DNA from: an uncultured Candidatus Saccharibacteria bacterium
Lineage (GTDB): Bacteria > Patescibacteriota > Minisyncoccia > Phycocordibacterales > UBA918
Assembly: GCA_964350645.1 (NCBI GenBank)
Contig: CAYGJY010000002.1
Location: 340,936 to 404,935 of the forward strand
DNA length: 64,000 bases
Direction of reading: 5' to 3'
The notes beneath the pieces were generated by a model. It had not been told where the DNA came from, ran no database searches, and saw only the letters and a list, made by a program, of their open reading frames with translations. This document shows positions 1 through 64,000 of the stretch, one piece after another; position 1 is the stretch's first letter; the number at the start of each line of letters is the position of its first letter. A program made the translations under genes and the position numbers.

Positions 1-1794
1 GTCGGTGACAAATCAGCACAACCAATTTTAATTGAGGGCTTACGCACGCTTGAGTATCGGGGGTACGACTCAGCTGGAGTATATATTCCTGGATACGGAT
101 GTGTGAAGGCGGCTGGCCCGATTGCTAACCTGGCAGATAAAGTCAGTGATGATGTCTTGGGAGTTTCTGGTATCGCTCATACTCGCTGGGCTACACATGG
201 TCCACCAACCGAGCAGAATGCCCATCCCCATAAAGATATGAGTGAAAGTGTTTGGCTGGTGCACAACGGTATTATTGAAAACTTCAATGAGTTGAAAGAA
301 GGACTCTTGGTGCAAGGAATGACGTTTACCTCAGACACTGATACTGAAGTCTTGGCGAAACTAATTGGTTCTCTCTACACCGGTAATTTACGAGAAGCGG
401 TACAGCGGGCCCTGCATATGGTGCGTGGTACCTACGGTATCGCGGTCATGACTGAACATACTCCTGGTGAGTTGGTAGTGGCTCGCATGGGGAGTCCAAT
501 TGTACTTGGGGTTGGCAGCGGTGAGAATTTTGTATCATCTGACCCGTCAGCACTGTTAGCACACACGAAAGATGTTGTGTATTTAAATGATGGTGAGATT
601 GCTGTAGTGACAAAAGACGCGTATGAAGTATTGACTATTCGCGGTGAAAAACTTGATCGTGAGCCAGAGACAGTTGAGTGGGAACAAGAAGAAATTCAAA
701 AAGGTGGCTATGATCACTATTTGCTAAAGGAAATTATGGAAATCCCGGCAACGATTGAAAACTCAATGCGGGGGAGACTGTTGGTTGAGAGCGGCCGAGC
801 CAAGTTGGGCGGCCTTGAAGGTCATATCGACAAACTCACTAGTCTCAATCGGCTTATGTTGGTAGCGTGTGGCTCGGCCGCGTACGCCACTGAGGTAGGG
901 AAATATATTATTGAGGAATATGCACACCTTCCAGTTGATACTGAATTGGGTAGTGAGTATCGCTATCGAAAAATTCTGCCAGACAAAAATAGTGCTGTGA
1001 TGGCAGTAACGCAGTCGGGCGAGACAGCAGATACACTCGCGTCAGTGCGCAAAGGTAAGGAACTTGGTTTGCTTACTTTAGGTATTGTAAACGTTGTTGG
1101 TTCAACTATCGCCCGGGAGACTGATGCCGGCGTCTACAACCATGCCGGTCCAGAGATTAGTATTGCGTCGAGTAAGGCGGTGATTTCGCAGCTTGTGGTG
1201 TTAATTTTGATTACACTCTTGATCGGCCGCGAAAAGGGTATGACTGAAGCAGAAGGTAAAGAGATCGCCAAAGCATTGAAAGAGCTGCCAGATTTGGCTC
1301 AAAAAGTACTAGACCAGCATGAACAGATTAGGGCAATTGCTGAAAAGTACGCTCATTACAAGGATGCGATGTACATTGGTCGCAAGTTCCATGCGCCGAT
1401 TGCGTACGAAGGTTCGTTGAAGCTGAAGGAGGTGACGTACATTCATTCTGAAGCGTACGCTGGTGGCGAGCTGAAACATGGTTCAATTGCGCTCCTAGAT
1501 GAAAATTTCCCAGTGATTGCAATCGTACCAGAAGATGATGTCTATGAAAAAATGATTTCAAATATTGAAGAAGTAAAGGCACGCAGCGCTCCGATTATTG
1601 CGATTACAACTGAAGGAGAGCAGCAGTGTGCCAAGTTAGCTGATGATGTGATTTATATCCCAAAGACCCATCCGATCTGTCAGCCAATTCTTTCAGTGAT
1701 TCCGACATACCTTTTGGCGTATTATGTGGGAGTTGCCAAAGGGATTAACGTTGACCGGCCACGAAACCTCGCGAAGAGTGTGACGGTTGAGTAG
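1..1794 (+). CDS. glmS: glutamine--fructose-6-phosphate aminotransferase (isomerising), 5'-truncated at window edge
   Basis: Reading frame is open from nt 1 (…LEGLRTLEYRGYDSAGVY… precedes the track's GTG at 103). Two SIS domains are present (…VACGSAAYA…, SGETADTL, …YAGGELKHG…), typical of GlmS. Stop at 1794. Confidence 0.9.
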   Translation, partial: VGDKSAQPILIEGLRTLEYRGYDSAGVYIPGYGCVKAAGPIANLADKVSDDVLGVSGIAHTRWATHGPPTEQNAHPHKDMSESVWLVHNGIIENFNELKEGLLVQGMTFTSDTDTEVLAKLIGSLYTGNLREAVQRALHMVRGTYGIAVMTEHTPGELVVARMGSPIVLGVGSGENFVSSDPSALLAHTKDVVYLNDGEIAVVTKDAYEVLTIRGEKLDREPETVEWEQEEIQKGGYDHYLLKEIMEIPATIENSMRGRLLVESGRAKLGGLEGHIDKLTSLNRLMLVACGSAAYATEVGKYIIEEYAHLPVDTELGSEYRYRKILPDKNSAVMAVTQSGETADTLASVRKGKELGLLTLGIVNVVGSTIARETDAGVYNHAGPEISIASSKAVISQLVVLILITLLIGREKGMTEAEGKEIAKALKELPDLAQKVLDQHEQIRAIAEKYAHYKDAMYIGRKFHAPIAYEGSLKLKEVTYIHSEAYAGGELKHGSIALLDENFPVIAIVPEDDVYEKMISNIEEVKARSAPIIAITTEGEQQCAKLADDVIYIPKTHPICQPILSVIPTYLLAYYVGVAKGINVDRPRNLAKSVTVE

Positions 1795-1803
1795 AAGAGA
1801 AAG

Positions 1804-1846
1804 AAACAAACGCCCGGCAGCTTCGCTGCCGGGCGTTTGTTTCTTT
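1804..1846. terminator. bidirectional rho-independent terminator (17-bp stem, CTTC loop, T/A tracts both sides) between glmS and gloA-like
   Basis: aaacaaacgcccggcag-cttc-gctgccgggcgtttgttt followed by tctttct. Confidence 0.6.
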
Positions 1847-1849
1847 CTG

Positions 1850-2308
1850 CTACCACTGCCCAATATTTTCCATACTCTGCCACGGTTCAGTTGGTTCTAG
1901 GGCATTCCCAGTCTGTAATAGCTCGATCGAGATATTGTCGGGTGATTTGATAAAGGCCATGCGGCCGTCACGCGGTGGGCGATTAATAGTGACGCCAGTG
2001 TCCCTCAGGGCTTGGCAGGTAGCGTAGATGTTCTCAACTTGATAGGCGAGGTGACCAAAGTTGCGTCTGGTGGTGTATTGCTCTGGCGCACTGCCGTCTT
2101 CAGCTGGCCAGTTGTAGGTAAGCTCCAAGGTAGGGGCGCCGGCTTCGCCGGCGCCCGGCATATCACCCGGCGCCGCCAAGAAGATCAGCGTAAAGCGACC
2201 AGTTTCATTTTCAATCCGCCGCGTCTCAACCATCCCCAACTTGGTACAATAAAATTCTAATGATTCATCAATGTCCGTCACCCGGACCATGGTGTGTAAG
2301 TATTGCAT
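1850..2308 (-). CDS. gloA: glyoxalase I / VOC-family lactoylglutathione lyase-like
   Basis: N-terminus [26 protein letters not shown] closely mirrors the GloA N-terminus (MRLLHTMLRVGDL…FYT.VLGM). C-terminal [11 protein letters not shown] is the second VOC motif. Confidence 0.7.
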
Positions 2309-2312
2309 AATA

Positions 2313-3023
2313 TTAGTAACCAGCGATAGTTAAAAAGTTGTTAAAGAGTTTTTTACCAACTTCAGTGTATGAGTCTTTTGTAGCAGCAAAGTCAGCACGA
2401 AGTGATTCAGCATCCAGAGCTTGTAAGTCAGGATCATTGGCCAGCCAGGTTTCAAACATGTCTTCAGTTAGTTCAAAGTGACACTGAATACCAAAAGCAT
2501 TCTCGCCAACACGAACGATTTGATTGGTACAGTGTTTACCTGATGCGAGTAGAGTCATATCGGGGGTTAGTTCAACGGTCTCACCATGTAGATGAAAGAC
2601 TTGGAATGTATCACCTAAGTCAGCAAACAAAGGGTTAGCTTTTCCAGCTTCAGTTAGTTCTACTGAAAAACGCTCACCCTCATGATCCCGAAATCCGATT
2701 TCTTGTACGTGGTTTGGTACCACTGCACCACCATGAGCTTTTACTAGCGTCTGCAAACCAAGGCAAATGCCAAGATATGGAATACCAGCGGCAACTACCG
2801 ACTTGATCCAGGCTAATTCTCTCACCATAGTATCGTCAGTATCGTTAGCGCTATTAGGTCCACCGAGGACAACAACTGCTCCGTATGAACTGTGGTCAGG
2901 CAGCATTTCACCAGCCAGCAGGTCAAGAACTGTGTAGGGAATTGATCGCTCATCGAGTAGCTCAGCTAAAATACCCGGTCCTTCACGGGTGATGTTTTTT
3001 ACAATAAGAATTTCTTTGGTCAT
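2313..3023 (-). CDS. class I glutamine amidotransferase-like protein (GATase1)
   Basis: Nucleophile elbow GICLGLQ with downstream His/Glu (…HFELTED…). About 236 aa stand-alone GATase. Confidence 0.65.
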
Positions 3024-3103
3024 AGTTAAAATGTGAATTCTTTAGAACCATCCTGACCATAGAGGCCATCGTTCCAAAACTTAATAAAGGTTGGTTTGAT
3101 GAC

Positions 3104-3475
3104 TCATACACCTGAGCCTTTTTCGTTTTCGTGTACCCAGTCTATAGTAATGCGCTCTGCGAATTCAGGGTAGTTTTGGTTGTGTAGAGCTACTCCCATA
3201 GCAATGTCTGCCTCACTGGGATTGAATGTTGCTTCACCAACACCCTGAATGCCTTTTCGATCAAGGTGGTCGCCATCAGCGTGCCAGGCAGTGGCGAAGG
3301 CGAGGCGAGAATCTTCGAGCAACTTTTCGCCGTACAGTGTTTTAGGACTACCAATAAAATAAATCTTGTCTGCCGTCTCACAACCCATAAAGACATTGGC
3401 GATCCATGGATCACCTGCGTGTGGTGCAATTTGTAAGATTTTTTGTGATTGTAGAAATTGCTGTAATTCTTCCAT
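3104..3475 (-). CDS. pyridoxamine 5'-phosphate oxidase-like / general-stress-26-like FMN-binding fold protein (tentative)
   Basis: 123-aa ORF. Pattern …IAPHAGDPWIANVFMGCE..DKIYFIGSPKTLYGEKL… resembles the PNPOx split-barrel family. Called by eye only. Confidence 0.4.
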   Translation of the reverse strand: MEELQQFLQSQKILQIAPHAGDPWIANVFMGCETADKIYFIGSPKTLYGEKLLEDSRLAFATAWHADGDHLDRKGIQGVGEATFNPSEADIAMGVALHNQNYPEFAERITIDWVHENEKGSGV

Positions 3476-3558
3476 AGAAATACTATAACAAATTCGATTA
3501 ACAAGACTAGTAATTTCTCAGTTTTTTGGTATGATTTTGCCCACTTGACCAAGTATAT

Positions 3559-3630
3559 GGTCCCATCGTCTAGTGGTTAGGACGCCAGGTTTTCATCCTG
3601 GAAATCGGGGTTCGACTCCCCGTGGGATCA
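3559..3630 (+). tRNA. tRNA-Glu (anticodon TTC)
   Basis: Cloverleaf: acceptor GGTCCCA/TGGGATC, D-arm GTCTAGTGGTTAGGAC, anticodon stem CCAGG/CCTGG with loop TTTTCAT, T-arm GGGGTTCGACTCCCC. No encoded CCA. Confidence 0.85.
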
Positions 3631-3715
3631 CAAAATAAGGAGCTATATTTATCAACGTATTTCAAGACACCTTACAGGGAGTTCAGAACTTTAATGTATC
3701 TGGTATGATGTACTT

Positions 3716-4339
3716 ATGAAAATGTATCTCTCATCCTATAACCTAGGGGATTACACAGATAAACTGAAAGAAATGATACCTGCCAACAACAAAGTTGGCT
3801 ATATAGGCAATGCTTTGGACTCGAGTGTTGTTGACCCAGTTCGTAAGGCAGACAGATTAAATAGGAATATGCAAGAGCTGAATGAACTTGGTTTTGATTG
3901 CTTTGACCTTGATTTGAAAAAGTATTTTGGTAAGGAAGATGCCTTGCGTGAACTTGTAGATACACTTGGGACCATCTGGGTCAGTGGCGGCAACGTGTTT
4001 GTGTTACGACAAGCATTCAAGTTGAGTGGCTTTGACAATATCCTACTTGAGCTGAATAAGCAGGACGACTTTCTTTACGGTGGGTACAGTGCGGGCATCT
4101 GTATTTTAGGTCCAACATTAGATGGCTACCACATTGTTGACGATGCAACCGAAACGCCATATGAGGGGTGGGATGAAGTACTTTGGGATGGACTAGGTAT
4201 CATTGACTACACATTTCTGCCACATTTTGAGTCAGACCACCCAGAGTCAGAAGCTATTGGCAAATCATTAGAGTACTGCAAAGAAAAAGCACTATCATAC
4301 AAAACGATACGTGACGGAGAAGTCATCATCGTTGAATAA
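3716..4339 (+). CDS. peptidase S51 (dipeptidase E / cyanophycinase-like) family protein
   Basis: GGYSAGICIL nucleophile-serine elbow plus upstream SGGN. About 207 aa, typical PepE size. Confidence 0.6.
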   Translation: MKMYLSSYNLGDYTDKLKEMIPANNKVGYIGNALDSSVVDPVRKADRLNRNMQELNELGFDCFDLDLKKYFGKEDALRELVDTLGTIWVSGGNVFVLRQAFKLSGFDNILLELNKQDDFLYGGYSAGICILGPTLDGYHIVDDATETPYEGWDEVLWDGLGIIDYTFLPHFESDHPESEAIGKSLEYCKEKALSYKTIRDGEVIIVE

Positions 4340-4481
4340 ACTCCTGTAACAAAAAGATATTTGATTTGATAGCTTCTCTATCCTCATAAAGTTCTGAAAG
4401 CCACGCTAATGGGTCACAAACAGAGTTACCTCAGGATTTAAGGTGCTACTATTACGTAGCTACCAGTAATATCAGCACCCC

Positions 4482-4598
4482 ATGATCAAGTCCGACAAAC
4501 CAAAGAAATCAACCTCAATTCGACAGTTCATTCAAAAGAAACGAGCCAAACAAGCTCGTCAGGCAAAGCGGAATTCTTCGGGCCGCGGGAGAGGGTAG
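4482..4598 (+). CDS. candidate small, extremely basic ORF (38 aa; MIKSDKPKKSTSIRQFIQKKRAKQARQAKRNSSGRGRG)
   Basis: Below the ORF-track size cutoff. ATG to TAG in an otherwise empty 310-bp intergenic gap. Lys/Arg-rich like ribosome-associated small proteins. No clear SD sequence. Confidence 0.2.
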   Translation: MIKSDKPKKSTSIRQFIQKKRAKQARQAKRNSSGRGRG

Positions 4599-4652
4599 AC
4601 ATCCCCCCTTAATTTTTAGCTATAGTCAAAATTCTATCGCATGCATCTCTGA

Positions 4653-5621
4653 ATGTTATACTGGCTGTATATGCAAAAAAGACACATTACGTTGATCACG
4701 CTAGCTTTACTGGTAGGAGTATGTAGTGGTTTTGTACTGGCCGAGGTTAGTCAGCCTCATGGCAATCACCGCGAAGTACCTCACCAGCAGAGTCGAGATT
4801 ATGTTTCTGAAGTGGTTACCTTTACCTGTCCGAATGAAGCAGTAATAACTATCCAGTACGACGAATCAGCAGACTATGCCCGCTTAGCGCTGAGCGGAAT
4901 GTCGTATGAACTTAAACGTGAGCGAGCTGCCTCAGGAGCCCGCTATGTTGGTAAAACAGACAAGGTGTCATTTTGGGAACATCAAGGCGAAGCGATGGTT
5001 ACTTTGCCCGAGATGGAAGGAGCGATGACGTGCCAGCTACAGACCGATCAATTTGAAACTGATACTGAGATGATTACTGTTACATCACCACAAAGCGGAG
5101 CAGCTGTCGGGAATCCGATCACTCTTGCGGGTGAAGCCAGAGGGTATTGGTTTTTTGAAGGCTCAGCTCCTGTTATGGTGGTGAATTGGGATGGGTTAAT
5201 TATTGGCGAAGGGTACGTAACTGCACAGGGTGACTGGATGACTGAAGAGCTTGTACCGTTTACGGGCAGTATTGAGTATGACTTGCCAGCGGATAGCTAC
5301 AGCGCTGCCGGAACAGTTATTTTTAAGCGCGATAATCCCTCTGGCTTACCAGAACATGATGCTGCTGTAGAAATCCCAGTGGTGTTAAGTCCGGCTAGTG
5401 TAGTTGTAGGTGAGGATCCGCAGAGCGAGTCTATTGTGTGTACCGACGAAGCCAAGGCAGCTGAGATGTGTACGATGGAGTATGCGCCGGTCTGCGGCCT
5501 GGTGCAAGTGCAGTGTATTACTGCTCCGTGTGATCCCATTCCGGAAACCTTCAGTAATGGCTGCTCGGCGTGTAGTCAGGGTAATGTGATTTCATATACT
5601 GAGGGAGCGTGTGAGGTGTAG
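4653..5621 (+). CDS. secreted multidomain protein: MliC-like lysozyme-inhibitor domain + Gmad2-like Ig domain + C-terminal Kazal-like domain
   Basis: N-terminal signal peptide (…ITLITLALLVGVCSGFVLA). MliC pattern FTCPN…YARLALSGMSYEL…SGARYVGKTDKVSFWEHQGEAMVTL…MTCQ. Middle domain …GNPITLAGEARGYWFFEGSAPV…GTVIFKRDNPSG is Gmad2-like. C-terminus YAPVCG…TFSNGCSAC…C is Kazal-like. Confidence 0.6.
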   Translation: MLYWLYMQKRHITLITLALLVGVCSGFVLAEVSQPHGNHREVPHQQSRDYVSEVVTFTCPNEAVITIQYDESADYARLALSGMSYELKRERAASGARYVGKTDKVSFWEHQGEAMVTLPEMEGAMTCQLQTDQFETDTEMITVTSPQSGAAVGNPITLAGEARGYWFFEGSAPVMVVNWDGLIIGEGYVTAQGDWMTEELVPFTGSIEYDLPADSYSAAGTVIFKRDNPSGLPEHDAAVEIPVVLSPASVVVGEDPQSESIVCTDEAKAAEMCTMEYAPVCGLVQVQCITAPCDPIPETFSNGCSACSQGNVISYTEGACEV

Positions 5622-5760
5622 TGTCTATTGGTTGAGTGTTTTGATTCAGCTGCCAGGGCAACTTTTTTATTGGATTGAGAGACGAACAGAGTAATGAGAC
5701 TCAATCTACAACTACTGAATAACAACTATCCAAAAGTTTCAAACAAGAAAATCACGTTAC

Positions 5761-5788
5761 AAAATGGCCCAAACGGGCCATTTTGTGT
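5761..5788. terminator. rho-independent terminator hairpin (aaaatggccc-aaac-gggccatttt) downstream of MliC-like gene
   Basis: 10-bp perfect stem flanked by A and T tracts. Lies between 4653-5621 and the VIT-family gene. Confidence 0.5.
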
Positions 5789-5804
5789 ATGATAGACGTA
5801 TACT

Positions 5805-6566
5805 ATGCATACCGTAACTGATCGTGATCAGGTCCTCGAGGATCATATAAAAGAAGAACATACTCAGTCACCCTTCGCTGACTATTTTAAAGAGGTAATT
5901 TATGGCGGCATTGATGGAATCGTGACTACCTTTGCGGTAGTAGCCGGTTTTTCTGGAGCCGCGCTCAGCAGTGACGCCACAACGCAGTTGTCATTTTTGG
6001 TGGTACTTCTTTTTGGGTTAGCCAACCTCTTTGCTGATGCAGCGTCAATGGGATTGGGAAATTTTCTCTCGGTTCGCTCGGAACAAGATTTATACAAAGC
6101 AGCGCGCGCCAAAGAGACCGAAGAGGTCCGTGGTAACGCACAGATGGAATATGAAGAGACCGTTACGATTATGATGCAAAAAGGCTTTTCAGCTGAACAG
6201 TCACGGACGCTGGCAGATATTTACCGAACCAACGAAGAGTACTGGGTGGACTTTATGATGACTCACGAATTAGAAATGTCTGATCCACGCGGCGAAAATC
6301 CCGTGAAGACTGGCTTGGCAACTTTCTTCTCTTTCTTAGTATTTGGGGCGATTCCTCTACTACCTTTTATGACTATGACGGAAGCGTCAACTAGTGTGGT
6401 GTTTCAACTTTCAACTCTCGGGACCTTCGGTGCGCTGGTGGCCCTCGGTCTTCTCAAATGGCGGGTGATTGGCAGTAAGTTTTTGCCGTCACTCTTTGAA
6501 GTAGTGATTGTCGGGTCAGTCGCAGCTGGAATTGCATTTTTTGTTGGGACATTGTTTAGTGTGTAG
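5805..6566 (+). CDS. VIT1/CCC1-family iron/manganese transporter-like membrane protein
   Basis: N-terminal motif YFKEVIYGGIDGIVTTFAVVAGFSGA. C-terminal hydrophobic helices. A soluble middle ferritin-like insert. Confidence 0.6.
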   Translation: MHTVTDRDQVLEDHIKEEHTQSPFADYFKEVIYGGIDGIVTTFAVVAGFSGAALSSDATTQLSFLVVLLFGLANLFADAASMGLGNFLSVRSEQDLYKAARAKETEEVRGNAQMEYEETVTIMMQKGFSAEQSRTLADIYRTNEEYWVDFMMTHELEMSDPRGENPVKTGLATFFSFLVFGAIPLLPFMTMTEASTSVVFQLSTLGTFGALVALGLLKWRVIGSKFLPSLFEVVIVGSVAAGIAFFVGTLFSV

Positions 6567-6568
6567 CT

Positions 6569-7006
6569 ATGAGTGAACATTATTTAACGAAAACAGCCGC
6601 CTTTGTCTTTCTTGAGAAAGATGGGAAGTTTTTTTATCTGCGGCGACTTAATACTGGCTGGAATGATGGCAGACTTACTGTTCCAGCTGGTCACGTTGAC
6701 CAAGGTGAAAGTGTGAAGCAGGCAGCTGTACGTGAGGCTAAAGAAGAAGCTGGGGTTCTGATTAGAGAAGAAGATCTTGAGTTTGTACAAGCACAGTTCT
6801 TGGTTGACCGTTACTCATATTTTTATTTTAAAACCTCTAGGTGGGAAGGTGAGCCGCACGTGGCAGAGCCAAACTTAGCTAGTGAAGGGTTGTGGGTGCC
6901 AGTACATGAAACGCGGGATGATCTAATTCCATATCTGCATGTTGTACTAGATGGTATGAAAAAAGGGATATTTTATGCTGATGTACAACCAGATTCAGGT
7001 GATTAG
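6569..7006 (+). CDS. NUDIX hydrolase
   Basis: Nudix box GHVDQGESVKQAAVREAKEEAGV matches GX5EX7REUXEEXGU. Confidence 0.75.
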   Translation: MSEHYLTKTAAFVFLEKDGKFFYLRRLNTGWNDGRLTVPAGHVDQGESVKQAAVREAKEEAGVLIREEDLEFVQAQFLVDRYSYFYFKTSRWEGEPHVAEPNLASEGLWVPVHETRDDLIPYLHVVLDGMKKGIFYADVQPDSGD

Positions 7007-7309
7007 TTTTTTTGGTTTAACCACAGGGTTTTGCACTGGCTTATACCTGACTTACGCACACGCTTATACACCGACTTATCCACTACTTATCCCCAGAATG
7101 GCTAGCTTTAAGGATGGATCCGTCTATAGCTAAAAGTATTGACTCTTTTTTTCAGAGTGGGAAACTATAGATAGCTTTGCATGGTGGTGAAATAAACTTT
7201 CAAAACTATGTCAGTTGGCTAACTGGCACAGGCATGCAGGGCTAGCTCTACGTTGTACAGCAAGGGGCGCTCCTCACGGGGCGTCTTTTGCTTTATACAG
7301 CGTATGACA

Positions 7310-7341
7310 GAAAAGGCGGCGGGCTTTGCCCGCCGCCTTTT
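7310..7341. terminator. bidirectional rho-independent terminator (ggcggcgggc-ttt-gcccgccgcc flanked by A4/T4) at trxB 3' end
   Basis: Perfect 10-bp GC stem with flanking aaaa / tttt. Immediately 3' of the minus-strand trxB stop (7352). Confidence 0.6.
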
Positions 7342-7351
7342 CTGTTGGCAG

Positions 7352-8275
7352 TTATTTAGTTTTCAGATGCACGTAGATGTCTTCGAGAGCCTTGACTGCA
7401 TCACCGGCCGAGATGTTGTTTTGATGGTAGAGGACGTCGGTGCAGTCGCCAGCAGCCCAGATACCCGGAGTAGTAGTTTTCTGCGTTCTTGGGTCAATTT
7501 TGACACGATTATAGTCATCGAGTTCTACCACTCCTTTGGCAAAACCTGTGTTTGGCAACATACCGATTTCAACAAAAATGCCAGTCACGGCTAAATGACG
7601 AATTTCGTCACTGTCGCTTAACGTATAGGACAATCCTGTAACGAATTGTTCTCCATGTACTTCTGCAGTGATAGCGTTGGTTATCCCAGTCATGTTTTCA
7701 TGAGATAGGACTTTCTCAACAGTAATTGGATCGGCACTATAAGTTGGGTGTTTATGGAGGAGAGTGACGCTCTTGGCGTAGGCGAGGAGTTGGGCAGCAG
7801 TTTCAAAGCCAGCGTTACCACCGCCAACAACCACTACATCTTGCCCAGCGAAGAGTGGCCCATCGCACGAAGCACAGTATGTCAGACCCTTATGTTCATA
7901 GTCAGCTGCCCCCGGTATGGTGAGATGGCGCCGAGTTGAGCCGCTGGCGATCAGGACTGCCTTGGCGATCTCGACTGTGCCATCTTCTAATGTGACCGAA
8001 AAACCACCTTCGGTGTTGATAAGGGATGTGACTAGTGAGCCGGTTTTGATCGTTACGATATCGTCAGCGTAGGCTTTAAGGTGGGCTTCCAAATCTTTAG
8101 CGAGTTGGTCACCGCTGATTGAGGGGCTACCGATCCAGTTTTGAATATCTGGTGAGACGATGCTTTGTCCGCCCCAGTCTTTAGTAATCAGTATGGTGGT
8201 GAGTTTTTTGCGAGCAGCATATACTCCGGCAGCAACTCCAGCTGGCCCACCACCAATAATCAATAAATCGTACAT
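7352..8275 (-). CDS. trxB: thioredoxin-disulfide reductase
   Basis: MYDLLIIGGGPAGVAAGVYAAR FAD motif, redox-active CASCDG, second dinucleotide fold VVVVGGGNAGFE. About 307 aa. Confidence 0.85.
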   Translation of the reverse strand: MYDLLIIGGGPAGVAAGVYAARKKLTTILITKDWGGQSIVSPDIQNWIGSPSISGDQLAKDLEAHLKAYADDIVTIKTGSLVTSLINTEGGFSVTLEDGTVEIAKAVLIASGSTRRHLTIPGAADYEHKGLTYCASCDGPLFAGQDVVVVGGGNAGFETAAQLLAYAKSVTLLHKHPTYSADPITVEKVLSHENMTGITNAITAEVHGEQFVTGLSYTLSDSDEIRHLAVTGIFVEIGMLPNTGFAKGVVELDDYNRVKIDPRTQKTTTPGIWAAGDCTDVLYHQNNISAGDAVKALEDIYVHLKTK

Positions 8276-8322
8276 GAAGAAATTAACTTAGAATCACAAT
8301 TTTACCCTATTATGAACAAACT

Positions 8323-8346
8323 AAAAACCCGCTCTGGCGGGTTTGT
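8323..8346. terminator. terminator hairpin (aaacccgc-tctg-gcgggttt) downstream of ftsZ
   Basis: 8-bp stem with A/T flanks between the ftsZ stop (8374) and the trxB start. Confidence 0.5.
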
Positions 8347-8373
8347 CAGTTGCTGCACTTAGTAGAAGTTAAT

Positions 8374-9642
8374 CTACTTGAGTTTTGAGCGTCTTAGGAA
8401 GGCTGGAACTGCGCCCCAGTCTTCGTCATTCTCTTCGTCAATCGGGTCGACTGGCTTTGGCTCTGGGCGAGTGTCAGTTTGTGGGGCAGATGAAGATTTT
8501 GTCTGCGAATTTACTGGTTCAGTATGTGCATTAGCTACTGGTTCTTCACGCTTGGGTGCAGATAGTGAATTAAAGATGCGGCCACGATTTTCTGATTTCA
8601 CCTCATCTTGGTCGTCATCTTTTGTTTCGGTCCGACTCATAGGAGCTCGAAAGACAGTTGATGATGAAGAGATTTGGTGATTTTCGGCTTCTGGGAAACC
8701 AGTTGCGATCACAGTTACTTTGAGTTCATTTTTCTTAATCTTTTCGTCCTTGATAGCACCGAAGATAACTTTAGCGTGTGGGTCAATTGATTCAGTGATG
8801 ACTCGGGCTGCATCCTGAATCTCAAGCATACCGAGGTCGTCACCACCAGCGATGGCAAAGAGAACTCCCTTAGCTCCAGTAATAGATACTTCAAGAAGTG
8901 GTGAATTGATGGCTGCTTGAGCGGCTTCTTCGGCGCGCTTGTCACCAGTGGCTTCACCAATACCCATGAGGGCTGAACCAGCGTTCTCCATCACACTACG
9001 GATATCAGCAAAGTCCACGTTGATGATTCCCGGCATGGTAATCAGGTCAGAAATTCCTTCAACCGCTTGTTTCAAAATGTTGTCACACATTTCAAAGGCT
9101 GCTTTGACAGTTGTTTGTTTATCGACGACAGCGAGCAGTCGGTCGTTTGGAATAATGATCAAAGCATCGACTTCTTTCTTGAGTTCTTCAATACCTTGAA
9201 GAGCGAGACGCATTCGTTCCTGGCCTTCAAAGAGGAAAGGTTTAGTTACAACTCCGACAGTCAGGGCACCACTTTCACGAGCAATTTTAGCAACCACTGG
9301 GGCAGCACCAGTTCCGGTTCCACCCCCCATACCACCGGTGATGAAGATCATGTCAGATCCTTTGAGTGAATTAGCAATTTCTTCGCGAGTTTCTTCAGCG
9401 GCACGACGACCCATGTCAGGGTTTCCACCCGCACCAAGACCTCGAGTGAGGTTTTTCCCAATGTGGATTTTCTTTTTGGCAAGTGAGTGGTGCAAGTCCT
9501 GTGCGTCACTGTTGACGGCAACAAATTCTACGCCCTTGATTTTTGAGCTAACCATGTGGTTAACGGCGTTGCAACCTGATCCACCAGCTCCGACAACACG
9601 AATCCGAGCGAATGATTCTACATCTGATTTAATTTGTTCCAT
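8374..9642 (-). CDS. ftsZ: cell division protein FtsZ
   Basis: Tubulin signature GGGTGTGAAPVVA and the NSDAQ/GAG… core. The track start at 9657 is a TTG; the ATG giving MEQIKSD… is at 9642. Long acidic/Pro-rich C-terminal linker. Confidence 0.9.
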   Translation of the reverse strand: MEQIKSDVESFARIRVVGAGGSGCNAVNHMVSSKIKGVEFVAVNSDAQDLHHSLAKKKIHIGKNLTRGLGAGGNPDMGRRAAEETREEIANSLKGSDMIFITGGMGGGTGTGAAPVVAKIARESGALTVGVVTKPFLFEGQERMRLALQGIEELKKEVDALIIIPNDRLLAVVDKQTTVKAAFEMCDNILKQAVEGISDLITMPGIINVDFADIRSVMENAGSALMGIGEATGDKRAEEAAQAAINSPLLEVSITGAKGVLFAIAGGDDLGMLEIQDAARVITESIDPHAKVIFGAIKDEKIKKNELKVTVIATGFPEAENHQISSSSTVFRAPMSRTETKDDDQDEVKSENRGRIFNSLSAPKREEPVANAHTEPVNSQTKSSSAPQTDTRPEPKPVDPIDEENDEDWGAVPAFLRRSKLK

Positions 9643-9836
9643 AACACTACAATTCAACTATTAATACCTCGTGTGAAGCGACCAGTGCAGCCAAGCAAAA
9701 GCCATTTCTTCTACGTGGAAGACATAATACAGTGCCCCGTGATATCTGTCACGATATTGACATATTTGTCTTTCGTGTAATTGACGAACGATGAAAGTAT
9801 TTTGTTTAAAGCTTTAAAATACAAGCTTTGTGGAAG

Positions 9837-11009
9837 TTAGGGTAGAAACTGACTGATCCAGTCAATGATTGAGCTCTTAGCTTTTTTAGCGATACCAAGG
9901 GTGGTTTGTTCTTCTTCGTCACTTGCTCCCCACATGCAGAGTCCATAAGAAACAGCCCAGGAGGCATCTTTAATTTTTCCATTTTGGCCAGGATCAAGGG
10001 TGGCAATTTTCGAGGGTAGGCGGAGCGAGGCTTTAGCAAGATCTTGAATGGTGGCAATGCCAGAGCCTCCACCAGTGATGATAATGCCGGCTGGCAGGAG
10101 GCCGTCGCGTTTGATTTTGCGTAAGTGCGCGTCGATAAGTTCGAAGATGTCAGTCAGTCGAGCAGCGATGATCTCGTCGAGTTTTCGTTTAGAATAATTG
10201 ATAGTACTCATGCCGCCACGTTTGATTTTTTCGGCCTCTTCAAGTGGAATTTTGAGACCGAGTGCGATGTCGTTGGTGATGTCGTTTGAACCGATAGGGA
10301 AGACTTTGAGGGAGACAGGTGTGTTGTTTTCAAAGACGACGATTGAGACAGTTTCGGCACCGATATTAGCCAGTACACAACCCGCTCGTTTTTGTGCCTT
10401 AGTGAGCATTACAAAACTAGCTGCAAGTGGTGCCACCATAACGTCTTCGACGCCAACACCAATACTTTCGATTGCTGACACTAGGTCATTTAAGTGTTGC
10501 TCAAAGGTAGTAATAAATAAAGCTTCAACTTCAAGCTTAGTACCTTTCATGCCATGTGGACGTCCCAGGACTTTTTCACCGTCAACACTATATGAGAGTG
10601 GAATTGCGTGGAGTATCTTGCGGTTAGGAATCTGCTCCATGATCCTATCCTCACTATCTTGCATCGCTTTATCTAGGTCAGTTTGGGTGATTTCTGAGTC
10701 AGCTCGAGAGGTGATAACTTCACCGTGAGAGTATAGTTCATCAATACCAATACTGCCTGTCGATAAGTAGGCTTTTTTAATAGTGACGCCAGCAGCTTTT
10801 TCAGCTTGGAGTACGGCACTGCGTACGCTACGCACTACGTCAGTTTCGTTGATAATATAGCCATTACGAAGACCGCGGCTTTCGGCGTAGCCAGTACCAA
10901 TAATCTGCGGCAAGCTTCGGCCGCCGTCTTTTTTCTTGGTACTTTTAACAACTACCACTTTAACCTGGTAGGTACCAACATCTATGCCGGCGATGATGCG
11001 GTCAGACAT
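9837..11009 (-). CDS. ftsA: cell division protein FtsA
   Basis: Actin-fold ATPase: MSDRIIAGIDVGTYQVKVVVV phosphate-1, …IITGGGS… phosphate-2. Directly upstream of ftsZ. Confidence 0.85.
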   Translation of the reverse strand: MSDRIIAGIDVGTYQVKVVVVKSTKKKDGGRSLPQIIGTGYAESRGLRNGYIINETDVVRSVRSAVLQAEKAAGVTIKKAYLSTGSIGIDELYSHGEVITSRADSEITQTDLDKAMQDSEDRIMEQIPNRKILHAIPLSYSVDGEKVLGRPHGMKGTKLEVEALFITTFEQHLNDLVSAIESIGVGVEDVMVAPLAASFVMLTKAQKRAGCVLANIGAETVSIVVFENNTPVSLKVFPIGSNDITNDIALGLKIPLEEAEKIKRGGMSTINYSKRKLDEIIAARLTDIFELIDAHLRKIKRDGLLPAGIIITGGGSGIATIQDLAKASLRLPSKIATLDPGQNGKIKDASWAVSYGLCMWGASDEEEQTTLGIAKKAKSSIIDWISQFLP

Positions 11010-11069
11010 ACTGGGTAGTATAGCATTTAGAAAAGCCCTAGTATGGCGGATATACCGAGATTACGGGGT

Positions 11070-11450
11070 TTACGAGAGTTTAAAACGTTCGAGGAAGCGT
11101 TTTTCGAGACGTTCCATCTTTGGGCTGTGTTCAAAACCTTTTAAGTGCAGCAGACCGTGGATAAATAGATACCCGACGTAACCCTTCTCCGACAGACCGT
11201 ATTTTTTTGATTCTTGCTTAGCGGTTGTGGGGGCAATGAAAATTTCACCACTGTCTTCAGCCAGAGTGAAAGACAATACGTTGGGGATATAGTTTTTACC
11301 ACGAGTTGACTCGTTTAATTTTTTAGCTCTGGTTGGTCCAATGAATACCAGTGACAAATTATAGTTTTTGCCAACGATGTTATTTTTGATCGTTTCGTAG
11401 GGGAGACTGGGGTAGTCCTTGACCGTACTCGAAATAGAAAATCGCTCCAT
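11070..11450 (-). CDS. ybeY: rRNA maturation endoribonuclease YbeY
   Basis: Metal-binding motif HGLLHLKGFEH (H-x3-H-x5-H). 126 aa. Confidence 0.8.
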   Translation of the reverse strand: MERFSISSTVKDYPSLPYETIKNNIVGKNYNLSLVFIGPTRAKKLNESTRGKNYIPNVLSFTLAEDSGEIFIAPTTAKQESKKYGLSEKGYVGYLFIHGLLHLKGFEHSPKMERLEKRFLERFKLS

Positions 11451-11495
11451 GTACCTTTGAGTGTACCATGAAGCGATTATCTGTATAGCGAGAGC

Positions 11496-11732
11496 TTAGC
11501 GACGCTTGTCTTGAATCTTGCCAAGTTTGTGAGCCAGTTCGTACTCGTCTTTTCGAGTCAGTTTTTTGAGGCGAGCCTCTTTCTGAACATTTCGACTCTT
11601 AATCCGAGCGTGATATCGCTGTCCACGCACCTTGCGTACGATGCCAGCATTCTGCACACGCTTAGTAAACCGACGAATCACGTTCGCACTACTTTCGTTA
11701 TTATTTTTTTCTACTTGAACGTTTGTTGCCAT
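11496..11732 (-). CDS. rpsU: 30S ribosomal protein S21
   Basis: Basic about 78-aa protein MATNVQVEKN…VIRRFTKRVQNAGIVRKVRGQRYHARIKSRNVQKE…, S21-like. ATG at 11732 preferred over the upstream in-frame ATG at 11753. Confidence 0.65.
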   Translation of the reverse strand: MATNVQVEKNNNESSANVIRRFTKRVQNAGIVRKVRGQRYHARIKSRNVQKEARLKKLTRKDEYELAHKLGKIQDKRR

Positions 11733-11810
11733 ATGTGGGCGCAAATATAGCATTATTGGTTAGTGATGGCAAGGTTTTTAGTATTTATGCTTGTATTTTA
11801 GAAGGACGGT

Positions 11811-11858
11811 GAAAGAAGCTGGCTGGCTGGGCGAAGCCCAGCCAGCCAGCTTCTTTCT
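11811..11858. terminator. long GC-rich hairpin terminator (gaaagaagctggctggctgggc-gaag-gcccagccagccagcttctttc) downstream of HisRS-like gene
   Basis: 22-bp stem just 3' of the minus-strand ORF ending at 11884. Confidence 0.5.
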
Positions 11859-11883
11859 CTCGGCTACTTTTACTGTACTGTCT

Positions 11884-13065
11884 TTAGGCTAAGGCCTTAG
11901 CATTAATGCGTTTGAGTTGCGTGACTAGGTTGCTCATCGGAACGTGTTCTTGGCTGCGGGCATGCATGTTCCGTAAGATTACCGTGCCGTCAACATGTTC
12001 TTTCTGGCCGATAATTACTGTGTACTCAACGCCACGGGCTTCAGCATCCCTCAGTTGGGTTGAGAGTGAATCACAAGCAAGATTTTGGAAAACAGGAACG
12101 TTCTCTTTGCGGAGCTGGTCGATTAGCATAAGGCTAGAAATTTTTGGACCAAAACCGAGCTGTACTACGTACACTGAGGGTACATTGGTTTTTGGGATAC
12201 GCGGTATTCGGGCAGGGGCTTTTCGTTCGCGCATGACGACTACGGCGCCAGCGGCGGGAATTTCTTGTTTCGTGTGTCGCAGCATGAATTCATCGTAGCG
12301 CCCGCCGCGAATCTGTAGCGGCGATAGTGGGTCAGCTACACCCTCAGCGTCGTTGATGTCGAGAGCGAACAACGCATCTGAATAACAATGGTAGTGTCCC
12401 ATGAGCTTAGGATCAATTTCGTACGGAGTTTCACTCATGTCCAGAAATTCAACAATCTCACGAAAATGCTTACGGCTCGGATCACTTAAATGTTCGAGGG
12501 GGTTTGGACTACGGTAGGCCAGATCATGCTCTTTTTCTAGAAGATGCATCAGGGCATCAAAGACGTGCACTTTCATCAACTCTCGAGCAGCTACTGGCAT
12601 GTCGTCGAGGCGTTTTTTAAGATAGTTAGTAAGTTCGCGAGTGTAGCGAGTTGAAGAGTCACGGTCACCGAGCGAATTGATTCGGATGGTGTGATTGTCG
12701 TACCCAAGTTCAGTTGCTAGGGCGCGAGTAGTTTGAATAAGGATTGCCTCAGCAATACTTTTTTTCACACCAACTATTTGTAAGGCCAGGGCTACTTCAC
12801 CAGTGCGGGGTACTTGTTCAATGTTGTAGAACAATACTGGTTCCTCAAGAGCATGCATTTTAGCATCAGTATAGTTAGCCAGACCGTTGGTTAAAAGACC
12901 ATGGAGCGCATCAAGTTTGCGGTCAGCGGCTGTTGCTGAATGTTGAATCTTATCGCCGCACCGTTTACACAGGACATTTCTTTTGAAGGTGTCGGATGGT
13001 TGAAAACCGAAATGTTCAGCAGTGCTGGTTGCGGTTTTGAGGAAGTCTGTGCCGGTGATGTCCAT
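11884..13065 (-). CDS. hisS: histidine--tRNA ligase family protein (HisRS-like; catalytic motifs 1/2 not recognisable by eye)
   Basis: HisRS-specific …IRGGRYDEF… (GGRYD). Clear class IIa anticodon-binding domain: VYVVQLG…SLMLIDQLRKENVPV…QLRDAEARGVEYTVIIGQKEHVDGTVILRNM. An upstream in-frame stop limits the N-terminus to 393 aa. Confidence 0.55.
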   Translation of the reverse strand: MDITGTDFLKTATSTAEHFGFQPSDTFKRNVLCKRCGDKIQHSATAADRKLDALHGLLTNGLANYTDAKMHALEEPVLFYNIEQVPRTGEVALALQIVGVKKSIAEAILIQTTRALATELGYDNHTIRINSLGDRDSSTRYTRELTNYLKKRLDDMPVAARELMKVHVFDALMHLLEKEHDLAYRSPNPLEHLSDPSRKHFREIVEFLDMSETPYEIDPKLMGHYHCYSDALFALDINDAEGVADPLSPLQIRGGRYDEFMLRHTKQEIPAAGAVVVMRERKAPARIPRIPKTNVPSVYVVQLGFGPKISSLMLIDQLRKENVPVFQNLACDSLSTQLRDAEARGVEYTVIIGQKEHVDGTVILRNMHARSQEHVPMSNLVTQLKRINAKALA

Positions 13066-13084
13066 AGTAGTAGATAATTAGTGA

Positions 13085-13744
13085 TTAATTTGGTTCGCCG
13101 CCTCTCCCTGACAATGTCGCTTCTGATTGGTATCTGCCTGGGAAAACCCCGATTTCACCAATCGGGAAAAGTCGCAAGAGTGCGCGTCCGACGATCTTTT
13201 CCCGGGTCAGCACGCCCCACATTCGTGAGTCCGAGCTGGCATCGCGGTTATCACCCATGACAAAGTATTCACCATCACGGAGCTTTTCTTCAATACTGGC
13301 GTCGGGCTCCATAGTATTTATGTACGGCTCGTTGAGGATGACCCCTTGAGGATAGCTGTCGTTAAAAATAGTGACTGTATTGCCTTCAATAGTGAGTTTA
13401 TCGCCCGGCATTCCCACAATCCGCTTAATGAAGAACTTTGATGGGTCACGCGGGTAGCGGAAGATGATAACGTCTCCACGAGCTGGTTCTTCAAACCGGT
13501 AACTTAGCTGATCAACGATTAAATACTCGCCACCATGAAAGGTGTCTTCCATTGATGCTCCTGAGACAATAAAAGGTTGTGCGATAAACATCCGGATCGG
13601 TATGACGATGATAAGAGCAATAATTGCAAAGCGCACAATCTCAGTCAGTGGGTGTTCCTCTTTTTCAATGTCCGCCACAATGGCATCAACTGGGGTATCT
13701 ACTGATGATGAAAGATCTTTTTTGTCTTTTGAGAAGAAGCTCAT
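13085..13744 (-). CDS. lepB: signal peptidase I
   Basis: S26 boxes: GASMEDTF (Ser), GDVIIFRYP, KRIVGMPGD (Lys), GDNRDASSDSR. ATG at 13744 (MSFFSK…) chosen over the upstream ATG at 13783. Confidence 0.8.
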   Translation of the reverse strand: MSFFSKDKKDLSSSVDTPVDAIVADIEKEEHPLTEIVRFAIIALIIVIPIRMFIAQPFIVSGASMEDTFHGGEYLIVDQLSYRFEEPARGDVIIFRYPRDPSKFFIKRIVGMPGDKLTIEGNTVTIFNDSYPQGVILNEPYINTMEPDASIEEKLRDGEYFVMGDNRDASSDSRMWGVLTREKIVGRALLRLFPIGEIGVFPGRYQSEATLSGRGGEPN

Positions 13745-13866
13745 AGCAGTACAATTTCTACTAGTATAAATGAAAATAAACATTCGAACAAATTATCTGT
13801 TTCTGGTAATGATTGCAGCTGTACTTAGAGGCAGTCACGTTGTTGGATTGTGGTAATCTAGTGGTG

Positions 13867-14448
13867 ATGTTTTACATTCTTGGCTTAGGCAATCCGGAAT
13901 CAAAGTATGATGGCACCCGACATAATGTTGGGCGGGATTTTGTGCGTGTGTTGGCGGGTGAGTCTGGTTGGGATACAAGTAAACACGCAAACGCCCAGTA
14001 TGTCTGGGGTACTGTAGCCGAAACAGATGTCGAGTGGTTGTTGCCGGAGACTTATATGAATAAATCGGGTGATACTGCGCACTATGTGGCTGAAAAGCAT
14101 GGTGCTACTCCTCAGCAGTTTGTGGTGTTGTATGACGATGTTGATTTGGCGATTGGTGAGCTGAAAGTGTCGGTTGGTAGAGGGGACGGGGGACATAACG
14201 GCATTAAGTCGATTATTCAAGCCTTGAAGAGTAGGGATTTTGTGCGGATAAGAGTAGGGGTGGCACCAAAGAGTTTTTGGACAGGGAAGGCGCGGCGGCC
14301 AGAGGCCGCTGCGCTCAGCCGTCATGTCCTCGGGAAGTTTTCGAGTGGTGAACAAAAAAAGCTCGCGGACGTGCGAGACAAGGTTAAGCAGGTCCTAGAG
14401 ACGGTGGTAAAAGATGGCGTCGAGATTGCGATGAACCAGTTTAATTAA
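13867..14448 (+). CDS. pth: peptidyl-tRNA hydrolase
   Basis: MFYILGLGNPESKYDGTRHNVGRDFV… matches the Pth N-terminus. The track start 13813 is extended; ATG at 13867. Confidence 0.8.
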   Translation: MFYILGLGNPESKYDGTRHNVGRDFVRVLAGESGWDTSKHANAQYVWGTVAETDVEWLLPETYMNKSGDTAHYVAEKHGATPQQFVVLYDDVDLAIGELKVSVGRGDGGHNGIKSIIQALKSRDFVRIRVGVAPKSFWTGKARRPEAAALSRHVLGKFSSGEQKKLADVRDKVKQVLETVVKDGVEIAMNQFN

Positions 14449-14456
14449 GTAGGTAT

Positions 14457-14494
14457 ACAAAAAGAGCGGCGCCGAAAGGCGCCGCTCTTTTTGT
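14457..14494. terminator. bidirectional rho-independent terminator between pth and rpsA
   Basis: aaagagcggcgcc-gaaa-ggcgccgctcttt with flanking A/T tracts. Confidence 0.65.
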
Positions 14495-14507
14495 ATCGTG
14501 CCCCTAC

Positions 14508-15659
14508 TTACTTAGTAGTGTTGGCTTCTTTGAATGATAGAGTCATTCGTTGTTCTTTTGGTTCAAAGAGAGTGATCTTGAACTTGTACACGCTTCCAAG
14601 TGAAATCGCTTCTTTCAACGCTTCTTCACTTTCAAATTCTGAAATGTGTACCAAACCAGCAACACCTTCTTCAATTGAAGCTAGGGCACCGTGTTTGTTG
14701 TACTTAATTGCTACTCCTTCTACCATTTGGTCTTTCTTGTATTTCTTGGCGGCAGTTTCCCAAGGATTTTCTTTGAGTTGCTTGATTGAGAGAGAAATCT
14801 TGTCGTCTTTCACTTCAATTACTTTGACTCGTACTTTGTCGCCAACCTTGAAGAGTGAACGAGTGTCTTCGACGAGACCCCAGTCAAGTTCAGAGATGTG
14901 TACAAGACCTTCGAGACCTTCTTCAAGCTTCACAAAGACACCAAAGTCGACAGCACCAGTAACTTCACCGTTCAGTTCGTCACCGAGTTCGTATTTGTTA
15001 ACTTTAGCTTCCTTCTCCTCCTTCTCTTGCGGACCTTTTTCTGAGAAGATCAGCTTACCTTCAGCTTGGTCAGCAGTGATAATGACAACTGAGAGGAATT
15101 GTCCGACGAGGTTTTGCAGTTCGACGAGAATCTTGTCCTTATCGCCATCAGCAACACGCGGGTAGTTTTCGGCTGAGAGTTGTGAAGCTGGAAGGAAACC
15201 TTGGATGCCTTGCCAGTCTAGGATGAGACCACCCTTGTTAGCTTCTTTAACTGCGAGGCTGAGCACTGTCTGCTTCTTAGCAGCGGCTTCAGCATCGCTC
15301 CAGATTAACGCTTGGCGCGCTTCCTTGAGTGATAGTTCGATATACCCGTCTTCGTTACTGGCATCAACGACTTTGGCAGCGATGGCGTCGCCAACCGCTA
15401 CTTTGCGTAAAATATCGCGTGCGTTCATGAACTCACGTCCAAAAATGAGGCCAGTTCCAAACGGAGCTAGTTCAACATAGACACGGGCCCGACCAATCGC
15501 TGATACGGTACCTTCAATAATGTCGCCTTCTTTTGGTGGTTCTGGGCTATCAATAAGCCAGTTACCTGTTGGTGCAGTTGGTGTGTCTGAGACAGCATCA
15601 GTTGCTACTGGAGTTGTCCCAAGCACGCGGTCTGCAACCGCTTTGGCTGCTTCTAACAT
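14508..15659 (-). CDS. rpsA: 30S ribosomal protein S1-like (four S1 domains)
   Basis: Repeated S1/OB units (…GDIIEGTVSAI…VYVEL…, …GDAIAAKVV…, …GDKVRVKVIEV…, …GVAIKY…). Confidence 0.75.
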   Translation of the reverse strand: MLEAAKAVADRVLGTTPVATDAVSDTPTAPTGNWLIDSPEPPKEGDIIEGTVSAIGRARVYVELAPFGTGLIFGREFMNARDILRKVAVGDAIAAKVVDASNEDGYIELSLKEARQALIWSDAEAAAKKQTVLSLAVKEANKGGLILDWQGIQGFLPASQLSAENYPRVADGDKDKILVELQNLVGQFLSVVIITADQAEGKLIFSEKGPQEKEEKEAKVNKYELGDELNGEVTGAVDFGVFVKLEEGLEGLVHISELDWGLVEDTRSLFKVGDKVRVKVIEVKDDKISLSIKQLKENPWETAAKKYKKDQMVEGVAIKYNKHGALASIEEGVAGLVHISEFESEEALKEAISLGSVYKFKITLFEPKEQRMTLSFKEANTTK

Positions 15660-15710
15660 ATTTATTTATTTTTATTCCGACGACACGTATCCGGATAACC
15701 AATTCGCGAA

Positions 15711-15739
15711 GTGAAGAAATTACGAAGTAATTTCTTCAC
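15711..15739. promoter_or_regulatory. perfect 13-bp-arm palindrome (gtgaagaaattac-gaa-gtaatttcttcac) 52-80 nt upstream of the rpsA start
   Basis: Read directly from the sequence. Sits in the rpsA 5' region, so it could be an operator or a 5'-UTR hairpin. Confidence 0.3.
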
Positions 15740-16103
15740 CGGCCGTAGTTCTCGAATCCGGGGCTAAGCGTGTGCCGCTAGGAAACTATTAATACCTGTG
15801 TAGGTGGCGAATACTATACCTTTATTATAAAAATTTGCAATAGATTTTTCTGTAAAAAAGCAATCGACTAGAAATGAAAATCGCCAACCAACAATTTGTG
15901 GAAGGCGAGTGAGTGATGGACGTTTTTTGTCCATGTACGTTAGTACACCGCCCAGCTCGATCTTTTGCCACTGTACCCACAGGTGGCCTAAGTCAAGCTG
16001 GGCGAGGAGCGCACGTGGGCAGCTCTGCCCGATCGCTGTCCATCGATCGAGCATGGAAAGTATGTAATCGGTAAAGTAACACTTTGTCAAGAGTGAGCGG
16101 CTC

Positions 16104-16148
16104 CGGGCGGGTGAGCGCTTTGCGCTCACCCGCCCGGGCGCGTATAAT
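16104..16148 (+). promoter_or_regulatory. putative sigma70-like promoter (-35 TTGCGC 16120-16125, 17-bp spacer, -10 TATAAT 16143-16148) embedded in a 15-bp-arm perfect palindrome; predicted leaderless transcript
   Basis: cgggcgggtgagcgc-ttt-gcgctcacccgcccg spans 16104-16136. TATAAT ends 7 nt before the ATG at 16156. Confidence 0.35.
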
Positions 16149-16155
16149 ACCCACC

Positions 16156-16776
16156 ATGGTTATCACGTATCACGGTGGTCAGTGTTTTAAGGTGTCTTTT
16201 GGTGATACCACCTTGGCATTCGACCCAATCGCAAAGAAATCAAAGCTATCACCAGTAAAATTTGGCTCTGATGTGGCCTTTGTCTCAATGCATCATCCCA
16301 ACTTCGACGGTGTCGAGCAGGTTGCTCACGGCAACAAACAACCGTTCGTGGTTGATGGTCCAGGAGAATATGAAATTGGCGATGTCACAGTGCGTGGTTT
16401 TGGTGTCCTCACTACGTACGATAAAGTTGAACGGTTCAACACTATCTATCAAGTGCAGCTCGAAGGCATGAATATTATTTTCTTAGGCGCTCTCGGTACT
16501 CCAGACATTGATAGTAAGATCCTAGGTGAGTTCGGTGATATCGACATTCTTTTTGTGCCAATTGGCGGCGGCGATGTGCTCGAAGTCCCACAAGCATCGA
16601 AGTTAGCGACCAAACTTGAAGCCAAAGTGATTTTCCCAATGCATTACGACGCGAAAGCACTGAGTGCATTTTTGAAAGAGGAAAGTGCTGAAGGTACGAA
16701 AGTGATTGATAAGGCGACCCTTAAGAAGAAAGACGTCGCTGCTATGTCTGGCGAGATAATTGTTCTTAAAGTCTAA
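16156..16776 (+). CDS. MBL-fold metal-dependent hydrolase
   Basis: MVITYHGGQCFKVSF…LAFDPI…HHPNFDG…ILFVPIGGGDVLE…FPMHYD is the beta-lactamase-fold pattern. The track ORF is N-extended; ATG at 16156. Confidence 0.6.
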   Translation: MVITYHGGQCFKVSFGDTTLAFDPIAKKSKLSPVKFGSDVAFVSMHHPNFDGVEQVAHGNKQPFVVDGPGEYEIGDVTVRGFGVLTTYDKVERFNTIYQVQLEGMNIIFLGALGTPDIDSKILGEFGDIDILFVPIGGGDVLEVPQASKLATKLEAKVIFPMHYDAKALSAFLKEESAEGTKVIDKATLKKKDVAAMSGEIIVLKV

Positions 16777-16783
16777 CGTTGCT

Positions 16784-17209
16784 ATGTGGGCCTGGATTGA
16801 TCGACTTCGCCAAAAGCCCAAAGCAGTACGCGATCAGTACGCGTTTTTTGCTGCTGCAGGCATTGCCGGTGTGATCGCTATGATTTGGGTAGCAACGTTG
16901 CCAAATCATTTTGCTCGTATGGTAGAACCTACCACAGGCCCAGAGCAAGAAGCGGTTGGTGCTTTTAAGCGATTTTTTACTGATGCTAAATTAAATCTTG
17001 GAGCGATCGTCACTAGCACACTAATCAAGAGTACATCAACAGAAGCAGTGGCAACTACGACACCATTACCGGCTGGCCTAGTAATTCCGACACTTGAAGA
17101 AGAGACTATCCAGCAAGTCACAGGTGACACAAAGCCGCGTTTCGGCCGGCCAGTGTTGATTGAGTCTAGTCGCAGTGCCAGTGTTACAGCCAGCACTACC
17201 AGTAATTAA
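16784..17209 (+). CDS. hypothetical single-pass membrane protein with Thr/Ser-rich tail
   Basis: ATG at 16784 (MWAWIDRL…). One TM helix (FFAAAGIAGVIAMIWVATL). The track start 16760 is a TTG. Confidence 0.4.
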   Translation: MWAWIDRLRQKPKAVRDQYAFFAAAGIAGVIAMIWVATLPNHFARMVEPTTGPEQEAVGAFKRFFTDAKLNLGAIVTSTLIKSTSTEAVATTTPLPAGLVIPTLEEETIQQVTGDTKPRFGRPVLIESSRSASVTASTTSN

Positions 17210-17228
17210 CGTTTTGATTATTAGCTTC

Positions 17229-17256
17229 TTGCGGGGTATACTTGCCCGCATATAAT
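17229..17256 (+). promoter_or_regulatory. putative gyrA promoter (-35 TTGCGG, 16-bp spacer, -10 TATAAT ending 20 nt before ATG)
   Basis: cTTGCGGggtatacttgcccgcaTATAATgactgtcaccctaaattactATG. Confidence 0.35.
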
Positions 17257-17276
17257 GACTGTCACCCTAAATTACT

Positions 17277-19748
17277 ATGCCGAAAAAGACAACTAAAGGA
17301 GAAGAACAAGTACCGCGCGCTCGTGGTATCGTGGCCCAAAGCATTACCGACGAAATGCAGACTGCCTACCTCGACTACGCGATGAGCGTAATCACGGCCC
17401 GTGCACTGCCAGACGTGCGTGATGGTTTGAAGCCAGTGCATCGTCGGATTCTGTATTCAATGAGGCTCAATGGTCTCACCTCAACAGCGAAGTTTAAAAA
17501 ATCGGCAACGGTAGTGGGAGACGTACTCGGTAGTTTTCATCCGCATGGTGACGTTGCAGTATATGAGTCGATGGTTAAGTTAGTGCAGCAATTTTCGACC
17601 CGGTATCCGCTCGTAATCGGGCAAGGAAACTTTGGATCAGTCGATGGTGATAGTGCAGCGGCCTATCGGTATACCGAAGCTAAGATGTCAAAGATCGCTG
17701 AAGAGATGCTGCGTGATCTTGAAAAAGACACTGTTGACTGGCGACCAAACTTTGACGGCACTAAGAAAGAGCCAGTTGTCTTACCAGCTGGTGTACCAAA
17801 TCTTCTTCTGCTCGGGACGCTCGGGATCGCAGTGGGAATGGCTACTAATATTCCGCCGCATAACCTGCGAGAGATCGCTGCCGCGGTAGCTCACTTGGCC
17901 GATAATCCTGATGCTACGACTGATGATCTTCTCAAATTTGTTCAGGGTCCCGACTTCCCACTGGGAGGAATCGCATTTAATAAAAAAGATATAGCCCACG
18001 CGTATGCGACGGGTAAAGGTGGTGTTGTCGTACGAGGTGAAGCGGAGATAGTGGAGGATAAAAAAGGTGCTTTTTCAATTGTCATTACGTCGATTCCGTT
18101 TCGCGTGAACAAGGCTGACATGCAAGAGAAGATTGCTGGTCTCGTGCGAGACAAGAAAATTGAAGGCATTCGTGAGATGCGCGATGAATCAACCTCAGAC
18201 ATTCGCGTGGTAATTGATCTCAAAAACGGCACGAATCCACAGACCGTTCTCAACAAACTCTATAAACACACTCAACTCGAAGATACATTCCACTACAACA
18301 TGGTGGCGCTGGTTGATGGTGTGCCCCAGACATTGTCATTGAAGGTGATTTTACAGGAGTACGTCAAACACCGGGTTGAAGTGATTCGCCGCCGGACTCA
18401 ATACGACCTTACAAAAGCAGAAGATCGTGAGCATATTTTGCTTGGTTTGAAGAAAGCACTCGACCATATCGACAAGATCATCAAGTTAATTCGTGCAGCC
18501 AAAGATGTACCAACAGCTCATGCCGCCTTGATGAAAGAATTTAAGTTCTCTGAAGTGCAAGCGCAAGCAATTCTTGATATGCGACTCCAGAAACTGGCTG
18601 GCTTGGAACGAAAGAAGATTGAAGATGAACTCAAGGAAGTCCAGGCGCTGATTAAAGAATTGCAGGCGATTTTGAAGAGTAAAGCCAAGATGATGGGAAT
18701 CGTAAAGAAAGAACTAGCTGAGATTGCTGAAAAATTTGGTGATGACCGTCGCACGAAGATCGTGAAAGGTGGCGTGAAGGCCATGTCAGCTGAAGACTTA
18801 GTGCCAGACGAAGAATCAGTACTGGTACTGACTGCGGGTGGTTATGTCAAGCGCACTAACCCAAGTGAATACAAGACGCAAAAGCGCGGTGGTGTTGGTG
18901 TTGTCGATCTCAATACCAAAGAAGAAGATGTCGTGACGACATTGCTCACTACCTCATCACACAGTGATCTTCTCTTCTTCACCAACCGCGGTAAGGTGTA
19001 TTCGACCAAGATGTACGAAATCCCAGAAGGGCGCCGTGCAACCAAAGGTAAGTCAATTATGAACTTCTTATCTATGGAAGGTGACGAGCATGTGACCTCA
19101 GTGTTGGCTGTTCGTAAAGACGAATGGGAGGGAGATTGGGGTCTCATGATGTTCACCAAACATGGAGTGGCTAAGAAATCTGATGCCGCATCCTTTAAAG
19201 ATGTTCGTCGCTCTGGCTTAATTGCGATTACCTTGAAAGGTGATGACTCTCTAATTTCAGCGAAGTTTGCCGGTAAGGGCGACGAAGTCTCGCTGATTAC
19301 CAGTAATGGCCAGGCTATTCGCTTTAAGGAAGCTGATGTACGTGAAATGGGACGAACTGCCGCCGGGGTGACTGCTATGAAGCTAAAGAAAGAGGATTAT
19401 ATTGTCTCAGCTGACGTACTAACAAAAGGTGATACAGACCGTGAGATCTTGGTGGTGACAGAAAATGGCTTTGGTAAAACAACACCGGCCAGTGAGTACA
19501 AGGTCCAAAGCCGGGCTGGTAGTGGGATCAAAACTGCCAAGATTACGACCAAGACAGGTCATGTGGTTGGTGGGGCAGTTTTGTCAAAAGAAGATCGAGC
19601 TGAAGGAGAGCTGATTGTGATGAGTAAGAAAGGGCAGGTGATTAAGCTACCGATCAAAGATGTCCCGAGCCTCGGGCGTGACACCCAGGGAGTGAAGGTT
19701 ATGAAGCTGCGTGCGGGTGATGCTATTGCTAGTATTGTCTATTTCTAA
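17277..19748 (+). CDS. gyrA: DNA gyrase subunit A
   Basis: [26 protein letters not shown] active-site region plus a C-terminal beta-pinwheel. 823 aa. Confidence 0.95.
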
Positions 19749-19752
19749 AGGT

Positions 19753-20289
19753 ATGGATGGTGCATTCGAGCTTCAAAAAATAGCTAGGCAGCCAGCTGCT
19801 GTACCAGAGCTATTGCAAGAAAAGGTTACAGCATTCTATCCTGGAGTAGGATCCACCAAAGAGCTTACACCAAAGCTTGATAGGTTATCTCCAGGAATGT
19901 ACGAAAATCTCATGCCTATGTTGGAAGCGTTACATACGCATATACAGAAGCCGATTCTGGTTGACACGTTTGGCAATGATCATGACGCGCGTCGTGCGTG
20001 GGAGGCAGGAATTGTTCACAGAAACCCAGACTACAAAACACTTTTTGATAATAATAAAATGGGTGGGAACAGTAATCCTATTGGATTAGTGAGTGTGATA
20101 AGAGAAGTGTGCGGAGATAGTGCAGCTGATCTCCCTGAGTTACCGGAGCGAGTTATGAGTCAGGTTGAATCTAATACCTGGGCGGCACTTAGTGATGAAG
20201 AAAAAAGAAATATTCTTATAGTCCTCGATGCTTATTTTGAAAAGGTCTTGACCTATTTTACAGACTACATACCTCAGGAAGGTAACTGA
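19753..20289 (+). CDS. hypothetical protein
   Basis: ATG at 19753 immediately after the gyrA stop. No recognisable motif. Confidence 0.5.
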   Translation: MDGAFELQKIARQPAAVPELLQEKVTAFYPGVGSTKELTPKLDRLSPGMYENLMPMLEALHTHIQKPILVDTFGNDHDARRAWEAGIVHRNPDYKTLFDNNKMGGNSNPIGLVSVIREVCGDSAADLPELPERVMSQVESNTWAALSDEEKRNILIVLDAYFEKVLTYFTDYIPQEGN

Positions 20290-20384
20290 TTACGGGGAGG
20301 AAAAGCGGTTGGGCACCTTTGGTGCCCACCCGCTTTTCCTCATTAGCTGACAGCAAAACTGTCTAAGCAGGCTATAATAGAGTT

Positions 20385-20939
20385 ATGTCAGACGCAGCTA
20401 CACTAATGACCGGTCGGTTTGTTATACCTGAGCTGGTAGCAACTCATTTTCATGTTCGAGCTGGTGATACAGTGGGTGATTTTGGAGCGGGGAGCGGGTA
20501 TTTTATTAAAACGTTGGCGGAGTTGGTTGGTCCAACTGGCACAGTCTATGCCTGTGAAATTCAAAAAAACTTGGTTGAAACAATGGGTGAGTTGGCGCGC
20601 CGTGAAAACCTAGGCAATGTCAACGTACTCTGGGGAGATTGTGAAGAAGTGCATGGGTCAAAAATCCCAACTGATTCGCTCGATGTAGCCATTATGGTCA
20701 ATACTTTTTTTCAATTTGAAGACCAGGCTGGAGCGCTCATAGAAATAAAACGTTGTTTACGACCAGGGGGTAAACTCTTCATTATCGACTGGTCAGAATC
20801 ATTTGGTGGACTAGGTCCACAGCCTGATCAGGTCGTTACGAAGAGTGACGCTGAGGGAGTTGCCGTAACGGCAGGCTTTACCAAGGATCGTGACTTTGAC
20901 GCTGGCGACCATCATTATGGGTTGGCGTTTCGTATTTAA
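20385..20939 (+). CDS. class I SAM-dependent methyltransferase
   Basis: Motif I VGDFGAGSGYF, motif post-I …VYACEI…, motif II/III RCLRPGGKLFIID. Confidence 0.65.
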   Translation: MSDAATLMTGRFVIPELVATHFHVRAGDTVGDFGAGSGYFIKTLAELVGPTGTVYACEIQKNLVETMGELARRENLGNVNVLWGDCEEVHGSKIPTDSLDVAIMVNTFFQFEDQAGALIEIKRCLRPGGKLFIIDWSESFGGLGPQPDQVVTKSDAEGVAVTAGFTKDRDFDAGDHHYGLAFRI

Positions 20940-20942
20940 AGT

Positions 20943-22250
20943 ATGTTAAACCTCCGTCCATTTCAAATCGCTATGCTCGCTCTATTTGGCGTATTGGGTG
21001 TTTTAGCGATTATGCTCTTGAGTGGTTTTTCACCTAACAATACGGCTGAACAAAAACGTTTTGGTGACAGAGTGGTTGTCTGGGGTACCTTACCAGCGCC
21101 GGCGTTCACAAAAGTACTTAGCGATTTAGGGAAGAGTGACAAAGCTTTTGATGTTATTTCATATCGTCAAGTCGACCCGCGTACGTTTAACGATACATTT
21201 GTCAATGCGATCGCTGAGGGACAGACACCCGATCTAGTCTTGTTACCCAACACAGAGCTCGTGCGTCAGCGAAGTAAGTTACTGGCGTTGTCATATGAGA
21301 CTGTCTCATTGCGTGATTATCGAGATCAGTTTGTTGATGGGGCAGAAATTTTTGCCTTAGCCGACGGACTGTATGCTCGACCGCTTGGAGTTGATCCGCT
21401 CGTGATGTACTGGAATCGAGATTTGTTATCGTCAAATGGTTTGGCTCAACCACCAACTACTTGGGAATACTTGGTAAGTACAGTAGTGCCAAGTCTTGTA
21501 GTTCGCGACAATGCGCGCAATGTGTCACAGGCTGCCGTTGCGATGGGTGAGTTTCGCAATGTACTCAATGCCAAGTCAGTGCTAGTGCTGCTCGCGATTC
21601 AGTCTGGTAGCCGCTTGGTATATGAAGAAAAAGGTCAGTATAAAATAGGCCTTAATGAATCTCTCAACAATGTCGGTACGCCGCCCTTGACCGCAGCTAC
21701 GCAGTTTTACACTACGTTTAACAATTCAAACAACCAGGTCTATACGTGGAACCGAGCTCAACCGCTTGACCGTAACGCTTTCGTTGCTGGCGATCTAGCA
21801 CTGTACTTTGGTTTCGGCAGCGAACTCGACACCATTAAGGCTCAAAATCCTAATCTCAATTTTGATGTCACATCAGTCCCACAAGGCGCCGCCGCTAGTG
21901 TAAAAAGAAGCTACGGTGTGTTTTATGGTTTTGCTATTCCAAAAGCCTCACCAAACCCACAGGGTGCGTATGCCGTAAGTACAATTTTAACGTCACCATC
22001 GGTCAGCGCTGTACTTAATAAAGAACTTGACCTGGCTCCAGTCGACCGCTCAGTGTTGGCGGCGGGCACCGCCGATGTTTTCCGTCAGACTATCTATAGT
22101 GATGCCTTAATTGCTCGAGGCTGGCTTGATCCAAATCAGAACGCGACAACCGAAGTATTCCAAAGTATGATTGAAGATATCAATGCTGGCCGCTCATCAG
22201 TGGGGGATGCTACTGGTGATGTTATTCAAAAAGTCCGCTTAGTGTTTTAA
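20943..22250 (+). CDS. extracellular solute-binding protein (ABC-transporter SBP family 1-like), membrane-anchored; orphan (no permease/ATPase adjacent)
   Basis: N-terminal TM anchor, about 400-aa periplasmic-binding-protein-like body. Called by overall pattern. Confidence 0.5.
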   Translation: MLNLRPFQIAMLALFGVLGVLAIMLLSGFSPNNTAEQKRFGDRVVVWGTLPAPAFTKVLSDLGKSDKAFDVISYRQVDPRTFNDTFVNAIAEGQTPDLVLLPNTELVRQRSKLLALSYETVSLRDYRDQFVDGAEIFALADGLYARPLGVDPLVMYWNRDLLSSNGLAQPPTTWEYLVSTVVPSLVVRDNARNVSQAAVAMGEFRNVLNAKSVLVLLAIQSGSRLVYEEKGQYKIGLNESLNNVGTPPLTAATQFYTTFNNSNNQVYTWNRAQPLDRNAFVAGDLALYFGFGSELDTIKAQNPNLNFDVTSVPQGAAASVKRSYGVFYGFAIPKASPNPQGAYAVSTILTSPSVSAVLNKELDLAPVDRSVLAAGTADVFRQTIYSDALIARGWLDPNQNATTEVFQSMIEDINAGRSSVGDATGDVIQKVRLVF

Positions 22251-22252
22251 AT

Positions 22253-22780
22253 ATGAAGATAATAAAAAATTATATTCTCCTCATAGTGTGTGTTGTACTT
22301 TGCAATATCTTCTTTATGACAAACGTACAGGCGGCTACTTGTATTGACGCAGCTGGCGGTATTTTTGAAGCTGATGTTTGTCCAGGTACTCCACCTGTTA
22401 GTCCACCAGCTGATTCACCAGTCAGCCCACCAGCTGATTCACCAGTCAGCCCACCAGCTGATCCACCTGTCAGCCCAATTCGAGACGATGCCGACATTGT
22501 AAATTTCGGTGAGGGAGTATCGCTCATCGACCCAACCGGTAACAAGACTATCCCCCAGATATTCCAGGCCTTGCTTGATATTCTGATGGTCTTTGCGGTC
22601 CCAATTATCCTCTTCTTTATCATTTGGGCTGGATTCCTCTATGTCACCGCAGCCGGCAACGCTGAGCAAATCAAAAAAGCCCACAACGCGCTCTTATATG
22701 CGCTTATCGGTGGACTTTTAGTACTCGGTGCCAATGTTCTCTTGGCAGTTATCAGTAACACTATTAAAGCCTTTATATAA
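22253..22780 (+). CDS. T4SS-pilin-like (TrbC/VirB2-like) secreted two-helix protein, paralog 1, with Pro-rich PPADSPVS repeats
   Basis: Signal peptide. Cys pair (CIDAAG…CPG). Two hydrophobic helices separated by AAGNAEQIKKAHNALLYALIGG. This architecture is shared with the next five ORFs. Confidence 0.55.
   Translation: MKIIKNYILLIVCVVLCNIFFMTNVQAATCIDAAGGIFEADVCPGTPPVSPPADSPVSPPADSPVSPPADPPVSPIRDDADIVNFGEGVSLIDPTGNKTIPQIFQALLDILMVFAVPIILFFIIWAGFLYVTAAGNAEQIKKAHNALLYALIGGLLVLGANVLLAVISNTIKAFI
22391..22474 (+). repeat. coding tandem repeat, 24-bp unit x about 3.5 (ccaccagctgattcaccagtcagc) encoding (S/P)PVSPPAD
   Basis: Seen directly in the sequence. Two perfect units plus one variant unit. 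Confidence 0.7.
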
Positions 22781-22783
22781 AAT

Positions 22784-23062
22784 ATGAACCCGGATAACCC
22801 ACCATTTGATGCAGCTACTTCAGATTTTGCTTGGCTAACTGGCCAAGTAAGTGAGATCATCAATATTTTTGTGATCGTTATTTTCACCCTGACGTTTGTT
22901 TTTATGCTTTGGCAGATTATTAATGGTTTTATAATCAGCGGTGGTGACCAAGCAAAAGTAGCTGAGGCCAAAAAAACTATCGGATTCAGCTTTTTAATCC
23001 TGATTACCATGTCTGCAATTTGGGGGATTGTGGCCCTTTTGCGGACTTCAATTGTAGGCTGA
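22784..23062 (+). CDS. T4SS-pilin-like two-helix protein, paralog 2
   Basis: Helix1 - GGDQAKVAEAKKTIGFSFLIL - helix2 …IWGIVALL. No cleavable signal peptide. Confidence 0.5.
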   Translation: MNPDNPPFDAATSDFAWLTGQVSEIINIFVIVIFTLTFVFMLWQIINGFIISGGDQAKVAEAKKTIGFSFLILITMSAIWGIVALLRTSIVG

Positions 23063-23152
23063 GTTATTAACAACTCTGATAAATAGAGTGATTTCCTCTA
23101 AAAAATCCAGTATACTAATAAATATTAACGAAATAGCCAAGCAAAAGTACGT

Positions 23153-23518
23153 ATGAAAAAAATCCTTGCCCTAAGTTTCCTCCCGACCATTCTGTTGACA
23201 CCGCTGCTCGCAGCCGCTCAGTTTGGAGATGTGGACTTATTTGTGATTGAAATTGGGTTGTTTATAAACTCAACTCTCATCCCAATTTTACTCGCGGTCG
23301 CTTTCCTCGTGTTTATTGTCGGAGCAGTACGGTTCTTCCTTCTCGCCGGTGATGAGTACGACGATAATAAAAAGAAAGGTAAGTCACTGATGTTGTACGG
23401 TATTATTGGTTTTGTTTTGATTGTCAGTATTTGGGGAATTGTCAGACTCTTTTCTGATGGACTCGGGTTGCAAGATGATAACCTAGACAACGTACCGTTT
23501 GCGCCAACTTCAATCTAG
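23153..23518 (+). CDS. T4SS-pilin-like two-helix protein, paralog 3
   Basis: Signal peptide (…LLAAAQF). FFLLAGDEYDDNKKKGKSLMLYGIIGFVLIVSIWGIVRL. Confidence 0.55.
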   Translation: MKKILALSFLPTILLTPLLAAAQFGDVDLFVIEIGLFINSTLIPILLAVAFLVFIVGAVRFFLLAGDEYDDNKKKGKSLMLYGIIGFVLIVSIWGIVRLFSDGLGLQDDNLDNVPFAPTSI

Positions 23519-23544
23519 TAAACAATTAACCTTTTATAGAATTT

Positions 23545-23931
23545 ATGACTACAAAAATCTCAAAAATGTACTACGCGATCTGTCTGGCTTTGTTGACACC
23601 ACTCGTGTCATTTGCACAGTTTAACCGTGGTGACGATGGTATATCTGACTTTGGTGAACGGATCGTTGATTTTATCACCAACATCCTTACACCACTCGTA
23701 TTTGGTGTCGCTCTGCTACTGTTCATTTACGGTGTGTATCTCTACTTTATTCAAGGTGCTGAAGAGGATGATAGCCGTAAGACTGGTCGATCATACATCT
23801 TGTGGTCAATTATCGCTTTAGTGATCATGGTCTCAGTTTGGGGTATTACAAACCTCATCGCTAGTGGCTTTGGATTTAACGATCCTGACGCAATTGATGG
23901 ACTAATCCCAACAGCAGGAGAGGTTCGTTAA
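23545..23931 (+). CDS. T4SS-pilin-like two-helix protein, paralog 4
   Basis: Signal peptide (…VSFAQF). YFIQGAEEDDSRKTGRSYILWSIIALVIMVSVWGITNL. Confidence 0.55.
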   Translation: MTTKISKMYYAICLALLTPLVSFAQFNRGDDGISDFGERIVDFITNILTPLVFGVALLLFIYGVYLYFIQGAEEDDSRKTGRSYILWSIIALVIMVSVWGITNLIASGFGFNDPDAIDGLIPTAGEVR

Positions 23932-23942
23932 CGAGTTCCGTA

Positions 23943-24251
23943 ATGCTTGCCGTCCTCTCGTTTGTTGAATTGTATGTTTCACCATTCTTTGTTGCGGTCG
24001 CCCTCGCGTTCCTACTAAATGGTTTGGTAAACTATTTCATCATTGGCAATCTTGGCTTTGAGGAAGACCGTCGTGAAATGGGAAGACAGTCGCTCTTGTG
24101 GGCGGCTCTTTTCCTGCTGGTTGCTCTTGTATTGTTCGGTTTAACAAATTGGATCGTCTCTCTTGGTGAACGTATCGACGCTGAAGGAGATGTCGAGTAC
24201 CAAACTGGTGGTGATATCCTTAGGGTACCAAACACACCTACGATACAATAA
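23943..24251 (+). CDS. T4SS-pilin-like two-helix protein, paralog 5
   Basis: …IIGNLGFEEDRREMGRQSLLWAALFLLVALVLFGLTNWIV. Confidence 0.5.
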   Translation: MLAVLSFVELYVSPFFVAVALAFLLNGLVNYFIIGNLGFEEDRREMGRQSLLWAALFLLVALVLFGLTNWIVSLGERIDAEGDVEYQTGGDILRVPNTPTIQ

Positions 24252-24255
24252 CACT

Positions 24256-24591
24256 ATGATTGCTTACGCCTCAGATGCAGTGTGTGTTGCTCAAGATTTT
24301 CTTAAGATACTCAATGATGCGATTTTGTTTCCTCTCATCACACTTCTTTTGGCAGTAGCTTTTATTTGGTTCCTCTATGGAGGAATGAAATTTATCTGGA
24401 GTGCTAACAACCCAACAGAACGCGAAAATGGCCGGCAGCACATGCTGTACGGTATTATTGGTTTAGTAGTGATGACCTCGGCGGGAGCGATTCTCGCGAT
24501 CACGGCTAATTCTTTTGGGTTGTCGCCAACCGGACCGGAGTGTGTGATTGATCCAACTTCTGGACCTGACGGTATACCAGCTGATTTGTAA
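24256..24591 (+). CDS. T4SS-pilin-like two-helix protein, paralog 6
   Basis: ATG at 24256 (the track ORF 24163 is N-extended). …FLYGGMKFIWSANNPTERENGRQHMLYGIIGLVVMTSAGAILAI. Confidence 0.5.
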   Translation: MIAYASDAVCVAQDFLKILNDAILFPLITLLLAVAFIWFLYGGMKFIWSANNPTERENGRQHMLYGIIGLVVMTSAGAILAITANSFGLSPTGPECVIDPTSGPDGIPADL

Positions 24592-24715
24592 TATAAATAA
24601 GAAAGAGCTCATGGGGTCTTTCTTGTTAAGAAAGAACCATGAGCTCTGAGTTTCGGTGTCCGCCCTACGGGCGGCCACCGACTGTTTGGTTGAGGAAGAA
24701 CAAAGGGGATCGTCA

Positions 24716-25594
24716 TCATCCCCCTGTGCAGGTTGGGCTATCCTTCGACAGAGCGCTTATGCTCGTGACTTCAGGACTTGCCTTGATTTTATAGAGGCGA
24801 AGCTCGGGAAAGTACTCCGTCCGATCTTCCAGCTCCGCCTGGTCGGCGAAGCTATCAAAGCGGAGGCATCCCTGGTCGGGAATCTTGACCAGGAAGTCGA
24901 CCCCCGCGATGAAGATCATTTGACTCCCTACGGTCGGTTCGACCGGGATAGCGCCGACTTCGGTGTAGACGATGACCGCCACACCCTCGACCACCCGGAT
25001 CTCAAATCCGGGCGTCTTCATCACGTCCGCCAGCTCGACCTCTGCGTCAGACTGGAAGGGGTTGATATCCCAGCCAGTCAATCGCTCAATCGGTGCCTGC
25101 AAAGCGATGAGGAGGTGAAAGAAAATCACCAGGCCGGCAAACCAGAACACGATCCGTTCGAAGATCTTGCCAGGAATCTTCGAATTGGCCATTACTGCTC
25201 CAATAAGAAGGCCAAAGCAATACGTGTACCAGAAGGACATCGGCGCATCCTCGAAAGGAATCACCGATAAGTAGCCGAAGGTCCACCAGATGGCGATAAG
25301 AACACCATAGATAGCCTTGGCAAGGGTGTTGAGGCCGCTTTTGGCGCCCGCGACTCGATTTGTGTTGATGAGGGATCCCAGTCCCATAAAGGTCAGGACC
25401 GGCGTTGGCCCCAGGCCTTTGAAGATCACCCACATTCCTCCGAGGAGGAAGAACACTAGGTTCATCCACTTTACCCCGGCGATGTTAAGGCCCCAGCCGA
25501 TGATAACCATCAACTGAGACATAACCAGGATGATCAAGAGGGCTGTCCGCCAGTTGCTGGCGTAGGCCCCTAAGATCGATTTTGGAGTTGCCAT
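24716..25594 (-). CDS. polytopic membrane protein of unknown function (about 7 TM helices + about 100-aa C-terminal soluble domain), GC-elevated cassette gene 2
   Basis: Multiple hydrophobic segments (LLIILVMSQLMVIIGWGL, LVFFLLGGMWVIF, VLIAIWWTFGYLSVI, FGLLIGAVMA, FWFAGLVIFFHLLIAL). Sampled GC about 55-60% versus about 45-50% in the flanks. Confidence 0.6.
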   Translation of the reverse strand: MATPKSILGAYASNWRTALLIILVMSQLMVIIGWGLNIAGVKWMNLVFFLLGGMWVIFKGLGPTPVLTFMGLGSLINTNRVAGAKSGLNTLAKAIYGVLIAIWWTFGYLSVIPFEDAPMSFWYTYCFGLLIGAVMANSKIPGKIFERIVFWFAGLVIFFHLLIALQAPIERLTGWDINPFQSDAEVELADVMKTPGFEIRVVEGVAVIVYTEVGAIPVEPTVGSQMIFIAGVDFLVKIPDQGCLRFDSFADQAELEDRTEYFPELRLYKIKASPEVTSISALSKDSPTCTGG

Positions 25595-25604
25595 GTTTTT
25601 TCCT

Positions 25605-26363
25605 TTACAGTTTGTCTGCGAGCATACGGAGGGTGCGTTTTATTACCCCTTCTTTTGAAGCTCGCATGTTGAGTCTGGTGCGATGTGCTCGTGTTGCACC
25701 AGCAACACGAGCAACCGCGCGATGTCTTCCGTTCCAGGCGGTCCTCACTCTGTCGTAGAGCGTTGTTTCGTCTGGGTCGGGCATATGGGGTAGACCCATC
25801 GCCCGTAGGTAGGCTGACACTGCCGCGTAGCCCGCGGCGGTATCGGGAGAGTTTTCGATCCGGCGGGCAAGCCCGCGCAAAAAGGTCAGCCCTCTGTCTG
25901 TAGAGTTCGCGTACGTCGGCCCGTTCCACTCGAACGAGATCGTGTTGGCGGGATTGCTTGGATCGACGAAGCTGAACTTCGACGTTGCGTCCCCGGTCTT
26001 TGCCGGGGTTACATCCATCCCGACAACAAATACTCGAAACTCTTCGAGTGCCTGACGAGCTTTCGCCCGCTCGAAGATGTCGCTCGCAGAGATTTTGAAC
26101 TCGAAAGGGATATACCCTTCTATGTGCGCTCTGTAACGAGCACTCAATCTCTCGACTAGGAGGCTGAACCTCCGTTCGTCGGTCCAGTCGGATTCTCCTC
26201 CCTCGTGAAGTTGTTCGACTCCAGGTTCTTCGTCTTTCTTCTTTTTTCCGAAGAGGTTGATGTGTCCACCACCAAAGTGGCGCAGACCTGAATCGAGCAA
26301 TGAGCCGATTTCAACGAGCTCCCAGACTTTGCGTGCCCAGTTTGTTTTACTGTCGTCTGCCAT
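25605..26363 (-). CDS. hypothetical soluble protein (about 252 aa), GC-elevated cassette gene 1
   Basis: ATG (MADDSKTNWARK…) at 26363; the track start is 26381. 11-nt gap to the downstream membrane-protein gene. No recognisable motif. Confidence 0.55.
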   Translation of the reverse strand: MADDSKTNWARKVWELVEIGSLLDSGLRHFGGGHINLFGKKKKDEEPGVEQLHEGGESDWTDERRFSLLVERLSARYRAHIEGYIPFEFKISASDIFERAKARQALEEFRVFVVGMDVTPAKTGDATSKFSFVDPSNPANTISFEWNGPTYANSTDRGLTFLRGLARRIENSPDTAAGYAAVSAYLRAMGLPHMPDPDETTLYDRVRTAWNGRHRAVARVAGATRAHRTRLNMRASKEGVIKRTLRMLADKL

Positions 26364-26616
26364 GATATGTTCCCTTTTCAAGGATCTGTGCGGGGCCGAG
26401 GCCCTGCGTTGGTTTCTGTGGTCATCCCACTCTTTTCCAGTGCATTCCTTGGCCTCTCGTTAGAGAAGACGGAGTGCATTGGAAAATAGAGTGGGTCCAC
26501 TCAATCGATATAATAGCACAAAATTGACATAAAGTCAAGTAAATAGCCTTACAAATACGGCTTATAATAAGGTTAGATTGCTTATTTTTTCATTTTCTCC
26601 TATACTAGCCCACACT

Positions 26617-27645
26617 ATGAAGAAAGATCTCCGACCACGTGAAGAACAAAAGGCAGCTGTTGGTACTGACGGTATTCCGCGAGTTACCTTGTCATTTTAT
26701 AAATATGTCCACTTCGCCAGCCCAGAAGCGGTGCGTACAGAGCTTGTGGAGCGTTTTGGGGGTCTAGGTTGCTTAGGACGGATCTATGTTGCTCACGAGG
26801 GGATTAACGCGCAAATGAACGTTCCGGCGGAGCAGTTTGGACAGTTCCAGGCGTATTTAAAATCACGTGAATGGGGACGTGATATTCCTTTGAAGATCGC
26901 AGTTGAAGAAGGTGAGGCGCCGTCGTTTTATAAACTTACGATTAAGGTGCGGCCAAAGATCGTGGCTGATGGTCTTGATGACGCTAGTTTTGATGTGACT
27001 GATACTGGTGCGTATCTGACCGCACGTGAGATCAACGAGTACGTTGATGATCCTGAGGCAGTTGTAGTAGATATGCGCAATGCCTATGAAAGTGAAGTGG
27101 GACATTTTGAAGGCGCGGTGACACCAGATGTTGATACCTTTCGCGAAGAGTTGGCAGTTGCACCGGAGCTGCTAAAAATCCACAAGAACAAAAAGATTGC
27201 CCTCTACTGTACTGGCGGGATTCGCTGCGAGAAGGCCAGCGCCTGGTTGAAACACAATGGCTATACCGATGTACGACATCTCAAAGGTGGCATTATCGAC
27301 TACAAACACCAGGTTGAGCGAGAGGGTTTACCTAATAAATTTAAAGGCAAAAACTTCGTTTTTGATGAACGTCTCGGAGAGCGGATTGGTACTGAAATAA
27401 TTTCAGTCTGTCACCTGTGTAGTTCGGAAAAAAGTGATACCCATTATCATTGCAAGAACCAAGCCTGTCACGCGCTCTTTTTGGGTTGCGATCGATGTAT
27501 GAAACACAAGCGCGGTTATTGCTCGTATGTCTGTATGGCTTTTGACCAGTTGCCCAAATCAGCCAAGAAGTTGTTGACGCGGAAGAATTACATCCATAAA
27601 CCAGATCAATTCAAGAAACATCGCTTACGTAAGCGTATTGGGTAA
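26617..27645 (+). CDS. trhO: rhodanese-domain protein of the UPF0176/YceA (tRNA U34 hydroxylase TrhO-like) family
   Basis: Rhodanese active-site loop LYCTGGIRCEKASAWL. About 340 aa with an N-terminal alpha/beta domain and a Cys-rich C-terminus (CHLCSSEKSDTHYHCKNQAC…CDRC), the YceA architecture. Confidence 0.65.
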   Translation: MKKDLRPREEQKAAVGTDGIPRVTLSFYKYVHFASPEAVRTELVERFGGLGCLGRIYVAHEGINAQMNVPAEQFGQFQAYLKSREWGRDIPLKIAVEEGEAPSFYKLTIKVRPKIVADGLDDASFDVTDTGAYLTAREINEYVDDPEAVVVDMRNAYESEVGHFEGAVTPDVDTFREELAVAPELLKIHKNKKIALYCTGGIRCEKASAWLKHNGYTDVRHLKGGIIDYKHQVEREGLPNKFKGKNFVFDERLGERIGTEIISVCHLCSSEKSDTHYHCKNQACHALFLGCDRCMKHKRGYCSYVCMAFDQLPKSAKKLLTRKNYIHKPDQFKKHRLRKRIG

Positions 27646-27653
27646 GAGAAGTA

Positions 27654-27686
27654 AAACAGCCGGCGCCAAAGGCGCCGGCTGTTTTG
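27654..27686. terminator. rho-independent terminator (gccggcgcc-aaa-ggcgccggc + TGTTTTGTG)
   Basis: Perfect 9-bp GC stem flanked by aaaaca / tgtttt. Confidence 0.65.
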
Positions 27687-27807
27687 TGTGAGGCCAGGAC
27701 GAGATTCTTTCATTACATGAACAGTGTAGGTTGTCGCTTTACAAGCAGGCAACCTTTTCGAATCTCTTGGCCAAAATAAAACCACACTAACGTGCAGTTT
27801 TACTTTG

Positions 27808-27880
27808 AGGCCAGGACGAGATTCGAACCCGTGCGTGTCGGTTTTGCAAACCGATGCGTTAACCACTTCGCCACCTGGCC
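27808..27880 (-). tRNA. tRNA-Cys (anticodon GCA)
   Basis: Minus-strand cloverleaf GGCCAGGTGGCGAAGTGGTTAACGCATCGGTTTGCAAAACCGACACGCACGGGTTCGAATCTCGTCCTGGCCT. U73 discriminator as expected for Cys. Confidence 0.85.
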
Positions 27881-27949
27881 TAGTGCAGGATACTGTAGCA
27901 TTTTACCCTTACATCACCAAGCATTTGTGCTATGATTGCACCCACTCTT

Positions 27950-28034
27950 GCCCGGGTGGTGGAATCGGTAGACACGAGGGACTTAAAATCCCTTGCCTTA
28001 AAACAGCGTGCGGGTTCAAGTCCCGCCCCGGGCA
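27950..28034 (+). tRNA. tRNA-Leu (anticodon TAA), type II with long variable arm
   Basis: GCCCGGGTGGTGGAATCGGTAGACACGAGGGACTTAAAATCCC… T-arm GCGGGTTCAAGTCCCGC, acceptor CCCGGGC-A. Confidence 0.85.
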
Positions 28035-28086
28035 CAAAAGTCTTGTTTTAGAGACTTTTATACGGTAGACTCAGGGCCACAAATAT

Positions 28087-28159
28087 CCGCCCTTAGCTCA
28101 GTTGGTAGAGCAGCTCCCTCTTAAGGAGATGGTCCTAGGTTCGAGCCCTAGAGGGCGGA
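28087..28159 (+). tRNA. tRNA-Lys (anticodon CTT)
   Basis: CCGCCCT-TA-GCTCAGTTGGTAGAGC-A-GCTCC-CTCTTAA-GGAGA-TGGTC-CTAGGTTCGAGCCCTAG-AGGGCGG-A. Unusual C1:G72 first pair. Confidence 0.8.
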
Positions 28160-28178
28160 CAACAATCGAATATATTGT

Positions 28179-28260
28179 GCGGGTGTGGCGGAATTGGTAG
28201 ACGCGCTAGTTTTAGGCACTAGTGGAGCAATCTGTGGAGGTTCAAGTCCTCTCGCCCGCA
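28179..28260 (+). tRNA. tRNA-Leu (anticodon TAG), type II
   Basis: GCGGGTGTGGCGGAATTGGTAGACGCGCTAGTTTTAGGCACTAG… T-arm GGAGGTTCAAGTCCTCT, acceptor CGCCCGC-A. Confidence 0.85.
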
Positions 28261-28339
28261 CAGTGTATTTGATTTTGGCAGGCAAGCTGCTGACGACGAG
28301 GGCATCAGTCGATGCGCTACGTGATTATTCTCTCCCAGT

Positions 28340-28897
28340 ATGAAAAAAATAATTTGGGTTTTTGGTAACGCTGCAGTTGGAAAAGAGTCTTTCATTAGGT
28401 GCCTAGTACAGTCACATGATGGACAGATATATTCTAGTGTTGGTATCGTTACAAATTCTATTACTGTTATTGAAGAGAGCATAAGTTGGGTTGCTTACGA
28501 ACCAGAGCATCCAACGAAAGGCTTGAGGCTAACGTTGCCTGATGTACTACGTGCGCGGTGTCAGGCGTCAGCAACTGACGATGCTACCTTTGTACTTAAG
28601 GGTCAGTTTGTTGATCTTGAAGCAAAACTGCCCGAAATAACAAAACACCTACTCCCAGAGGCTGAGCATACTATTGTGTATCTTGATGCATCACCAACCG
28701 ATATTTTTGCCAGGTTAAAAACTAAGTCGTGGTTCAAAGAATCTTTTACAATTGAGCGTGTTAGGAGACTGCTCCGTTACGAAGTGGGTCTACTCAAAAA
28801 GGTGCAGCAGACAGTTCCGATTACCGTGGTGGAATCAGGTAACGACTTTACGTATCGAGTAAAAAATACACCTGAAAATATTTCAGAGTATTATTAG
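28340..28897 (+). CDS. P-loop NTPase of unknown function (putative small kinase/ATPase)
   Basis: Walker A VFGNAAVGKES at the N-terminus. 185 aa. Confidence 0.5.
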   Translation: MKKIIWVFGNAAVGKESFIRCLVQSHDGQIYSSVGIVTNSITVIEESISWVAYEPEHPTKGLRLTLPDVLRARCQASATDDATFVLKGQFVDLEAKLPEITKHLLPEAEHTIVYLDASPTDIFARLKTKSWFKESFTIERVRRLLRYEVGLLKKVQQTVPITVVESGNDFTYRVKNTPENISEYY

Positions 28898-29268
28898 TTT
28901 TTATCAGTGGGTTTTAAGCCTTCAAACGTTGACTCAATTCCGGCTTCTTGGACTAACTCATCGATGTGTTGACGGTGGCGTTCGCCAGCATCAAGCATGA
29001 ACTCTAAGTGAGGGATGATCTTCAAGTCACTTTTCTTTTTTATAAAATGTCGGAGTTCTTTGGCGTTGCGCTGAAGAAAGATTTGAGCGTCTGCTTCACG
29101 ACCTTCGGGCAGTGTAGTAAACATAATCGACACTTTACGATAGTCGGGTGACGTCGATACGTTCGTGATGGTAATTAGAGGATCGGTGTTGGCTTCGTGT
29201 TGGATGAAGGTCGCAGCCATTTCACGGATGAGGGATTCAACTCGCTGGTGTCGGTCTGAAGCGGGCAT
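28894..29268 (-). CDS. rbfA: ribosome-binding factor A
   Basis: …RVESLIREMAATFIQHEANTDPLITITNVSTSPDYRKVSIMFT… is the RbfA KH-like pattern. Immediately downstream of infB. Confidence 0.8.
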   Translation of the reverse strand: MPASDRHQRVESLIREMAATFIQHEANTDPLITITNVSTSPDYRKVSIMFTTLPEGREADAQIFLQRNAKELRHFIKKKSDLKIIPHLEFMLDAGERHRQHIDELVQEAGIESTFEGLKPTDKN

Positions 29269-29270
29269 AC

Positions 29271-30770
29271 TTAGGTAATGACGAGGTCAAATCCTTCGAT
29301 AATATCACCCGGAGCGAGCGGTACTTTGGCTTCGATCTGCATACCAAATTCACCGTCTTTAATTTCTTGGATGTCAGACTTCATTTGTTGGAGATTTGAG
29401 ATCACTCCTTTGCCAACTTCGATATCACGGCGCATGATGCGAACTGTTTGTTTAAGTTTAAGTGAACCTTCTTCAACTCGGCCACCAAGTACGTGGGTAT
29501 TTTTTTGGGTACTAAAGTACTTAATGATTTTTGCTTTTCCGGTCAAAATTTCCTCTTCGACTTTTGGAGTTCGGTTTTTGAGAGCAGTATTGAGCCATTC
29601 AGAAAGTTCGTAAATAATATCGAAGGTATCAATCTCTACTCCTTGGCGCTCGGCGAGGTCGGCTGCAGCGCGTTCGACTTTGACGTTAAAACCAACAATG
29701 ATCGCTTCTTTAGTGGCGCTCACGTTCTGCACGTCGGCAACATTGATATCGCCAACACCACTGTCGATTACTCGGACAGCAATCCGGTCTGATTCAAACT
29801 TATCGAGTTCGTGTTGGATTGCTTCGATAGTTCCTGATACGTCAGCTTTGATCAAGATCGGAATTGTTGGTAGTTTCGAGCGAACAGCCTTTTCGGTTGT
29901 GGTGTTGGTGGCGGCTTCAGTGATGAGGCGTTCAGCCTCTTTTTTGTTGTCGACAGTAATAAAAGTATCACCAACATTAGGAATTTCGTTGAAGCCAACA
30001 ATACCAGCTGGTTCTGAGAGAGATGCTTCTTTGATGGTTTTGCCATTGAAGTCTTCCATGATGCGAACTGGAGAAGAAGCTGTACCAGAAACAATAAAAC
30101 TACCACTTTTCAGGGTGCCGTTTTTGATGAGGAGGGTCGCGGTATTGCCGCGCTTGCTGTCCATATGGGCTTCGATAATTTGACCAGTAGCTGAAGCGTT
30201 GATGTCACCAGTCAGTTCAGCGAGATCAGCGGCCAGAATGACAACGTCTAAGAGATCATCAATTCCATCACCAGCTTTGGCTGAGATTGGTACCCACGGG
30301 ATGTCACCACCCATACCTTCAATGTAGATTTCATGTTCAATCAGACTTGCTTGGGTCTTGGCAATATCAGCACCCGGTTTGTCGATTTTGTTGATCGCGA
30401 CGATGTAAGGGATCTCGGCTTGCTGAATGCTCTTAAGGGCTTCAAGCGTTTGGGTTTTGACGCCGTCTTCAGCAGATACAATCAAAATGGCTACGTCAGC
30501 AACATCAGCTCCTCGCAAGCGCATCTTCTGAAAGGCTTCGTGACCGGGGGTGTCAAGGAAGGTGATGCGCTCGTTAGCGCCATCTTTAGTAGTATGTTCG
30601 ACGACGTACGCAGAGAGGTGTTGGGTAATGCCCCCAGCCTCACCATCAACCACATTGCTTTTACGGATGGTATCGAGCAGGGTTGATTTGCCGTGGTCAA
30701 TATGACCCATAATAACTACGACTGGCGGCCGTTTGACAATATTTGGTTGTGCGGTTTTTTTCTTAGCCAT
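29271..30770 (-). CDS. infB: translation initiation factor IF-2 (short form, G-domain to C-terminus only)
   Basis: [16 protein letters not shown] (G1), DTPGHEAF (G3), NKID (G4). 499 aa. Confidence 0.9.
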
Positions 30771-30868
30771 AACGTTAGTTTCTCTAATGAAAAACGCCTC
30801 GAGTGGGCGGATAGAGAATTAGGTGGCAGTGATTATAACAGATATTTACAGTTTTTCCAGGGTGTGAC

Positions 30869-32110
30869 ATGATGCTGGCAATGATTTCATGGCTTAAAAG
30901 CAGGTTGGTAAAAAAGAACGCACAGCGGATTTATTTAGACTTTGCCGCCACGACACCAGTGAGTGGAGAAGTGAAAGCTGCCATGCAGCCGTATTTTTCG
31001 GAGATATATGGAAATCCAAGTGCGGTGCATCGCGAAGGTGTGGCCAGTAAGATGGCAATTGAAGACGCGCGGACGTCGCTCGGGCGGACCCTGCGGGTCC
31101 GCCCGAGCGACGTCGTCTTTACTTCTGGCGGTACCGAGAGCAATAATCTGGCGATGTACGGTACACTCCGTCATATAATTAGTGCAGGGGGAAAATATAG
31201 TGACCTCGAAGTGATCACTACCCGAATCGAACATCCATCTATTTCAGAAGTAATGAATGATCTTGTGGAGCTGGGTGTGCAGGTGTCCTATCTTGATGTT
31301 GATGAAGAGGGTCTTATTAATCCGCAGCAGCTAGAGACACTTTTGAATCCACACGTAGCTTTAGTGACGTTAGCGTATGTAAACAGTGAGGTCGGTGTGA
31401 TTCAGCCAGTTCGTCACCTAGCGCGCGTTATTAAGGCGTTCAATCAGGAAAATGGTACGAAGGTGTGTTTGCATCTTGATGCCTGCCAAGCACCGCTGTG
31501 GTTGCCAGTGCAACTCGACAGTCTTGGATGTGATTTGCTGAGTCTTGATGCCGGGAAGTGTTATGGTCCAAAAGGAGTGGGTGTCCTGGCAAAGCGTCAC
31601 CATGTTGCTCTGGCACCGACGATGCTCGGTGGTAGTCAAGAAGGTGGTTTGCGGGCTGGGACTGAGAACGTACCGTTAGTCATCGGCTCTGCGATAGCAC
31701 TCAACAAAGCTCAGTCGCAATGTGAAATCAATCAAGCCAAGATAAGCCAGTTGCGTGACTATATGATTGAAAGCTTGCAGCGGGCACTACCTGACTGCGT
31801 TGTTAATGGCTCACGGGTAGACCGGGTAGCTAATAACGTCAATATTTCAATTCCTGGAATCGACACAGAGTTCGCTGTGATCTCACTTGACGTCGCTGGA
31901 GTGGCTGCGAGTACTAAGAGTGCCTGTAGTGGAGCTGATGGGGGAGGATCGACTGTGGTTCGTGTTATGACAGGCGATGAGGTTCGGGCACATTCGACTA
32001 TTCGTTTTTCGCTTGGAACCCTTACTACTAAAGCTGAAATCGACACTGCAGTGTCGATTCTACAGGCTCACGTTAAGCAGATGCAGACGTTCCAAAAAAC
32101 TTTGACTTAG
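30869..32110 (+). CDS. cysteine desulfurase (aminotransferase class V, NifS/IscS-like)
   Basis: IYLDFAATTP N-terminus, PLP-lysine region, active-site Cys near …SACSGADGG…. Confidence 0.8.
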   Translation: MMLAMISWLKSRLVKKNAQRIYLDFAATTPVSGEVKAAMQPYFSEIYGNPSAVHREGVASKMAIEDARTSLGRTLRVRPSDVVFTSGGTESNNLAMYGTLRHIISAGGKYSDLEVITTRIEHPSISEVMNDLVELGVQVSYLDVDEEGLINPQQLETLLNPHVALVTLAYVNSEVGVIQPVRHLARVIKAFNQENGTKVCLHLDACQAPLWLPVQLDSLGCDLLSLDAGKCYGPKGVGVLAKRHHVALAPTMLGGSQEGGLRAGTENVPLVIGSAIALNKAQSQCEINQAKISQLRDYMIESLQRALPDCVVNGSRVDRVANNVNISIPGIDTEFAVISLDVAGVAASTKSACSGADGGGSTVVRVMTGDEVRAHSTIRFSLGTLTTKAEIDTAVSILQAHVKQMQTFQKTLT

Positions 32111-32229
32111 AGCTACATTTATTGCAATATAACTCTATACGATCCGTATGAAAAGGTACGACAGTTTTGCAGCTACCGACCGATGATCCGTCCCGAGGTG
32201 TCGTATAATGAGTCTAATAATATTGAACT

Positions 32230-34932
32230 ATGCCTAATTTTCACAACTTTACATCCCGGGCAAAAGAAGCAATTCGGAAAGCCCATGAACTAGCCATCGA
32301 ACGTGGTCAGAACCATGTCAGCCCAGTACATTTACTCACTGCCTTGGCAATGCAAGATGAAAGTACAGTGATCTCAGTACTCGATCGTCTTGATATCGAC
32401 ATTATTGTTTTTACTGACTTACTGATTGAGGCACTCGAAGGTCCAGAAATGAATTCAACTGTCTCGCAGTCGTATCAGCTGTACCTAACACCTGAGCTCG
32501 CTAAGGCGCTTGAGCACTCAGGCCGTGTGGCTGAGCAACTCGGTGACTCCTATGTTGGAGTGGAGCACCTTTTCTTAGCTGCGCTCGAATACCCAGGACC
32601 AGCTGTCGAAGTGTTGCAACGGTCTAACATAGACAAGACTCAAGTAGCCTCAACCCTGCAAGAGATCCGTGATAACAACATTACTGACGCAACGTCACCA
32701 AAGAAGTATCGAGCACTAGCTAAGTACACTAGAAACCTCACTAAGTTGGCGCAAGATAATAAACTTGACCCAGTAATCGGGCGCGACGTGGAGGTGCAGC
32801 GTGTAATTCAGATTCTTTCTCGACGCACGAAGAACAATCCCGTCTTGATTGGAGAAGCTGGTGTGGGGAAGACAGCGATTGCTGAAGGATTAGCTCAACA
32901 GATCGTCCAAGGACAGGTTCCGGAGTCAGTCAAAGAGAAAGAGATCTTATCGCTCGACCTGGGACTCTTGGTAGCGGGGACAAAGTTTCGCGGTGAGTTT
33001 GAAGAGCGTTTGAAGGCAGTTATGAAAGAGATCGAACAGTCAGAAGGTTCCATTATTCTGTTTATTGATGAGCTTCACACAATTGTGGGTGCTGGTCAGG
33101 CTGAAGGTTCAATGGACGCCAGTAATATGCTGAAGCCTGCTCTGGCGCGCGGTGAAATGCGGGTAATTGGTGCGACAACACTCAAGGAATACCAAAAGCA
33201 CATCGAACGTGATCCAGCACTGACACGTCGCTTCCAGCCAGTATTTGTGAATGAACCAAGTCAGGAAGACGCGGTTGCAATTTTGCGTGGGATTGCTGAA
33301 AAGTACGAACTCTTCCACGGCGTGCGGATTACTGATGATGCGATTGTTTCAGCAGTTGATTTGTCGATGCGTTATATCACTGATCGATTCTTACCGGATA
33401 AGGCAGTGGATTTGATTGATGAGGCTGCATCAGCTCTACGTATTTCGCTTGAGAACAAGCCTGAAGAATTGGTGGTGTCTGACCGACAGATCCGTCGTCT
33501 CGAAATTGAAAAAGAAGCGTTGAAGAAGGAGTTGGAAACTAGTGATCAAAAGAAACGACTACAAGATCGTTTAAAAGAAATTGATGCTGAGATTGGTGAG
33601 CTTAAAGAAAAAACCAAAGCTCTTGAAACGAAGTGGAATAATGAAAAAGAAGCGCTCGGGGAGATCAGCCGTTTGAAAAAAGAACTCGAAGAACTCCGAC
33701 TCGAAGCAGAATCAGCCGAAGCGATCGCTGACTTAACCCGAGCCGCAGAAATCCGTTACGACACAATTCCAGCTGTGCAGAAAGAGCTCGAACAAAAAAC
33801 CAAACGTTTGAAGAAACTCCAGCGCAGCCGACGACTGCTCAAAGAAGAAATTACAGAAGAAGATATTGCCCTCGTTGTCTCACGGTGGACTGGTATTCCA
33901 GTGATGCGGATGCTTGAAGAAGAAGCGGAAAAGCTATCACGGATGGAGGAAGAGCTGCATACTCGCGTAGTTGGGCAAGATCAGGCAGTCAAATTGGTAG
34001 CAGATGCAGTCAAGCGCTCACGCGCTGGTATTGCCGACCCAAACCGACCAATTGGTTCGTTTCTCTTCCTCGGACCAACGGGTGTTGGAAAGACTGAACT
34101 TTCAAAAGCTTTGGCTGAGTTTATGTTTGATGATCCGGATGCACTCTTGCGGATTGATATGTCTGAGTTTATGGAGAAACATTCAGTCTCAAAGATCATT
34201 GGGTCTCCACCAGGTTACGTTGGCCACGAAGAGGGCGGTACGATTACTGAACGGGTCCGCCGTCGACCGTATTCAGTTATCTTACTCGACGAGATTGAAA
34301 AAGCTCATCCTGAAGTCTTCAATATCCTTCTCCAAGTGCTTGATTCAGGTCATCTTACCGACGCGAAAGGTCGCAAGATCAACTTTAAGAATACGATCAT
34401 TATCATGACCTCAAACATTGGTGCCGAACATATCGATCGGATGTCGAGTTTTGGTTTCAGTATCGACAAGGATGAAGAGGCTGAGTATGGTCAGGCTAAA
34501 GACAAGGTAATGGAAAGTCTCAAGTCGTTCTTCCGTCCGGAATTCTTGAACCGTCTCGATGAAACAATTATCTTCGATATTCTCTCACCAGAGACTATCG
34601 CTGAGATTGTGAAGATGCAAGTTGGTGAAGTGCAGAAGCGCTTAGCGCAGAAGGAGATTGATCTTTCGGTCAATAAGGAAGTCTTAGCGTATCTCACTAA
34701 GGAAGGGTATGATCCAAAGTTTGGGGCTCGTCCTTTGAAGCGTGTTATCCAAAGTAAAATCCTCACCCCAGTGGCTAACATGATGGTGGGTGAAGGGATG
34801 CTGCAAGGTGGGACAGTCAAGGTGGCAATGAAGAAGGGTGAACTCGACTTCGATATTAAAAAGAAAGCTCGCAGACGCTCTACCGCTGCCAAAAAGACCG
34901 TTGCAAAGAAACGTGAAGCAGTAGCAGCTTAG
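32230..34932 (+). CDS. clpB: ATP-dependent chaperone ClpB
   Basis: Clp N-domain repeats. AAA-1 [15 protein letters not shown]. Long coiled-coil M-domain. AAA-2 [15 protein letters not shown] plus sensor-2 GARPLKR. Lys/Arg-rich C-terminal tail. Confidence 0.95.
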
Positions 34933-34954
34933 AGATAACTCTGATAAAAGACAC

Positions 34955-34986
34955 AAAAAACTGGCTTGAAAGAGCCAGTTTTTTGT
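34955..34986. terminator. rho-independent terminator after clpB (aaaaaactggct-tgaaag-agccagtttttt)
   Basis: Perfect stem plus T6. Confidence 0.7.
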
Positions 34987-35146
34987 GTCTGCCTGTGCGC
35001 TGAGATGGAGGCGGTTCGACAACTTTGTGTAGTTTGAATTTGCTAATCAACAGCCCAAACCTTCCTTCAAAGTAAATATAAGAGATAATAAACATAAGAG
35101 CTTGATTACATTTGGGGTAGTCCCTGGAAGGACATACCCCGCTTCG

Positions 35147-35305
35147 CTATCGTCGGTGCTTTGTAGCATCGGCGAGAGTGAAGGTACGAGCTTTACCCCT
35201 GTAAGGAGGAACACGTTCACCTTTGGTGAGCGTGATTTCATATTTCGTACCATTCACACGATACTGGCCACTCTTTGGCGCAGTACCACCAGTCTTAGTA
35301 GACAT
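35147..35305 (-). CDS. candidate small ORF (52 aa, MSTKTGGTAPKSGQYRVNGTKYEITLTKGERVPPYRGKARTFTLADATKHRR)
   Basis: Found by manual translation (below the track cutoff). Basic and beta-rich. No SD sequence. Confidence 0.2.
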   Translation of the reverse strand: MSTKTGGTAPKSGQYRVNGTKYEITLTKGERVPPYRGKARTFTLADATKHRR

Positions 35306-35479
35306 AATGATGTGTAAATTACGGATTGATAATCTAACCGCCCTCGACAGGGACGGCCAGTTGTCATCCGTGTATCGAGAACAGATTATCTATTCCTGTG
35401 GAGAGACACCCCCAAATGCAATCAAAGTGCAATTCTGTAACTATTATACCAATATTAGTTACAAATAACATTTCAACAT

Positions 35480-35623
35480 ATGTCGATTTCAAAAGATGCA
35501 GCCGATGAGTTCAAGCGAATTCATAAAGAGAAGTACGATGCAGAGCTTGCTGGTGCAGGAAAACTCATGTCATCGCGGTATCTCCATGACTGGACTTGCT
35601 GTGATATGCGCGTAAAATCTTAA
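35480..35623 (+). CDS. candidate 47-aa upstream ORF translationally coupled to the 1265-aa gene (MSISKDAADEFKRIHKEKYDAELAGAGKLMSSRYLHDWTCCDMRVKS)
   Basis: ATG to TAA ending 4 nt before the ATG of 35627. Below the track cutoff. Confidence 0.25.
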   Translation: MSISKDAADEFKRIHKEKYDAELAGAGKLMSSRYLHDWTCCDMRVKS

Positions 35624-35626
35624 CTA

Positions 35627-38600
35627 ATGGTCAAATGGATTACAGCAACTGAAATTACAGCTTGGGTTAAGCGTGATAGTCGGCGTGCTCAGGAAAAATT
35701 GCCAGAATTGGTCCGCAAGCTGATACAAGCAACCGCATCATCTATAGATAGAATAAACTTTCCGTGCGACGGTAGTGTTACTTCCGGTGGTTGGGATGGG
35801 CATTTGGAAACGAAAGCAAAGACACCCTTTTTCCCAAGCGGACTATCAAAATGGGAAATGGGAGTTGGGGAGTCGTGCGGAAATAAGGCAGACAGTGATT
35901 ATAAGAGCCGGACAGCAGATCCTTTGGATGCTGTACCAGCTGATACTGTCTATGTCCAGGTTTCACCTCAGCCGTGGATAGATCGTGATAATTGGGTGAA
36001 AGCAAAAAAGACTGAGGACATATGGAAAGACGTTCGTGCAATTGGTGCCGACGACCTTGAGTTGTGGCTAGAATCAGCACCTGCAGTAGCATTATGGCTA
36101 GCAAAGGAGATGAAGAAGATCGGCTCTGCAATAAGGGACATAGAAGCTTGGTGGGAATATTGGTCAACCATGACAAATCCCTTTCTCAGTGTCGATCTGG
36201 TTATTTCTGGAAGACAAGACGAGGTCAATGAAATTCATGGGTGGTATAGGAACGGTCCTAATATTTTTGAGATGCAAGGCGATGATGCGCAAGAACCGTT
36301 CGCATTTTTATATTCAGCTCTATCAAAGTTACCGGAAGAAGAATGTCAGAGAGCTTTTTCAAGGTGTGTAGTTGTGGAAACAATTGAGCAGTTACGAGAT
36401 TGCTACGAGTCATTTGTTCATCCTCTAATTATAGCTGTCCCAGCAGAATGCATTGAAGAGGCACATATGGCAGTAAACAAAGGCCATCACGTATTTGTGA
36501 GCGCAAACGCAATGGATCGCTACCGTTATGTGCATAAACTTTCAAGAGCAAAGCGTGAACCAATGCAAGAAGCTTTAGAAAAGTTGGGATTGTCAGAGGC
36601 AGACGCCACTCGTTGTATTCGTAATACAGGGAGAAGCATTCCAGTCATTCGGCGCCAGAGGTTTAAAGCTAGTAACAAGACGCCAGAATGGGCTAAACAA
36701 GAAAATTCAAAGTTTTTACTTCCGGCGTTGTTGGCAGGAGCGTGGACTGATGGACGAGAGGGTGACAAAGAGATGATGGAGGCATTGTCTGGCATGCCTT
36801 ACAGTAAGTTTTCAAAGAGCATAAAGCCATTAACTAAGGTTGAAGACTCTCCCTTAATCAAAGTTGGGCATGTATGGATGTTAAAGTCACCTTTGGATGC
36901 TTGGTTTCTTGCTGCACAGTATTTAGATCAAGACGATTTTACCAATTTTAGACGAGGATTAAGTGCAGTATTAACTGAAACTGATCCAAAGTATGATCTT
37001 CCTTCTAGTGAACGTTGGATGGCAGGTGTAAAAGGTAAAACTCCAAAATGTTCAAGATGGGTTAGGAGGGGGTTGGTAGAGTCGTTAGTTTTGCTCTCAG
37101 TGTATGGTGACAAAATCTCTGAAGAAATTAATTCACCAGAAGATTTTGCGTATTCGGTAGTAAAGGATCTTTTAGATGCGGCTAATACATGGGAGGCATG
37201 GGCTACGCTAAAAGATGTAATGCCACTGCTTGCAGAAGCTTCACCTGATGCATTTATAGATGTTCTTGATGAGAAGATTGATTCTGAAAAAGAAATTTTT
37301 GTTGAGTTGATGAAGGATGATGAAGATCGTTTTGGCTTTGGTGATTGTCGTCACTCAGGCTTGTTATGGGCTTTGGAAAGTATTGCGTGGGACCCAGAAT
37401 ACGTCACCGCCGCGTCAATGGCGCTTTTAAAGTTGGCTCAAATTGATCCTGGTGGAAGATGGTCTAACAGACCACTTGCTAGTCTTACAGACATTTTATT
37501 ACCAGCATTGCCTCAGACTTACGCGAACGCAAAGCAGCGTGTTAAGGTTTACAAAAAGATTATTAAAGAAGACGCCGTGATTGCATGGCAGCTGGCAAGT
37601 AGTCACATGGGTGGTGGTACAGTTTCACCATCGCATTCTTTCCAATGGAGAGATATGGGTGGTGATAGAGGCGCGTTACAGCAAGTGTCGAGTGAGGATT
37701 ACACTGAGTATTTGAAGTCAATGTTTCCTATTTGGGCAGATTTAGTTTGTGTAAACAACTCTACGGTATCAAGTGGCATAGAGGATTTTATTCGGTTACC
37801 CGAAGAAATTAGAAAAAGTCTTGTAAAGAAACTTGACCAGTTAGATAAGAAATCTTTCTCAATTGAGGAAAGGAAGGTTATTTTGCAACACTTGAGACAC
37901 ACTTTAAATTGGATTCTCAATTATGATAAGGAAGAAAATTATAAAAAACACGTTCCGGCACTTAGGAGAGCCTATAATTTGTTAACGCCAGAGGATCCAT
38001 TGGATCGAATTGATTGGTTATTTCAAGACGGTTGGCCAGATTTACCAGAAGCAACAAAAAGACATGATCAACAGGAACGCCTTGAGGAACTTCGGATAGA
38101 GGCGGCGAAAATGCTGCTTGAAGAGGTGTCACTTGGTGCTATTGGAAAGTATGGCTCCGGATTGAATTATCAAGCAGCTTTTGGGTCAGCTTTTGCCAAG
38201 GCTGAAGGGAAAAAACATGATCCGGGTATTGTTAGTGAATTTTCAAAGTACGTAAAAGAAAGTCCATGGTTATTGGTTGGTTATGCGATGGGTTTGTTTG
38301 ATTCTGGTGGACAAAAGGCTGTTTTGGGTCAAATTGAGGTAGTTGAAGCAGGTAAGCTAAAATCACAAGAAAAAATCATTGCGTCACTCTTAAGAGGATT
38401 GCCTGAGCAAAGTGACACATGGTCCATTGTGGAATCTTACGGCGATCGAGTTGGTAAAGAATATTGGCTTTTGGCTTCTGGATATACAAGAAGAGATGAT
38501 CAGAAAAAACATGATGCAGAGTATGCGGTTAAAAAGCTTATTGATGTCGGTAGGCCTGGGGTCGCGGTTCGTATAGCTGGAGATTCACATGGTTCTTTAC

Positions 38601-39424
38601 CAAGTGCACTTCTAAAGCAGGTCCTGTTAGAACTTCTTAACTTAAGTGTTGAAGACAAGAATATGATTGATGGATCAATGTTGGAGTTTTATTTATCAAA
38701 TATATTTGACCAACTGTACAAAAATGACGATCTCACTTTAGAAGAGATTGGAGCTTTGGAGTGGCCATATGCACAAATTTTTGACCACCATCACAAAAGG
38801 ACTAAATCCCCAATGGCTTTGCATCAAAATCTACAAAGCAACCCAGGTTTTTTTGTAGAGCTTTTGTCGTACTTATATAAAAAGGATGATGGTTCAAATT
38901 CTAAGCCGGACAATCTATCAAAAAAACAAGCTGAAAATATTGCAAAGAACGCATACGAAGTTCTCCATACTTGGAGTCTGGTGCCGGGTGTAAGTAGTAG
39001 TGGAGAGGTAGATAAAGAGGTTCTGCGCGAATGGGTCATTACAGCTAGAAAAATGGCCAAAGAGCAAAGTTATTTAAAGGGCTGTGATCTTAAGTTGGCT
39101 GAGATTCTATCTAAAATGCCACAAGATTCAGATGGTGTGTGGCCTCATGTCGCACTGCGTGATCTGCTTGAAGAAGTAAAAAGCTCGATACTTGATAAGC
39201 ACATTCCATTTGCTATCTACAATAGCCGAGGAGTGCGTTCAAAAAGTTTGACGGATGGAGGAAGTGAAGAAAGAAGGTTGGCAGATAAATATATGGCCTG
39301 GTCGAAGGAGTTAAGTGATAACTGGCCGCGTACTTCTAGGGTTCTAAAAAACCTCTCCACTATGTTTAGTAGAGATGCAGAAAGAGAAGACATTGATTCC
39401 CAACTTCACGACTTAGAGTACTAG
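35627..39424 (+). CDS. large (1265 aa) predominantly alpha-helical protein of unknown function, cargo of integrative element
   Basis: Long uninterrupted ORF. No Walker A, HEPN, or nuclease motif recognisable by eye. Cys-containing N-terminal about 150 aa (…INFPCDGSVTSGGWDGHLE…GESCGNKADSDYKSR…). Confidence 0.7.
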   Translation: MVKWITATEITAWVKRDSRRAQEKLPELVRKLIQATASSIDRINFPCDGSVTSGGWDGHLETKAKTPFFPSGLSKWEMGVGESCGNKADSDYKSRTADPLDAVPADTVYVQVSPQPWIDRDNWVKAKKTEDIWKDVRAIGADDLELWLESAPAVALWLAKEMKKIGSAIRDIEAWWEYWSTMTNPFLSVDLVISGRQDEVNEIHGWYRNGPNIFEMQGDDAQEPFAFLYSALSKLPEEECQRAFSRCVVVETIEQLRDCYESFVHPLIIAVPAECIEEAHMAVNKGHHVFVSANAMDRYRYVHKLSRAKREPMQEALEKLGLSEADATRCIRNTGRSIPVIRRQRFKASNKTPEWAKQENSKFLLPALLAGAWTDGREGDKEMMEALSGMPYSKFSKSIKPLTKVEDSPLIKVGHVWMLKSPLDAWFLAAQYLDQDDFTNFRRGLSAVLTETDPKYDLPSSERWMAGVKGKTPKCSRWVRRGLVESLVLLSVYGDKISEEINSPEDFAYSVVKDLLDAANTWEAWATLKDVMPLLAEASPDAFIDVLDEKIDSEKEIFVELMKDDEDRFGFGDCRHSGLLWALESIAWDPEYVTAASMALLKLAQIDPGGRWSNRPLASLTDILLPALPQTYANAKQRVKVYKKIIKEDAVIAWQLASSHMGGGTVSPSHSFQWRDMGGDRGALQQVSSEDYTEYLKSMFPIWADLVCVNNSTVSSGIEDFIRLPEEIRKSLVKKLDQLDKKSFSIEERKVILQHLRHTLNWILNYDKEENYKKHVPALRRAYNLLTPEDPLDRIDWLFQDGWPDLPEATKRHDQQERLEELRIEAAKMLLEEVSLGAIGKYGSGLNYQAAFGSAFAKAEGKKHDPGIVSEFSKYVKESPWLLVGYAMGLFDSGGQKAVLGQIEVVEAGKLKSQEKIIASLLRGLPEQSDTWSIVESYGDRVGKEYWLLASGYTRRDDQKKHDAEYAVKKLIDVGRPGVAVRIAGDSHGSLPSALLKQVLLELLNLSVEDKNMIDGSMLEFYLSNIFDQLYKNDDLTLEEIGALEWPYAQIFDHHHKRTKSPMALHQNLQSNPGFFVELLSYLYKKDDGSNSKPDNLSKKQAENIAKNAYEVLHTWSLVPGVSSSGEVDKEVLREWVITARKMAKEQSYLKGCDLKLAEILSKMPQDSDGVWPHVALRDLLEEVKSSILDKHIPFAIYNSRGVRSKSLTDGGSEERRLADKYMAWSKELSDNWPRTSRVLKNLSTMFSRDAEREDIDSQLHDLEY

Positions 39425-39481
39425 ATAATCTTGAAAGTATTACCTAATTTACCAAAAGTAAAAGAGAAGGCATCAAATCTC

Positions 39482-40102
39482 TTAATAAACATTACGAAAT
39501 TCGTAGTAGCCATAACCAAGAATCTCTTTATTGAATACTACAACACCGTGTACACAGCCTGTTACAGCAGGGTAAAAAGTAAATGACGCTATATCTTCGG
39601 TAGGGTTGTTAATTGGTTGATTCTCAAGAATGCGTATGAGTGTGCTTACAAATGATAGCCATGATTCGTCATTTTTAAAATGCTCAGCGCTGATACCGTT
39701 ATTCCCTGTAGCTTCAAGTATTTCAACACGAAGTTTTTTCATATAGGCGAAATCCATCGATGGTGACTCTGTAGATACAGCCGCAGGATTTTCGATTTGT
39801 TTTTTTGCATCCAAATATATTTCAGACATCATTTGTCGCATGTTTTCAGTGACTCGGTCTTTTTCTGTATGTACCGTCCAGTCACAGTAAAATCTCAAAA
39901 GTGTGTGAGATCCTGTTTTCCAATGGTCACTTTTATGGTCCAGTATCTTTCTCATTTGAACCATGAAGTAAACAACTTCTTTCTCCGAACTGATACAAGG
40001 TATTTCGCCCAGTATTTCATTCAGCTTATGTACTATTTCTAGCTCTGCCATTTGTAGATTAAAGCATAAAAAGAATAGTTGCAGTAGTTTTGACCAAAAC
40101 AC
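39482..40102 (-). CDS. hypothetical protein (element cargo)
   Basis: 206-aa ORF on the opposite strand. An alternative ATG (MAELEIV…) lies at 40048. Confidence 0.5.
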   Translation of the reverse strand: MFWSKLLQLFFLCFNLQMAELEIVHKLNEILGEIPCISSEKEVVYFMVQMRKILDHKSDHWKTGSHTLLRFYCDWTVHTEKDRVTENMRQMMSEIYLDAKKQIENPAAVSTESPSMDFAYMKKLRVEILEATGNNGISAEHFKNDESWLSFVSTLIRILENQPINNPTEDIASFTFYPAVTGCVHGVVVFNKEILGYGYYEFRNVY

Positions 40103-40156
40103 AGCTATATGAGTACAATAGCTTTGAATCTTTGATTCTTATCAAAAATCAAACTT

Positions 40157-40426
40157 ATGGCACGAGGAGGCAAAAGACCAGGCGCCGGTCGTAAAAAAGG
40201 ATATGCAGCAAAGACCGCCGAAGAGACACGGAAAGTTATTGCTGAACTTGTTTCAAAAGATATTACCCCAATCACCAAGGCTTTAATTAAAAAAGCTAAA
40301 CAGGGTGATGTTCGCGCCTCTAGTCTATTGTTTGACAGAGCTTTTGGTAAGCAAACAAATGAACCTAAAAATCAGACCTTTTCTTTTAATGTAGCTGAAA
40401 TGAGGGAGAGGTATAAGCCTGATTAA
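40157..40426 (+). CDS. small basic putative DNA-binding protein with AT-hook-like N-terminus (MARGGKRPGAGRKKG…)
   Basis: 89 aa. The G-R-P/K-rich N-terminus resembles an AT-hook or phage small DNA-binding protein. Confidence 0.45.
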   Translation: MARGGKRPGAGRKKGYAAKTAEETRKVIAELVSKDITPITKALIKKAKQGDVRASSLLFDRAFGKQTNEPKNQTFSFNVAEMRERYKPD

Positions 40427-40641
40427 AAATTAAGACACCTTAGTGATTTTACTGAATTTGAAGAGCTATATTCATCACAAAATCGAGCTTGGTAGTATGT
40501 TTCTTCCCAATATCTGCTTTCGGTAGTATCAATTGTTTTGTAACTGATTCCTTGAAGTTCTATTATTAAAATTGTCAGTAGTATCAGAATGCCTAATTTG
40601 AACCAGTTTCTACTAATGAAAGATAAGATTTGTTTTTTCAT
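40423..40641 (-). CDS. small hypothetical membrane/secreted protein
   Basis: 72 aa with an N-terminal hydrophobic helix. AT-rich. Confidence 0.3.
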   Translation of the reverse strand: MKKQILSFISRNWFKLGILILLTILIIELQGISYKTIDTTESRYWEETYYQARFCDEYSSSNSVKSLRCLNF

Positions 40642-40903
40642 GTGTATTAATTATTGGGATATACAAAAAGCCCACTGCTAAAAGGTAGGACGTGAGTCCA
40701 CATGATCAGTTTCCCAAACATGACACAGAACGTGACCCCGTTAACAGCGGGTTCTTTATCGTTCTGTGGTTAACTTATTCGCACCATATCGCCAGCGAAC
40801 TGTCGGGTTAGGTGACTATATTGTTTAAGTAGTATTACACTGGCGTTTCCTGATTGCAATGTTTTTTAATCAGCATAAGATTAGTTTCTAAATGTAGATG
40901 TAA

Positions 40904-41650
40904 ATGAATATCAAGGCGCTTTTACAGAGAATACCCGTAGATTCCAGAATTCGTGAGATAACCAAAAACTATCGCGAAGCTATTGGTGTGCCGCTTGGCG
41001 GCTTTGATTCGTATGAAGATTGGGAATCTTGGTCAGTTAAGGTTGCTAATAAAAAACGGGGACTCAATTTCAATCAATATTTTAGGGAGATTAAAAAAAT
41101 TGTTCCCTACAAAGGAGTGGTTAGCAACAATGCTTTCAAGGGAGTGATATTGGATTTTTATTACATAAAGAATTTTGATGTGGAAGATCAATACCAAAAA
41201 TATCGCTTTGATTTATTTGGTGTAGGTTTAATCCTGAATAAAAAGACTGATGGTTTGAATCTAACTAAAGGAAAGGGACTTGAGGATGGAGTTTACATAC
41301 GAATCCCAAGTAACATTGACCCGAGCGAACTAAAAAAATTTGTGACAGAAAAGAAGGAAGTAATACGGTCCGTTCAGATGTTTTTTAATGAGAACAAAAA
41401 AATTGCTTCACCAAAACTAACGTATTTGAGTGGTCTTGAGCGAGATGAAATAATTTCAGCACTTTATGATTACTCACTAAAGGAGCTGGAAGAAATGACT
41501 GGTTTACCTAGAGAGGGATTAAATAGAGATGATTACACTGCTCTAGTTGTAGAGAAGTACCTTGGATTTAGTCCCACAAGTGGAGCGGCAGTTTTGCAGG
41601 CCAAAAAAAGGTTTCGTAGAAAAGAAAAAGGTCTTTGGGGGGACTACTAA
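40904..41650 (+). CDS. hypothetical protein (element cargo)
   Basis: 248-aa ORF, no motif recognised. Confidence 0.5.
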   Translation: MNIKALLQRIPVDSRIREITKNYREAIGVPLGGFDSYEDWESWSVKVANKKRGLNFNQYFREIKKIVPYKGVVSNNAFKGVILDFYYIKNFDVEDQYQKYRFDLFGVGLILNKKTDGLNLTKGKGLEDGVYIRIPSNIDPSELKKFVTEKKEVIRSVQMFFNENKKIASPKLTYLSGLERDEIISALYDYSLKELEEMTGLPREGLNRDDYTALVVEKYLGFSPTSGAAVLQAKKRFRRKEKGLWGDY

Positions 41651-41707
41651 CAAGTAGTTTATTTGTCCTCCTACTTTGAATGTCCAACTCTACATAGACT
41701 GTAGTTA

Positions 41708-41953
41708 ATGCTGTCGTATAAAGATGAAAATGTATATCAGACTTCTGATTTTGCAGAAGCTATCACTTTAAAATATTTTAGTCATCAAATTAAATTTGTT
41801 GACCGAAGTGAAAAACGGGCTGTTTTTCACTTTTTTCGCAAGGACAATACCCAAGAAGTTTTATCGGCATTTAGAGAGCGCGGTTTGAAGGTCGAGCCTT
41901 TTGCTTTTTACCAATGTGAACGTGAGGTTAAGTCTCGTCTTTATAACGGCTGA
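41708..41953 (+). CDS. hypothetical protein (element cargo)
   Basis: 81-aa ORF. Confidence 0.4.
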   Translation: MLSYKDENVYQTSDFAEAITLKYFSHQIKFVDRSEKRAVFHFFRKDNTQEVLSAFRERGLKVEPFAFYQCEREVKSRLYNG

Positions 41954-41954
41954 T

Positions 41955-42134
41955 ATGGAACTTCCGGAAGAACACATGAAAGAGTTTATCGCTCTATATA
42001 AAAAACACTACGGGGTGGTGCTTAGTCGTGATGAGGCGATACGAAAAGGTAAACAGTTAATGAGATTTGTTGAGATGGTTGAGTTCTCAAGCGATGATGT
42101 AAATGAAAATGACTATGACGTATTTACCCAGTAA
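41955..42134 (+). CDS. hypothetical small protein (element cargo)
   Basis: ATG at 41955 (MELPEEHMKEF…) 2 nt after the previous stop. The track ORF 41901 is N-extended. Confidence 0.3.
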   Translation: MELPEEHMKEFIALYKKHYGVVLSRDEAIRKGKQLMRFVEMVEFSSDDVNENDYDVFTQ

Positions 42135-42936
42135 GGAAATATATTTTAATACTGTACCTCATTACATTAAAGAGGATTTTTATGACGCTTCTAAACCACT
42201 TAATACACCAGAATTTAATTTAATAAACCATTTGAGAGTGGTAGCTAATAAGTTCGGGTACGTCCAAGTTACAGCCGATCAGCTAAGGGGTGACGTTTTT
42301 AGTAATCGGATCAAGAGGTGTAGGGTAAATGATTTACTCTTATCTATACGTAACCAGCAGTATATATGGTACGCAGACAGGAAGGGAAACGGAGGTACTT
42401 TTATAATCCAAAATAACTACTGGCTTGTGGCTGAAGGTATTTGGTATGTCGTTGATGATTCTGCTTGGCATAAAAACGGAGGTAGTGGTTTATGTAGACA
42501 GTTACCCAAAAAGGAGGATGTAATGGAGCTGAAAAATCAAAAACGGATGTTTAGAGAAGGTAATCAGATTGATAGTAAGGGCTATTTTGAACAAAAAGCA
42601 GATGCAGAAAACGGAAGTTCTTATACAGATAACGATACTAATAAAATTTACGATCGTACGAATAAGAAGAAAACTAAGACTAAAGACTTCATTCCTAACT
42701 CAAGTATTGATGATCAGCTACAAAGAATCGCCAAAGAAATAGGCGAAGAGCATATGGGATTCGTATTTTTTATTTATGGTAAGCATGGGGAGGATGGTAT
42801 TTTGATTATGGACAAAATTGCCAGAGATCTACGAGACAAGCAGGGGATAAAGAATAAAGGTGCGTATTTTAATAGTGAGGTGATTAGGGAGCTGCAAACT
42901 GATATCGCCATCCCGGTAGAAAAAGGTAGAATGTAA
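42103..42936 (+). CDS. hypothetical protein (element cargo)
   Basis: 277-aa ORF ending 7 nt before the recombinase gene. Confidence 0.5.
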   Translation: MKMTMTYLPSKEIYFNTVPHYIKEDFYDASKPLNTPEFNLINHLRVVANKFGYVQVTADQLRGDVFSNRIKRCRVNDLLLSIRNQQYIWYADRKGNGGTFIIQNNYWLVAEGIWYVVDDSAWHKNGGSGLCRQLPKKEDVMELKNQKRMFREGNQIDSKGYFEQKADAENGSSYTDNDTNKIYDRTNKKKTKTKDFIPNSSIDDQLQRIAKEIGEEHMGFVFFIYGKHGEDGILIMDKIARDLRDKQGIKNKGAYFNSEVIRELQTDIAIPVEKGRM

Positions 42937-42942
42937 TTAAGT

Positions 42943-44718
42943 ATGTCGTTTCAAGATAGATACAAAGCAAATAAATATTTTCTCTACATACGAAGGTCCC
43001 AAGATGCTGAGGATCGTCAGATGGCGTCACTTGAGGATCAAGAATCTGAAATGCTTTCAATAGCAGATCGTCTTGGACTTGATATTGTCGATACAATTAA
43101 GGAGTCACAATCAGCAAAGAAGCCAGGACGACCGAAATTTAATGAGATGCTTGCTCGCATCCATTCCGGTGAAGCAGATGGAATTCTGTGCTGGAAGATT
43201 AATCGTCTGGCTCGTAATCCAGTTGATGGTGGACAAATCTCTTGGTTATTACAGCAGGAGATTATTAAGCATATACAGACGTATTCGAGAGACTACCAGC
43301 CGACTGACAATGTGATTATGATGGCGGTTGAGCTTGGAATGGCTAATCAGTTTGTTAATGACCTCAGTGTTGATGTAAAGCGTGGAATGAGAAATAAAGC
43401 AGAGCGTGGTTGGAATCCTCAAAGACTATTGCCATCAGGTTACAAACACAATAAGGGATATGAAAAAGGTGAAGCTGAGATACTGAGTACCGATAAGTTG
43501 CCGATAGTTAAAAAACTTTTTACCGATATGCTGACTGGATCGTATTCACCAGCAGATATTCAAAGACTTAGTCAGACATACGGTTTAATGAATAAGTTTG
43601 GAAGACCACTAGCACTTCAAACGATACATAATATGCTCAGTAGTGAGTTTTACTGTGGTTACTACTACTGGAAGGGTCCAGATGGCTCTGAAGTGCGCTA
43701 TAAAGGCAAGCATGAGGTTATTTTGAGTGAAGATGAGTTCAATCAAGTCCAACGCCTTCTAGGTAAAAAAGGAAGGCCTACAAGAGTCAATAAATTAGAC
43801 TTTGCTTTTAGAGGTCCTTTGAACTGCGGAGAGTGTGGATATGCAGTAACAGCCGAAGATAAGGTTAGGACTTTGTGTACTGGATGTCGTTGTAAATTCT
43901 CCTGCAAGACCCAAACAGCATGTCCTAAGTGTGGTTTAGATATTTCAGAAATGAAGAATCCAAAGATTTATCATAATGTGTATTATCACTGTACGAAAAA
44001 GCGTAAAGACATAAAGTGTACTCAGAGTGTTATTGATGAAAAAGTACTGAAGAAACAAGTGTACTCAAAGTTGGGTGAAGTTGAGATTGATAAAGATTTC
44101 TATAATTGGGCTGTTGCAGCTTTAAAACATACTCATGGTGATGAGATGGAGACTCAAAGTGACATTTTGAAACATCTCAATGATCGCTCTGTTTCTATTC
44201 AGGCACGTATTGATAAATTGGTACTAATGAGGGCTGATGGTGAGATTTCTAGTGACCAGCTTGCTCGAATGACTGCTGAAGCAGAAAAGGATCTTAAGGA
44301 GGTTGAGAAGGAGCAGAAGCGTTTGCATGCAAGAATGACGGAGTGGTCCAGTACCGCAGATAAATACCTCACTTTTGCAGATAGGGTACGAAGAAAGTTC
44401 AATAAAGCTTCAAATGAGGAAAAGCGAGAGATGCTAGTGATGTTAGGTTCGACACTCGAAATTACTGATAAAAAATTCAATGTTATAGTCGCGAATGAGC
44501 TTTTAGGTTTCAAAAATGTATCTGTGAAGATAGGCAAGAGATTAGGTAGGTTCGACAATCAAAAAGCCCTTGATATACAAGGACTTTCTGACCAAAAACG
44601 CATGGTTTTTGACGAACTGTGCGCCGGGTTGGATTCGAACCAACGTAGGATAAATCCGACAGGTTTACAGCCTGTTGCAATTGACCACTCTGCCACCGAC
44701 GCGTCTATAAAATTGTGA
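42943..44718 (+). CDS. large serine recombinase (resolvase-domain integrase with recombinase domain, zinc ribbon and coiled-coil)
   Basis: N-terminal resolvase catalytic domain (YIRRSQDAED…GILCWKINRLARN). Cys-rich zinc beta-ribbon (CGECGY…CTGCRCKFSC…CPKCG). C-terminal coiled-coil. The last about 33 codons are antisense to tRNA-Tyr. Confidence 0.8.
   Translation: MSFQDRYKANKYFLYIRRSQDAEDRQMASLEDQESEMLSIADRLGLDIVDTIKESQSAKKPGRPKFNEMLARIHSGEADGILCWKINRLARNPVDGGQISWLLQQEIIKHIQTYSRDYQPTDNVIMMAVELGMANQFVNDLSVDVKRGMRNKAERGWNPQRLLPSGYKHNKGYEKGEAEILSTDKLPIVKKLFTDMLTGSYSPADIQRLSQTYGLMNKFGRPLALQTIHNMLSSEFYCGYYYWKGPDGSEVRYKGKHEVILSEDEFNQVQRLLGKKGRPTRVNKLDFAFRGPLNCGECGYAVTAEDKVRTLCTGCRCKFSCKTQTACPKCGLDISEMKNPKIYHNVYYHCTKKRKDIKCTQSVIDEKVLKKQVYSKLGEVEIDKDFYNWAVAALKHTHGDEMETQSDILKHLNDRSVSIQARIDKLVLMRADGEISSDQLARMTAEAEKDLKEVEKEQKRLHARMTEWSSTADKYLTFADRVRRKFNKASNEEKREMLVMLGSTLEITDKKFNVIVANELLGFKNVSVKIGKRLGRFDNQKALDIQGLSDQKRMVFDELCAGLDSNQRRINPTGLQPVAIDHSATDASIKL
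44620..44702 (-). tRNA. tRNA-Tyr (anticodon GTA), type II
   Basis: Minus-strand GCGTCGG-TG-GCAGAGTGGTCAATTGC-A-ACAGG-CTGTAAA-CCTGT-[CGGATTTATCCTACG]-GTTGGTTCGAATCCAAC-CCGGCGC-A. Entirely inside the 3' end of the recombinase ORF on the opposite strand. Confidence 0.8.
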
Positions 44719-44830
44719 TAGTACAGGTGACCGGTACGTTAGTATCGGCCACCTGTACGGTGCTATAAACTACCATATCTTTTACAATCCGAAAAGTACG
44801 TCTGCCTGTGCTACTATTTTGGTATTACAT

Positions 44831-45835
44831 ATGAAAGCTTTTTTACTGGGATTGGTCTGTTTGACGCTGTGTAGTTTTGTTGGGCCTGAATTAGCGCAGG
44901 CTCAATTGGTGGCTGAGCCATGTACGCCAGGTATTGATGATTGCCCTAGTACGAACCGTGAAGCTGCTCGGTATGGTACTTGCGAGTTTGTCGAAACGAT
45001 TCAGAACGTTTTTAACTTTGTCATCCAGATTTCTTCAATTCTAGTGGTTTTTATGCTCGCCTTCTATGGACTTTGGTTGGTGGTGTCTGGAGGTAATACA
45101 ACAGTCCGAGATAAGTTAAAAGAGTACCTTGTGAATGTCGTAGTCGGTCTACTCCTGATTATAGCTGCATATGCGATTGTAAACACTATTATCACAATCT
45201 TGGTTGCTGATGAAAAAGTTAAAACTAGCTGGGGTCAAATTGAGTGTATTTATCCAACTGCAGCGGTAGAAATTGAATTATATAGAGGCAGACCAACAGC
45301 GGTACCGGGAGTAACAGAAGGGGCTCTTTCTTCGGCAGCAGTCGAAGCTGGTGTTGTGGGAGTAGAACCATACCGGGAAGCAATTTGTGCTCGAGCTGCT
45401 GCTCGAGGTATCGGCTCTGAGTGTACTAAGATATTGGCACTTATGTCGGTTGAGTCCGCGGGACGACCATCGGTTGAAAGTCCGGCGGGAGCGGTTGGTT
45501 TAATGCAAATCATGCCAGCAACAGCCAAGACTTTGGATCCAGCTTTGTCTGGATTATCAGATACCGAAATTAAAAACCGCCTGAAAGATCCGAACTACAA
45601 CCTTGACTTAGGGATAAAATTTTATGCCCAGTTGAAAGAAGAGTTTGGTGAAGATCGCTTGGTGTGGGCGGCATACAACGGTGGACGAGGAGCTAATGGT
45701 GATAGTCGAGATTGTCCAGGTCTTCGCCGTTGGGAGTGTGAGTGGGATAATCCGGCCAAGACTATTCCCAATACTGGTTATAAAGAAACCCGCAACTATG
45801 TACCGAACATTATGAGGGCGCTCGAGAGGTTATAA
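44831..45835 (+). CDS. T4SS-pilin-like N-terminal module fused to lytic transglycosylase (SLT, VirB1-like) domain
   Basis: N-terminus: signal peptide, Cys pair (CTPGIDDCPS), two-helix pilin-like module (…FYGLWLVVSGGNTTVRDKLKEYLVNVVVGLLLIIAAYAIV…). C-terminus: …LMSVESAGRP…GAVGLMQIMP…AAYNGG (SLT catalytic Glu, GLMQ, AYNGG). ATG at 44831 (the track start 44819 is a TTG). Confidence 0.65.
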   Translation: MKAFLLGLVCLTLCSFVGPELAQAQLVAEPCTPGIDDCPSTNREAARYGTCEFVETIQNVFNFVIQISSILVVFMLAFYGLWLVVSGGNTTVRDKLKEYLVNVVVGLLLIIAAYAIVNTIITILVADEKVKTSWGQIECIYPTAAVEIELYRGRPTAVPGVTEGALSSAAVEAGVVGVEPYREAICARAAARGIGSECTKILALMSVESAGRPSVESPAGAVGLMQIMPATAKTLDPALSGLSDTEIKNRLKDPNYNLDLGIKFYAQLKEEFGEDRLVWAAYNGGRGANGDSRDCPGLRRWECEWDNPAKTIPNTGYKETRNYVPNIMRALERL

Positions 45836-45842
45836 TATCTGT

Positions 45843-46745
45843 ATGAATATGAGTACGTTATTTCGAGGTTTGCTAGTCGTGTTGATTACCACAGTGTTTG
45901 TTACTCCGTCACTCGTGTGGGGAGCTGAAGGGTTGGTTACCTGCGATGGCGTAGCGTCTAAAGGGGTTGAGTGTAATTTCTGTACCTTGGCACAAATGGT
46001 TGAGAAGGTGATTGACTTCATTGTGATAATCCTAGTGCTGATATCGGTGATTATGTTGGCTGTTACGGGTATTCAGATGGCTTATACAGCGGCCGGCAAC
46101 GGTAACGCTCTTGAGGTTCTCAAAGAGCGCATGACTAATATTGTGATTGGATTTTTCCTAATTTTAGCGGCTTGGACATTGGTGGATACGCTAGTAAAAG
46201 TATTGGTGGCAAATACTAGCGATAATGAAGTGGTACTTAGCTGGCGTACATTTGGTATGAGTGCAAGTGACTTGTGTGGCAAAACATTAAAGCCGGTAGA
46301 AGAAGTATTGTACTCAGCTGATTATGAAGCTTCTCTGACACCAGAAGCAGCAGCTGCTGCAGCTGAGGTTTATCCTGCAGGAGTATCGATTGTTCCGGAT
46401 TTAGAGAGTTTGGCGAGTTTACGTGAGGCAGGAGTTGTCGTGGCAGATTGGCATGGTATTGATGGGCCCGGCCGCACAGATAAAGCCCATCCTTCAGTGG
46501 TGAGCGCTGCAGTTAGGATGAATGAGGCGGCGATTGCTGAGTTTGGTAAACCAATATTTCAGATCACGGCCGCCACGACTGATGGAGTAGGGCATAGTGC
46601 AAATAGTCAACATTATAAGGGAACAGCTATTGATTTAGATCCAATCAACGGAGCGACTACAGCTCAGGTAAAGGCTTTGGCTAAGAGTGCTGGTTGTACA
46701 TTTATCCTAGACCATGGTTCTCACGTTCATTGTGATTTTAGGTAG
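45843..46745 (+). CDS. T4SS-pilin-like N-terminal module fused to LAS/M15-type zinc peptidase-like domain (putative peptidoglycan peptidase)
   Basis: N-terminus: signal peptide, Cys pair (CDG…CNFC), two-helix module (…MAYTAAGNGNALEVLKERMTNIVIGFFLILAAWTLV…). C-terminus: …GVGHSANSQHYKGTAIDLD…DHGSHVHCDF (H-x6-D … H-x-H, the LAS metallopeptidase pattern). Confidence 0.6.
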   Translation: MNMSTLFRGLLVVLITTVFVTPSLVWGAEGLVTCDGVASKGVECNFCTLAQMVEKVIDFIVIILVLISVIMLAVTGIQMAYTAAGNGNALEVLKERMTNIVIGFFLILAAWTLVDTLVKVLVANTSDNEVVLSWRTFGMSASDLCGKTLKPVEEVLYSADYEASLTPEAAAAAAEVYPAGVSIVPDLESLASLREAGVVVADWHGIDGPGRTDKAHPSVVSAAVRMNEAAIAEFGKPIFQITAATTDGVGHSANSQHYKGTAIDLDPINGATTAQVKALAKSAGCTFILDHGSHVHCDFR

Positions 46746-46981
46746 GGTTTTGCGACAGACATAAAAAGAGATTTTGGGTAAAATAATACCTAGCTAAAGC
46801 TGGATGTTTCCTAAAGTTATCTCCCGCAGCAGCCGCAGGTGCGACTTCGAGTTACTAATGATTGTTCGTCATACTTCCTCAAATCATAAGTACTCGTTGT
46901 CACGACTCAGCTATTGCTAAAGCAATATGCTTCCGTCTCCCGCTCGAGTACGAACCTGAAGCAGTTCAGGTTCTAAAAGAA

Positions 46982-47016
46982 AAGCACGATTCTTAAGAAT
47001 CGTGCTTTTCTTTTAC
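46982..47016. terminator. bidirectional hairpin terminator (aaagcacgattc-ttaa-gaatcgtgcttt) 3' of tRNA-Gly
   Basis: 12-bp perfect stem flanked by A-rich and T-rich runs. Confidence 0.45.
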
Positions 47017-47021
47017 TCGAG

Positions 47022-47092
47022 CGGGCCCACGTGGACTCGAACCACGGCCGCTGGTTTTGGAGACCAGAATTCTACCACTAAACTATAGGCCC
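47022..47092 (-). tRNA. tRNA-Gly (anticodon TCC)
   Basis: Minus-strand GGGCCTATAGTTTAGTGGTAGAATTCTGGTCTCCAAAACCAGCGGCCGTGGTTCGAGTCCACGTGGGCCCG. Confidence 0.85.
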
Positions 47093-47149
47093 TTACTTTT
47101 ATCCTCCTTCGCTTGGTGCGCTACATAGTAGGGGAAAGCATGAGTAAGG

Positions 47150-48043
47150 TCAACTAAGAAAATTGCTCACGTTGGATTCTAGTGCTCTCATGTCTGTTTG
47201 GTCAACCCACACAATACTGTCGTCACGTTTTAACCAGGTGAGCTGTCGTTTAGCGTATTGCCAGTTTTTTTCTACCAGCTTTACTCTCAGGGTATTCTCA
47301 TCAATTTCTCCCGCGAGGTATTCCATGACTAATCGATATTCTAGACCAATTTCTGATAACCGTTCGGGATCGAGACCGGCAGCTAAGACCTTTTCTGTCT
47401 CTGCAATTAATCCACGTTCCAAGGCACTGTTCGCACGAACTTTAAGGCGTTCTCGTAGTTCGGTGCGGTCAGTACTAATGCCGATCATGTATGTGTCATA
47501 AGGGGATTCAACAGTTACTGGCTTAGGAACCTTCCCAATTGATTTAATTATTTCAAGAGCCCGCACGAGACGACGTTTGTTATTAGGGTCAATGTGGAAA
47601 GCCCGGTCTGGATCAAGTCGTTCTAAACTAGCAAACAGTGTTTCGTTACTCATTTCTTCGAGGTGAGCGCGTAGAGTTGGATCAGGCGGAACCTCAGGAG
47701 TGCTGATGCGACCAAGGAGGGCATCGATATAAAAAAAGGTCCCGCCAGCAATAATTGGTAGCTTGCCACGAGCAGTAATATCTTCAATCGCTTTAGCAGC
47801 ATCAGTTTTAAAGTCAGCTACCGAATAAACGGTCTCAGGTGGGACAATGTCGATGAGGTGATGGGGTATGCCAGCCATTTCCTCAGTCGAAACTTTTTCG
47901 GTACCAATATCAAGGCCAGTATAGACTTGCCGTGAATCAGCAGAAATAACCTCTCCGTTATATTGTTGTGCAAGCTTGATTGCTAAACCAGTTTTTCCAG
48001 CTGCAGTTGGTCCAACCACTACAATGAGTTTGGTTTTATCCAT
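47150..48043 (-). CDS. miaA: tRNA dimethylallyltransferase
   Basis: P-loop VVVGPTAAGKTGLAIKLA, …ISADSRQVYTGLDIGTEK…. 297 aa. Confidence 0.85.
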   Translation of the reverse strand: MDKTKLIVVVGPTAAGKTGLAIKLAQQYNGEVISADSRQVYTGLDIGTEKVSTEEMAGIPHHLIDIVPPETVYSVADFKTDAAKAIEDITARGKLPIIAGGTFFYIDALLGRISTPEVPPDPTLRAHLEEMSNETLFASLERLDPDRAFHIDPNNKRRLVRALEIIKSIGKVPKPVTVESPYDTYMIGISTDRTELRERLKVRANSALERGLIAETEKVLAAGLDPERLSEIGLEYRLVMEYLAGEIDENTLRVKLVEKNWQYAKRQLTWLKRDDSIVWVDQTDMRALESNVSNFLS

Positions 48044-48047
48044 GATG

Positions 48048-48129
48048 TGCCGCGAGAGGGGGTCGAACCCTCATGCCGTAAAGCATACGATTTTGAGTCG
48101 TACGTGTATACCAATTCCACCATCGCGGC
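48048..48129 (-). tRNA. tRNA-Leu (anticodon CAA), type II
   Basis: Minus-strand GCCGCGATGGTGGAATTGGTATACACGTACGACTCAAAATCGTATGCTTTACGGCATGAGGGTTCGACCCCCTCTCGCGGCA. 5 nt upstream of the miaA start. Confidence 0.85.
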
Positions 48130-48245
48130 AAGTCGTGTGAGTGTACCAGAAATTCTGAAAGTTATAAACACTGTCTCGAGGTCAGCTATGCTAAAATGTC
48201 CTGAACGAGCACCGCTTTGGGAATAAACGCTCGGAGGTACGCATT

Positions 48246-49343
48246 ATGGCATTTCAAAATGACTCGATTTTTTGGGTTGAAGTAGAAAAAGTAGTCCCCA
48301 ACCCGTTTCAACCACGGCGTGAGTTTGATGAAGGAAAATTGAAAGAGTTGGCTGAATCGGTACGCATGTACGGTATCTTGCAGCCTCTCACCGTCACCCG
48401 ACGTGAGATCCAGCGCGATGACGGGGCATTTTATTCTGAGTATGAACTCATTGCTGGAGAACGGCGATTACGGGCCAGTCGTCTGGCTGGCTTAGCACAA
48501 GTTCCAGTCATCATTCGTGAGGGTAAAAATAACGAACAAGAAAAACTTGAATTGGCAATTATTGAAAACCTGCAACGTGAGGACTTAAATGCAGTTGATC
48601 GGGCACTAGCCTTTCGCCAGTTAGCAGATGTGTTTGAGCTGTCGCACGCCCAGGTTGCCAAGAAGGTTGGTCGTAGTCGTGAATATGTAAGTAATACACT
48701 CCGGCTGCTGTTGTTACCTGAATGTATGTTGGATGGCTTAAAAGTGGGCGATATTTCTGAAGGACATGCTCGTACGTTACTGATGCTGAATGATCGTCCT
48801 GAAGAACAGGATACAGTGTTTCGAGAGATTCTCTTAAAGAAATTGTCGGTTCGTGAAGTTGAGCGCATTGCCCGCAAGATTGCACACGACAAGGTACGCA
48901 AAAAGAGCTGGCATGATACTGACCCAGGATTGATTGAGATTGAAAAGCAATTTACCGAGTCACTCGGTACTCGAGTGCAGATCGCAAAAACTGACTATGG
49001 CGGAAAAATTTCGATTGATTATTTTTCAGAAGATGATTTGCAGGTACTGTTAACTCGATTGCGCGCTGAACAAGGAGTGGCCTCAGCTGCAGGTGCTGTA
49101 GCAGCAATTTCTTCAGAAATGGAAGCCTCTGGCTCAGAAGAAACTGAAGTGCTTAATAAACTAAATGAGCACACACCACTAGAAATAGCAGAAGAACAGT
49201 CTGCACCGGTTACACCATCTGAAACTACAGATGACTCAGCTGGGGAACCAGCAAGTGCAGAAGTAGTACCAGAAAAACCACCAGTCGCAACTCCAGAGCC
49301 AGACGATAGTGAGCTATACGGTATTAAGAATTTTAGTCTTTAA
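48246..49343 (+). CDS. parB: chromosome partitioning protein ParB/Spo0J with Ala/Glu/Pro-rich C-terminal tail
   Basis: ParB box …GILQPLTVTR…YELIAGERRLRASRLAG…, HTH, then a low-complexity tail. Confidence 0.85.
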   Translation: MAFQNDSIFWVEVEKVVPNPFQPRREFDEGKLKELAESVRMYGILQPLTVTRREIQRDDGAFYSEYELIAGERRLRASRLAGLAQVPVIIREGKNNEQEKLELAIIENLQREDLNAVDRALAFRQLADVFELSHAQVAKKVGRSREYVSNTLRLLLLPECMLDGLKVGDISEGHARTLLMLNDRPEEQDTVFREILLKKLSVREVERIARKIAHDKVRKKSWHDTDPGLIEIEKQFTESLGTRVQIAKTDYGGKISIDYFSEDDLQVLLTRLRAEQGVASAAGAVAAISSEMEASGSEETEVLNKLNEHTPLEIAEEQSAPVTPSETTDDSAGEPASAEVVPEKPPVATPEPDDSELYGIKNFSL

Positions 49344-50884
49344 AATTGCTGCTCCTCAAGCAAAGCGTTTTTGATGCGACGTCGAGCAAGTGATGTTTTT
49401 GCCATGTCGAGCCACTTTTGAGTCGGCTTGGCGTTTTTGCGAGTTTCAATTTCAACAATGTCACCATTACGTAGTTCGGTGTCGAGGCCGACAAGTTTCT
49501 TATTCACTTTAGCACCAGCAGTGCGGTCACCAACTTCAGAGTGGATTGCGTAGGCAAAATCAATCGGCGTTGCGCCAACGGGTAAATCGACTACATCACC
49601 CTGGGGAGTAAAGACGAAAATACGATTAGTGAAAAAGTCCTTGCGCATATCGTCGACAAATTCCTTGCCCGAGCTTTTTTCTGAGGTGTACATCTCACCA
49701 ATTTGACTAATCCATCTCGGGATTTTTTCCTGGTGAGGGACATCTTTAGTGATCGTGCTAGACAGGTCAGCACTTTCTCGCCAAGCAAAAGGACGAAAGA
49801 GTGAAGGGACTAAGTTGCTAAAAAGTGAGTAGGTTTGTTTGGTTTTACCGGCATCGGTGAGCTTGTAGATAATATGGGAAGCAACACCATACTCAGACTC
49901 ATGGTGCATTTTTTGGGTGCGGATTTGAATCTCTAAAATGATACCGCTTTGGGTAGCGACTGTTGTATGGATTGATTGGTACCCGTTTGGTTTTGGGAAA
50001 GAAATATAGTCTTTAATTCTCTTGGGTAGGGGACGCCATTTTTCGTGAATGACCCCGAGGGCTTTGTAGCAGTCTTCGACGTTTTCAACGACTACCCGAA
50101 TAGCGAGCAAGTCATAAATTTTATCGATATCCCATTCCTTGCGCTTGAGTTTCTGGAAGAGGCTATACATTCCCTTAACGCGGTAGAAGGTGTTGAAGTT
50201 ACGCATACCGTTTTCAGCCAGTTGTTTCTGAAGAGATTTTCGTTCACGCTCTAGAATTTCATCTGTGTTGCTAACCTTTTGTTTAACTAGTCGAGTGACG
50301 CGGGTGAATTCTTCTGGATATACATAAGGAAAGGCTAAGTCCTCAAGCTCCTTACGCAGTCGCCCAATCCCAAGTCGATGAGCTACTGGAACATAAATTT
50401 CGAGTGTCTCACGAGCAATGCGTACTTGTTTTTCCTTCGGTACATGATGTAGGGTTTGCATGTTGTGCAAACGGTCAATCAATTTAATGATCAGTACTCG
50501 AATGTCTTGACTAGTAGCGACGAAGAGTTTGCGAAGACTTTCATTGTGACGATCGCTACCGTAATAGCGGACTGAGCTCAGCTTGGTTACTCCCTCAACC
50601 AGAAATAAAATTTCATCGCCAAATTCTTTTTGCAAAGCTTCACCGGTAATCTCGGTGTCTTCAATGGTGTCGTGCAATAAACCAGCAGCAACAGTTCGTG
50701 GCCCCATACCCATTTGAGCGAGTCGAAGGCCAGTAGCAGCTAGGTGCTGCATATACGGGTCTCCAGAGTAGCGAGTGTGGCCTTGGTGAGCTTCCTCAGC
50801 GTACACGTACGCTCGGTTAATCAAGGCTTTATCAGCCTCGGTGGCGTTATTCATTTCACGTAGAATATCAGCGACAGTTAACAT
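49340..50884 (-). CDS. rel: bifunctional (p)ppGpp synthetase/hydrolase, short RSH (HD + synthetase + TGS, no ACT)
   Basis: HD motif LLHDTIEDT, synthetase core (…DLLAIRVVV…), TGS (…VFTPQGDVVDLPVGATPIDFAYAIHSEVG…). 514 aa. Confidence 0.85.
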   Translation of the reverse strand: MLTVADILREMNNATEADKALINRAYVYAEEAHQGHTRYSGDPYMQHLAATGLRLAQMGMGPRTVAAGLLHDTIEDTEITGEALQKEFGDEILFLVEGVTKLSSVRYYGSDRHNESLRKLFVATSQDIRVLIIKLIDRLHNMQTLHHVPKEKQVRIARETLEIYVPVAHRLGIGRLRKELEDLAFPYVYPEEFTRVTRLVKQKVSNTDEILERERKSLQKQLAENGMRNFNTFYRVKGMYSLFQKLKRKEWDIDKIYDLLAIRVVVENVEDCYKALGVIHEKWRPLPKRIKDYISFPKPNGYQSIHTTVATQSGIILEIQIRTQKMHHESEYGVASHIIYKLTDAGKTKQTYSLFSNLVPSLFRPFAWRESADLSSTITKDVPHQEKIPRWISQIGEMYTSEKSSGKEFVDDMRKDFFTNRIFVFTPQGDVVDLPVGATPIDFAYAIHSEVGDRTAGAKVNKKLVGLDTELRNGDIVEIETRKNAKPTQKWLDMAKTSLARRRIKNALLEEQQF

Positions 50885-50972
50885 TGATTCATTCTAGAGA
50901 GGAAGTGGGGAGTTGGCAAGGAAACAGGGGCGGGAATCTGAAAGATTCCCGCCCCTGTTTCCATCAAGCGTA

Positions 50973-53324
50973 TTATTGCTTTAACAACTCAACTGCGTCT
51001 TCGATTGTAAACGTATCCATTTTGACACTGTCAGGAATATTGATTCGTTTAAAACCTTTACGGAGATACTTGCCAGATTTAGATTCATACACATTGACCA
51101 TCTTGCGGGTTTTGGGATGGATGCCAAGTTCCTTTACTAGGCTTTCACCTTTACGCATTTTCTTTGGTTCTTTAAAGATTTTGAGGGCACGATCAAACGT
51201 AATAGTGTATGGGTCGTCCGGGGTTTTGAGTGAACGAAAATCCCCGGCATGTCCAATGTATGGTCCATATTGGCCGCTATTGGCGATAACCATTTCACCA
51301 GTGTCGGGATGTTCACCAAGATCGCGTGGGAGGATCAAGAGCTTCACAGCAGTATCGAGCGTGACATCTTCTGGCTTGATTTCTTTGGGAATACTGGCTC
51401 GACGCGGAGCCTCAGCTTTCTTACCTTTGACTTTCTCTGGTGTGGCTCCGAGTTGCACGTATGGACCAAAGCGACCGTTGAGGACAAAGATCGGATCACC
51501 GCTTTCAGGGTGCATACCGATTGGTTCATCATCTTTAATTTCGCTACCATCGATCATACGCGCGCCATCACAATCCGGGAAGCGATCGCAAGAGAGGAAG
51601 GTACCGTTGCGTCCGAGTTTACGAACCATCCCCGACTTACATTCAGGGCAAGGGAATTCTTTTGGACCGGGACCCAGGTTGGTGAGTTTTTCTATATCTT
51701 CCTTGGCTTCGACTGCTTTATGAAATGGGGTATAGAAGTCCTTCAGTGTCTTGGCATATTCTCGGTCACCGTTGGCGATGTCGTCGAGTTGATTTTCCAT
51801 GTCACTAGTGAAATCGTCATCGATATATTCAAGGAAATGTTTTTCGAGGAAAGACGATACCACGTCGCCCGTGTCGGTTGGAATAAGAGTTCGGCCTTCT
51901 TTAAGCACATATCCGCGATCAATGATCGTCTTCATAATACTGGCGTAGGTAGATGGTCGACCGATGCCACGTTTTTCAAGTTCTTTAATCAGGCCAGCTT
52001 CTGAATAGCGGTTTGGTGGTTGTGTTTGTTTGGCTTCGATTTCCAGCTCACGTACTTTAACCGCTTCGCCAGCAGCAATCTTGGGTACTTCGGTGTCTTC
52101 ACCACGGGCTGCCGGATCTGCCGCGAGCCAGCCCGGGAAGGTGACCCTGGAACCATTAACTGCAAAGTCAGGAATGATTTCCTTAGCGTCGGTTACGTTA
52201 ATTAACACCTTGGTGCGCTTCATCTGTGCATCGGTCATCTGTGAAGCCATAGCTCGGGCCCAGATGAGCTCATAGAGGGCCTTTTGGTCACCAGTCAGAC
52301 CAGCTTGGGTTTTATTAAAATCAGTGGGACGAACAGCCTCGTGAGCCTCTTGAGCTGATTTACTTTTAGCACTGAACTTTCGTGGACTTAAGTACTCTTT
52401 CCCAAATTTCTTTGTGACCACGGCGTAGATTTGCTTGAGGGCAATTTCACTCATGGTGGTGCTGTCGGTACGCATGTAGGTGATATGTCCTGACTCGTAG
52501 AGTTTTTGAGCTGCACCCATGGTGCGACTTGGAGCAAAGCCGAGACGAGTCGAGGCTGCTTGCTGCATGGTTGAGGTGGTAAAAGGTGGACGTGGCGAAC
52601 GCTTCGCTTCGGTTTCTTTTACACTCGTAACAGTCCAGGTATTTTTTTCACCAACCCTCTTAATCCGCTCAGCTTCTTTTTCTTCACCTGGCTCTTCAAC
52701 ACAGGTAAATGGTACGGGTAGTTTTTCGATAGTGCTGTGAGCAGTGAGGACAAAGTAGTCGTCAGGAATAAATGCCCTGATCTCACGTTCGCGTTCCATG
52801 ATAATTCGGAGCGCCGGTGATTGCACTCGTCCGGCTGAAAGGCCGTAGCGAACTTTTTTCCAGATCAAGCCAGAGAGGTCATAACCTACGAGACGATCAA
52901 GTACTCGTCTTGCTTCTTGCGCCTCTTTAAGATTGATATTGATCTTTCGAGGCTTTTCAATGGCGGCTTTGACAGCTGGCTCCGTAATTTCGTTGAAAAC
53001 GATTCGCTTCTGGTTTTTGTTGACGTCTTTAAGGAGTTCAGCGACATGCCAGGCGATTGCTTCACCTTCGCGGTCGGGGTCAGATGCAAGGAGGACCTCA
53101 TCAGCTTTTTTGGCAGCAATGCGCAAATCTTCAATCACTTTTTCTTTGCCTGGAGAGACAATATACCGAGGAATAAAGCCACCATCGACATCGACAGCGT
53201 CTTTGTTTGTTTTCGGCAGGTCACGTACGTGACCAACTGATGATTTCACGGTGTAGCCTTTACCAAGGTATTTTTCAATGGTCTTAGCTTTGGCGGGGCT
53301 TTCTACAATTACAAGGGTATTCAT
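50973..53324 (-). CDS. topA: DNA topoisomerase I
   Basis: Toprim N-terminus MNTLVIVESPAKAKTIEKYLG…, active-site Tyr region, C-terminal Cys4 zinc ribbons. ATG at 53324 preferred over the track GTG at 53342. Confidence 0.9.
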   Translation of the reverse strand: MNTLVIVESPAKAKTIEKYLGKGYTVKSSVGHVRDLPKTNKDAVDVDGGFIPRYIVSPGKEKVIEDLRIAAKKADEVLLASDPDREGEAIAWHVAELLKDVNKNQKRIVFNEITEPAVKAAIEKPRKININLKEAQEARRVLDRLVGYDLSGLIWKKVRYGLSAGRVQSPALRIIMEREREIRAFIPDDYFVLTAHSTIEKLPVPFTCVEEPGEEKEAERIKRVGEKNTWTVTSVKETEAKRSPRPPFTTSTMQQAASTRLGFAPSRTMGAAQKLYESGHITYMRTDSTTMSEIALKQIYAVVTKKFGKEYLSPRKFSAKSKSAQEAHEAVRPTDFNKTQAGLTGDQKALYELIWARAMASQMTDAQMKRTKVLINVTDAKEIIPDFAVNGSRVTFPGWLAADPAARGEDTEVPKIAAGEAVKVRELEIEAKQTQPPNRYSEAGLIKELEKRGIGRPSTYASIMKTIIDRGYVLKEGRTLIPTDTGDVVSSFLEKHFLEYIDDDFTSDMENQLDDIANGDREYAKTLKDFYTPFHKAVEAKEDIEKLTNLGPGPKEFPCPECKSGMVRKLGRNGTFLSCDRFPDCDGARMIDGSEIKDDEPIGMHPESGDPIFVLNGRFGPYVQLGATPEKVKGKKAEAPRRASIPKEIKPEDVTLDTAVKLLILPRDLGEHPDTGEMVIANSGQYGPYIGHAGDFRSLKTPDDPYTITFDRALKIFKEPKKMRKGESLVKELGIHPKTRKMVNVYESKSGKYLRKGFKRINIPDSVKMDTFTIEDAVELLKQ

Positions 53325-53371
53325 ATATATGTTACCCCACACAAATACTAGGTTTCGACGCCTGTGTCAAA

Positions 53372-54241
53372 TCACAGCTTTCGGCGGTAGATATTTTGGT
53401 CGGCTGCAATAAGGTCATTCATTTCCATTTGCATGAGGAGAATATTGGCTTCCGGCGCCGATACTCCCGACGCACGAATGAGGCTGTCGCGGTCGGTCGG
53501 TTCGTGGAGAGCGGCGAGAATGTTTTGCTCCGGGAGGGAGAGGTTTGAGGGCAGCGCGGCCTCTGGCCGCGCTGCCGCTTCAGCTTCTATTCCTAACACT
53601 TCAAGAATATCTGCAGCGGTAGTGACTGGTGTGGCACCAAGCTTAAGAAACTGATGTGTACCTGCGGAGTTCGCTGAAAAAATACTACCAGGGACGACCA
53701 GAACGTCGCGGTTGTAATCGGTTGCAAGACGGGCAGTGATCAGGGTACCGGATTGTTCACCAGCTTCAATGAGTAAGGTGGCTGGGCAGAGACCACAGAC
53801 GATGCGGTTGCGCGCCGGGAAGGTCCACTGTGCTGCTTTTTGTAGGGGACCAAACTCTGAAAGAAGACCGCCTCCAGCGTCGAGAATTTGGGCAGCCAGG
53901 CGTCTGTGATTGGCGGGATAGAGGACACTGTCGTCGAGGCCACCACCTGGTACGGCGAGTGTATAAAGCTGGTTGCTAAGCGCCGCTTCATGGGCCAGTG
54001 AGTCAATTCCGAGCGCCATCCCTGAGACGATTCCGATTGGATAACCACGCAAGCCATTGATCAAATGTGCGACTACTTGCTTGCCATAGCTGGTGTATTT
54101 GCGCGAGCCAACTACCGCTAGAAGTTTTAGTTCAGGATCAGGTAATCTGCCACGATAATTAAGTTGCTTGGGCGGCTGGGGAATTTCCCGCAACAGCGGA
54201 GGAAATTCCCCAGCCGACAGATCTTGAATCGGAAAAGACAT
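53372..54241 (-). CDS. dprA: DNA processing protein DprA (Smf)
   Basis: Rossmann-like DprA core …VVGSRKYTSYGKQV…IVSGMALGIDSLAHEAAL…LAVPGGGLD…. Confidence 0.8.
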   Translation of the reverse strand: MSFPIQDLSAGEFPPLLREIPQPPKQLNYRGRLPDPELKLLAVVGSRKYTSYGKQVVAHLINGLRGYPIGIVSGMALGIDSLAHEAALSNQLYTLAVPGGGLDDSVLYPANHRRLAAQILDAGGGLLSEFGPLQKAAQWTFPARNRIVCGLCPATLLIEAGEQSGTLITARLATDYNRDVLVVPGSIFSANSAGTHQFLKLGATPVTTAADILEVLGIEAEAAARPEAALPSNLSLPEQNILAALHEPTDRDSLIRASGVSAPEANILLMQMEMNDLIAADQNIYRRKL

Positions 54242-54319
54242 AGAAAAATTTTAGCATATGGACTTTTCTTTATTTATTTATATAGTACTTTGGAAAGTTC
54301 CAGAGAAAGGATAGGTTCC

Positions 54320-54811
54320 ATGACTGTATACACCGTCACAAGCAAGGGTGACCAATTTGAGCCTTTTGAGTTTGTCGGCTTGGAGACTTTGTCTCAGGTA
54401 CGTGAAAAATTCGGATCGGATTGCGAAGTCAGCTTAAAGAGATGTCCTGTTGATGAAGAGAAAATAGTCGAAGTTGGCACCCCTGAAGATTACTATACCG
54501 TCGGAGACATGATGATGGCGAGGGGAGAGCTCTTTTACGATGAACAGCACGCTCTTCGCTTGGCGAAACATGCCAGTAAATTCATCCGCTGTGCTCTTGC
54601 TGCAAACAGCGCCGTCTCACCAGCGGTTCGTGAAATCTTGAGAGAAGACGCTCATTCGGGAGTGATATCAGCGTTGTTGAGTAATATTTGTTTGTCGCGT
54701 GCGGATTATCGGCTAATCAAATCCAGGTGGCAGTCTATCAGGACTGTAGTAGCCGGAAACAATACTGTGCTGGCTGCTCTGGCCCGTTCCCGACATTATA
54801 AACCGTCGTAG
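54320..54811 (+). CDS. hypothetical protein
   Basis: ATG at 54320 preceded by gaaagga. The track ORF 54164 overlaps dprA and is N-extended. Confidence 0.5.
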   Translation: MTVYTVTSKGDQFEPFEFVGLETLSQVREKFGSDCEVSLKRCPVDEEKIVEVGTPEDYYTVGDMMMARGELFYDEQHALRLAKHASKFIRCALAANSAVSPAVREILREDAHSGVISALLSNICLSRADYRLIKSRWQSIRTVVAGNNTVLAALARSRHYKPS

Positions 54812-54976
54812 GAGGCGACGGCGATCGCGGATGTCCGCAAGGTGATCGTCGTTTCGCGTATCTTTACGGCGGTTTTCCTTTTGTGTAATTCATGTTACAT
54901 TCAATTTACACATGAATACTCTTTTCACATCATCCTCTTCTAGCTCGACGTGGTCGTAGGAGGTTTGTGATGATGA

Positions 54977-55017
54977 AAACAGCCGCAGCCTACGACGAGT
55001 AGGCTGCGGCTGTTTTC
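54977..55017. terminator. rho-independent terminator (aaaacagccgcagcctac-gacga-gtaggctgcggctgtttt)
   Basis: 18-bp perfect stem with A4/T4 flanks. Confidence 0.6.
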
Positions 55018-55060
55018 TTAAGACGAGTAGGTTATAATTTGCAACACTAAATATATAGAT

Positions 55061-56344
55061 ATGCTAGACATTAAATTTATCAGAGAAAACCTAGAGATCG
55101 TCAAACTGGCGGCGACCAAAAAACACATCACGATTGACCTCGACCGTTTGATCGAAGTTGATGACACTCGGCGCGAACTGATGTCAGTGGTGGAAACTAA
55201 AAAGGCTGAACAAAACCGGGTATCAGCTGATATCGTGGCGGCAGCCGAACCGGCGATTAAACAGCAGCTTATTACTGAAATGCAGGACTTGAAAGCAGAG
55301 ATTCAAGCTGATGAAGAAAAATTAAAACCGGTGATGGAAGAGTGGCAACAGCTCATGTTACAGGTTCCAAATGTACCAGACATGTCGGTCCCAGATGGTG
55401 CGAGTGATGCTGACAACGTCGAGATAAAACGTTGGTCTCCAGAAGCAGGTGAAGGTGGTGATCCAGCAACATTTCCCTTTGAGGCGAAGGATCATATTGA
55501 GATTATGACGAAGCTCAAAATGGTTGATTTTGAACGAGGTACAAAGGTACACGGATTCCGGGGATACTACTTGCTTGGTGATGGGGCGCGACTGAGTTGG
55601 GCGATTTGGAACTACGCTCAAGAGTTTTTCACTAAGAAAGGTTTTAGCCCAATGATCCCACCGACTTTGGTGCGTAAACAAAACTTCTATGGCACCGGAC
55701 ACCTACCAAATGACGCTGAAGACCTCTATCACACACAGGATGATGATTACTTGATTGGTACCAGCGAAGTCTCAGCCATGGGGTATTACAGCGATGAAGT
55801 GCTCGATCATAGCGAATTTCCCATTAAGCACTTAGCGTTTTCACCGTGTTATCGACGTGAGGCTGGTAGTCATGGGAAAGATACGAAAGGACTCATCCGA
55901 GTGCACGAATTCTATAAAGTAGAACAGGTAGTTTTGTGTGAAGCATCTCATGAAGAAAGTGTCCGCTGGCACGAAGAGATTAACCGCAATACGGAGGAGT
56001 TTATCGAGTCGCTCCAGCTGCCGTATCACACCGTACTCAATTGCGGTGGTGATATTGGCCAAGGCCAAGTGAAGAAGTATGACATTGAACTGTGGGTGCC
56101 GCTTGAGAAGACATATCGCGAGATTAGCTCAGCGAGCTATTTTCACGATTTCCAGACACGACGGTTTAATATCCGCTATAAAGATGCTGAAGGGAAGATG
56201 CGCTACGCACACTCACTAAACTGCACAGCGATCCCGACACCACGAATTCTGGTATCACTGATCGAAAATTTCCAGCAAGCTGACGGGACAGTAAAAATCC
56301 CTGAACCACTACAGAAATACATGGGACAGGAAGTGATTGGATAA
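55061..56344 (+). CDS. serS: serine--tRNA ligase
   Basis: N-terminal coiled-coil arm (MLDIKFIRENLE…), class II motifs (…FRREAGSHGKDTKGLIRVHEF…, …GQGQVKKYDIELWVP…). Confidence 0.9.
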   Translation: MLDIKFIRENLEIVKLAATKKHITIDLDRLIEVDDTRRELMSVVETKKAEQNRVSADIVAAAEPAIKQQLITEMQDLKAEIQADEEKLKPVMEEWQQLMLQVPNVPDMSVPDGASDADNVEIKRWSPEAGEGGDPATFPFEAKDHIEIMTKLKMVDFERGTKVHGFRGYYLLGDGARLSWAIWNYAQEFFTKKGFSPMIPPTLVRKQNFYGTGHLPNDAEDLYHTQDDDYLIGTSEVSAMGYYSDEVLDHSEFPIKHLAFSPCYRREAGSHGKDTKGLIRVHEFYKVEQVVLCEASHEESVRWHEEINRNTEEFIESLQLPYHTVLNCGGDIGQGQVKKYDIELWVPLEKTYREISSASYFHDFQTRRFNIRYKDAEGKMRYAHSLNCTAIPTPRILVSLIENFQQADGTVKIPEPLQKYMGQEVIG

Positions 56345-56348
56345 AGGA

Positions 56349-56383
56349 AAAGAGCGGCGGCCCACAGGGCCGCCGCTCTTTCG
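56349..56383. terminator. rho-independent terminator after serS (gagcggcggccc-acag-gggccgccgctc + TTTCG)
   Basis: 12-bp GC stem. Confidence 0.65.
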
Positions 56384-56402
56384 TATGCTACCATTTCAGA
56401 AT

Positions 56403-57278
56403 ATGCAGTTTTTGTCACGTTTTAAACGATCAAAATCACGACTTAAAAAGCGGTCAGCTAACCCGAAGATATTTCTGATTCGTCAGATTGTGTTTGGTGT
56501 ATTGCTGCTGGCACTCTTAGCGGGTATAGGAACTGGTGTGTGGTATGGCACCCGAGTCGAGGCACTGACAATTCAATCAATTGAGATCATTGGTGGTGAA
56601 ACGGTTGATATTGAAAAAGTCAGAGTCCTAGCGGAAACTGAGCTTGTCGGTGAGTACTACCACTTAATACCAAAGCGTTTTGCTTTTACCTATCCGCGAC
56701 AAAAAATACATGAGGCCATTTTAGCGATTGATCGGGTTAAAAATGTATTGGTGGATCGCACCTCAGGCACTGACTTGGTAATCGTGTTTGAAGAGCACGC
56801 GCCGTTTGCACTATGGTGTGAACATATTGACTCCAAGGAGTGCCTTTTCTTGGATCGTCAGGCGTTTGCGTTTGGTTTAGCACCTAAACTACAAGGTGGC
56901 GCTTTTTTACGCTTCAGTGAGACTGGCGTCGTACCACAAAAAGATCAGGTGGCTTTTTCGGCTGAGTTTATCCAAAGCACCACTGCGTTTATCGAACAGG
57001 TTTATGCGACTCTCGGACTCAATATTATTCACGTAGAAAAAACCTCAGATGAAGAGTTGGTGTACTACCTTGCAGGCGGCGGTACATTAAAAGTGAGCGG
57101 CCGTCTGTCGCTGGAAGACACTCTGGAGAATTTGACTACAATTTTGACCTCAGAAGCCTTTGATCATCTTGAACCTGGAAACTTTCAATATATAGATCTA
57201 CGCTACGGCAATAAAGTATTTGTGAATGAGGAGTTGGAGAGTGAGGTGAGTACTAGCACAGCTTCTACGACAAATTAA
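56403..57278 (+). CDS. ftsQ: FtsQ/DivIB-like cell division protein (TM anchor + POTRA domain)
   Basis: Basic N-terminus, one TM helix (IVFGVLLLALLAGIG), POTRA-like …IQSIEIIGGETVDIEKVRV…DRVKNVLVDRTSGTDLVIVFEEHAPFALW…. ATG at 56403 or 56385; the track start overlaps serS. Confidence 0.55.
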   Translation: MQFLSRFKRSKSRLKKRSANPKIFLIRQIVFGVLLLALLAGIGTGVWYGTRVEALTIQSIEIIGGETVDIEKVRVLAETELVGEYYHLIPKRFAFTYPRQKIHEAILAIDRVKNVLVDRTSGTDLVIVFEEHAPFALWCEHIDSKECLFLDRQAFAFGLAPKLQGGAFLRFSETGVVPQKDQVAFSAEFIQSTTAFIEQVYATLGLNIIHVEKTSDEELVYYLAGGGTLKVSGRLSLEDTLENLTTILTSEAFDHLEPGNFQYIDLRYGNKVFVNEELESEVSTSTASTTN

Positions 57279-57318
57279 ATAATTGAATTTATAGGCTAGT
57301 GTTATATAGTTCATAAAT

Positions 57319-57786
57319 ATGGAAGCTCCAGAAAAAGCAAAAAATTTTTGTATTGAAGAAAAAAAAGAGCTAAAGTACGACTCTCTTGGAGAAGGGTACC
57401 GATTGTTCAGTTATGATATTTCTTATCCTGACAGCGATGTGAAGGGTCATGTTGAAATTGGCTATACGAAAAATCCTGATCGAGTTGATAAATCAGTCTA
57501 TGCTAGAGCTCTTGAAGATTTTCCTGAGGCTGAGCAGATGCCGCTAGCGCATCTGAATATTTTTCGAGCAAATGGTCGAGGTTACGAAGCGCGTGGAGCA
57601 GATGAGGATGATATGAGACAAGGAAGAGGAACGGAATTATTGCGTTTTGCTATGGAAGAAGCCAGACAAGCGGGTGCTGTTGCAATGTATGTTTTCCATT
57701 CAGGGCCTTATATGGCGGGATTTTTAGATAAACATGGTTTTGACGCTATTGGTAAATTTTATTGCTATAAAAAACTGACTAATTAA
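57319..57786 (+). CDS. GNAT-family N-acetyltransferase-like protein (tentative)
   Basis: RQGRGTELLRFAMEEARQAGA resembles GNAT motif A (Q/R-x-x-G-x-G/A). Confidence 0.4.
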   Translation: MEAPEKAKNFCIEEKKELKYDSLGEGYRLFSYDISYPDSDVKGHVEIGYTKNPDRVDKSVYARALEDFPEAEQMPLAHLNIFRANGRGYEARGADEDDMRQGRGTELLRFAMEEARQAGAVAMYVFHSGPYMAGFLDKHGFDAIGKFYCYKKLTN

Positions 57787-57787
57787 T

Positions 57788-58882
57788 ATGAATTTCTGGC
57801 AAGAACTAAAAAAGCCTTTTGTGGTAGTGGCGCCGATGGCTGATGTCACCGACGCACCATTTCGCCGGATGATTGCTAAGTACTCGGCGCATACGCGGCA
57901 GGATGGTTCTGTTGGTGGTCCCGACGTGATGTGGACGGAGTTCGTGGCGGCTGATGGTCTGATGCGCGCCACACCAGAAGGGAAGGCGAAGTTGATGGCT
58001 GATTTGATCTACAGTGAAGAAGAGCGTCCAATTGTAGCTCAGCTTTTTTCGAGTACGCCGGAGTATATGGAAGCAGCGGCCCGACTTTGCCGCGAGCTTG
58101 GTTTTGATGGGGTAGATATTAATATGGGCTGCCCCGATAAGACAATCGAAAAGCAGGGTTGTGGCTCGGCAATGATCAAGACGCCTGAGGTGGCACAGGC
58201 AGTGATCCGAGCCGCTAAGGCAGGAGCGAACACGGGCGAAGTAGATGGCATCCCTGTTAGTGTGAAGACACGCCTGGGGTATAACACCGATGAGCTTGAA
58301 GCGTGGCTGCCGGCGATTCTGAAAGAATCGCCGGCAGCCGTTACGTTGCACGCCCGGATTCGAAAAGACATGAGTAAGGTACCAGCCCGCTGGGAGCGTA
58401 TCGCACGAGCCGTAGAGATCAGAGATGCGATTGCGCCAGAAGTAAAGATCCTCGGTAACGGAGATGTGCTGAGTCTCGAAGACGCCTATGAAAAATTGGC
58501 GAAGTCAGGAGCCGATGGGGCGATGGTGGGACGAGCTCTCTTTGGCAACCCGTGGTTTTTTCATCCCGAACGTTCACTACCAACAAAACTGACCGCATTG
58601 CCAACACACGGCGTCAATCGTGACACGATCATTACAGAAGATACTAGTAATAACACTATTGAATATGTTGGTTTGCCCGAGCGACTGTCAGTGATGGTAG
58701 AACATACGAAGTTGTTTGTTGAGTTGTTGCCATTTAAGAATTTTTCCGTGATGAAGAAGCACTACAAAGCCTACGTGAACGGCTTCCCGGGAGCGGCTGA
58801 GCTTCGTGGTCAGCTTATGGAAGCACATACTCCAGAAGAAGTAGAAGGGCTTGTCCACGATTTTTTGAACAAAGTAGCGTAA
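57788..58882 (+). CDS. dus: tRNA-dihydrouridine synthase
   Basis: VVAPMADVTDAPFRRM… TIM-barrel flavoprotein start, …INMGCP… catalytic Cys. Confidence 0.8.
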   Translation: MNFWQELKKPFVVVAPMADVTDAPFRRMIAKYSAHTRQDGSVGGPDVMWTEFVAADGLMRATPEGKAKLMADLIYSEEERPIVAQLFSSTPEYMEAAARLCRELGFDGVDINMGCPDKTIEKQGCGSAMIKTPEVAQAVIRAAKAGANTGEVDGIPVSVKTRLGYNTDELEAWLPAILKESPAAVTLHARIRKDMSKVPARWERIARAVEIRDAIAPEVKILGNGDVLSLEDAYEKLAKSGADGAMVGRALFGNPWFFHPERSLPTKLTALPTHGVNRDTIITEDTSNNTIEYVGLPERLSVMVEHTKLFVELLPFKNFSVMKKHYKAYVNGFPGAAELRGQLMEAHTPEEVEGLVHDFLNKVA

Positions 58883-58901
58883 GTTTGTTACACTTACAGG
58901 A

Positions 58902-59186
58902 ATGACCGAAGTATTGCATGCAAATATATTTTTTGTTATCACCTCCATCGCAGTGGTGGTGCTGACTCTTTTAGTATGTGTTCTTCTGTACCACGTCATT
59001 AAAATTATTAAGTCGGTCCGTCGGATCGTCGAGCGTGTTGAAGCTGGCAGTGAAGTGTTAGCTGAAGATTTAGAGGATATTCGAGCCAGTTTAAATCCGA
59101 CTCGGATTTTCCAGTTTGTGCTTCAGCTACTGCCATTTGATATTCCGATGCCACGGGCCCGACGTAAACAGTCAGACGAAGAATAA
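58902..59186 (+). CDS. hypothetical small membrane protein
   Basis: 94 aa, one TM helix (IFFVITSIAVVVLTLLVCVLLY). Confidence 0.4.
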   Translation: MTEVLHANIFFVITSIAVVVLTLLVCVLLYHVIKIIKSVRRIVERVEAGSEVLAEDLEDIRASLNPTRIFQFVLQLLPFDIPMPRARRKQSDEE

Positions 59187-59195
59187 ATAATAATT

Positions 59196-59681
59196 ATGGC
59201 AACTAAAAAAACCCCAAAGAAGAGTAAGAGTTTATCAGCTGCAGATAAGGTTAGTATCGGTGTGGGGCTCACTGCTGCAGCGGTGACAGCTGCCGGTGCG
59301 TATTTCCTCTATGGTAGCAAGGATGCTAAATCAAATCGCGCTAAAGTAAAAAGCTGGATGTTGAAAGCCAAAGCTGAAGTGCTAGAAACACTTGAGCAAG
59401 CAGAAAACATGACCAAGTCTGAGTACGATGCTCTTATTGAGACAGTCGCTAAAAGTTACGCTGGTCTTAAAGAGGCAAGCAAAGTAGACATCAGTAATTT
59501 CCGCAAAGAGATGAAAGAGCACTGGCCGATGATTGAGAAGGAAGGGAAACAAGCCTTCGCTGTCGTTGAAAAGACGGTAAAGAATTTTACGACTAAGAAA
59601 AAGCCAGCCAAGAAAGCTGTAAAGAAAACAGCTAAAAAAGCTGCAAAAAAAGCTACTAAGAAAGCAGCAAAAAAAGCTTAG
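59196..59681 (+). CDS. hypothetical membrane-anchored protein with histone-H1-like Lys/Ala-rich C-terminal tail
   Basis: One TM (VSIGVGLTAAAVTAAGAYFLY). Tail TKKKPAKKAVKKTAKKAAKKATKKAAKKA. Confidence 0.5.
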   Translation: MATKKTPKKSKSLSAADKVSIGVGLTAAAVTAAGAYFLYGSKDAKSNRAKVKSWMLKAKAEVLETLEQAENMTKSEYDALIETVAKSYAGLKEASKVDISNFRKEMKEHWPMIEKEGKQAFAVVEKTVKNFTTKKKPAKKAVKKTAKKAAKKATKKAAKKA

Positions 59682-59708
59682 TAAGTCACTTTTACACAGA
59701 GAACAGAA

Positions 59709-59740
59709 CAGGCGCATCCTTCGGATGCGCCTGTTGCGTT
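59709..59740. terminator. hairpin terminator (caggcgcatcc-ttc-ggatgcgcctg)
   Basis: 11-bp stem. Weak T tract (ttgcgtt). Confidence 0.45.
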
Positions 59741-59751
59741 ATGATTGTCAG

Positions 59752-60603
59752 ATGCCATCGCTTCACCGTCATATTGTTTCTGGATTATTGGTGTGTGGAA
59801 TGGTCATGCTACTGGCGACCGTGCTTGATTGGTTGCAACCAACGCCAGATGAAACACAGCCGGCGTACTTGATCCAGGTAGAGACTCTGCCAGCGGTGAC
59901 GGCACAAAGTTGGTTGATATTCGATGTTCTTGACGGTACTGTCCTTGCTAGTCAGCAGGCAGATGAGCAGGTACCAATTGCGTCGGTTACCAAATTATTT
60001 ACTGCGGCTGCGTTTCGTGATCATTTTGACCTGGCGGCGACACAGACTGTTAGTTACGCAGACATCGTTACTGAAGGGCGGGCAGGGAAATTACAGGTGG
60101 GCGAGGTCTACTCGGCGCGTGAGCTTTTGTTTCCGTTACTACTTGAATCTTCTAATGATGCTGCAGCGGTGTTACTTCGTGAACAACCGGAGTTACTAGT
60201 CTATATGGAGGAGTTGTCAAAAGAGCTAGGTCTCGCACAGACAACCTTTGCTGATACTTCGGGTTTATCTGACGGTAATCTTTCCAGCGCAAGTGACCTG
60301 GGTGTTCTACTGCGCTATCTTCAGACTGACCAACCACACATCCTTGATATCACTCGGCTGCCCGACTACTACAGTGCCGCCAACGGCTGGTTTAATTCTA
60401 GTCCATTTGTAGGAGCAGCAGACTATCGTGGTGGTAAACACGGTTATACTTTCGAAGCGAATCGTACAGCGGCCGTTATGTTCACAGAGCAATTTATTGG
60501 TGGAGATCGTCTTGTGGGCTACATACTCCTTGGCAGTGATGATTTGCAGGCTGACATGGCGATACTCCGGTCTTTTGTTCGCGAAACTGTCTCGTATCAG
60601 TAA
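59752..60603 (+). CDS. serine-type D-Ala-D-Ala carboxypeptidase (peptidase S11 / PBP5-like), membrane-anchored
   Basis: SxxK (ASVTKLFTA) and SxN (LESSNDAA) boxes. N-terminal anchor. Confidence 0.55.
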   Translation: MPSLHRHIVSGLLVCGMVMLLATVLDWLQPTPDETQPAYLIQVETLPAVTAQSWLIFDVLDGTVLASQQADEQVPIASVTKLFTAAAFRDHFDLAATQTVSYADIVTEGRAGKLQVGEVYSARELLFPLLLESSNDAAAVLLREQPELLVYMEELSKELGLAQTTFADTSGLSDGNLSSASDLGVLLRYLQTDQPHILDITRLPDYYSAANGWFNSSPFVGAADYRGGKHGYTFEANRTAAVMFTEQFIGGDRLVGYILLGSDDLQADMAILRSFVRETVSYQ

Positions 60604-60621
60604 TCTGGTATACTAGCGACT

Positions 60622-61662
60622 ATGAGTGAAATGACGACCGCCCTGTACCGGAAATACCGGCCAGCAACATTTGCTGAGGTACAAGACCAAGATCATATTG
60701 TATCGGTTCTTGAAGGAGCGATTACAAAAGATGCGATCCCGCACGCACTGTTATTTTGCGGTGGACGAGGAACGGGGAAGACAACACTCGCACGTATTTT
60801 CGCTCGTGAGATCGGCACCAGTGATGTTGATTTATATGAGATCGACGCCGCAAGCAATCGTGGGATTGATGATATCCGCGAACTGAAAGAGGCGGTACAT
60901 ACTATGCCGTATGAATCGAAGCGTAAGGTGTACATTATCGATGAGGTACATATGCTTACTAAAGAAGCGTTTAATGCACTCCTGAAGACGCTTGAAGAGC
61001 CACCGGCGCACGTGGTGTTTATCCTTGCAACCACTGAAGAAGAGAAGCTCCTTGATACGATTACTTCCCGCTGCCAGGTGTTTACCTTTCGAAGTCCATC
61101 GCGAGCGGTATTGGCAAAGACTGTTACGGCTGTCGCTAAAAAAGAGGGATTTACTTTGAAAAAAGAAGCAGCGGATCTGATTGCTATCGCCGCTGATGGT
61201 TCGTTTCGTGATGCTCTTGGAGTGACACAGAAAGTCATCTTAGCTTCGGGTGATGAGATTGGGGAAGCAGACGAAGTGGCGACTATTATCGGTGCGCCAA
61301 AATCTTCGATTTTGGCGCACCTCATGACCGCCCTCCACGACAAGAACACCGCTGACGCTCTGGCTGCTGTTGCCGAAGCAACTGCCAATCACACCGATAT
61401 GAAAATATTTGTGCGACTTCTTCTCGAGCGCGTGCGCGCCGTGATGTTGCTGCGAAACGCACCAGCCCGGAGTGAGGCAATCCTCAGTAATTTCAGTGAA
61501 ACTGACCAAGAGCAACTAAAAACATTGGCTGAAGACAAAACCTCTGCGATCAACTCGCACCTTCTCATGAAGCTACTTGACGCTGCTCCACAGGTCGGCA
61601 AAACAGCCATAGCGGAACTACCCGTTGAACTGGTGATAATTCAGCACTGCACTGCTGAATAA
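60622..61662 (+). CDS. dnaX: DNA polymerase III subunit gamma/tau (short form)
   Basis: …HALLFCGGRGTGKTTLARIFA… Walker A, …IIDEVHMLT… Walker B, sensor motifs. 346 aa. Confidence 0.85.
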   Translation: MSEMTTALYRKYRPATFAEVQDQDHIVSVLEGAITKDAIPHALLFCGGRGTGKTTLARIFAREIGTSDVDLYEIDAASNRGIDDIRELKEAVHTMPYESKRKVYIIDEVHMLTKEAFNALLKTLEEPPAHVVFILATTEEEKLLDTITSRCQVFTFRSPSRAVLAKTVTAVAKKEGFTLKKEAADLIAIAADGSFRDALGVTQKVILASGDEIGEADEVATIIGAPKSSILAHLMTALHDKNTADALAAVAEATANHTDMKIFVRLLLERVRAVMLLRNAPARSEAILSNFSETDQEQLKTLAEDKTSAINSHLLMKLLDAAPQVGKTAIAELPVELVIIQHCTAE

Positions 61663-61665
61663 TCT

Positions 61666-62286
61666 ATGGAGATTTTTTTACTACGTCATGGGCAGACAAG
61701 TGCCAATCGCCAGCGTGTGCACCAGGCACTCGATACTCCTCTCGATGTAATTGGTTGGAGTGAGAGTGAGCGTGTCGCAGATCGGCTTCGGGTCCATGAA
61801 CCAACTTTGTTGTTGTCGAGTCCGGTGGCTCGAGCCTATGAGACAGCAGAGATTCTGGCTACTCGATTACAACTAAGAGTAGAATCCTGGCCCGAACTGG
61901 CTGAGCTTACACATCCAGCTTCGATTGTCGGATTAAAGCACGCAAGTCCCAAAGTCCTGTGGTATATGTGGCGGTGGTTTACGAGGCGGTCAGCGAGTAG
62001 TTTTGCCGGACAAGAAGGAGAATCACTCGCCAATTTCTTTGCTCGGATCAAGTCGGTCCAGGCTCGACTTGAAGATCTCCCTGTAAATGGGCGCGTGGTG
62101 GTAGTTACGCACTCAGTCTTTATCATCTTCTTTCTCTTACACTTGCAGCGGTCTCGGCCCGTGCCAGTGTGGCGGGCGTTGATAGTTTTATGTAAGGTTA
62201 CACACCTTAAAAACAGCAGTATCACACGTCTCTACTACGCGCAGGATGAAACTACGGGTGAGGGTAGTTGGGAGTTCTTGCGGTAG
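61666..62286 (+). CDS. histidine phosphatase family protein (phosphoglycerate-mutase-like)
   Basis: LLRHGQTSAN catalytic RHG motif. …VVVTHS… second His. Confidence 0.55.
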   Translation: MEIFLLRHGQTSANRQRVHQALDTPLDVIGWSESERVADRLRVHEPTLLLSSPVARAYETAEILATRLQLRVESWPELAELTHPASIVGLKHASPKVLWYMWRWFTRRSASSFAGQEGESLANFFARIKSVQARLEDLPVNGRVVVVTHSVFIIFFLLHLQRSRPVPVWRALIVLCKVTHLKNSSITRLYYAQDETTGEGSWEFLR

Positions 62287-62479
62287 CGCCTTGAATCTTT
62301 GCCAATTTCTGGCAAGATGTAGCACACTCACCAGAGTGTTGAAGAAGAGAAAACAAAGATCCCTTGCCGCTTAAATAGTGTGGGACACTATTTAAGAAGG
62401 TTGCCAGGTATTTTGAAAAAATATCGACAACCTGAACAGATTCTGTAAGAATTCGTCTAATGGTCAAATATAGATCCCT

Positions 62480-62550
62480 TGCCGGATCGTCTAATGGTAG
62501 GACTACGGTTTCTGGTGCCGTCTATCGGGGTTCGAGTCCCTGTCCGGCAG
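62480..62550 (+). tRNA. tRNA-Gln (anticodon CTG)
   Basis: TGCCGGA-TC-GTCTAATGGTAGGAC-T-ACGGT-TTCTGGT-GCCGT-CTATC-GGGGTTCGAGTCCCTG-TCCGGCA-G. U1:A72 and G73 as in E. coli tRNA-Gln. Confidence 0.8.
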
Positions 62551-62560
62551 CTCTTAGCAT

Positions 62561-62589
62561 AAAACACCCGTTCAGGGTGTTTTTGCTTT
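62561..62589 (+). terminator. rho-independent terminator downstream of tRNA-Gln (aaaacaccc-gttca-gggtgtttt + TGCTTT)
   Basis: 9-bp stem plus T-rich tail. Confidence 0.55.
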
Positions 62590-62700
62590 AGAGCTGCCAG
62601 GAAGCAAGGTGTGGGACACCTTGCGTCAGGGGCTCGAAGCCGTTGACTACGATTTTGAAGTATGAAAAATCGTGACAACGGATACTGCTCGTGTAACGAG

Positions 62701-62718
62701 AGAGTATCCCTGTCCGGC
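62701..62718 (+). repeat. direct repeat of the tRNA-Gln 3' end (13/13 identity TCCCTGTCCGGCA; 17/18 with one indel), putative att-like site
   Basis: Identical to 62537-62549 (last 13 nt of tRNA-Gln), about 155 bp downstream. Followed by AT-rich DNA. Confidence 0.5.
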
Positions 62719-63002
62719 AATAGTATCCATGTAAAATATAAATAGTTGCTGACCCCATTTACATCAAATAAAGCGATATAGTGAATTAGTAGCGAGTTCA
62801 CTTTTTCAAAAATAAAGAAAAAATAGGGCTAAGAAAGTGGGTTTATTAGAACCCACGCTTCAAAAGTTTGACAGCGATATTGGTGGTGGTAAAATTCAAC
62901 CTAGTTCGTGTTCAATTCTAAAATATGCGGCTTAAAACAAGGAGTATACTTTAGTATTGAAAGAACTTGAACAACTTTGAATTATAAATCATTTATAACA
63001 CT

Positions 63003-63593
63003 ATGGAAAAAATTGATTCACTAAGCATTAAAGAAAAAATCCGTCAGGCGGAAGAGAGTGTTGCGGACATGAAGGATGAGACACTAAAGAAAATCGCATT
63101 CGAAACAGTGCTTGCACAAATGCTTTCTGCCGGTGTCGCAACATCTGCATCTAAAAATTCCACCAAAACAAGGGATGGAAAAAAGAAGGCTTCTCCAAAA
63201 CGTTCGGAAAAGACAAAAAGTGTTCCTGAGAAAGTTTCTTCACTTGACCTAAATATGGAACAACTTAAGCAACTAAAAGAGTTCTACGATGCTCAAGCAC
63301 CAGATGGTACGGAGTCAGTGGTATTTACTCTGGCATATTTCATTCATGAGAATTTGTCTCTGAAGCATTTCCATGTGGCTGATATACACGTAATCTATCA
63401 GAACCTTCTGCCGCTGAAGCCTAATACTAGACCGCCTGCTATGTCTATTGATGAAATCAAACGTGCTGTGCGTTGGCTGGTCGCTCCGAGTAGAAAAAAA
63501 CAATGGATTAAAGATGTGGGAGAAGGTATGTATGAGGTCAGTCCACAAGGAATGCTTCGAATGACTTATGAATCTAAGAAAGCTAAGGAATAA
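63003..63593 (+). CDS. hypothetical protein (AT-rich island)
   Basis: 196-aa ORF with a Lys/Ser-rich middle. No motif recognised. Confidence 0.5.
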   Translation: MEKIDSLSIKEKIRQAEESVADMKDETLKKIAFETVLAQMLSAGVATSASKNSTKTRDGKKKASPKRSEKTKSVPEKVSSLDLNMEQLKQLKEFYDAQAPDGTESVVFTLAYFIHENLSLKHFHVADIHVIYQNLLPLKPNTRPPAMSIDEIKRAVRWLVAPSRKKQWIKDVGEGMYEVSPQGMLRMTYESKKAKE

Positions 63594-63598
63594 TACAT

Positions 63599-64000
63599 AT
63601 GGTTAAGTCAACTATAAAACTTGAGAATGGAACTCTCATCACTGTTGAAGGTACTGTCGAGGACGTTGCTAAGTTAATAAATATCTACGGTAGTCATGGT
63701 TCTGTACAACCAACAGAGGAAAACAAAAATGCTACTACTCATGATGTAGGCGATAGCGATAAAATGGACACTATAGCATTAGTCAACGCTACGAAGGATT
63801 CCGAATACTATGAGGGAATCGAAAAACATATCCTTGATAAAGCGGGTCAAGTAGACAGAGTACTACTGCCATTATTTATTGCAGAGATAAAGTTTGGAGC
63901 TGATGCATCTTTGACCTCTAATGGCGTGTATAAATTTCTAAAAGAGTTTGGAATAAATATGGCTTTGCCAAATATATCCAAAACCCTAAGTGGTCCCGCA
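63599..64000 (+). CDS. hypothetical protein, 3'-truncated at window edge
   Basis: ATG at 63599 (MVKSTIKLENGTL…) open to the end of the window. Confidence 0.4.
   Translation, partial: MVKSTIKLENGTLITVEGTVEDVAKLINIYGSHGSVQPTEENKNATTHDVGDSDKMDTIALVNATKDSEYYEGIEKHILDKAGQVDRVLLPLFIAEIKFGADASLTSNGVYKFLKEFGINMALPNISKTLSGPA

Follow-up and report, generated by a model that had tools for sequence, protein, structure and literature searches.

The gene at 4653..5621 of the window (the whole stretch of 64,000 nucleotides that was analysed) encodes a protein in which an MliC-like barrel, a Gmad2 domain and a cysteine-rich Kazal-type C-terminus follow an N-terminal helix. We are somewhat inclined to regard its product, as far as sequence and predicted structure tell, as an extracytoplasmic modular protein combining a Laskowski-type Kazal inhibitor, a Gmad2 scaffold and a diverged MliC barrel, and it is probably a surface-exposed serine-protease inhibitor. 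Profile searches place its Kazal module in a large and largely unannotated prokaryotic branch of the Kazal family. Judged by named relatives of GyrA and of the protein itself, the organism is an ultrasmall bacterium of the CPR/Patescibacteria type. The gene and its modules are arranged as follows:

4653..5621, forward strand: open reading frame as delimited mechanically, 322 amino acids
4671..5621, forward strand: gene as called in NCBI and Logan, 316 amino acids plus stop
4671..4742, forward strand: N-terminal basic stretch and hydrophobic helix, aa 7-30 (hydropathy, AF2)
4800..5045, forward strand: MliC/PliC-like eight-stranded barrel, aa 50-131 (Pfam, profile, Foldseek, AF2)
5070..5387, forward strand: Gmad2 Ig-like β-sandwich, aa 140-245 (Pfam, AF2)
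5436..5618, forward strand: Kazal-type module, aa 262-322 (profiles, AF2)

The reading frame at 4653..5621 is a real gene, since orthologues exist and the dN/dS of the whole gene, compared with an orthologue of 94% identity, is 0.13; the gene is under purifying selection. In the same comparison, the Gmad2 part shows a dN/dS of 0.09, the Kazal segment has accumulated five synonymous and no non-synonymous changes, and constraint is most relaxed in the MliC part, with four synonymous and seven non-synonymous changes (about 0.5 on 11 changes). Positive selection was considered and rejected, given the overall value; only the MliC part is relaxed, with no arms-race signal at this depth. The product of 316 residues beginning at the ATG at 4671 exists as an exact record in NCBI and Logan, no record of the 322-residue version is present in either of them, and the 94% orthologue begins at the equivalent methionine; Met7 of the 322-residue version is likely the start. 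Residue numbers of modules, cysteines and loop refer to the 322-residue version unless the 316-residue form is named. Residues 12-30 are hydrophobic (Kyte-Doolittle values up to 2.0), the AF2 model places a helix at residues 2-26 of the 316-residue form, and the N-terminal helices of homologues are alike. This helix may be either a signal peptide, with a possible cleavage site between Ala and Glu of V-L-A-E, or a signal/membrane anchor, and the protein would be extracytoplasmic, anchored by the helix or released after cleavage. A lipoprotein nature, suggested by the sequence L-V-G-V-C24, was rejected, as residue -1 is Val and not Gly, Ala or Ser, so that no canonical lipobox is present.

By its profiles and by the order of its secondary-structure elements, on which the fold assignment is based, the C-terminal module is a true Kazal-family domain. 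Its framework cysteines are located at positions 263 (C1), 273 (C2), 281 (C3), 304 (C4), 307 (C5), and 320 (C6), with an extra pair at 288 and 293. When a profile of the module is compared with the PDB, the 48 best matches are all Kazal inhibitors, headed by SPI-2 (2m5x, E=2.8e-5), and viral fusion glycoproteins appear among the weaker matches with E values above 2. Alignment by hhalign with canonical prokaryotic Kazal domains, taken from proteins scoring 101-183 bits on Kazal_1, gives a probability of 99.1% (E=5.6e-19) and 52% identity across C1-C6, with one gap and all six framework cysteines aligned. The AF2 model of the module (pLDDT 86, precisely 85.9) displays the β-β-α-β order of Kazal domains. 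All seven members of the module alignment (7/7) match Pfam Kazal_1, and the same proteins can carry both canonical and insertion-type Kazal modules. A Foldseek search of the PDB with the isolated module model (68 residues, disulfide-rich and including the insertion) returned nothing significant (best E=2.3).

The module stays below the Pfam Kazal cut-off (PF00050; the whole protein scores 13.5 bits and the module alone 19.3 bits, versus a GA of 21) because of a hairpin insertion of 12 residues that contains the extra cysteine pair. The match of the intact module spans only model positions 1-18, the query passes the cut-off (22.1 versus 21) once eight residues of the insertion are deleted in silico, and a natural short-hairpin homologue without the insertion scores 28 bits, above the cut-off. 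A PROSITE PS00282-type expression matches OMTKY3 as well as a canonical prokaryotic domain and fails on the query, in which 18 residues instead of 6 lead from C3 to the hairpin aromatic residue and the latter is Phe instead of Tyr. The first-pass annotation had read a Kazal-like domain from the segments PVCG and TFSNGCSAC, both of which are present, and the PDB profile, the short-hairpin homologue and hhalign bear this reading out. As to its cysteine spacing, the six framework cysteines align with those of the Kazal fold, but the canonical spacing pattern is not found; judged by the alignment, one hairpin insertion carrying a cysteine pair of its own accounts for the deviation, and not an incompatible fold. 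The features of the module are the following:

5469..5486, forward strand: predicted reactive-site loop, P3-P3' C-T-M-E-Y-A (PDB profile alignment, family statistics)
5475-5477, forward strand: Met275, predicted P1 residue (alignment to the OMTKY3, AEI, and SPI-2 loops)
5508..5543, forward strand: hairpin insertion V-Q-C-I-T-A-P-C-D-P-I-P, 12 residues (hhalign gap versus canonical Kazal)

The full loop reads C273-T-M-E-Y-A-P-V-C281 and is followed by Gly, and the supporting residue Asn302 is present. It keeps the hallmarks of reactive-site loops, i.e., Cys at P3, Thr at P2, Glu at P1', Tyr at P2', Pro at P4', and the supporting Asn, and can be matched residue for residue with the loops of AEI (C-T-M-Q-Y-D-P-V-C-G) and OMTKY3 (C-T-L-E-Y-R-P-L-C-G). 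A comparison of 357 modules shows conservation of Thr at P2, Tyr at P2', Pro at P4', and Val at P5' (entropies of 1.63 bits at P2' and 0.83 bits at P4'), hypervariability at P1 (E, M, K, A, L, or R; 3.47 bits), and a conserved scaffold on which P1 and P3' are the most variable positions of the loop. The unusually strong conservation of C-T-M-E-Y-A-P-V-C across distant GTDB taxa is in part a matter of ascertainment, as the scan pattern required the loop. The module would most likely be a standard-mechanism (Laskowski) inhibitor, in which the rigid loop from C273 to C281, braced by predicted C2-C4 and C3-C6 disulfides and by Asn302, would dock, in a substrate-like manner, into a serine-protease active site. 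Methionine at P1 is associated with chymotrypsin and elastase specificity, and TFP4, a Kazal inhibitor with Met at P1, inhibits chymotrypsin (Ki 91 nM) but not trypsin (PMC4433142). For the query, this residue points to chymotrypsin-, elastase- or subtilisin-like rather than trypsin-like targets, which would probably be exogenous and belong to neighbouring or host microbes.

The extra cysteines of the hairpin are found together in 183 long-hairpin modules, 68 short-hairpin modules have neither, and only 2 cases deviate; we infer a fourth disulfide between Cys288 and Cys293. By a crude window rule, 171 modules possess both C1 and C5 and 70 possess neither; C5 without C1 was counted once, and an upstream Cys without C5 44 times. 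Such co-occurrence of cysteines would fit the pairing 1-5/2-4/3-6, given as the Kazal disulfide pattern in one report (PMC1236909), plus one extra bond. The 12-residue hairpin, stapled by Cys288-Cys293, may be a lineage-typical elaboration distant from the reactive loop, and extracellular disulfide formation is assumed for this organism.

With OMTKY3 (1cho/1ppf), a classical Kazal inhibitor (MEROPS I1), the query has in common the six-Cys framework, the C2-x7-C3 loop, the C4-x2-C5 spacing, and the Asn preceding C4, besides the β-β-α-β order of its model. It differs by the 12-residue hairpin insertion with the extra Cys pair, by Phe in place of the hairpin Tyr, by a C5-C6 segment of 12 residues versus 17 in OMTKY3, and by being prokaryotic and fused to MliC and Gmad2. 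The best profile matches in the PDB are non-classical Kazal inhibitors of the type of Galleria SPI-2 (2m5x) and Anemonia AEI (1y1b/1y1c), and query relatives in which C1 and C5 are both missing are similar to SPI-2. Termite TFP4 (2n17), an inhibitor of chymotrypsin and elastase, has Met at P1 like the query; its PDB entry is called 'Lysozyme-Protease Inhibitor Protein' and was considered as a precedent for a dual function, and was discarded as such because its paper reports protease inhibition only. The Kazal family tolerates altered numbers of disulfides, as stated for the two-disulfide EPI1 domain of Phytophthora in the same report (PMC1236909). Four disulfides are predicted for the query, whereas SPI-2, AEI, TFP4, and EPI1, all of them eukaryotic, have two or three and none of them possesses a stapled hairpin extension. 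The logic proposed for the query, an extracytoplasmic inhibitor that guards against or disarms foreign serine proteases and not those of its producer, is that of ecotin and of Phytophthora EPI1 and EPI10 (PMC9904509), although the fold of ecotin is unrelated and the EPI proteins are from eukaryotes (oomycetes).

The central domain had been annotated at first pass as Gmad2-like and Ig-like, which is sustained by a Pfam match to Gmad2 (PF10648; aa 141-214, E=6e-10, 39.7 bits versus a GA of 25.7). Gmad2 was predicted to be an Ig/FnIII-like β-sandwich by Rigden and Galperin (PMC2732212), and the AF2 model of the domain is all-β with a pLDDT of 93-97. The Gmad2 part of the full model gave generic Ig- or CBM-like matches in Foldseek, and a profile of the Gmad2 clade found no match among PDB sequences. 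The Pfam match and the β-sandwich are common to the query and to the Gmad2 domains of GerM-associated proteins, but the query lacks a GERMN partner. Within the protein family, conservation is highest in Gmad2, with 28 invariant columns in 11 diverse members, and in the CPR Gmad2 clade the motifs WFFE, NWDG, WMTE, and NPSGLPEHD are highly conserved, whereas the modules fused at the N- and C-termini are variable. Among the best 120 homologues, most have Gmad2 as the sole common domain, and a custom HMM scan of the collected proteins encountered it alone in 93 of them. This conserved core might serve as a scaffold or as an envelope- or carbohydrate-binding module.

An exhaustive search of representatives yielded 3,434 representative clusters with a match to the insertion-type Kazal module, and no fewer than 299 loci were located in GTDB species genomes, mostly from bacteria of the CPR and archaea of the DPANN group. 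A module-only search of a word-indexed protein database returned just 5 candidates. In CPR and DPANN genomes, the Kazal-like module is shuffled with many small extracellular modules and forms tandem arrays of up to 10 copies. Many eukaryotic Kazal-like domains of the follistatin type are not inhibitors, and non-inhibitory domains of the follistatin and agrin types provide a model for an alternative in which an episymbiont would use the protein as an adhesin or scaffold on its surface, with the Kazal-like module and the barrel as stable modules for binding structures on the surface of the host cell. Promiscuous shuffling and tandem arrays would be in line with such a role, as would a conserved core formed by Gmad2, the absence of a cognate protease gene within 3 kb of the 80 loci inspected, and a whole-protein AF2 model whose pTM of 0.52 alongside high pLDDT suggests beads on a string. 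However, tandem arrays also characterise genuine Kazal inhibitors, ovomucoid among them, the hallmarks of the reactive loop are retained, variable P1 and P3' positions on a conserved scaffold are the pattern of canonical inhibitors, and the residues at P1 (M, K, R, L, A, and E) are ones that typically confer specificity. By analogy with the eukaryotic cases, an adhesin or scaffold is conceivable, and we consider it unlikely.

The identity of the N-terminal module as MliC-like, proposed at first pass together with a conserved Cys pair and an S-G-x-R-Y motif, is well founded. Pfam MliC (PF09864) matches aa 57-122 with E=6.7e-15 (55.3 bits versus a GA of 22), and a profile of the clade retrieves YdhA (2f09, E=1.4e-6) and PaMliC (3f6z, E=3.3e-5) from the PDB. 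A single-sequence phmmer search of the PDB, too insensitive for this purpose, yielded YdhA alone with E=1.1. In Foldseek, the barrel part of the full model (pLDDT 92-97) matches PliC/MliC structures with a probability of 1.0 and target-normalised TM scores of 0.59-0.71, and the pair Cys59-Cys127 is conserved in the MliC clade. Two positions are relevant for the function of the barrel:

4932..4934, forward strand: Ser94, equivalent of PaMliC Ser89, in A-A-S-G-A-R-Y (alignment; conserved)
4980..4982, forward strand: His110, at the position of PaMliC Lys103 (alignment; W-E-H-Q-G versus W-[ST]-K-G)

The barrel thus shares with MliC/PliC proteins (PaMliC 3f6z, E. coli YdhA 2f09, and PliC of Brucella and Salmonella) the Pfam family, the fold, the disulfide, and the S-G-A-[RK]-Y loop with the Ser89-equivalent serine, a residue with a role in lysozyme inhibition in PaMliC (PMC6033460). 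It departs from them in reading W-E-H-Q-G for W-[ST]-K-G, in a preceding loop that is two residues longer, and in being an internal module of a larger CPR protein instead of a lipoprotein or a free periplasmic protein. The 'KG' motif of the first-pass annotation is not there, the sequence being F-W-E-H-Q-G-E. At the K103 position, 15 aligned members of the clade have H, Y, Q, E, or R and none (0/15) has Lys, and the W-E-H-Q-G-E loop itself is conserved. Inhibition by the MliC of P. aeruginosa reportedly depends on K103, and the K103A exchange abolishes the protection conferred by Ng_1063 of Neisseria (PMC6033460). As the equivalent lysine is absent, inhibition of c-type lysozyme by the MliC-like barrel is doubtful, and the query scores 15.4 bits versus a cut-off of 168 on NF008475, the NCBIfam equivalog of characterised C-type lysozyme inhibitors. 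A link to the metzincin inhibitor BamI was dropped, as the NCBIfam match is weak (E=0.054) and the BamI paper makes no connection to MliC.

These data bear on the suggestion, made at first pass, that one secreted molecule could inhibit both lysozyme, through MliC, and serine proteases, through Kazal, as would suit an organism exposed to host lytic enzymes; it is taken here to mean c-type lysozyme and a cell protected from enzymes of an animal. Both inhibitor-family domains are truly present, the MliC disulfide pair and the Ser89-equivalent serine are conserved, the barrel matches the fold of solved lysozyme inhibitors, and the conservation of W-E-H-Q-G-E suggests a functional surface. Nevertheless, where Lys was required in PaMliC and Ng_1063, the query has His and no aligned clade member has Lys, the relatives belong to the CPR, nothing links the organism, itself of CPR type, to an animal host, so that enzymes of other microbes are the more likely targets, and close relatives have an MliC or a Kazal module but usually not both, so that the two activities would not form an obligate pair. 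We judge a dual inhibitor of this kind to be distinctly improbable. In the modular protein with a Kazal inhibitor that we favour, the diverged barrel, with its Ser loop kept and His in place of the essential Lys, would probably bind a partner other than c-type lysozyme, perhaps another muramidase, or bind lysozyme weakly.

A crude scan for S8 and S1 protease motifs, covering 80 related loci to a distance of 3 kb and the whole 64-kb window, detected none, and the upstream peptidase S51 is presumably cytoplasmic and is not known as a Kazal target. This argues against a function in restraining the cell's own secreted proteases and/or autolysins at the cell surface, as does the hypervariability of P1, which suits diverse external targets better than one endogenous enzyme, and such self-restraint would be very improbable even though control of endogenous murein hydrolases by MliC has been raised by Callewaert et al. 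(PMC2267010), with a speculated control of lytic transglycosylases as an analogy, Gmad2 was first tied to peptidoglycan-associated proteins and LysM fusions (PMC2732212), and the gene lies in a housekeeping neighbourhood that is kept in the orthologue.

The MliC+Gmad2+Kazal fusion is rare within the collected sequences, in agreement with the first-pass impression of an uncommon combination of inhibitors: it is found in the query gene, its 94% orthologue, and one apparently truncated relative (P0009), with a contig-truncated relative as a possible further case, and the pairs MliC+Gmad2 and Gmad2+Kazal are recurrent. In the literature searched, no paper pairs 'Kazal' with CPR or Patescibacteria terms and no biochemically characterised prokaryotic member of this Kazal branch was found; a survey from 2026 mentions DPANN Kazal folds only as unverified singletons (PMC13607799). 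A bolder and, in our opinion, unlikely extension of the favoured reading is that a large radiation of active Kazal inhibitors with stapled hairpins, concentrated in the ultrasmall CPR and DPANN episymbionts, serves as a protease shield or weapon at the surface in cell-cell parasitism, joined in the present protein by an MliC barrel that, with His for Lys, might be re-targeted to block a non-c-type microbial muramidase, which would make it a two-headed inhibitor of lytic enzymes of host microbes.

Kazal inhibitors are textbook eukaryotic proteins, and the same family is encountered here in thousands of prokaryotic clusters, most members of which stay under the Pfam cut-off because of one insertion. 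In the case of the MliC-like module, the Pfam label 'lysozyme inhibitor' can apply although a key residue has been lost. For testing both activities, the triple fusion offers a handy single construct, and the stapled Kazal domain, if active, would be a new, extra-stabilised scaffold for protein engineering. If they are active, the insertion-type Kazal modules would amount to a major class of extracellular protease inhibitors that has been overlooked in episymbiotic microbes and would provide a biochemical handle on how episymbiotic cells survive on, or attack, their hosts.

The gene at 4653..5621 (+) encodes 322 amino acids, and residue numbers refer to this form. The 316-residue product from the second methionine (4671) has an exact match on record from NCBI; an exact look-up of the 322-residue version found none, and the 94%-identical orthologue P0001 begins at the same methionine. 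Pfam assigns MliC to residues 57-122 (E=6.7e-15, 55.3 bits vs GA 22) and Gmad2 to residues 141-214 (E=6e-10, 39.7 bits vs GA 25.7), and Kazal_1 stays below threshold in the whole protein (residues 263-282 only, 13.5 bits vs GA 21). The AlphaFold2 model (101 input sequences, mean pLDDT 88) consists of an N-terminal helix and two all-beta domains (pLDDT 92-97), followed by a C-terminal beta-beta-alpha-beta module (pLDDT 77-91). As the linkers are of low confidence and the pTM is 0.52, the domains seem to be arranged like beads on a string. In Foldseek searches against the PDB, the MliC domain matches the PliC/MliC structures 4mir, 3oe3 and 2f09 (probability 1.0, target-normalised TM 0.59-0.71), and the Gmad2 domain obtains generic Ig- or CBM-like matches only.

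The first-pass annotation had recognized Kazal hallmarks at the C-terminus, and profile comparisons bear this out. The 48 best PDB matches of a seven-module profile are all Kazal inhibitors, headed by silk protease inhibitor 2 (E=2.8e-5) and the Anemonia elastase inhibitor (1e-4), followed at about 1e-3 by ovomucoid third domains; the other, weaker matches, all with E above 2, are to viral fusion glycoproteins. When this profile is aligned with the Kazal inhibitors in the PDB, HMMER places a single 12-residue gap in the hairpin. All 7 profile modules match Pfam Kazal_1 (best E 2.1e-6), on which the intact query module scores 19.3 bits, or 22.1 with eight insertion residues cut in silico, and P0125, a natural relative without the insertion, scores 28 bits. 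The exhaustive profile search also draws in strong canonical Kazal_1 proteins, i.e., P0143 (183 bits), P0147 (122) and P0150 (101), the last of which has, besides three canonical modules, one of the insertion type in the same chain. An hhalign comparison of the insertion-type with the canonical modules yields a probability of 99.1% at E=5.6e-19; across 48 columns the identity is 52%. Regarding the Cys spacing, which the same annotation had raised as a possible obstacle to a Kazal fold, C1 to C6 align throughout with one 12-residue gap, but the query module fails a PROSITE PS00282-type pattern because of its hairpin length and a Tyr-to-Phe change, which counts against the assignment. So does the lack of a significant Foldseek match for a model of the isolated module (pLDDT 85.9), although such a search is taken as uninformative for a domain of this size. 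The reactive loop C273-T-M-E-Y-A-P-V-C281-G is close to the loops of OMTKY3 (C-T-L-E-Y-R-P-L-C-G) and AEI (C-T-M-Q-Y-D-P-V-C-G). Judged by these alignments, the C-terminal module is a Kazal domain.

The usual Kazal pairing is 1-5/2-4/3-6 (PMC1236909). Of the modules counted, which come from the 145 top-ranking new representative proteins, 183 have a long hairpin with exactly two Cys, 68 a short hairpin with none, and only two an odd number. By a crude window rule, 171 modules have both C1 and C5 and 70 have neither; one has C5 alone, and 44 counts were of an upstream Cys with no C5. Co-variation of this kind is expected if 263-307, 273-304 and 281-320 are paired and 288-293 forms an additional staple, and so supports that pairing indirectly. 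The conserved positions across 357 loops are P2 (Thr 212), P2' (Tyr 266), P4' (Pro 317) and P5' (Val 324); variation is greatest at P1 (3.47 bits; E, M, K, A, L, R) and at P3' (3.57 bits). Canonical inhibitors, as known from the work of Laskowski, are recognizable by a scaffold that stays constant around a hypervariable specificity residue. Met275 at P1 predicts chymotrypsin- and elastase-type targets; TFP4, a P1-Met Kazal inhibitor, blocks chymotrypsin (Ki 91 nM) and elastase, not trypsin (PMC4433142).

The proposal of an MliC-type lysozyme inhibitor holds for the fold family. A clade profile of 15 members matches E. coli YdhA (E=1.4e-6), P. aeruginosa MliC (lysozyme complex 3f6z; 3.3e-5) and Brucella PliC (0.039). 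A-A-S94-G-A-R-Y of the query aligns with S-A-S-G-A-[RK]-Y, and W-E-H110-Q-G-E-A aligns without gaps with W-[ST]-K-G-[DE]-E-A. Residues S89 and K103 of PaMliC enter the lysozyme active site and are both reported as required for inhibition, and the equivalent variants S83A and K103A of Neisseria Ng_1063 do not protect (PMC6033460). Residue counting along the printed sequence identifies the Ser of A-S-G as S89 and the Lys of T-K-G as K103, so the query retains the Ser but has His instead of the Lys. The K103-equivalent position is H (11), Y, Q, E or R in the clade, and K in 0 of the 15 members; on the NCBIfam equivalog for C-type lysozyme inhibitor, the query reaches 15.4 bits vs a cut-off of 168. 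Inhibition of c-type lysozyme is thus doubtful from the residues present, and the clade-specific conservation of W-E-H-Q-G-E suggests another, conserved binding surface.

Gmad2 is the main region common to the 120 best homologues and is very conserved (motifs WFFE, NWDG, WMTE and NPSGLPEHD; 28 invariant columns in 11 diverse members). Named relatives of the protein belong to Nomurabacteria, Kaiserbacteria, Paceibacterota and Zambryskibacteria.

Table. Architectures by custom HMMs in 206 sequences (homologues collected plus ORFs at 80 GTDB loci)
Gmad2 alone: 93
Kazal only: 73
MliC-Gmad2: 13
Gmad2-Kazal: 10
MliC-Gmad2-Kazal: 3

The combination, first annotated as uncommon, is indeed so. In this set, the query shares all three domains with P0001 and P0009; P0009 (49% identical) loses its Kazal part beyond C3, as a frameshift would cause. 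P0021 (42% identical) stops at C1, close to where its 2,148-bp contig ends. The fusion of all three is thus rare, yet older than a single strain.

Table. Substitutions between the query gene and its orthologue in contig L001 (synonymous; non-synonymous; dN/dS)
Whole gene: 39.5; 19.5; 0.13
Kazal segment: 5; 0; 0
Gmad2 segment: 26.5; 10.5; 0.09
MliC segment: 4; 7; about 0.5 (small numbers)

Divergence from L001 over 3575..6700 is mosaic: the ~1.1 kb 5' of the gene shows 2 differences, the gene itself (951 nt) about 60 and the VIT1 gene 27. A nearly identical upstream stretch beside so divergent a gene speaks for a recombination breakpoint around the start of the gene, rather than for positive selection. 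The flanking genes are syntenic in L001. No sigma-70-like promoter was detected on the coding strand 5' of the start codon, nor any terminator-like site 3' of the gene. The surroundings and other features of the window are:

upstream of the gene, peptidase S51 (housekeeping)
downstream of the gene, VIT1, NUDIX, thioredoxin reductase and FtsZ/FtsA (housekeeping)
4482..4598 (+), very basic 38-aa ORF (MIKSDKPKKSTSIRQFIQKKRAKQARQAKRNSSGRGRG) within the 313-nt gap 5' of the gene
4560-4540, opposite strand, terminator-like hairpin in the same gap
20943..22250 (+), 435-aa ORF, no NCBIfam match at E<=1e-10
35627..39424 (+), 1,265-aa ORF, no NCBIfam match at E<=1e-10
42943..44718 (+), 591-aa large serine recombinase (XisF/Ccr-like NCBIfam matches)
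44620..44702 (-), tRNA gene overlapped by the recombinase 3' end

The whole gap is the same in L001 apart from one indel, and its ORF could be a small protein gene or the region a conserved regulatory one. The recombinase/tRNA overlap may mark an integrated mobile element.

Among 1.84 billion representatives, the Kazal-like module occurs in 3,434 clusters at E<=1e-3 and 1,318 at E<=1e-10, with up to 10 copies in single proteins, and at least 299 loci with one narrow loop pattern are confirmed in GTDB species genomes. The best 80 of these loci lie mostly in Gracilibacteria, Peribacteria, Absconditabacteria/SR1, Saccharibacteria, Kaiserbacteria and Nomurabacteria, but also in DPANN archaea, some Methanosarcinales and a few Gammaproteobacteria, and the module is joined there to many other small extracellular modules. 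Small Cys-rich partners in CPR/DPANN proteins, read from loci L005, L006, L008, L010, L011, L013-L024, L032, L041 and L062, include CTMDAKxCPDGSxVGRxGPxCEFAxCP, CxSYFDGCNxC...CTxMxC and IGGxxDxHGCxxxAGYxW; in Gracilibacteria, the module also occurs with a C-terminal domain having an MMYCEG...EN motif. These shuffled partners are an unexplored extracellular module repertoire. P0143 carries a lipoprotein-like N-terminal signal sequence, one Kunitz/BPTI domain and then six canonical Kazal domains, which, if bacterial, would be an unusual two-family inhibitor array. The window's GyrA shares 84-89% identity with many metagenomic proteins and with entries under the labels Pacebacteria or Patescibacteria group, and 85-87% with GyrA in a few MAGs labelled Acidimicrobiales, Patiriisocius and Azotimanducaceae (P0288, P0302, P0338). 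CPR-type Kazal proteins also occur in the first two of these MAGs (L007, L008), and the three probably contain CPR contigs mis-binned in public genomes. From the relatives of GyrA and of the protein, the organism is concluded to be a bacterium of the CPR/Patescibacteria type.

The protein would be exported, or anchored, through its N-terminal helix. Its Kazal module may inhibit, by the standard mechanism, serine proteases of the chymotrypsin, elastase or subtilisin kind, probably exogenous ones, since a crude scan detected no S1 or S8 motifs within 3 kb of the 80 related loci or in the 64-kb window. Gmad2 might serve as scaffold or envelope-binding core, and the MliC-like barrel would bind some ligand. 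'Kazal' together with CPR or Patescibacteria appears in no paper of the searchable literature, and a 2026 survey mentions Kazal folds in DPANN as unverified singletons (PMC13607799). Pfam, NCBIfam and source annotations overlook most of the insertion-type branch. Each of the three domain families is already known; what is new is the rare three-way fusion, the placement by sequence of its C-terminal module in a very large prokaryotic Kazal branch with a putative stapled hairpin, and an MliC label that here conceals the loss of the key Lys.

What the first reader, a model, noticed from the sequence alone, without database searches (positions are those of the whole stretch)
24600..26500. GC-elevated two-gene cassette (unknown soluble protein + polytopic membrane protein) inserted between pilin array and trhO
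The minus-strand pair 26363->25605 (about 252 aa soluble) and 25594->24716 (about 7 TM plus a 100-aa C-terminal domain) is separated by 11 nt. Sampled 60-nt blocks have about 55-65% GC and GC-ending codons, against about 40-50% in the neighbouring DNA. Nested inverted repeats lie on one side (24604-24647) and a 22-bp imperfect inverted repeat in the divergent promoter region on the other (26426-26495). Neither protein matches a family I recognise. A soluble sensor or enzyme paired with a membrane effector is the layout of several phage-defence and abortive-infection modules and some toxin/immunity pairs (inference only).
Basis: partly seen in the sequence, partly recalled or inferred. Interest (0 to 1): 0.7.

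Follow-up and report, generated by a model that had tools for sequence, protein, structure and literature searches.

The report
Hypervariable two-gene slot beside pilins
The GC-rich gene pair is real, but it is not a recent insertion: it is this genome's version of a very fast-evolving two-gene membrane module that sits in a fixed, strongly promoted slot at the end of the pilin gene array in a whole clade of ultra-small (Patescibacteria) bacteria, and its function is still unknown.

Summary
Two minus-strand genes, A (252 aa, soluble) and B (292 aa, about 5 TM plus a C-terminal domain), lie 10 nt apart in the most GC-rich 1.8 kb of the window (54.6% against 45.4%). GC3 is 0.59 and 0.71 against 0.43±0.07. 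Neither protein matches Pfam, NCBIfam, PHROGs or PADLOC, and A's model has no fold match.

The "inserted cassette / defence module" reading is only partly supported. In 22 related Patescibacteria loci the same position holds a minus-strand gene pair. A and B have divergent homologues (17-42% identity) there in at least 10 other genomes or contigs, and A is always followed by B. Other relatives carry a different pair, some stomatin/SPFH-like. No mobility genes, flanking repeats, or phage, plasmid or defence homologues were found.

The slot has a near-consensus extended -10 promoter, unique in the window and conserved in relatives whatever the cargo. It also has a structured 5' leader and strong terminator hairpins. 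Raised GC3 recurs in the slot genes of most relatives, so it belongs to the slot.

Best reading: a resident, probably highly expressed, rapidly diversifying membrane complex linked to the VirB2-like pilin cluster. Its function is inferred only.

The parts
26510..26538 (-). Near-consensus extended -10 sigma-70-type promoter of the operon: TTGACT, 17 nt, TGcTATTAT.
   Evidence: Scored 10 of 12 with TG. The pattern TTGACT-N14-TGN-TANNNT has a single match in the 64-kb window against 0.02 expected. The same promoter sits at the slot in 22 of 23 related loci, and only 4 other matches occur in 400 kb.
26364..26503 (-). Structured 5' leader of about 140 nt. The transcription start is inferred at about 7 nt after the -10 element.
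   Evidence: Fold energy -58 kcal/mol, z = -4.76, 0 of 200 shuffles as stable. Leaders of 25 related loci are all more stable than their shuffles: mean z -2.62, p = 2.5e-8. No Rfam family matches.
26418..26500 (-). Leader hairpin P1, a 5'-proximal long stem-loop.
   Evidence: An equivalent 5'-proximal hairpin of different sequence is seen in the relatives. On a hand-built alignment 4 of its 5 basal pairs show compensatory changes (biased by construction).
26390..26407 (-). Leader hairpin P2, GC-rich: GCAGGGCC-TCGG-CCCCGC.
   Evidence: A GC-rich hairpin lies at the same relative place, after an A-rich linker, in most related leaders.
26371..26384 (-). Small hairpin UCCUU-GAAA-AGGGA that pairs the ribosome-binding site. 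It includes the conserved YTTGA(A/C)A box.
   Evidence: Predicted in both the MFE and centroid structures. A TTGA(A/C) box lies 16-30 nt before the start codon in 19 of the 23 related leaders with a usable start. By my reading of the MFE structures, pairing of the ribosome-binding site is predicted in only about 9 of the 25 leaders folded.
25605..26363 (-). Gene A. A 252-aa soluble protein of an undescribed family, with conserved motifs GG-x5-DER, EEFR and G-x-PHMP.
25595..25604 (-). 10-nt spacer AGGAAAAAAC carrying B's ribosome-binding site directly after A's TAA stop codon.
   Evidence: Read from the sequence. Similarly short spacers of 9-16 nt occur in L083, L084, L085, L086, L087, L088, L092 and L093; L089 and L091 have 31 and 24 nt.
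24716..25594 (-). Gene B. A 292-aa polytopic membrane protein with a conserved N-terminal membrane domain of about 190 aa and a variable C-terminal domain of about 125 aa.
   Evidence: A B-family HMM finds the gene downstream of every A homologue that has context (E 2e-19 to 2e-32 on held-out sequences) and none of the partners in other slot types.
24604..24724 (.). Terminator cluster between the convergent B gene and the last pilin gene. Hairpins lie at 24704-24724, 24653-24681 and 24604-24647. On the minus strand the last is followed by UUUCUUAUUUAUAUU.
Evidence: Fold z = -6.57 (minus strand) and -6.31 (plus strand).

Best explanation
A and B are a resident two-gene operon, inherited with its neighbourhood and evolving extremely fast. 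It occupies an ancient, fixed expression slot at the 3' end of the VirB2-like (T4SS_pilin) gene array in a clade of Paceibacteria/Kaiserbacteria-like Patescibacteria.

Shown:
- The slot is framed by a conserved, near-consensus extended -10 promoter plus a structured 5' leader on one side, and by strong terminator hairpins on the other.
- The cargo is always a co-oriented gene pair. In this genome and at least 10 others it is A followed by B. In other relatives it is a different pair, some stomatin/SPFH-like, followed by another polytopic membrane protein.
- Slot genes are GC3-enriched relative to their own genome in most relatives.

Inferred:
- A is cytoplasmic. It has an N-terminal amphipathic helix, an acidic/glycine linker, a compact alpha/beta core and a 50-residue basic C-terminal helix. 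I propose that it docks on the cytoplasmic face of B and may oligomerise.
- B has 5 TM helices with N-in/C-out topology and displays its variable, acidic, two-cysteine C-terminal domain on the cell surface.
- Together they would form an abundant envelope complex, playing the same role as the SPFH-plus-membrane-partner pairs found in the same slot elsewhere.
- The outward-facing part would be diversifying under pressure from hosts or phages.
- The GC3 excess is a property of the slot rather than a mark of recent foreign origin. Candidate causes are selection linked to very high expression or mRNA stability, and recombination-associated GC-biased conversion.
For: Synteny:
- The order MT-SBP-pilin array-[minus-strand pair]-trhO-...-rbfA-infB holds in 21 of 22 related loci.
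- In L007 the slot lies inside the pilin array.
- In L089 the pair stays with the pilin/SBP/MT cluster although trhO is replaced by other genes.
- L091 reproduces the full window context.

Families:
- A has only 11 credible relatives among 1.84 billion representative proteins, after setting aside one spurious hit.
- A is conserved in motif and length.
- B's membrane domain is conserved.
- A and B co-occur strictly.
- A/B identity (23-43%) tracks TrhO identity (62-77%) with no discordantly similar pair.

Expression signals.

Alternative cargo: Pfam Band_7 at 31.1 bits (cut-off 23.6) for the L008 protein and 22.6 bits for the L013 protein. PDB stomatin at E = 0.02.

GC3:
- Window.
- 36 of 40 slot genes in 20 relatives exceed their flank mean, by +0.118 on average. 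The sign test gives p = 2e-7, although the genes are not independent.
- Slot GC3 correlates with the host background, r = 0.55.
- L083 and L087 show the same excess.

No mobile-element or defence signal.
Against: - Function is entirely inferred. There is no homology to any characterised protein, and A's model has no fold match, including to SPFH domains. Profile comparison of A with the other slot proteins is negative.
- The A-B interaction, the topology, high expression and the transcription start are untested.
- Slot types are scattered across single-gene TrhO and SBP trees. That fits repeated replacement at least as well as pure vertical descent.
- The cause of the GC3 excess is unresolved. 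FtsZ, an S1-like protein and the pilins in the window show no excess, and L21 in L089 shows none. This weakens the expression-linked explanation.
- A covariance model of the leader failed to recover held-out leaders.
Confidence: 0.5

Rival explanations
1. The slot is a chromosomal exchange hotspot that hosts interchangeable two-gene conflict modules: anti-phage or abortive-infection systems, or toxin/immunity or exclusion pairs. Under this reading A is a cytoplasmic sensor and B a membrane effector, and the pair is one of several alternative cargos swapped by recombination through the conserved flanks.
For: - At least five mutually unrecognisable upstream protein types occupy the same slot, under the same promoter and leader.
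- The types are interleaved on TrhO and SBP trees.
- Composition deviates from the host genome in nearly every relative.
- A soluble protein plus a membrane protein is a common defence layout. This last point rests on general knowledge, not on a test here.
Against: - PADLOC has no match for A, B or ten proteins of the other types.
- No phage, plasmid or viral-contig relatives were found.
- There are no mobility genes or repeats.
- The A family occurs only in this syntenic context, and its divergence tracks TrhO.
- A constitutive-looking consensus promoter driving a membrane-disrupting effector would be unusual.
- The cargo in some relatives is stomatin-like, which is normally a housekeeping scaffold.
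Confidence: 0.25
2. The pair is an accessory of the VirB2-like pilin / type IV secretion-like surface apparatus. B would be a VirB6-like polytopic platform or anchor for the pilins, and A its cytoplasmic partner.
For: - The pair lies immediately downstream of the pilin array, convergent with it, in every context seen. This includes L089, where trhO is not adjacent, and L007, where the slot lies within the array.
- VirB2-like arrays are known in Patescibacteria and are reported as essential in one cultivated species (bioRxiv 10.1101/2025.01.22.634366).
- B's size and number of membrane helices resemble VirB6. This is from my own knowledge and was not tested.
Against: - No Pfam TrbL/VirB6 or other T4SS match for any B-family member, and no hit to solved T4SS components.
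- The pair is transcribed convergently from its own promoter, not with the pilins.
- No VirB4 or VirD4 was found among the window genes that I scanned.
- Replacement by stomatin-like pairs in relatives is not expected for a core channel subunit.
Confidence: 0.15
3. One reading: a recently acquired foreign cassette, inserted between the pilin array and trhO in this genome.
For: The region has the highest GC and the most deviant codon usage in the window. The k-mer-prefiltered search of 5.8 billion proteins found only self hits.
Against: - Homologous A-B pairs lie at the same position in at least 10 other genomes or contigs.
- The closest A and B (36-42% identity) belong to the contig with one of the closest TrhO proteins.
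- The same GC3 excess is seen in the slot genes of most relatives, whatever the cargo.
- The promoter and leader are conserved across relatives.
- No insertion scars were found.
Confidence: 0.05

Closest known systems
SPFH (stomatin/Band 7) plus membrane-partner operons, such as stomatin-NfeD (PH1511/PH1510) and E. coli qmcA-ybbJ
   Same: Both are two-gene units made of a membrane-associated scaffold-type protein and a polytopic membrane protein with a soluble C-terminal domain. In several relatives the very same slot, with the same promoter and leader, holds a stomatin-like protein plus a membrane protein. A, like SPFH proteins, ends in a long predicted helix.
   Different: A has no SPFH domain by sequence, by profile or by fold, and it has no membrane anchor. 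B has no NfeD match. The analogy rests on position only.
VirB2-like (PF18895 T4SS_pilin) gene arrays of Patescibacteria (bioRxiv 10.1101/2025.01.22.634366)
   Same: The neighbouring array of six small genes, four of which reach the PF18895 cut-off, is of this known kind. The pair is physically linked to the array in every context found.
   Different: As far as I read it, the paper does not describe a conserved convergent two-gene slot, its promoter and leader, or the A and B families. A and B are not T4SS components by any search run here.
Defence islands or hotspots, and two-gene abortive-infection modules (sensor plus membrane effector)
   Same: Variable content at a fixed chromosomal position between conserved genes. 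Deviant composition. A soluble-plus-membrane layout.
   Different: No match to 5,027 PADLOC models. No mobile-element context. One fixed strong promoter and leader drives every cargo. The cargo diverges in step with the genome.
5'-terminal stabilising stem-loops and ribosome-binding-site-sequestering leaders such as fourU-type RNA thermometers
   Same: A stable hairpin begins a few nucleotides from the inferred 5' end. In the window a U/C-rich tract (UCCUU) is predicted to pair with the ribosome-binding site.
   Different: No Rfam family matches. Pairing of the ribosome-binding site is predicted in only about 9 of the 25 related leaders folded. Function is untested.

Membership tests
Known anti-phage defence systems (PADLOC-DB v2) | At least one protein matches a defence-system HMM | tested here: not met
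   No PADLOC hit at E <= 1 for A or B, nor at E <= 0.1 for ten cargo proteins of the other slot types.
Known anti-phage defence systems (PADLOC-DB v2) | Located in a defence island or on a mobile element, next to other defence or mobility genes | tested here: not met
   The flanks are T4SS_pilin genes, an SBP, a methyltransferase, trhO, tRNAs, rbfA and infB. The only recombinase in the window lies 17 kb away, in a separate low-GC island.
Known anti-phage defence systems (PADLOC-DB v2) | Protects against phage, or is toxic on activation | not testable with these tools
   Requires heterologous expression and phage challenge.
Recently acquired genomic island | Base composition and codon usage deviate from the host genome | tested here: met
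   GC 54.6% against 45.4%. GC3 0.71 and 0.59 against 0.43 +/- 0.07. Codon log-likelihood lies below all 31 background genes.
Recently acquired genomic island | Integrase or transposase, flanking direct repeats or terminal inverted repeats, or insertion at a tRNA gene | tested here: not met
   No repeat pair brackets the region. There are no repeats or paralogues elsewhere in the window. The nearest tRNA gene lies beyond trhO.
Recently acquired genomic island | Absent from the same site in related genomes | tested here: not met
   The site is occupied in 21 of 22 related loci. Homologous A-B pairs are found in L004, L005, L017, L022, L023, L025, L083, L087/L088, L089 and L091. No same-species genome was available for comparison.
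SPFH/stomatin-NfeD operon | One partner carries an SPFH (Band 7) domain | tested here: not met
SPFH/stomatin-NfeD operon | The membrane partner has an NfeD-type C-terminal OB-fold domain | tested here: inconclusive
   No NfeD Pfam hit for 8 B-family members.
Type IV secretion VirB6/TrbL | Sequence match to the TrbL/VirB6 family or to solved T4SS inner-membrane components | tested here: not met
   Pfam scan of B and 7 relatives and a B-family profile against PDB sequences: no such hit.
Toxin-antitoxin or toxin/immunity pair | A recognisable toxin or immunity domain | tested here: not met
   Nothing in Pfam, NCBIfam or PADLOC. The one Imm31 hit, to a single B relative at E = 0.2, is noise.
Described structured RNA families (Rfam 15), for the leader | Covariance-model match at or near the gathering score | tested here: not met
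   Only hairpin-type miRNA models matched, at 15-25 bits against gathering scores of 51-105. Nothing matched at the leaders of nine related loci.
Conserved cis-regulatory RNA (new motif), for the leader | Structure conserved through compensatory changes in an unbiased alignment, and recoverable by a covariance model | tested here: inconclusive
   All 25 leaders fold better than their shuffles (mean z -2.62). A hand-built alignment shows 8 of 10 pairs with compensatory changes, but the pairing was used to build that alignment. RNAalifold on a MAFFT alignment found no structure. Model R1 recovered only training sequences plus L007.

The most novel reading that the evidence does not exclude
The locus may be a chromosomal expression platform: one fixed, very strong promoter, a structured leader and a terminator, placed at the end of the VirB2-like pilin array. 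Into it, lineages of ultra-small Patescibacteria would repeatedly exchange GC3-rich two-gene membrane modules. A/B would be a previously undescribed protein pair that forms a surface-exposed complex at the host or phage interface. This would be a cassette-exchange or antigenic-variation-like system in bacteria with minimal genomes, together with a new leader RNA motif and two new protein families.
Probability: 0.25. Interest if true: 0.8.

Novelty: new variant of a known kind. Interest (0 to 1): 0.55.

Why it matters
Patescibacteria have tiny genomes and live attached to other microbes, and little is known about the proteins they put on their surface. This locus combines several features:
- a fixed position beside the pilin array;
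- the only consensus-strength promoter match in 64 kb;
- a structured leader;
- cargo that diverges far faster than its neighbours, or is replaced;
- a GC3 excess that recurs across genomes whose background GC3 ranges from 0.28 to 0.65.

Such a locus is a good candidate for a major host- or phage-facing envelope component. It is also a natural test case for what drives local GC3 enrichment in AT-leaning reduced genomes: selection for expression or mRNA stability, GC-biased conversion at a recombination hotspot, or repeated transfer.

The analysis also defines two protein families with no annotation and a candidate leader RNA absent from Rfam. If the pair turns out to be only a fast-evolving housekeeping membrane complex, the practical lesson still stands. 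Compositional deviance plus 'orphan' proteins is not sufficient evidence of insertion.

Tried and rejected
- **K-mer-prefiltered homologue search.** Single-protein queries and the A-family profile returned only self hits and the L004 protein. The exhaustive HMMER search was needed to find relatives of A.
- **Single-sequence AlphaFold of A.** Unusable, pLDDT 40. The 13-sequence alignment gave a usable model.
- **PDB sequence searches with the family profiles.** Nothing for A or B.
- **A as a diverged SPFH protein, or B as homologous to the other membrane partners.** hhalign probabilities were <= 6.5%. Rejected as untestable at this alignment depth.
- **Mobile-element origin.** No terminal or direct repeats, paralogues, or phage, plasmid or viral-contig hits.
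- **Metagenome scan with A+P0003 patterns.** No relatives found. The larger alignments were too divergent for that tool.
- **Expression-linked codon bias as the cause of high GC3.** Not supported by the few reference genes available: FtsZ, an S1-like protein, the pilins, and L21 in L089. It is not excluded, because no ribosomal-protein operon lies in the window.
- **Strand bias.** Part of the C3 excess reflects it: the ten most C3-rich genes are all on the minus strand. GC3 itself is strand-symmetric, so the excess stands.
- **Leader RNA.** Rfam gave nothing. RNAalifold on a MAFFT alignment gave no structure. A covariance model built from an N-padded hand alignment was too weak, at 0.41 bits per position, to find held-out leaders.
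- **Literature.** Searches for SPFH together with defence or Patescibacteria gave nothing relevant.
Full report
**1. What is at the coordinates**

The window carries two minus-strand ORFs. A runs 26363->25605 (252 aa from the ATG) and B runs 25594->24716 (292 aa). They are separated by 10 nt, TAA-AGGAAAAAAC-ATG, so B's ribosome-binding site follows A's stop codon directly.

The region is the most GC-rich stretch of the window. It reads 54.6% GC over 24600-26400 against a window mean of 45.4%. Sliding 1.8-kb windows have sd 3.2, and this one is the maximum.

The excess sits at third codon positions. GC3 is 0.71 (B) and 0.59 (A) against 0.43 +/- 0.074 for 58 ORFs. Both genes score below every one of 31 background genes in codon log-likelihood. 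The high GC3 in these frames, together with the homologues found later, shows that these are the coding frames. The 204-aa plus-strand ORF at 24656-25270 is an antisense by-product of the GC3-rich frame.

Both sets of inverted repeats are real. Neither protein matches Pfam, NCBIfam, PHROGs or PADLOC.

**2. The organism and the neighbourhood**

TrhO (26617-27645) is at most 74% identical to its best matches, which are MAGs labelled Kaiserbacteria, Paceibacteria or Saccharibacteria. These are ultra-small Patescibacteria. The source contig is 449,760 bp long.

Upstream of the pair lie a methyltransferase, a solute-binding protein and six small genes. Four of the six reach the Pfam cut-off for PF18895 T4SS_pilin. 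Such VirB2-like arrays are already described in Patescibacteria. Downstream lie trhO, four tRNA genes, rbfA and infB.

**3. The pair is not an insertion: the position is an old, occupied slot**

tblastn of the window's proteins against 22 related loci shows a conserved gene order: MT-SBP-pilins-[1.8-3 kb]-trhO-...-rbfA-infB. In 21 of these loci the interval holds minus-strand ORFs, usually two. In L007 the interval lies inside the pilin array.

The A and B families occupy the interval in L004, L005, L017, L022, L023 and L025. An exhaustive HMMER search of 1.84 billion representative proteins found only 12 other hits to A, the best at 41% identity and one of them a spurious 1,052-aa protein.

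Where those proteins have context, the arrangement repeats:
- trhO-A-B-pilins-SBP-MT in L087/L088.
- The full window context in L091.
- trhO-A-B in L083.
- A-B-pilins-SBP-MT without trhO in the marine contig L089.

The pair is therefore linked to the pilin cluster rather than to trhO. A B-family HMM detects the gene downstream of A in all held-out contexts (E 2e-19 to 2e-32) and detects none of the partners in other slot types.

A and B are 23-43% identical between genomes whose TrhO proteins are 62-77% identical. The closest TrhO pairs have the closest A and B, and no pair is discordantly similar. That pattern fits fast divergence in place. It gives no sign of recent transfer.

No repeat pair, mobility gene, paralogue, or phage, plasmid or viral-contig homologue was found.

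**4. But the slot's content is variable**

The other relatives carry different pairs. The upstream proteins form at least four further groups that neither BLAST nor hhalign can join to A.

One group is stomatin/SPFH-like, with Pfam Band_7 at 31.1 bits against a cut-off of 23.6 and PDB stomatin at E = 0.02. A second group is marginal, at 22.6 bits. These proteins are followed by polytopic membrane proteins unrelated to B.

The slot types are interleaved on TrhO and SBP neighbour-joining trees. These are single-gene trees with weak resolution. Either replacement has been repeated, or divergence has gone beyond recognition. None of ten such proteins matches PADLOC.

**5. The slot has its own conserved expression signals**

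On the minus strand at 26538-26510 lies TTGACT-17 nt-TGcTATTAT, a near-consensus extended -10 promoter. The pattern has one match in the 64-kb window, against 0.02 expected.

In 23 related loci (400 kb, both strands), 22 of 26 matches lie exactly upstream of the slot operon, whatever the cargo. In 938 kb of more distant loci there are 3 matches.

A leader of 61-170 nt follows in the relatives where a start codon could be placed; L007 and L021 did not give a usable one. It has a common architecture:
- a purine-rich 5' end;
- a 5'-proximal hairpin, P1;
- an A-rich linker;
- a GC-rich hairpin, P2;
- a YTTGA(A/C)A box 16-30 nt before the start codon;
- the ribosome-binding site.

These elements are visible.

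P2 spans 26390-26407. A small hairpin, UCCUU-GAAA-AGGGA, pairs the ribosome-binding site. The whole leader folds with z = -4.8.

All 25 leaders fold better than dinucleotide shuffles (mean z -2.62, p = 2.5e-8). On a hand-built alignment, 8 of 10 basal pairs show compensatory changes. That alignment was built from the pairing itself, so the count is biased. RNAalifold on a MAFFT alignment found no structure, and a covariance model failed to recover held-out leaders. Covariation is therefore suggestive, not established. No Rfam family matches.

At the other end, three hairpins lie between B's stop codon and the convergent pilin gene: 24704-24724, 24653-24681 and 24604-24647. On the minus strand the last is followed by a U-rich tract. 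They fold with z of about -6.5 on either strand.

**6. The GC3 excess belongs to the slot**

In 20 relatives, 36 of 40 slot genes exceed the mean GC3 of their flanking genes, by +0.118 on average. Individual z-scores reach 9.6. This holds for A/B cargo and for the other types alike. Slot GC3 correlates with the host background (r = 0.55). L083 and L087 show the same excess. L089 lacks the canonical promoter and leader, and it shows no excess.

Random acquisition from within the clade would scatter slot GC3 around the clade mean, not consistently above each host. The cause is unresolved. Three candidates remain:
- **Selection tied to high expression or mRNA stability.** This fits the unique promoter and the NNY-to-NNC shift. 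However, FtsZ, an S1-like protein, the pilins, and L21 in L089 show no such bias.
- **GC-biased conversion at a recombination hotspot.**
- **A GC-richer shared gene pool.**

**7. The proteins**

A has no membrane helix. The model built with a 13-sequence alignment has pLDDT 74.5, with values of 80-97 across most of residues 60-200. It shows a low-confidence N-terminal helix and a disordered acidic/glycine linker. A helical core with one long beta-hairpin follows, and then a basic helix of about 50 residues at the C-terminus. The invariant residues in that alignment are G55, G56, D62, E63, R110, P192 and P195. No solved or viral structure resembles the model.

B has a conserved N-terminal membrane domain and a C-terminal part that varies in length and sequence between relatives. 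The charge distribution argues for 5 membrane helices with N-in/C-out topology: positive loops at residues 1-16, 59-92 and 137-146, and an acidic loop at 113-120. On that reading the acidic, two-cysteine C-terminal domain of about 125 aa faces outward. This topology is my inference from the sequence.

**8. Most likely mechanism**

Shown: one promoter, a tight spacer, strict co-occurrence of A with B, a fixed position beside the pilin cluster, very fast divergence, and replacement by SPFH-like pairs elsewhere.

Inferred: A and B form an abundant membrane complex. A would be a peripheral cytoplasmic scaffold or adaptor, and B would present a rapidly diversifying domain at the cell surface. The complex would be functionally analogous to the scaffold-plus-partner pairs in the same slot. 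I put this at about 0.5.

The rivals are:
- a hotspot for exchangeable conflict modules (0.25);
- a pilus or T4SS accessory (0.15);
- a recent insertion (0.05).

**9. Comparison and novelty**

The pilin array is of a known kind. Variable hotspots and SPFH operons are also known kinds. I could not find the following in the libraries or papers searched: this fixed slot beside the pilin array, its conserved promoter and leader, its recurrent GC3 excess, or the A and B families.

I rate it a new variant of a known kind. Interest is moderate to high because it is a concrete, testable candidate for a host- or phage-facing envelope system in Patescibacteria. Interest is tempered by the complete lack of functional evidence.

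Noticed in passing
window 35600-44720: A low-GC island (36-41% against 45%). It holds large ORFs without any Pfam match, including one of 1,265 aa at 35627-39424. It ends with a large serine recombinase (42943-44718, Resolvase plus Recombinase domains) that overlaps or abuts tRNA-Tyr (44619-44702). This is a much better candidate for an integrated mobile element than the finding itself.
   Followed up: partly
window 44819-46745: Two adjacent genes (338 and 300 aa), each with a signal or TM start and a C-terminal hydrophobic segment that resembles the T4SS_pilin motif by eye. They may be a second set of larger pilin-like genes next to the low-GC island. They were not scanned against Pfam.
   Followed up: no
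window 27807-28261: A cluster of four tRNA genes (Cys on the minus strand; Leu-UAA, Lys-CUU and Leu-UAG on the plus strand) directly downstream of trhO.
   Followed up: no
L007 6497-9207; L006 9180 and 9910: In L007 the variable slot, with its promoter -10 ending at 9052, lies inside the pilin array, with two pilin genes between it and trhO. L006 has two promoter copies upstream of trhO and three minus-strand ORFs in the interval.
   Followed up: partly
L017 5011-6282, L022 7684-9159, L025 568-2040, L019 4486-5388: The long B-family proteins carry an extra conserved extracytoplasmic-looking module (FNPxTGEP...M.DPxTG...P.EC...CFS...AW) followed by further membrane helices. The same module occurs in the L019 partner, which is paired with an SPFH-like type-3 protein. 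The membrane partners therefore appear to shuffle domains.
   Followed up: no
window 24656-25270 (+), 25086-25469 (-), 25570-25929 (-): Long overlapping ORFs in other frames of the cassette. They are expected by-products of high GC3 and should not be annotated as genes.
   Followed up: yes
window 1850-2308 (-): A 152-aa glyoxalase-like ORF. It is the only other gene in the window with GC3 near 0.6 (0.59).
   Followed up: no
window, whole: The ten genes with the highest C/(C+T) at third positions are all on the minus strand, and the cumulative GC skew rises across the stretch profiled (18-33 kb). This indicates strand compositional asymmetry and contributes a little to the cassette's C3 excess.
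   Followed up: partly

Follow-up and report, generated by a model that had tools for sequence, protein, structure and literature searches.

Within a 64,000-nucleotide stretch of DNA from an uncultured Candidatus Saccharibacteria bacterium (hereafter, the window), positions 34993-44624 very probably represent a 9.6-kb Patescibacteria integrative element, which was inserted at the 3' end of tRNA-Tyr by its own large serine recombinase (LSR) and whose attP site lies within the recombinase gene (int). This reading draws on the anatomy of the region (Table 1) and its clade-wide conservation, on near-identical relatives that display both junction states, and on assembly-graph evidence for an empty site. 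The initial annotation had assigned the island to 34990-44718; the island itself stands, and its limits are redrawn here, with two copies of CTGTGCGC as left and right borders and an element length of 9,624 bp.

Table 1. Features of the element and its junctions (positions counted from the first letter of the window).
Feature	Position	Strand	Basis or remark
Perfect 18-bp hairpin	34949..34990	.	Inverted repeat I4, 100% complementary; directly after clpB
attL core CTGTGCGC	34993..35000	+	Direct repeat D5; left copy of the 8-bp identity block containing the crossover
P' arm of attP (displaced native int 3' end)	35001..35037	+	Translation in the core's frame: (C A) E M E A V R Q L C V V stop
Non-coding left-end region	35102..35425	.	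Long-range inverted repeat I1, 35102-35125 / 35402-35425, 24 nt, 83% complementary
YjzC-like small ORF, 52 aa	35147..35305	-	Weak Pfam YjzC match, E 0.0045, sub-cutoff; gene call in L081 and L166
47-aa ORF abutting the 1265-aa gene start	35480..35623	+	Gene calls; no family match
1265-aa cargo protein, phrog_18693	35627..39424	+	PHROG E 1.8e-172
Orphan protein, 189-206 aa	39482..40102	-	ORF list and gene calls; no family match
89-aa basic protein, AT-hook-like N-terminus	40157..40426	+	Weakly like DUF5681 and small terminase subunits
72-aa ORF, hydrophobic N-terminal stretch	40423..40641	-	ORF translation
248-aa protein, first gene of int-proximal operon	40904..41650	+	Like-sized proteins at the same position in L082 and L083
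DUF5659 protein, 81 aa, conserved core	41708..41953	+	Pfam DUF5659 4.8e-5, at gathering score; in 17 related loci
Acidic protein, 59 aa	41955..42134	+	Upstream of int in 25 listed related loci (27 by automated count); gene call in L166
277-aa protein: winged-helix domain, disordered linker, helical C-terminal domain	42103..42936	+	
Large serine integrase, integrated form, 591 aa	42943..44718	+	Pfam; phrog_95 integrase 2.3e-65
Two hairpins on the tRNA-sense strand	44558..44611	-	Antisense to int codons ~539-557; second hairpin followed by a T-tract; just 3' of the tRNA
attR core CTGTGCGC	44617..44624	+	Direct repeat D5; right copy; overlaps the discriminator base and acceptor-stem end
tRNA-Tyr(GTA)	44619-44702	-	ARAGORN; Rfam tRNA 59.7 bits; chromosomal, intact, CCA not encoded

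An AT-rich stretch with about eleven ORFs had been described after clpB, and both composition and gene content agree with that description. The GC content is 39.7% in the island and 46.4% across the remainder of the window; 9.6-kb windows outside the island average 46.7% (sd 0.57%, minimum 45.2%), which places the island about 12 sd away. The ORF list and the gene calls both give approximately eleven ORFs between clpB and tRNA-Tyr. Of the anticipated compositional break, the difference is thus evident and a sharp left-hand step is not, as GC declines gradually on that side, from 41.9% in the gene for the 1265-aa protein to 36-37% in the middle and core.

The region had also been described as a compact integrative island rather than a standard prophage, devoid of recognisable capsid, terminase or relaxase genes, and this assessment holds at its size of 9.6 kb. 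Searches of the island with Pfam, PHROGs and NCBIfam returned no match to capsid, portal, large terminase or tail genes, nor to any virion, relaxase or tyrosine-recombinase gene, and small-terminase-like matches remained sub-threshold. The Phage_integrase domain is absent from every island ORF (Pfam), the sole recombinase being of the serine type. Outside int, DUF5659 alone reaches the Pfam gathering score, and the remaining family matches are a weak, sub-threshold DUF5681 and a PHROG of unknown function. These findings support an integrated, non-prophage island mobilised by an LSR at tRNA-Tyr, and its cargo is non-viral.

The 1265-aa protein had been listed as a protein of unknown function, and it indeed matches only a PHROG of that kind. 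It has 281 homologues, the best 120 of which span 1194-1279 aa, and homologues are located in other mobile elements. Its AlphaFold model (pLDDT 84) shows alpha/beta domains at the N-terminus together with a long alpha-solenoid. Foldseek placed Avs4 and SAMD9 as the top matches to this model with TM-scores of only about 0.15, and an assignment as an Avs/SAMD9-like STAND defence protein was rejected, given the lack of a Walker A motif and of any PADLOC, Pfam or NCBIfam match. Among the smaller features, the left-end region, which contains no Rfam family, is a possible origin or regulatory region, and the 72-aa ORF possibly encodes a small membrane protein, judging from its translation. The 248-aa protein shows no tblastn similarity at 1e-4, and its positional counterparts measure 222 aa in L082 and 232 aa in L083. 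The 59-aa acidic protein is the most widely conserved partner of int and may act as a regulator or recombination directionality factor; no such factor was recognised in the element. The 277-aa protein is a candidate DNA-binding replication or regulatory protein.

Under an alternative interpretation, a helper phage packages the island, which would be either a phage satellite or a cryptic miniature prophage. The 89-aa protein resembles DUF5681 (Pfam E 0.0013, below cutoff), phrog_15261 (1.6e-6) and the small terminase subunit phrog_24579 (4e-4), the 1265-aa cargo falls in a PHROG, and serine recombinases, primase-helicases and small-terminase homologues occur in marine virion-encapsidated elements of comparable size (PMC9618062). 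In addition, the relative L083, the sole locus with a recognisable replication gene, possesses a Prim-Pol/AAA_25 gene, and one distant relative lies in an IMG/VR contig. However, against that single IMG/VR locus stand over 500 metagenome loci, neither the window nor the relatives L082-L085 contain capsid, portal, large terminase or tail genes, and the small-terminase-like matches are under curated thresholds; helper-dependent packaging is therefore regarded as unlikely. The comparison with Prochlorococcus tycheposons and VEIMEs is instructive in this regard. They are likewise small, tRNA-associated or satellite-like elements with a modular integration/replication core and variable cargo, and a minority of them use LSRs. 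Of 937 tycheposons and cryptic elements, 910 rely on tyrosine recombinases. Of the tycheposon hallmarks, a tRNA site and an integrase are present in the window, and a replication gene is recognisable only in L083. They differ in their hosts, in that no packaging genes were seen in the window element, and in that the available portions of their descriptions mention neither an int/tRNA overlap nor a C-terminal swap.

The preferred reading, an element integrated by its own LSR, centres on int. A 591-aa large serine recombinase reading antisense through the whole tRNA had been proposed, and the ORF at 42943-44718 bears this out, with codons 559-591 spanning the entire tRNA-Tyr in antisense. Of its proposed domains, the resolvase domain is confirmed (Pfam Resolvase 8.2e-18 at residues 13-156), followed by a Recombinase domain (PF07508, DBD1; 1.8e-10 at residues 184-274), and R17, R18, S19, Q20 and D21 are invariant across 27 homologues. 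The zinc ribbon is seen only as a weak, sub-cutoff match to Zn_ribbon_recom (E 0.0057, 17.5 bits against a 25.3-bit cutoff) spread over residues 289-376. Cys 295, 298, 350 and 359 are nevertheless invariant, as is a nested CxxC pair (312/315 and 327/330), a pattern that would fit a zinc ribbon carrying an insertion. The sole PDB match to Int is the C-terminal domain of the A118 integrase (E 6e-8). As to the proposed coiled-coil, residues ~410-470 appear heptad-like by eye.

Residues 1-561 of Int are encoded by the element, and residues 562-591 by the antisense strand of the chromosomal tRNA-Tyr. When the left side of attR is joined to the right side of attL, the frame remains open for 11 more codons and then stops, yielding a 572-aa Int that ends in LCAEMEAVRQLCVV; this restored tail is of the type seen in tRNA-free relatives, and its 11 native residues are now stranded at attL (34999-35037). 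The tail type, C(A/S)E(M/L/I)ExVR(Q/T)xC.., is encoded by the island end opposite int in L082 (twice), L094, L110 and L115. It also closes int at L084 and L085, both of them tRNA-free, and forms the C-terminus of proteins P0022, P0025, P0045 and P0052. The read-through is thus a product of integration: int reads through the tRNA because attP, as the sequence indicates, lies inside the int 3' end, so that a tRNA-encoded tail replaces the native one. In the proposed mechanism, attP would occupy the last ~12 int codons, with int coding sequence as the P arm and a P' arm encoding EMEAVRQLCVV-stop, and attB would consist of the clpB/tRNA-Tyr terminator (B arm) and the tRNA acceptor end and T-arm (B' arm). 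Recombination, presumably catalysed by the element's Int, would leave the tRNA intact, strand the native tail at attL and fuse int to the antisense tRNA, extending the protein from 572 to 591 aa.

The attachment sites are consistent with this scheme. The 8-bp core is the only repeat shared by attL and attR, and attL carries the displaced int tail and no tRNA fragment; the lack of such a fragment at the int-distal end is accounted for by serine-integrase chemistry, which predicts short identity. Because the crossover lies in the final bases of the tRNA, at the discriminator base and the end of the acceptor stem, almost no tRNA sequence needs to be reconstituted. Accordingly, the integration geometry envisaged in the initial annotation stands, whereas its "reconstitution of the tRNA" was overstated. 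The crossover falls within TGTGCGC (codons L-C-A 559-561), to which the probable central dinucleotide can be placed no finer, and (C/T)TGTGCGCCG occurs at the junction in 12/12 aligned tRNA-Tyr loci. Palindromic att cores had been anticipated; the core was found at both ends, but the P and P' arms show no clear symmetry. The P' arm contains a T-loop-like GGTTCGAC motif, which is conserved at attL of L082 (two sites), L089, L094, L110 and L115 and at the int 3' ends of L084 and L085; a second attL in L082 is degenerate. Counted from GCGC, a TTCGAAC-like motif begins at +9 in the tRNA and at +14 in P'; the Tyr, Asn and His classes all show this 5-bp outward shift in the element-side half-site. 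In serine integrases, the outer half-site motif is about 5 bp nearer the centre in attB than in attP (PMC11722253). The P' arm imitates the tRNA T-arm with its TTCGAAC motif 5 bp farther from the crossover, as expected of a zinc-ribbon-domain motif in attP and attB half-sites.

Both junction states are represented among relatives. L084, with a native tail, and L090, joined to tRNA-Tyr, share 99.66% identity over 7,336 nt, which stops at TGTGCGCCGAG, inside the int ORF. The Logan contig L166, a second assembly of the same island (window 34971-44646), has both its ends precisely 31 nt away from the outermost element-specific bases (35001 and 44616); its right-hand break lies within tRNA-Tyr, 22 nt past the core. 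As Logan assemblies use k=31, ends lying k beyond the core borders imply that a putative empty attB allele co-exists in sample ERR3534985. L166 is unbroken at 44624/44625, and the circular form was not detectable in this sample. The ends of L085 overlap by 22 nt, whereas a closed circle assembled at k=31 should overlap by 30 nt, which only hints at circularity. An empty-site pattern search of JGI metagenomes found nothing, exact-protein look-ups returned island-bearing contigs only, and no attB or attP read or contig was recovered for this exact element. More broadly, among loci whose Int is at least 49% identical, int enters tRNA-Tyr in 14, tRNA-Asn in 25 and tRNA-His in 5, and in all 44 joined loci the tRNA 3' end is entered, always in antisense. 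Approximately 70 of the best 120 Int homologues have T-arm-antisense tails and 33 have native hRT tails.

On the other hand, the island might be a decayed, immobile relic, with an Int damaged by tRNA fusion and a read-through of no consequence. The integrated Int does lack the native tail and its widely conserved hRT motif, the attP form went undetected in the L166 sample, a directionality factor was not recognised, and relics of this type do exist, as the second attL of L082 illustrates. Such decay is nonetheless quite improbable, considering that the int ORF is intact with all catalytic and putative zinc-binding residues conserved, the cores are identical at both ends, the assembly graph implies island-free cells in the sibling sample, and the fused state recurs across three tRNA targets, with one 99.7% identical pair showing both states.

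The chromosomal tRNA-Tyr makes up the B' arm of attB. Its 3' end had been reported to point into the element, and ARAGORN and Rfam concur, placing the gene on the minus strand with its 3' end towards lower coordinates. Comparison with genomes lacking the insertion, which the initial annotation had recommended, identified six related Patescibacteria in which clpB and tRNA-Tyr are separated by 50-470 nt that contain no cargo. It is hardly credible that tRNA-Tyr belongs to the element, overlapping int, with the true attachment site elsewhere: the gene does lie wholly within the int ORF, mobile elements often carry tRNAs, and its orientation relative to clpB is opposite in most relatives to that in the window, but native-tail relatives have no tRNA, the L166 break coincides with the predicted chromosome/element junction, the neighbourhood (T4SS-pilin-like genes, tRNA-Trp and tRNA-Leu-CAA) is common to relatives with or without islands, and ARAGORN finds no other tRNA-Tyr in the window. 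Equally implausible is the proposal that protein constraint alone explains the C-terminal coding features (native tail, hairpins), with no attP inside int and a crossover downstream in non-coding DNA. In its favour, CGA has become AGA in L089 and L094, which keeps arginine yet breaks the TTCGA motif and suggests protein-level selection. However, the L084/L090 homology and the L166 graph both break inside the ORF, the latter at the core borders, and a displaced tail lies at the opposite end of each integrated island.

Integration at this position may also affect transcription termination. The hairpin directly after clpB, whose right arm makes up the B arm of attB/attL, is a predicted bidirectional terminator, and at the inferred empty site it would serve the convergent tRNA-Tyr as well. 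Insertion would strip the tRNA of this terminator, and the element would provide a substitute on the antisense strand of int. The two hairpins at 44558..44611 are a candidate for such a replacement, with an MFE of -27.2 kcal/mol (z -7.1) and covariation in which 90.7% of cells are paired and 5 pairs are changed on both sides, against 33-67% paired in slid controls (12 sequences). Terminator-like hairpins are present in 28/39 integrated loci, compared with 4/39 and 5/39 in controls; a simple built-in terminator scan did not call the hairpin in the window.

Several known systems share parts of this arrangement. Phage LSRs (A118/LI, Bxb1, phiC31 and SPbeta) have in common with the window Int a resolvase domain with an invariant serine, a recombinase domain, short att identity and an outer motif 5 bp nearer the centre in attB than in attP; a zinc-ribbon domain may also be shared. 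However, the window Int is only about 22% identical to them, targets a tRNA gene, not a protein-coding one, has attP inside its own ORF and an extra nested CxxC pair in the putative zinc-ribbon region, and resides in Patescibacteria. In myxophage Mx8 (IntP/IntX), attP likewise lies within int, and integration yields a recombinant gene whose 3' end is new and whose product has a changed C-terminus (PMC6070905; PMC4383910, citing Tojo 1996), but Mx8 Int is a tyrosine recombinase, and the window element swaps only 11 residues. The "suicidal" SSV-type archaeal integrases also have their recombination site inside the integrase ORF (PMC7253208; Islander paper); these are tyrosine recombinases whose gene is split into two inactive halves, unlike the nearly full-length window enzyme. 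The TIGER/Islander survey (Mageeney et al. 2020) computationally observed S-Int elements at t(m)RNA genes in 14 of 297 cases, stating that S-Int use of tRNA genes "has not been reported previously" and must still be proven; the att architecture and an attP inside int are not described there.

To date, no description of an LSR clade specialised on tRNA 3' ends was found in the literature. The relatives examined here, which come largely from uncultured Patescibacteria and from other metagenomic lineages, tentatively point to a widespread clade of this kind, which would enter the 3' ends of tRNA-Tyr, tRNA-Asn and tRNA-His genes through an attP in its own last codons, with P' as a 5-bp-shifted T-arm mimic. 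Integration might then serve as a molecular switch, swapping the hRT tail for a tRNA-encoded one, thereby changing activity or directionality as in Mx8 IntP/IntX, and installing a replacement tRNA terminator. If this is true, the near-universal T-arm sequence suggests that the enzymes of this clade might be redirected to tRNA genes across a wide range of organisms.

Sequence comparison places the attachment site of the element itself (attP) within the coding sequence of Int, the large serine recombinase (LSR) of the island. Int homologues with E <= 1e-10 numbered 2,060, and C-terminal tails were compared in the best 120 of these. Almost all of the nearest homologues end in LCAG(L/R/E)DSN(Q/L)RR..., the peptide encoded antisense by a tRNA acceptor stem and T-arm, and the more distant ones within the best 120 end in ...L..VRTSII...; a rough regular-expression count over the same set gave about 70 tRNA-type, 33 native and 17 other tails. 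Native tails close the homologous proteins P0022, P0025, P0045 and P0052 with LCAGMELVRTWCVG, LCAGMEMVRTRCFA, LCAEIEAVRQFCSV and LCAELEAVRTFCLA, respectively. Two of the corresponding loci, L084 (encoding P0045) and L085 (encoding P0022), are without the tRNA; L085 carries a 22-nt terminal repeat, and its ORF stays open when the two ends are joined, suggestive of a circle of about 8.4 kb. Over 7,336 nt, L084 and L090 are 99.66% identical; in L090 int runs into tRNA-Tyr, and the two diverge directly after TGTGCGCCGAG. The pair thus shows one element in two junction states, with the switch point inside the ORF. The predicted unintegrated length of the window's Int is 572 aa, in comparison with 572 aa for P0045 and 571 aa for P0022.

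The initial annotation had described an AT-rich island of about eleven ORFs following the clpB terminator and ending in an LSR gene that reads tRNA-Tyr antisense. Both descriptions were borne out by ARAGORN, Rfam, Pfam, base composition and ORF coordinates: the interval between the clpB terminator and tRNA-Tyr holds about eleven ORFs, and the final 33 int codons are antisense to the entire tRNA. The compositional break is clear, with 39.7% GC in the island versus 46.4% elsewhere in the window, where no 9.6-kb stretch falls below 45.2% (sd 0.57%). Feature coordinates are collected in the table.

Features of the window and of related loci (coordinates refer to the locus named)
Locus	Feature	Position	Strand	Remarks
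Window	clpB terminator	34949-34990		perfect 18-bp hairpin
Window	island, span of GC measurement	34993-44624		
Window	left core, CTGTGCGC (family D5)	34993-35000		
Window	left end searched for structured RNA	34995-35480		
Window	1265-aa cargo gene	35627-39424		phrog_18693, end to end
Window	int-proximal operon			248-aa protein, DUF5659, 59-aa protein, 277-aa protein, int
Window	int ORF	42943-44718	+	591 aa; Pfam Resolvase 8.2e-18, Recombinase 1.8e-10, Zn_ribbon_recom sub-threshold
Window	int start in public gene calls	43021		Met27; 565 aa, P0001
Window	cysteine-rich region of Int	43825-44020		residues 295-359
Window	right core, CTGTGCGC (family D5)	44617-44624		
Window	tRNA-Tyr(GTA)	44619-44702	-	ARAGORN; Rfam 59.7 bits
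Window	inverted repeat, ACAGGTGACCGGTAC / GTATCGGCCACCTGT	44719-44760		imperfect, 15 bp
Window	two host genes	44819-46745		
Window	segment identical to L166	34971-44646		
L082	tandem attL-like sites	341-1080		
L082	native-type tails	372 and 1047		in frame
L094	native-type tail	2114		in frame
L110	native-type tail	4938		in frame
L115	native-type tail	154		in frame
L089	native-type tail	125		more degenerate
L169	element with 1265-aa homologue	5073-13567		
L171	element with 1265-aa homologue	1585-11798		
L001	tRNA-Tyr, hairpin, inverted copy	13700-13824		island-free
L003	tRNA-Tyr, hairpin, inverted copy	12838-12950		island-free
L008	tRNA-Tyr, hairpin, inverted copy	8153-8260		island-free
L009	tRNA-Tyr, hairpin, inverted copy	12834-12940		island-free
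L011	tRNA-Tyr, hairpin, inverted copy	12812-12920		island-free

Domain content and conserved residues, as read from sequence, identify Int as a large serine recombinase. Public-collection gene callers begin the gene at an internal methionine, but homologue alignment favours the upstream ATG (MSFQDRYKANKYFLY...), thereby including the conserved YxRRSQD catalytic motif. Eight invariant cysteines in its zinc-ribbon region comprise the pairs C295/C298 and C350/C359 with nested C312/C315 and C327/C330; the nested ones suggest that DBD2 carries an inserted second zinc ribbon, a possible reason for the sub-threshold Zn_ribbon_recom score. The int stop is followed directly, on the chromosomal side and shortly upstream of the 5' end of tRNA-Tyr, by an inverted repeat that might be a terminator of the fused int transcript or part of the tRNA promoter region.

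A search for att cores at both island ends, proposed at the outset, returned the 8-bp sequence CTGTGCGC as the sole repeat joining them. Such an 8-mer is weak evidence alone, and the boundary is set there because three independent lines agree. First, when the sequence left of the right core is joined to that right of the left core, the int frame stays open, reading ...F D E L C A / E M E A V R Q L C V V stop, with the junction at the slash. Second, in-frame native-type tails are found at the far end of the related islands L082, L094, L110 and L115, with a more degenerate copy in L089. Third, the Logan contig ERR3534985_59265 (L166, 9,676 bp) starts exactly 31 nt before 35001, the first base past the left core; its other end lies exactly 31 nt after 44616, the final base ahead of the right core. 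Logan assemblies use k=31 (PMC12424806). These ends would be expected if the graph were branched by another molecule joining 34970-35000 straight to 44625 onward, that is, an empty chromosomal site (attB). Since L166 is unbroken at 44624/44625, no attP junction was abundant in ERR3534985. In the sibling sample ERR3534981, contig L081 passes through both junctions. The attB junction would be AGCCAGTTTTTTGTGTCTGC-CTGTGCGC-CGGGTTGGATTCGAACC and the attP junction GGTTTTTGACGAA-CTGTGCGC-TGAGATGGAGGCGGTTCGAC, with the central dinucleotide placed no closer than within TGTGCGC.

Other placements of the crossover were considered and rejected. Two positions further into the tRNA, the shared TGGA and the centre of symmetry of the TTGACGAAC / GTTCGACAA repeats, conflict with the difference between the left and right junctions (attL and attR) there in both the window and L082 (AG vs GG), and they imply an ancestral tRNA unable to fold. 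Within int, the palindrome CCTTGATATACAAGG falls short of the junction-state homology, which runs about 45 nt further, and is better read as a terminator-like hairpin. Because the P' arm of attP resembles a tmRNA 5' end, the left end was also suspected of encoding a tmRNA or other structured RNA; neither ARAGORN nor Rfam detected one, and the sequence is accounted for as the displaced int tail.

Separately, L082 contains two attL-like sites 675 bp apart, the first degenerate and the second intact, each after a terminator hairpin, with a 124-aa minus-strand ORF between them; this arrangement appears to be what is left of an earlier element in the same tRNA-Tyr site.

Comparison with relatives lacking the insertion likewise agreed with the initial annotation. 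The closest ClpB relatives are metagenome-assembled Patescibacteria (Paceibacteria and Kaiserbacteria-type) at 60-68% identity. Six of them have tRNA-Tyr 50-470 nt downstream of clpB with nothing between, followed, as in the window, by tRNA-Trp and tRNA-Leu(CAA). Because these six keep clpB and tRNA-Tyr adjacent and the window has 9.7 kb, the cargo has been inserted into a conserved neighbourhood. JGI metagenomes, queried with a gapped pattern for the empty site, gave 0 matches, and looking up the exact protein sequences of ClpB, Int and the pilin-like protein downstream produced either no match or contigs that all bear the island.

Several further observations concern this neighbourhood. The two host genes beside tRNA-Tyr encode N-terminal hydrophobic segments with weak T4SS_pilin matches, the first also with a lytic transglycosylase (SLT) domain, and similar pilin-like genes flank tRNA-Tyr in L082. 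In five island-free genomes, tRNA-Tyr and a terminator hairpin are followed by an inverted copy of the tRNA 3' end (acceptor strand and T-arm) that co-varies with the tRNA of each genome; three have a hairpin of about 22 nt inserted into it, and in most of the five tRNA-Tyr is oriented opposite to the window's. No Rfam family, tmRNA or ORF accounts for this copy; it may derive from an inversion of the tRNA, or be an attB half-site that is a relic or serves as a decoy. The contigs L087, L089, L090 and L091, with related integrases, end a few tens of nt beyond the tRNA-Tyr 5' end, which may reflect assembly breaks from strain heterogeneity at a tRNA-Tyr hotspot.

The range of targets was surveyed in metagenome contigs, first by an alignment-driven scan and then with tblastn and ARAGORN. 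At Int identities of at least 49%, int ran into a minus-strand tRNA-Tyr at its 3' end in 14/14 loci; at 36-44% identity, 25 loci ran into tRNA-Asn(GTT) and 5 into tRNA-His(GTG), and in the other surveyed loci the tail was native or the contig truncated. Where the frame stops is a matter of chance in the antisense tRNA, from zero to about 40 codons past the end of homology to the window protein, so the tRNA-encoded tail itself is unconserved.

The half-sites share a regular architecture. Beyond the common GCGC, the tRNA reads CGGGTTGGA-TTCGAAC and the P' arm TGAGATGGAGGCGG-TTCGAC, placing the T-loop-like motif 5 bp farther out in P'. In the tRNA-Asn class, GCTCCG is followed by 9 nt to the motif in the tRNA versus 14 nt in the native-tail locus L135; in the tRNA-His class, GAACC lies at +11 in the tRNA versus +16 in L144, again a 5-bp offset. 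Such a shift of the motif for DBD2, the zinc-ribbon domain, distinguishes attB from attP half-sites of serine integrases (PMC11722253). On this rule, we read the tRNA T-arm as the zinc-ribbon-domain motif of B', matched in P' by the V-R-(T/Q) codons of the native tail. The native tail is probably also under protein-level selection, because CGA -> AGA changes in L089 and L094 retain the arginine. Between the left arms, one terminator and the other int coding sequence, only a T-run is shared.

Integration cuts tRNA-Tyr off from the clpB/tRNA terminator. The 69 nt now downstream of tRNA-Tyr form two hairpins on the tRNA-sense strand, the second ending in UUUUU, with a minimum free energy of -27.2 kcal/mol; shuffled sequences gave -10.6 +/- 2.3 (z = -7.1). 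Among 12 relatives, 90.7% of cells are paired versus 33-67% with slid partners, and five pairs are changed on both sides. A custom hairpin-plus-T-tract rule, applied to 39 distinct integrated loci, found a site within 90 nt of the tRNA in 28/39, including 12/12 tRNA-Tyr loci, versus 4/39 on the int-sense strand and 5/39 at 300 nt deeper; a built-in terminator scan did not call the window's hairpin. A putative tRNA-Tyr terminator function is plausible, with belief about evenly balanced.

The gene content of the island is sparse in recognizable functions, with no virion, relaxase or tyrosine-recombinase gene present. Outside int, only DUF5659 reaches the Pfam gathering score; the remaining matches are a PHROG of unknown function and a sub-threshold DUF5681. 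Among related loci, DUF5659 turns up in 17, the 277-aa protein in 14 and the 59-aa protein in 25 listed ones (script count 27). By position and co-occurrence only, the 59-aa protein is the obvious candidate directionality factor; the 277-aa protein was considered as a replication initiator, and generic winged-helix similarity was all that emerged. The 1265-aa protein has 281 homologues, those listed mostly about 1,265 aa and without a Pfam domain, in CPR, Margulisbacteria and one 4.3-Mb genome. They lie repeatedly inside other mobile elements (L169, L171): one member is in an island splitting a comM-like/Mg-chelatase gene, and another neighbours a different LSR in a locus with terminase-like and methylase genes. 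The family is a candidate uncharacterised single-gene cargo module. The model of the 1265-aa protein (pLDDT 84) comprises alpha/beta domains and a long solenoid; Foldseek ranked Avs4 and SAMD9 at the top with TM-scores of only about 0.15, and because both a Walker A motif and defence-library matches are absent, the protein is not a STAND NTPase.

Large-DNA genome engineering relies mainly on serine integrases, and to our knowledge the textbook view is that these enzymes target protein-coding genes, not tRNA genes. The TIGER survey placed 14/297 serine-integrase elements at t(m)RNA genes, stating that such use 'has not been reported previously' and that proof was needed, and a large LSR catalogue never mentions tRNA. 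Int is distant from the studied enzymes, with about 22% identity to phage LSRs and only one distant phage-borne relative locus in IMG/VR. In the location of its attP it resembles the tyrosine integrase of Mx8, for which attP within int and a C-terminus changed on integration are documented (PMC6070905; PMC4383910). SSV-type integrases also have attP inside int, but the gene is split on integration (PMC7253208). Tycheposons and marine virion-encapsidated elements use serine recombinases in a minority, and the descriptions consulted contain no such int/tRNA junction. Literature searches covering serine integrases, tRNA targets and elements of Patescibacteria yielded no report of attP inside int for a serine integrase.

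What is out of the ordinary is the att architecture and the tRNA-targeting clade; the island as such is ordinary. The window locus and at least 43 related loci present a coherent att architecture for tRNA-targeting serine integrases, with an acceptor-end crossover, the T-arm as putative zinc-ribbon-domain motif and the predicted 5-bp attP/attB offset present. An attP inside its own integrase gene was documented earlier for tyrosine integrases such as those of Mx8 and SSV. The system supplies ready-made attP/attB pairs, a natural test of C-terminal swaps tuning directionality, and a handle on the mobile elements of Patescibacteria.
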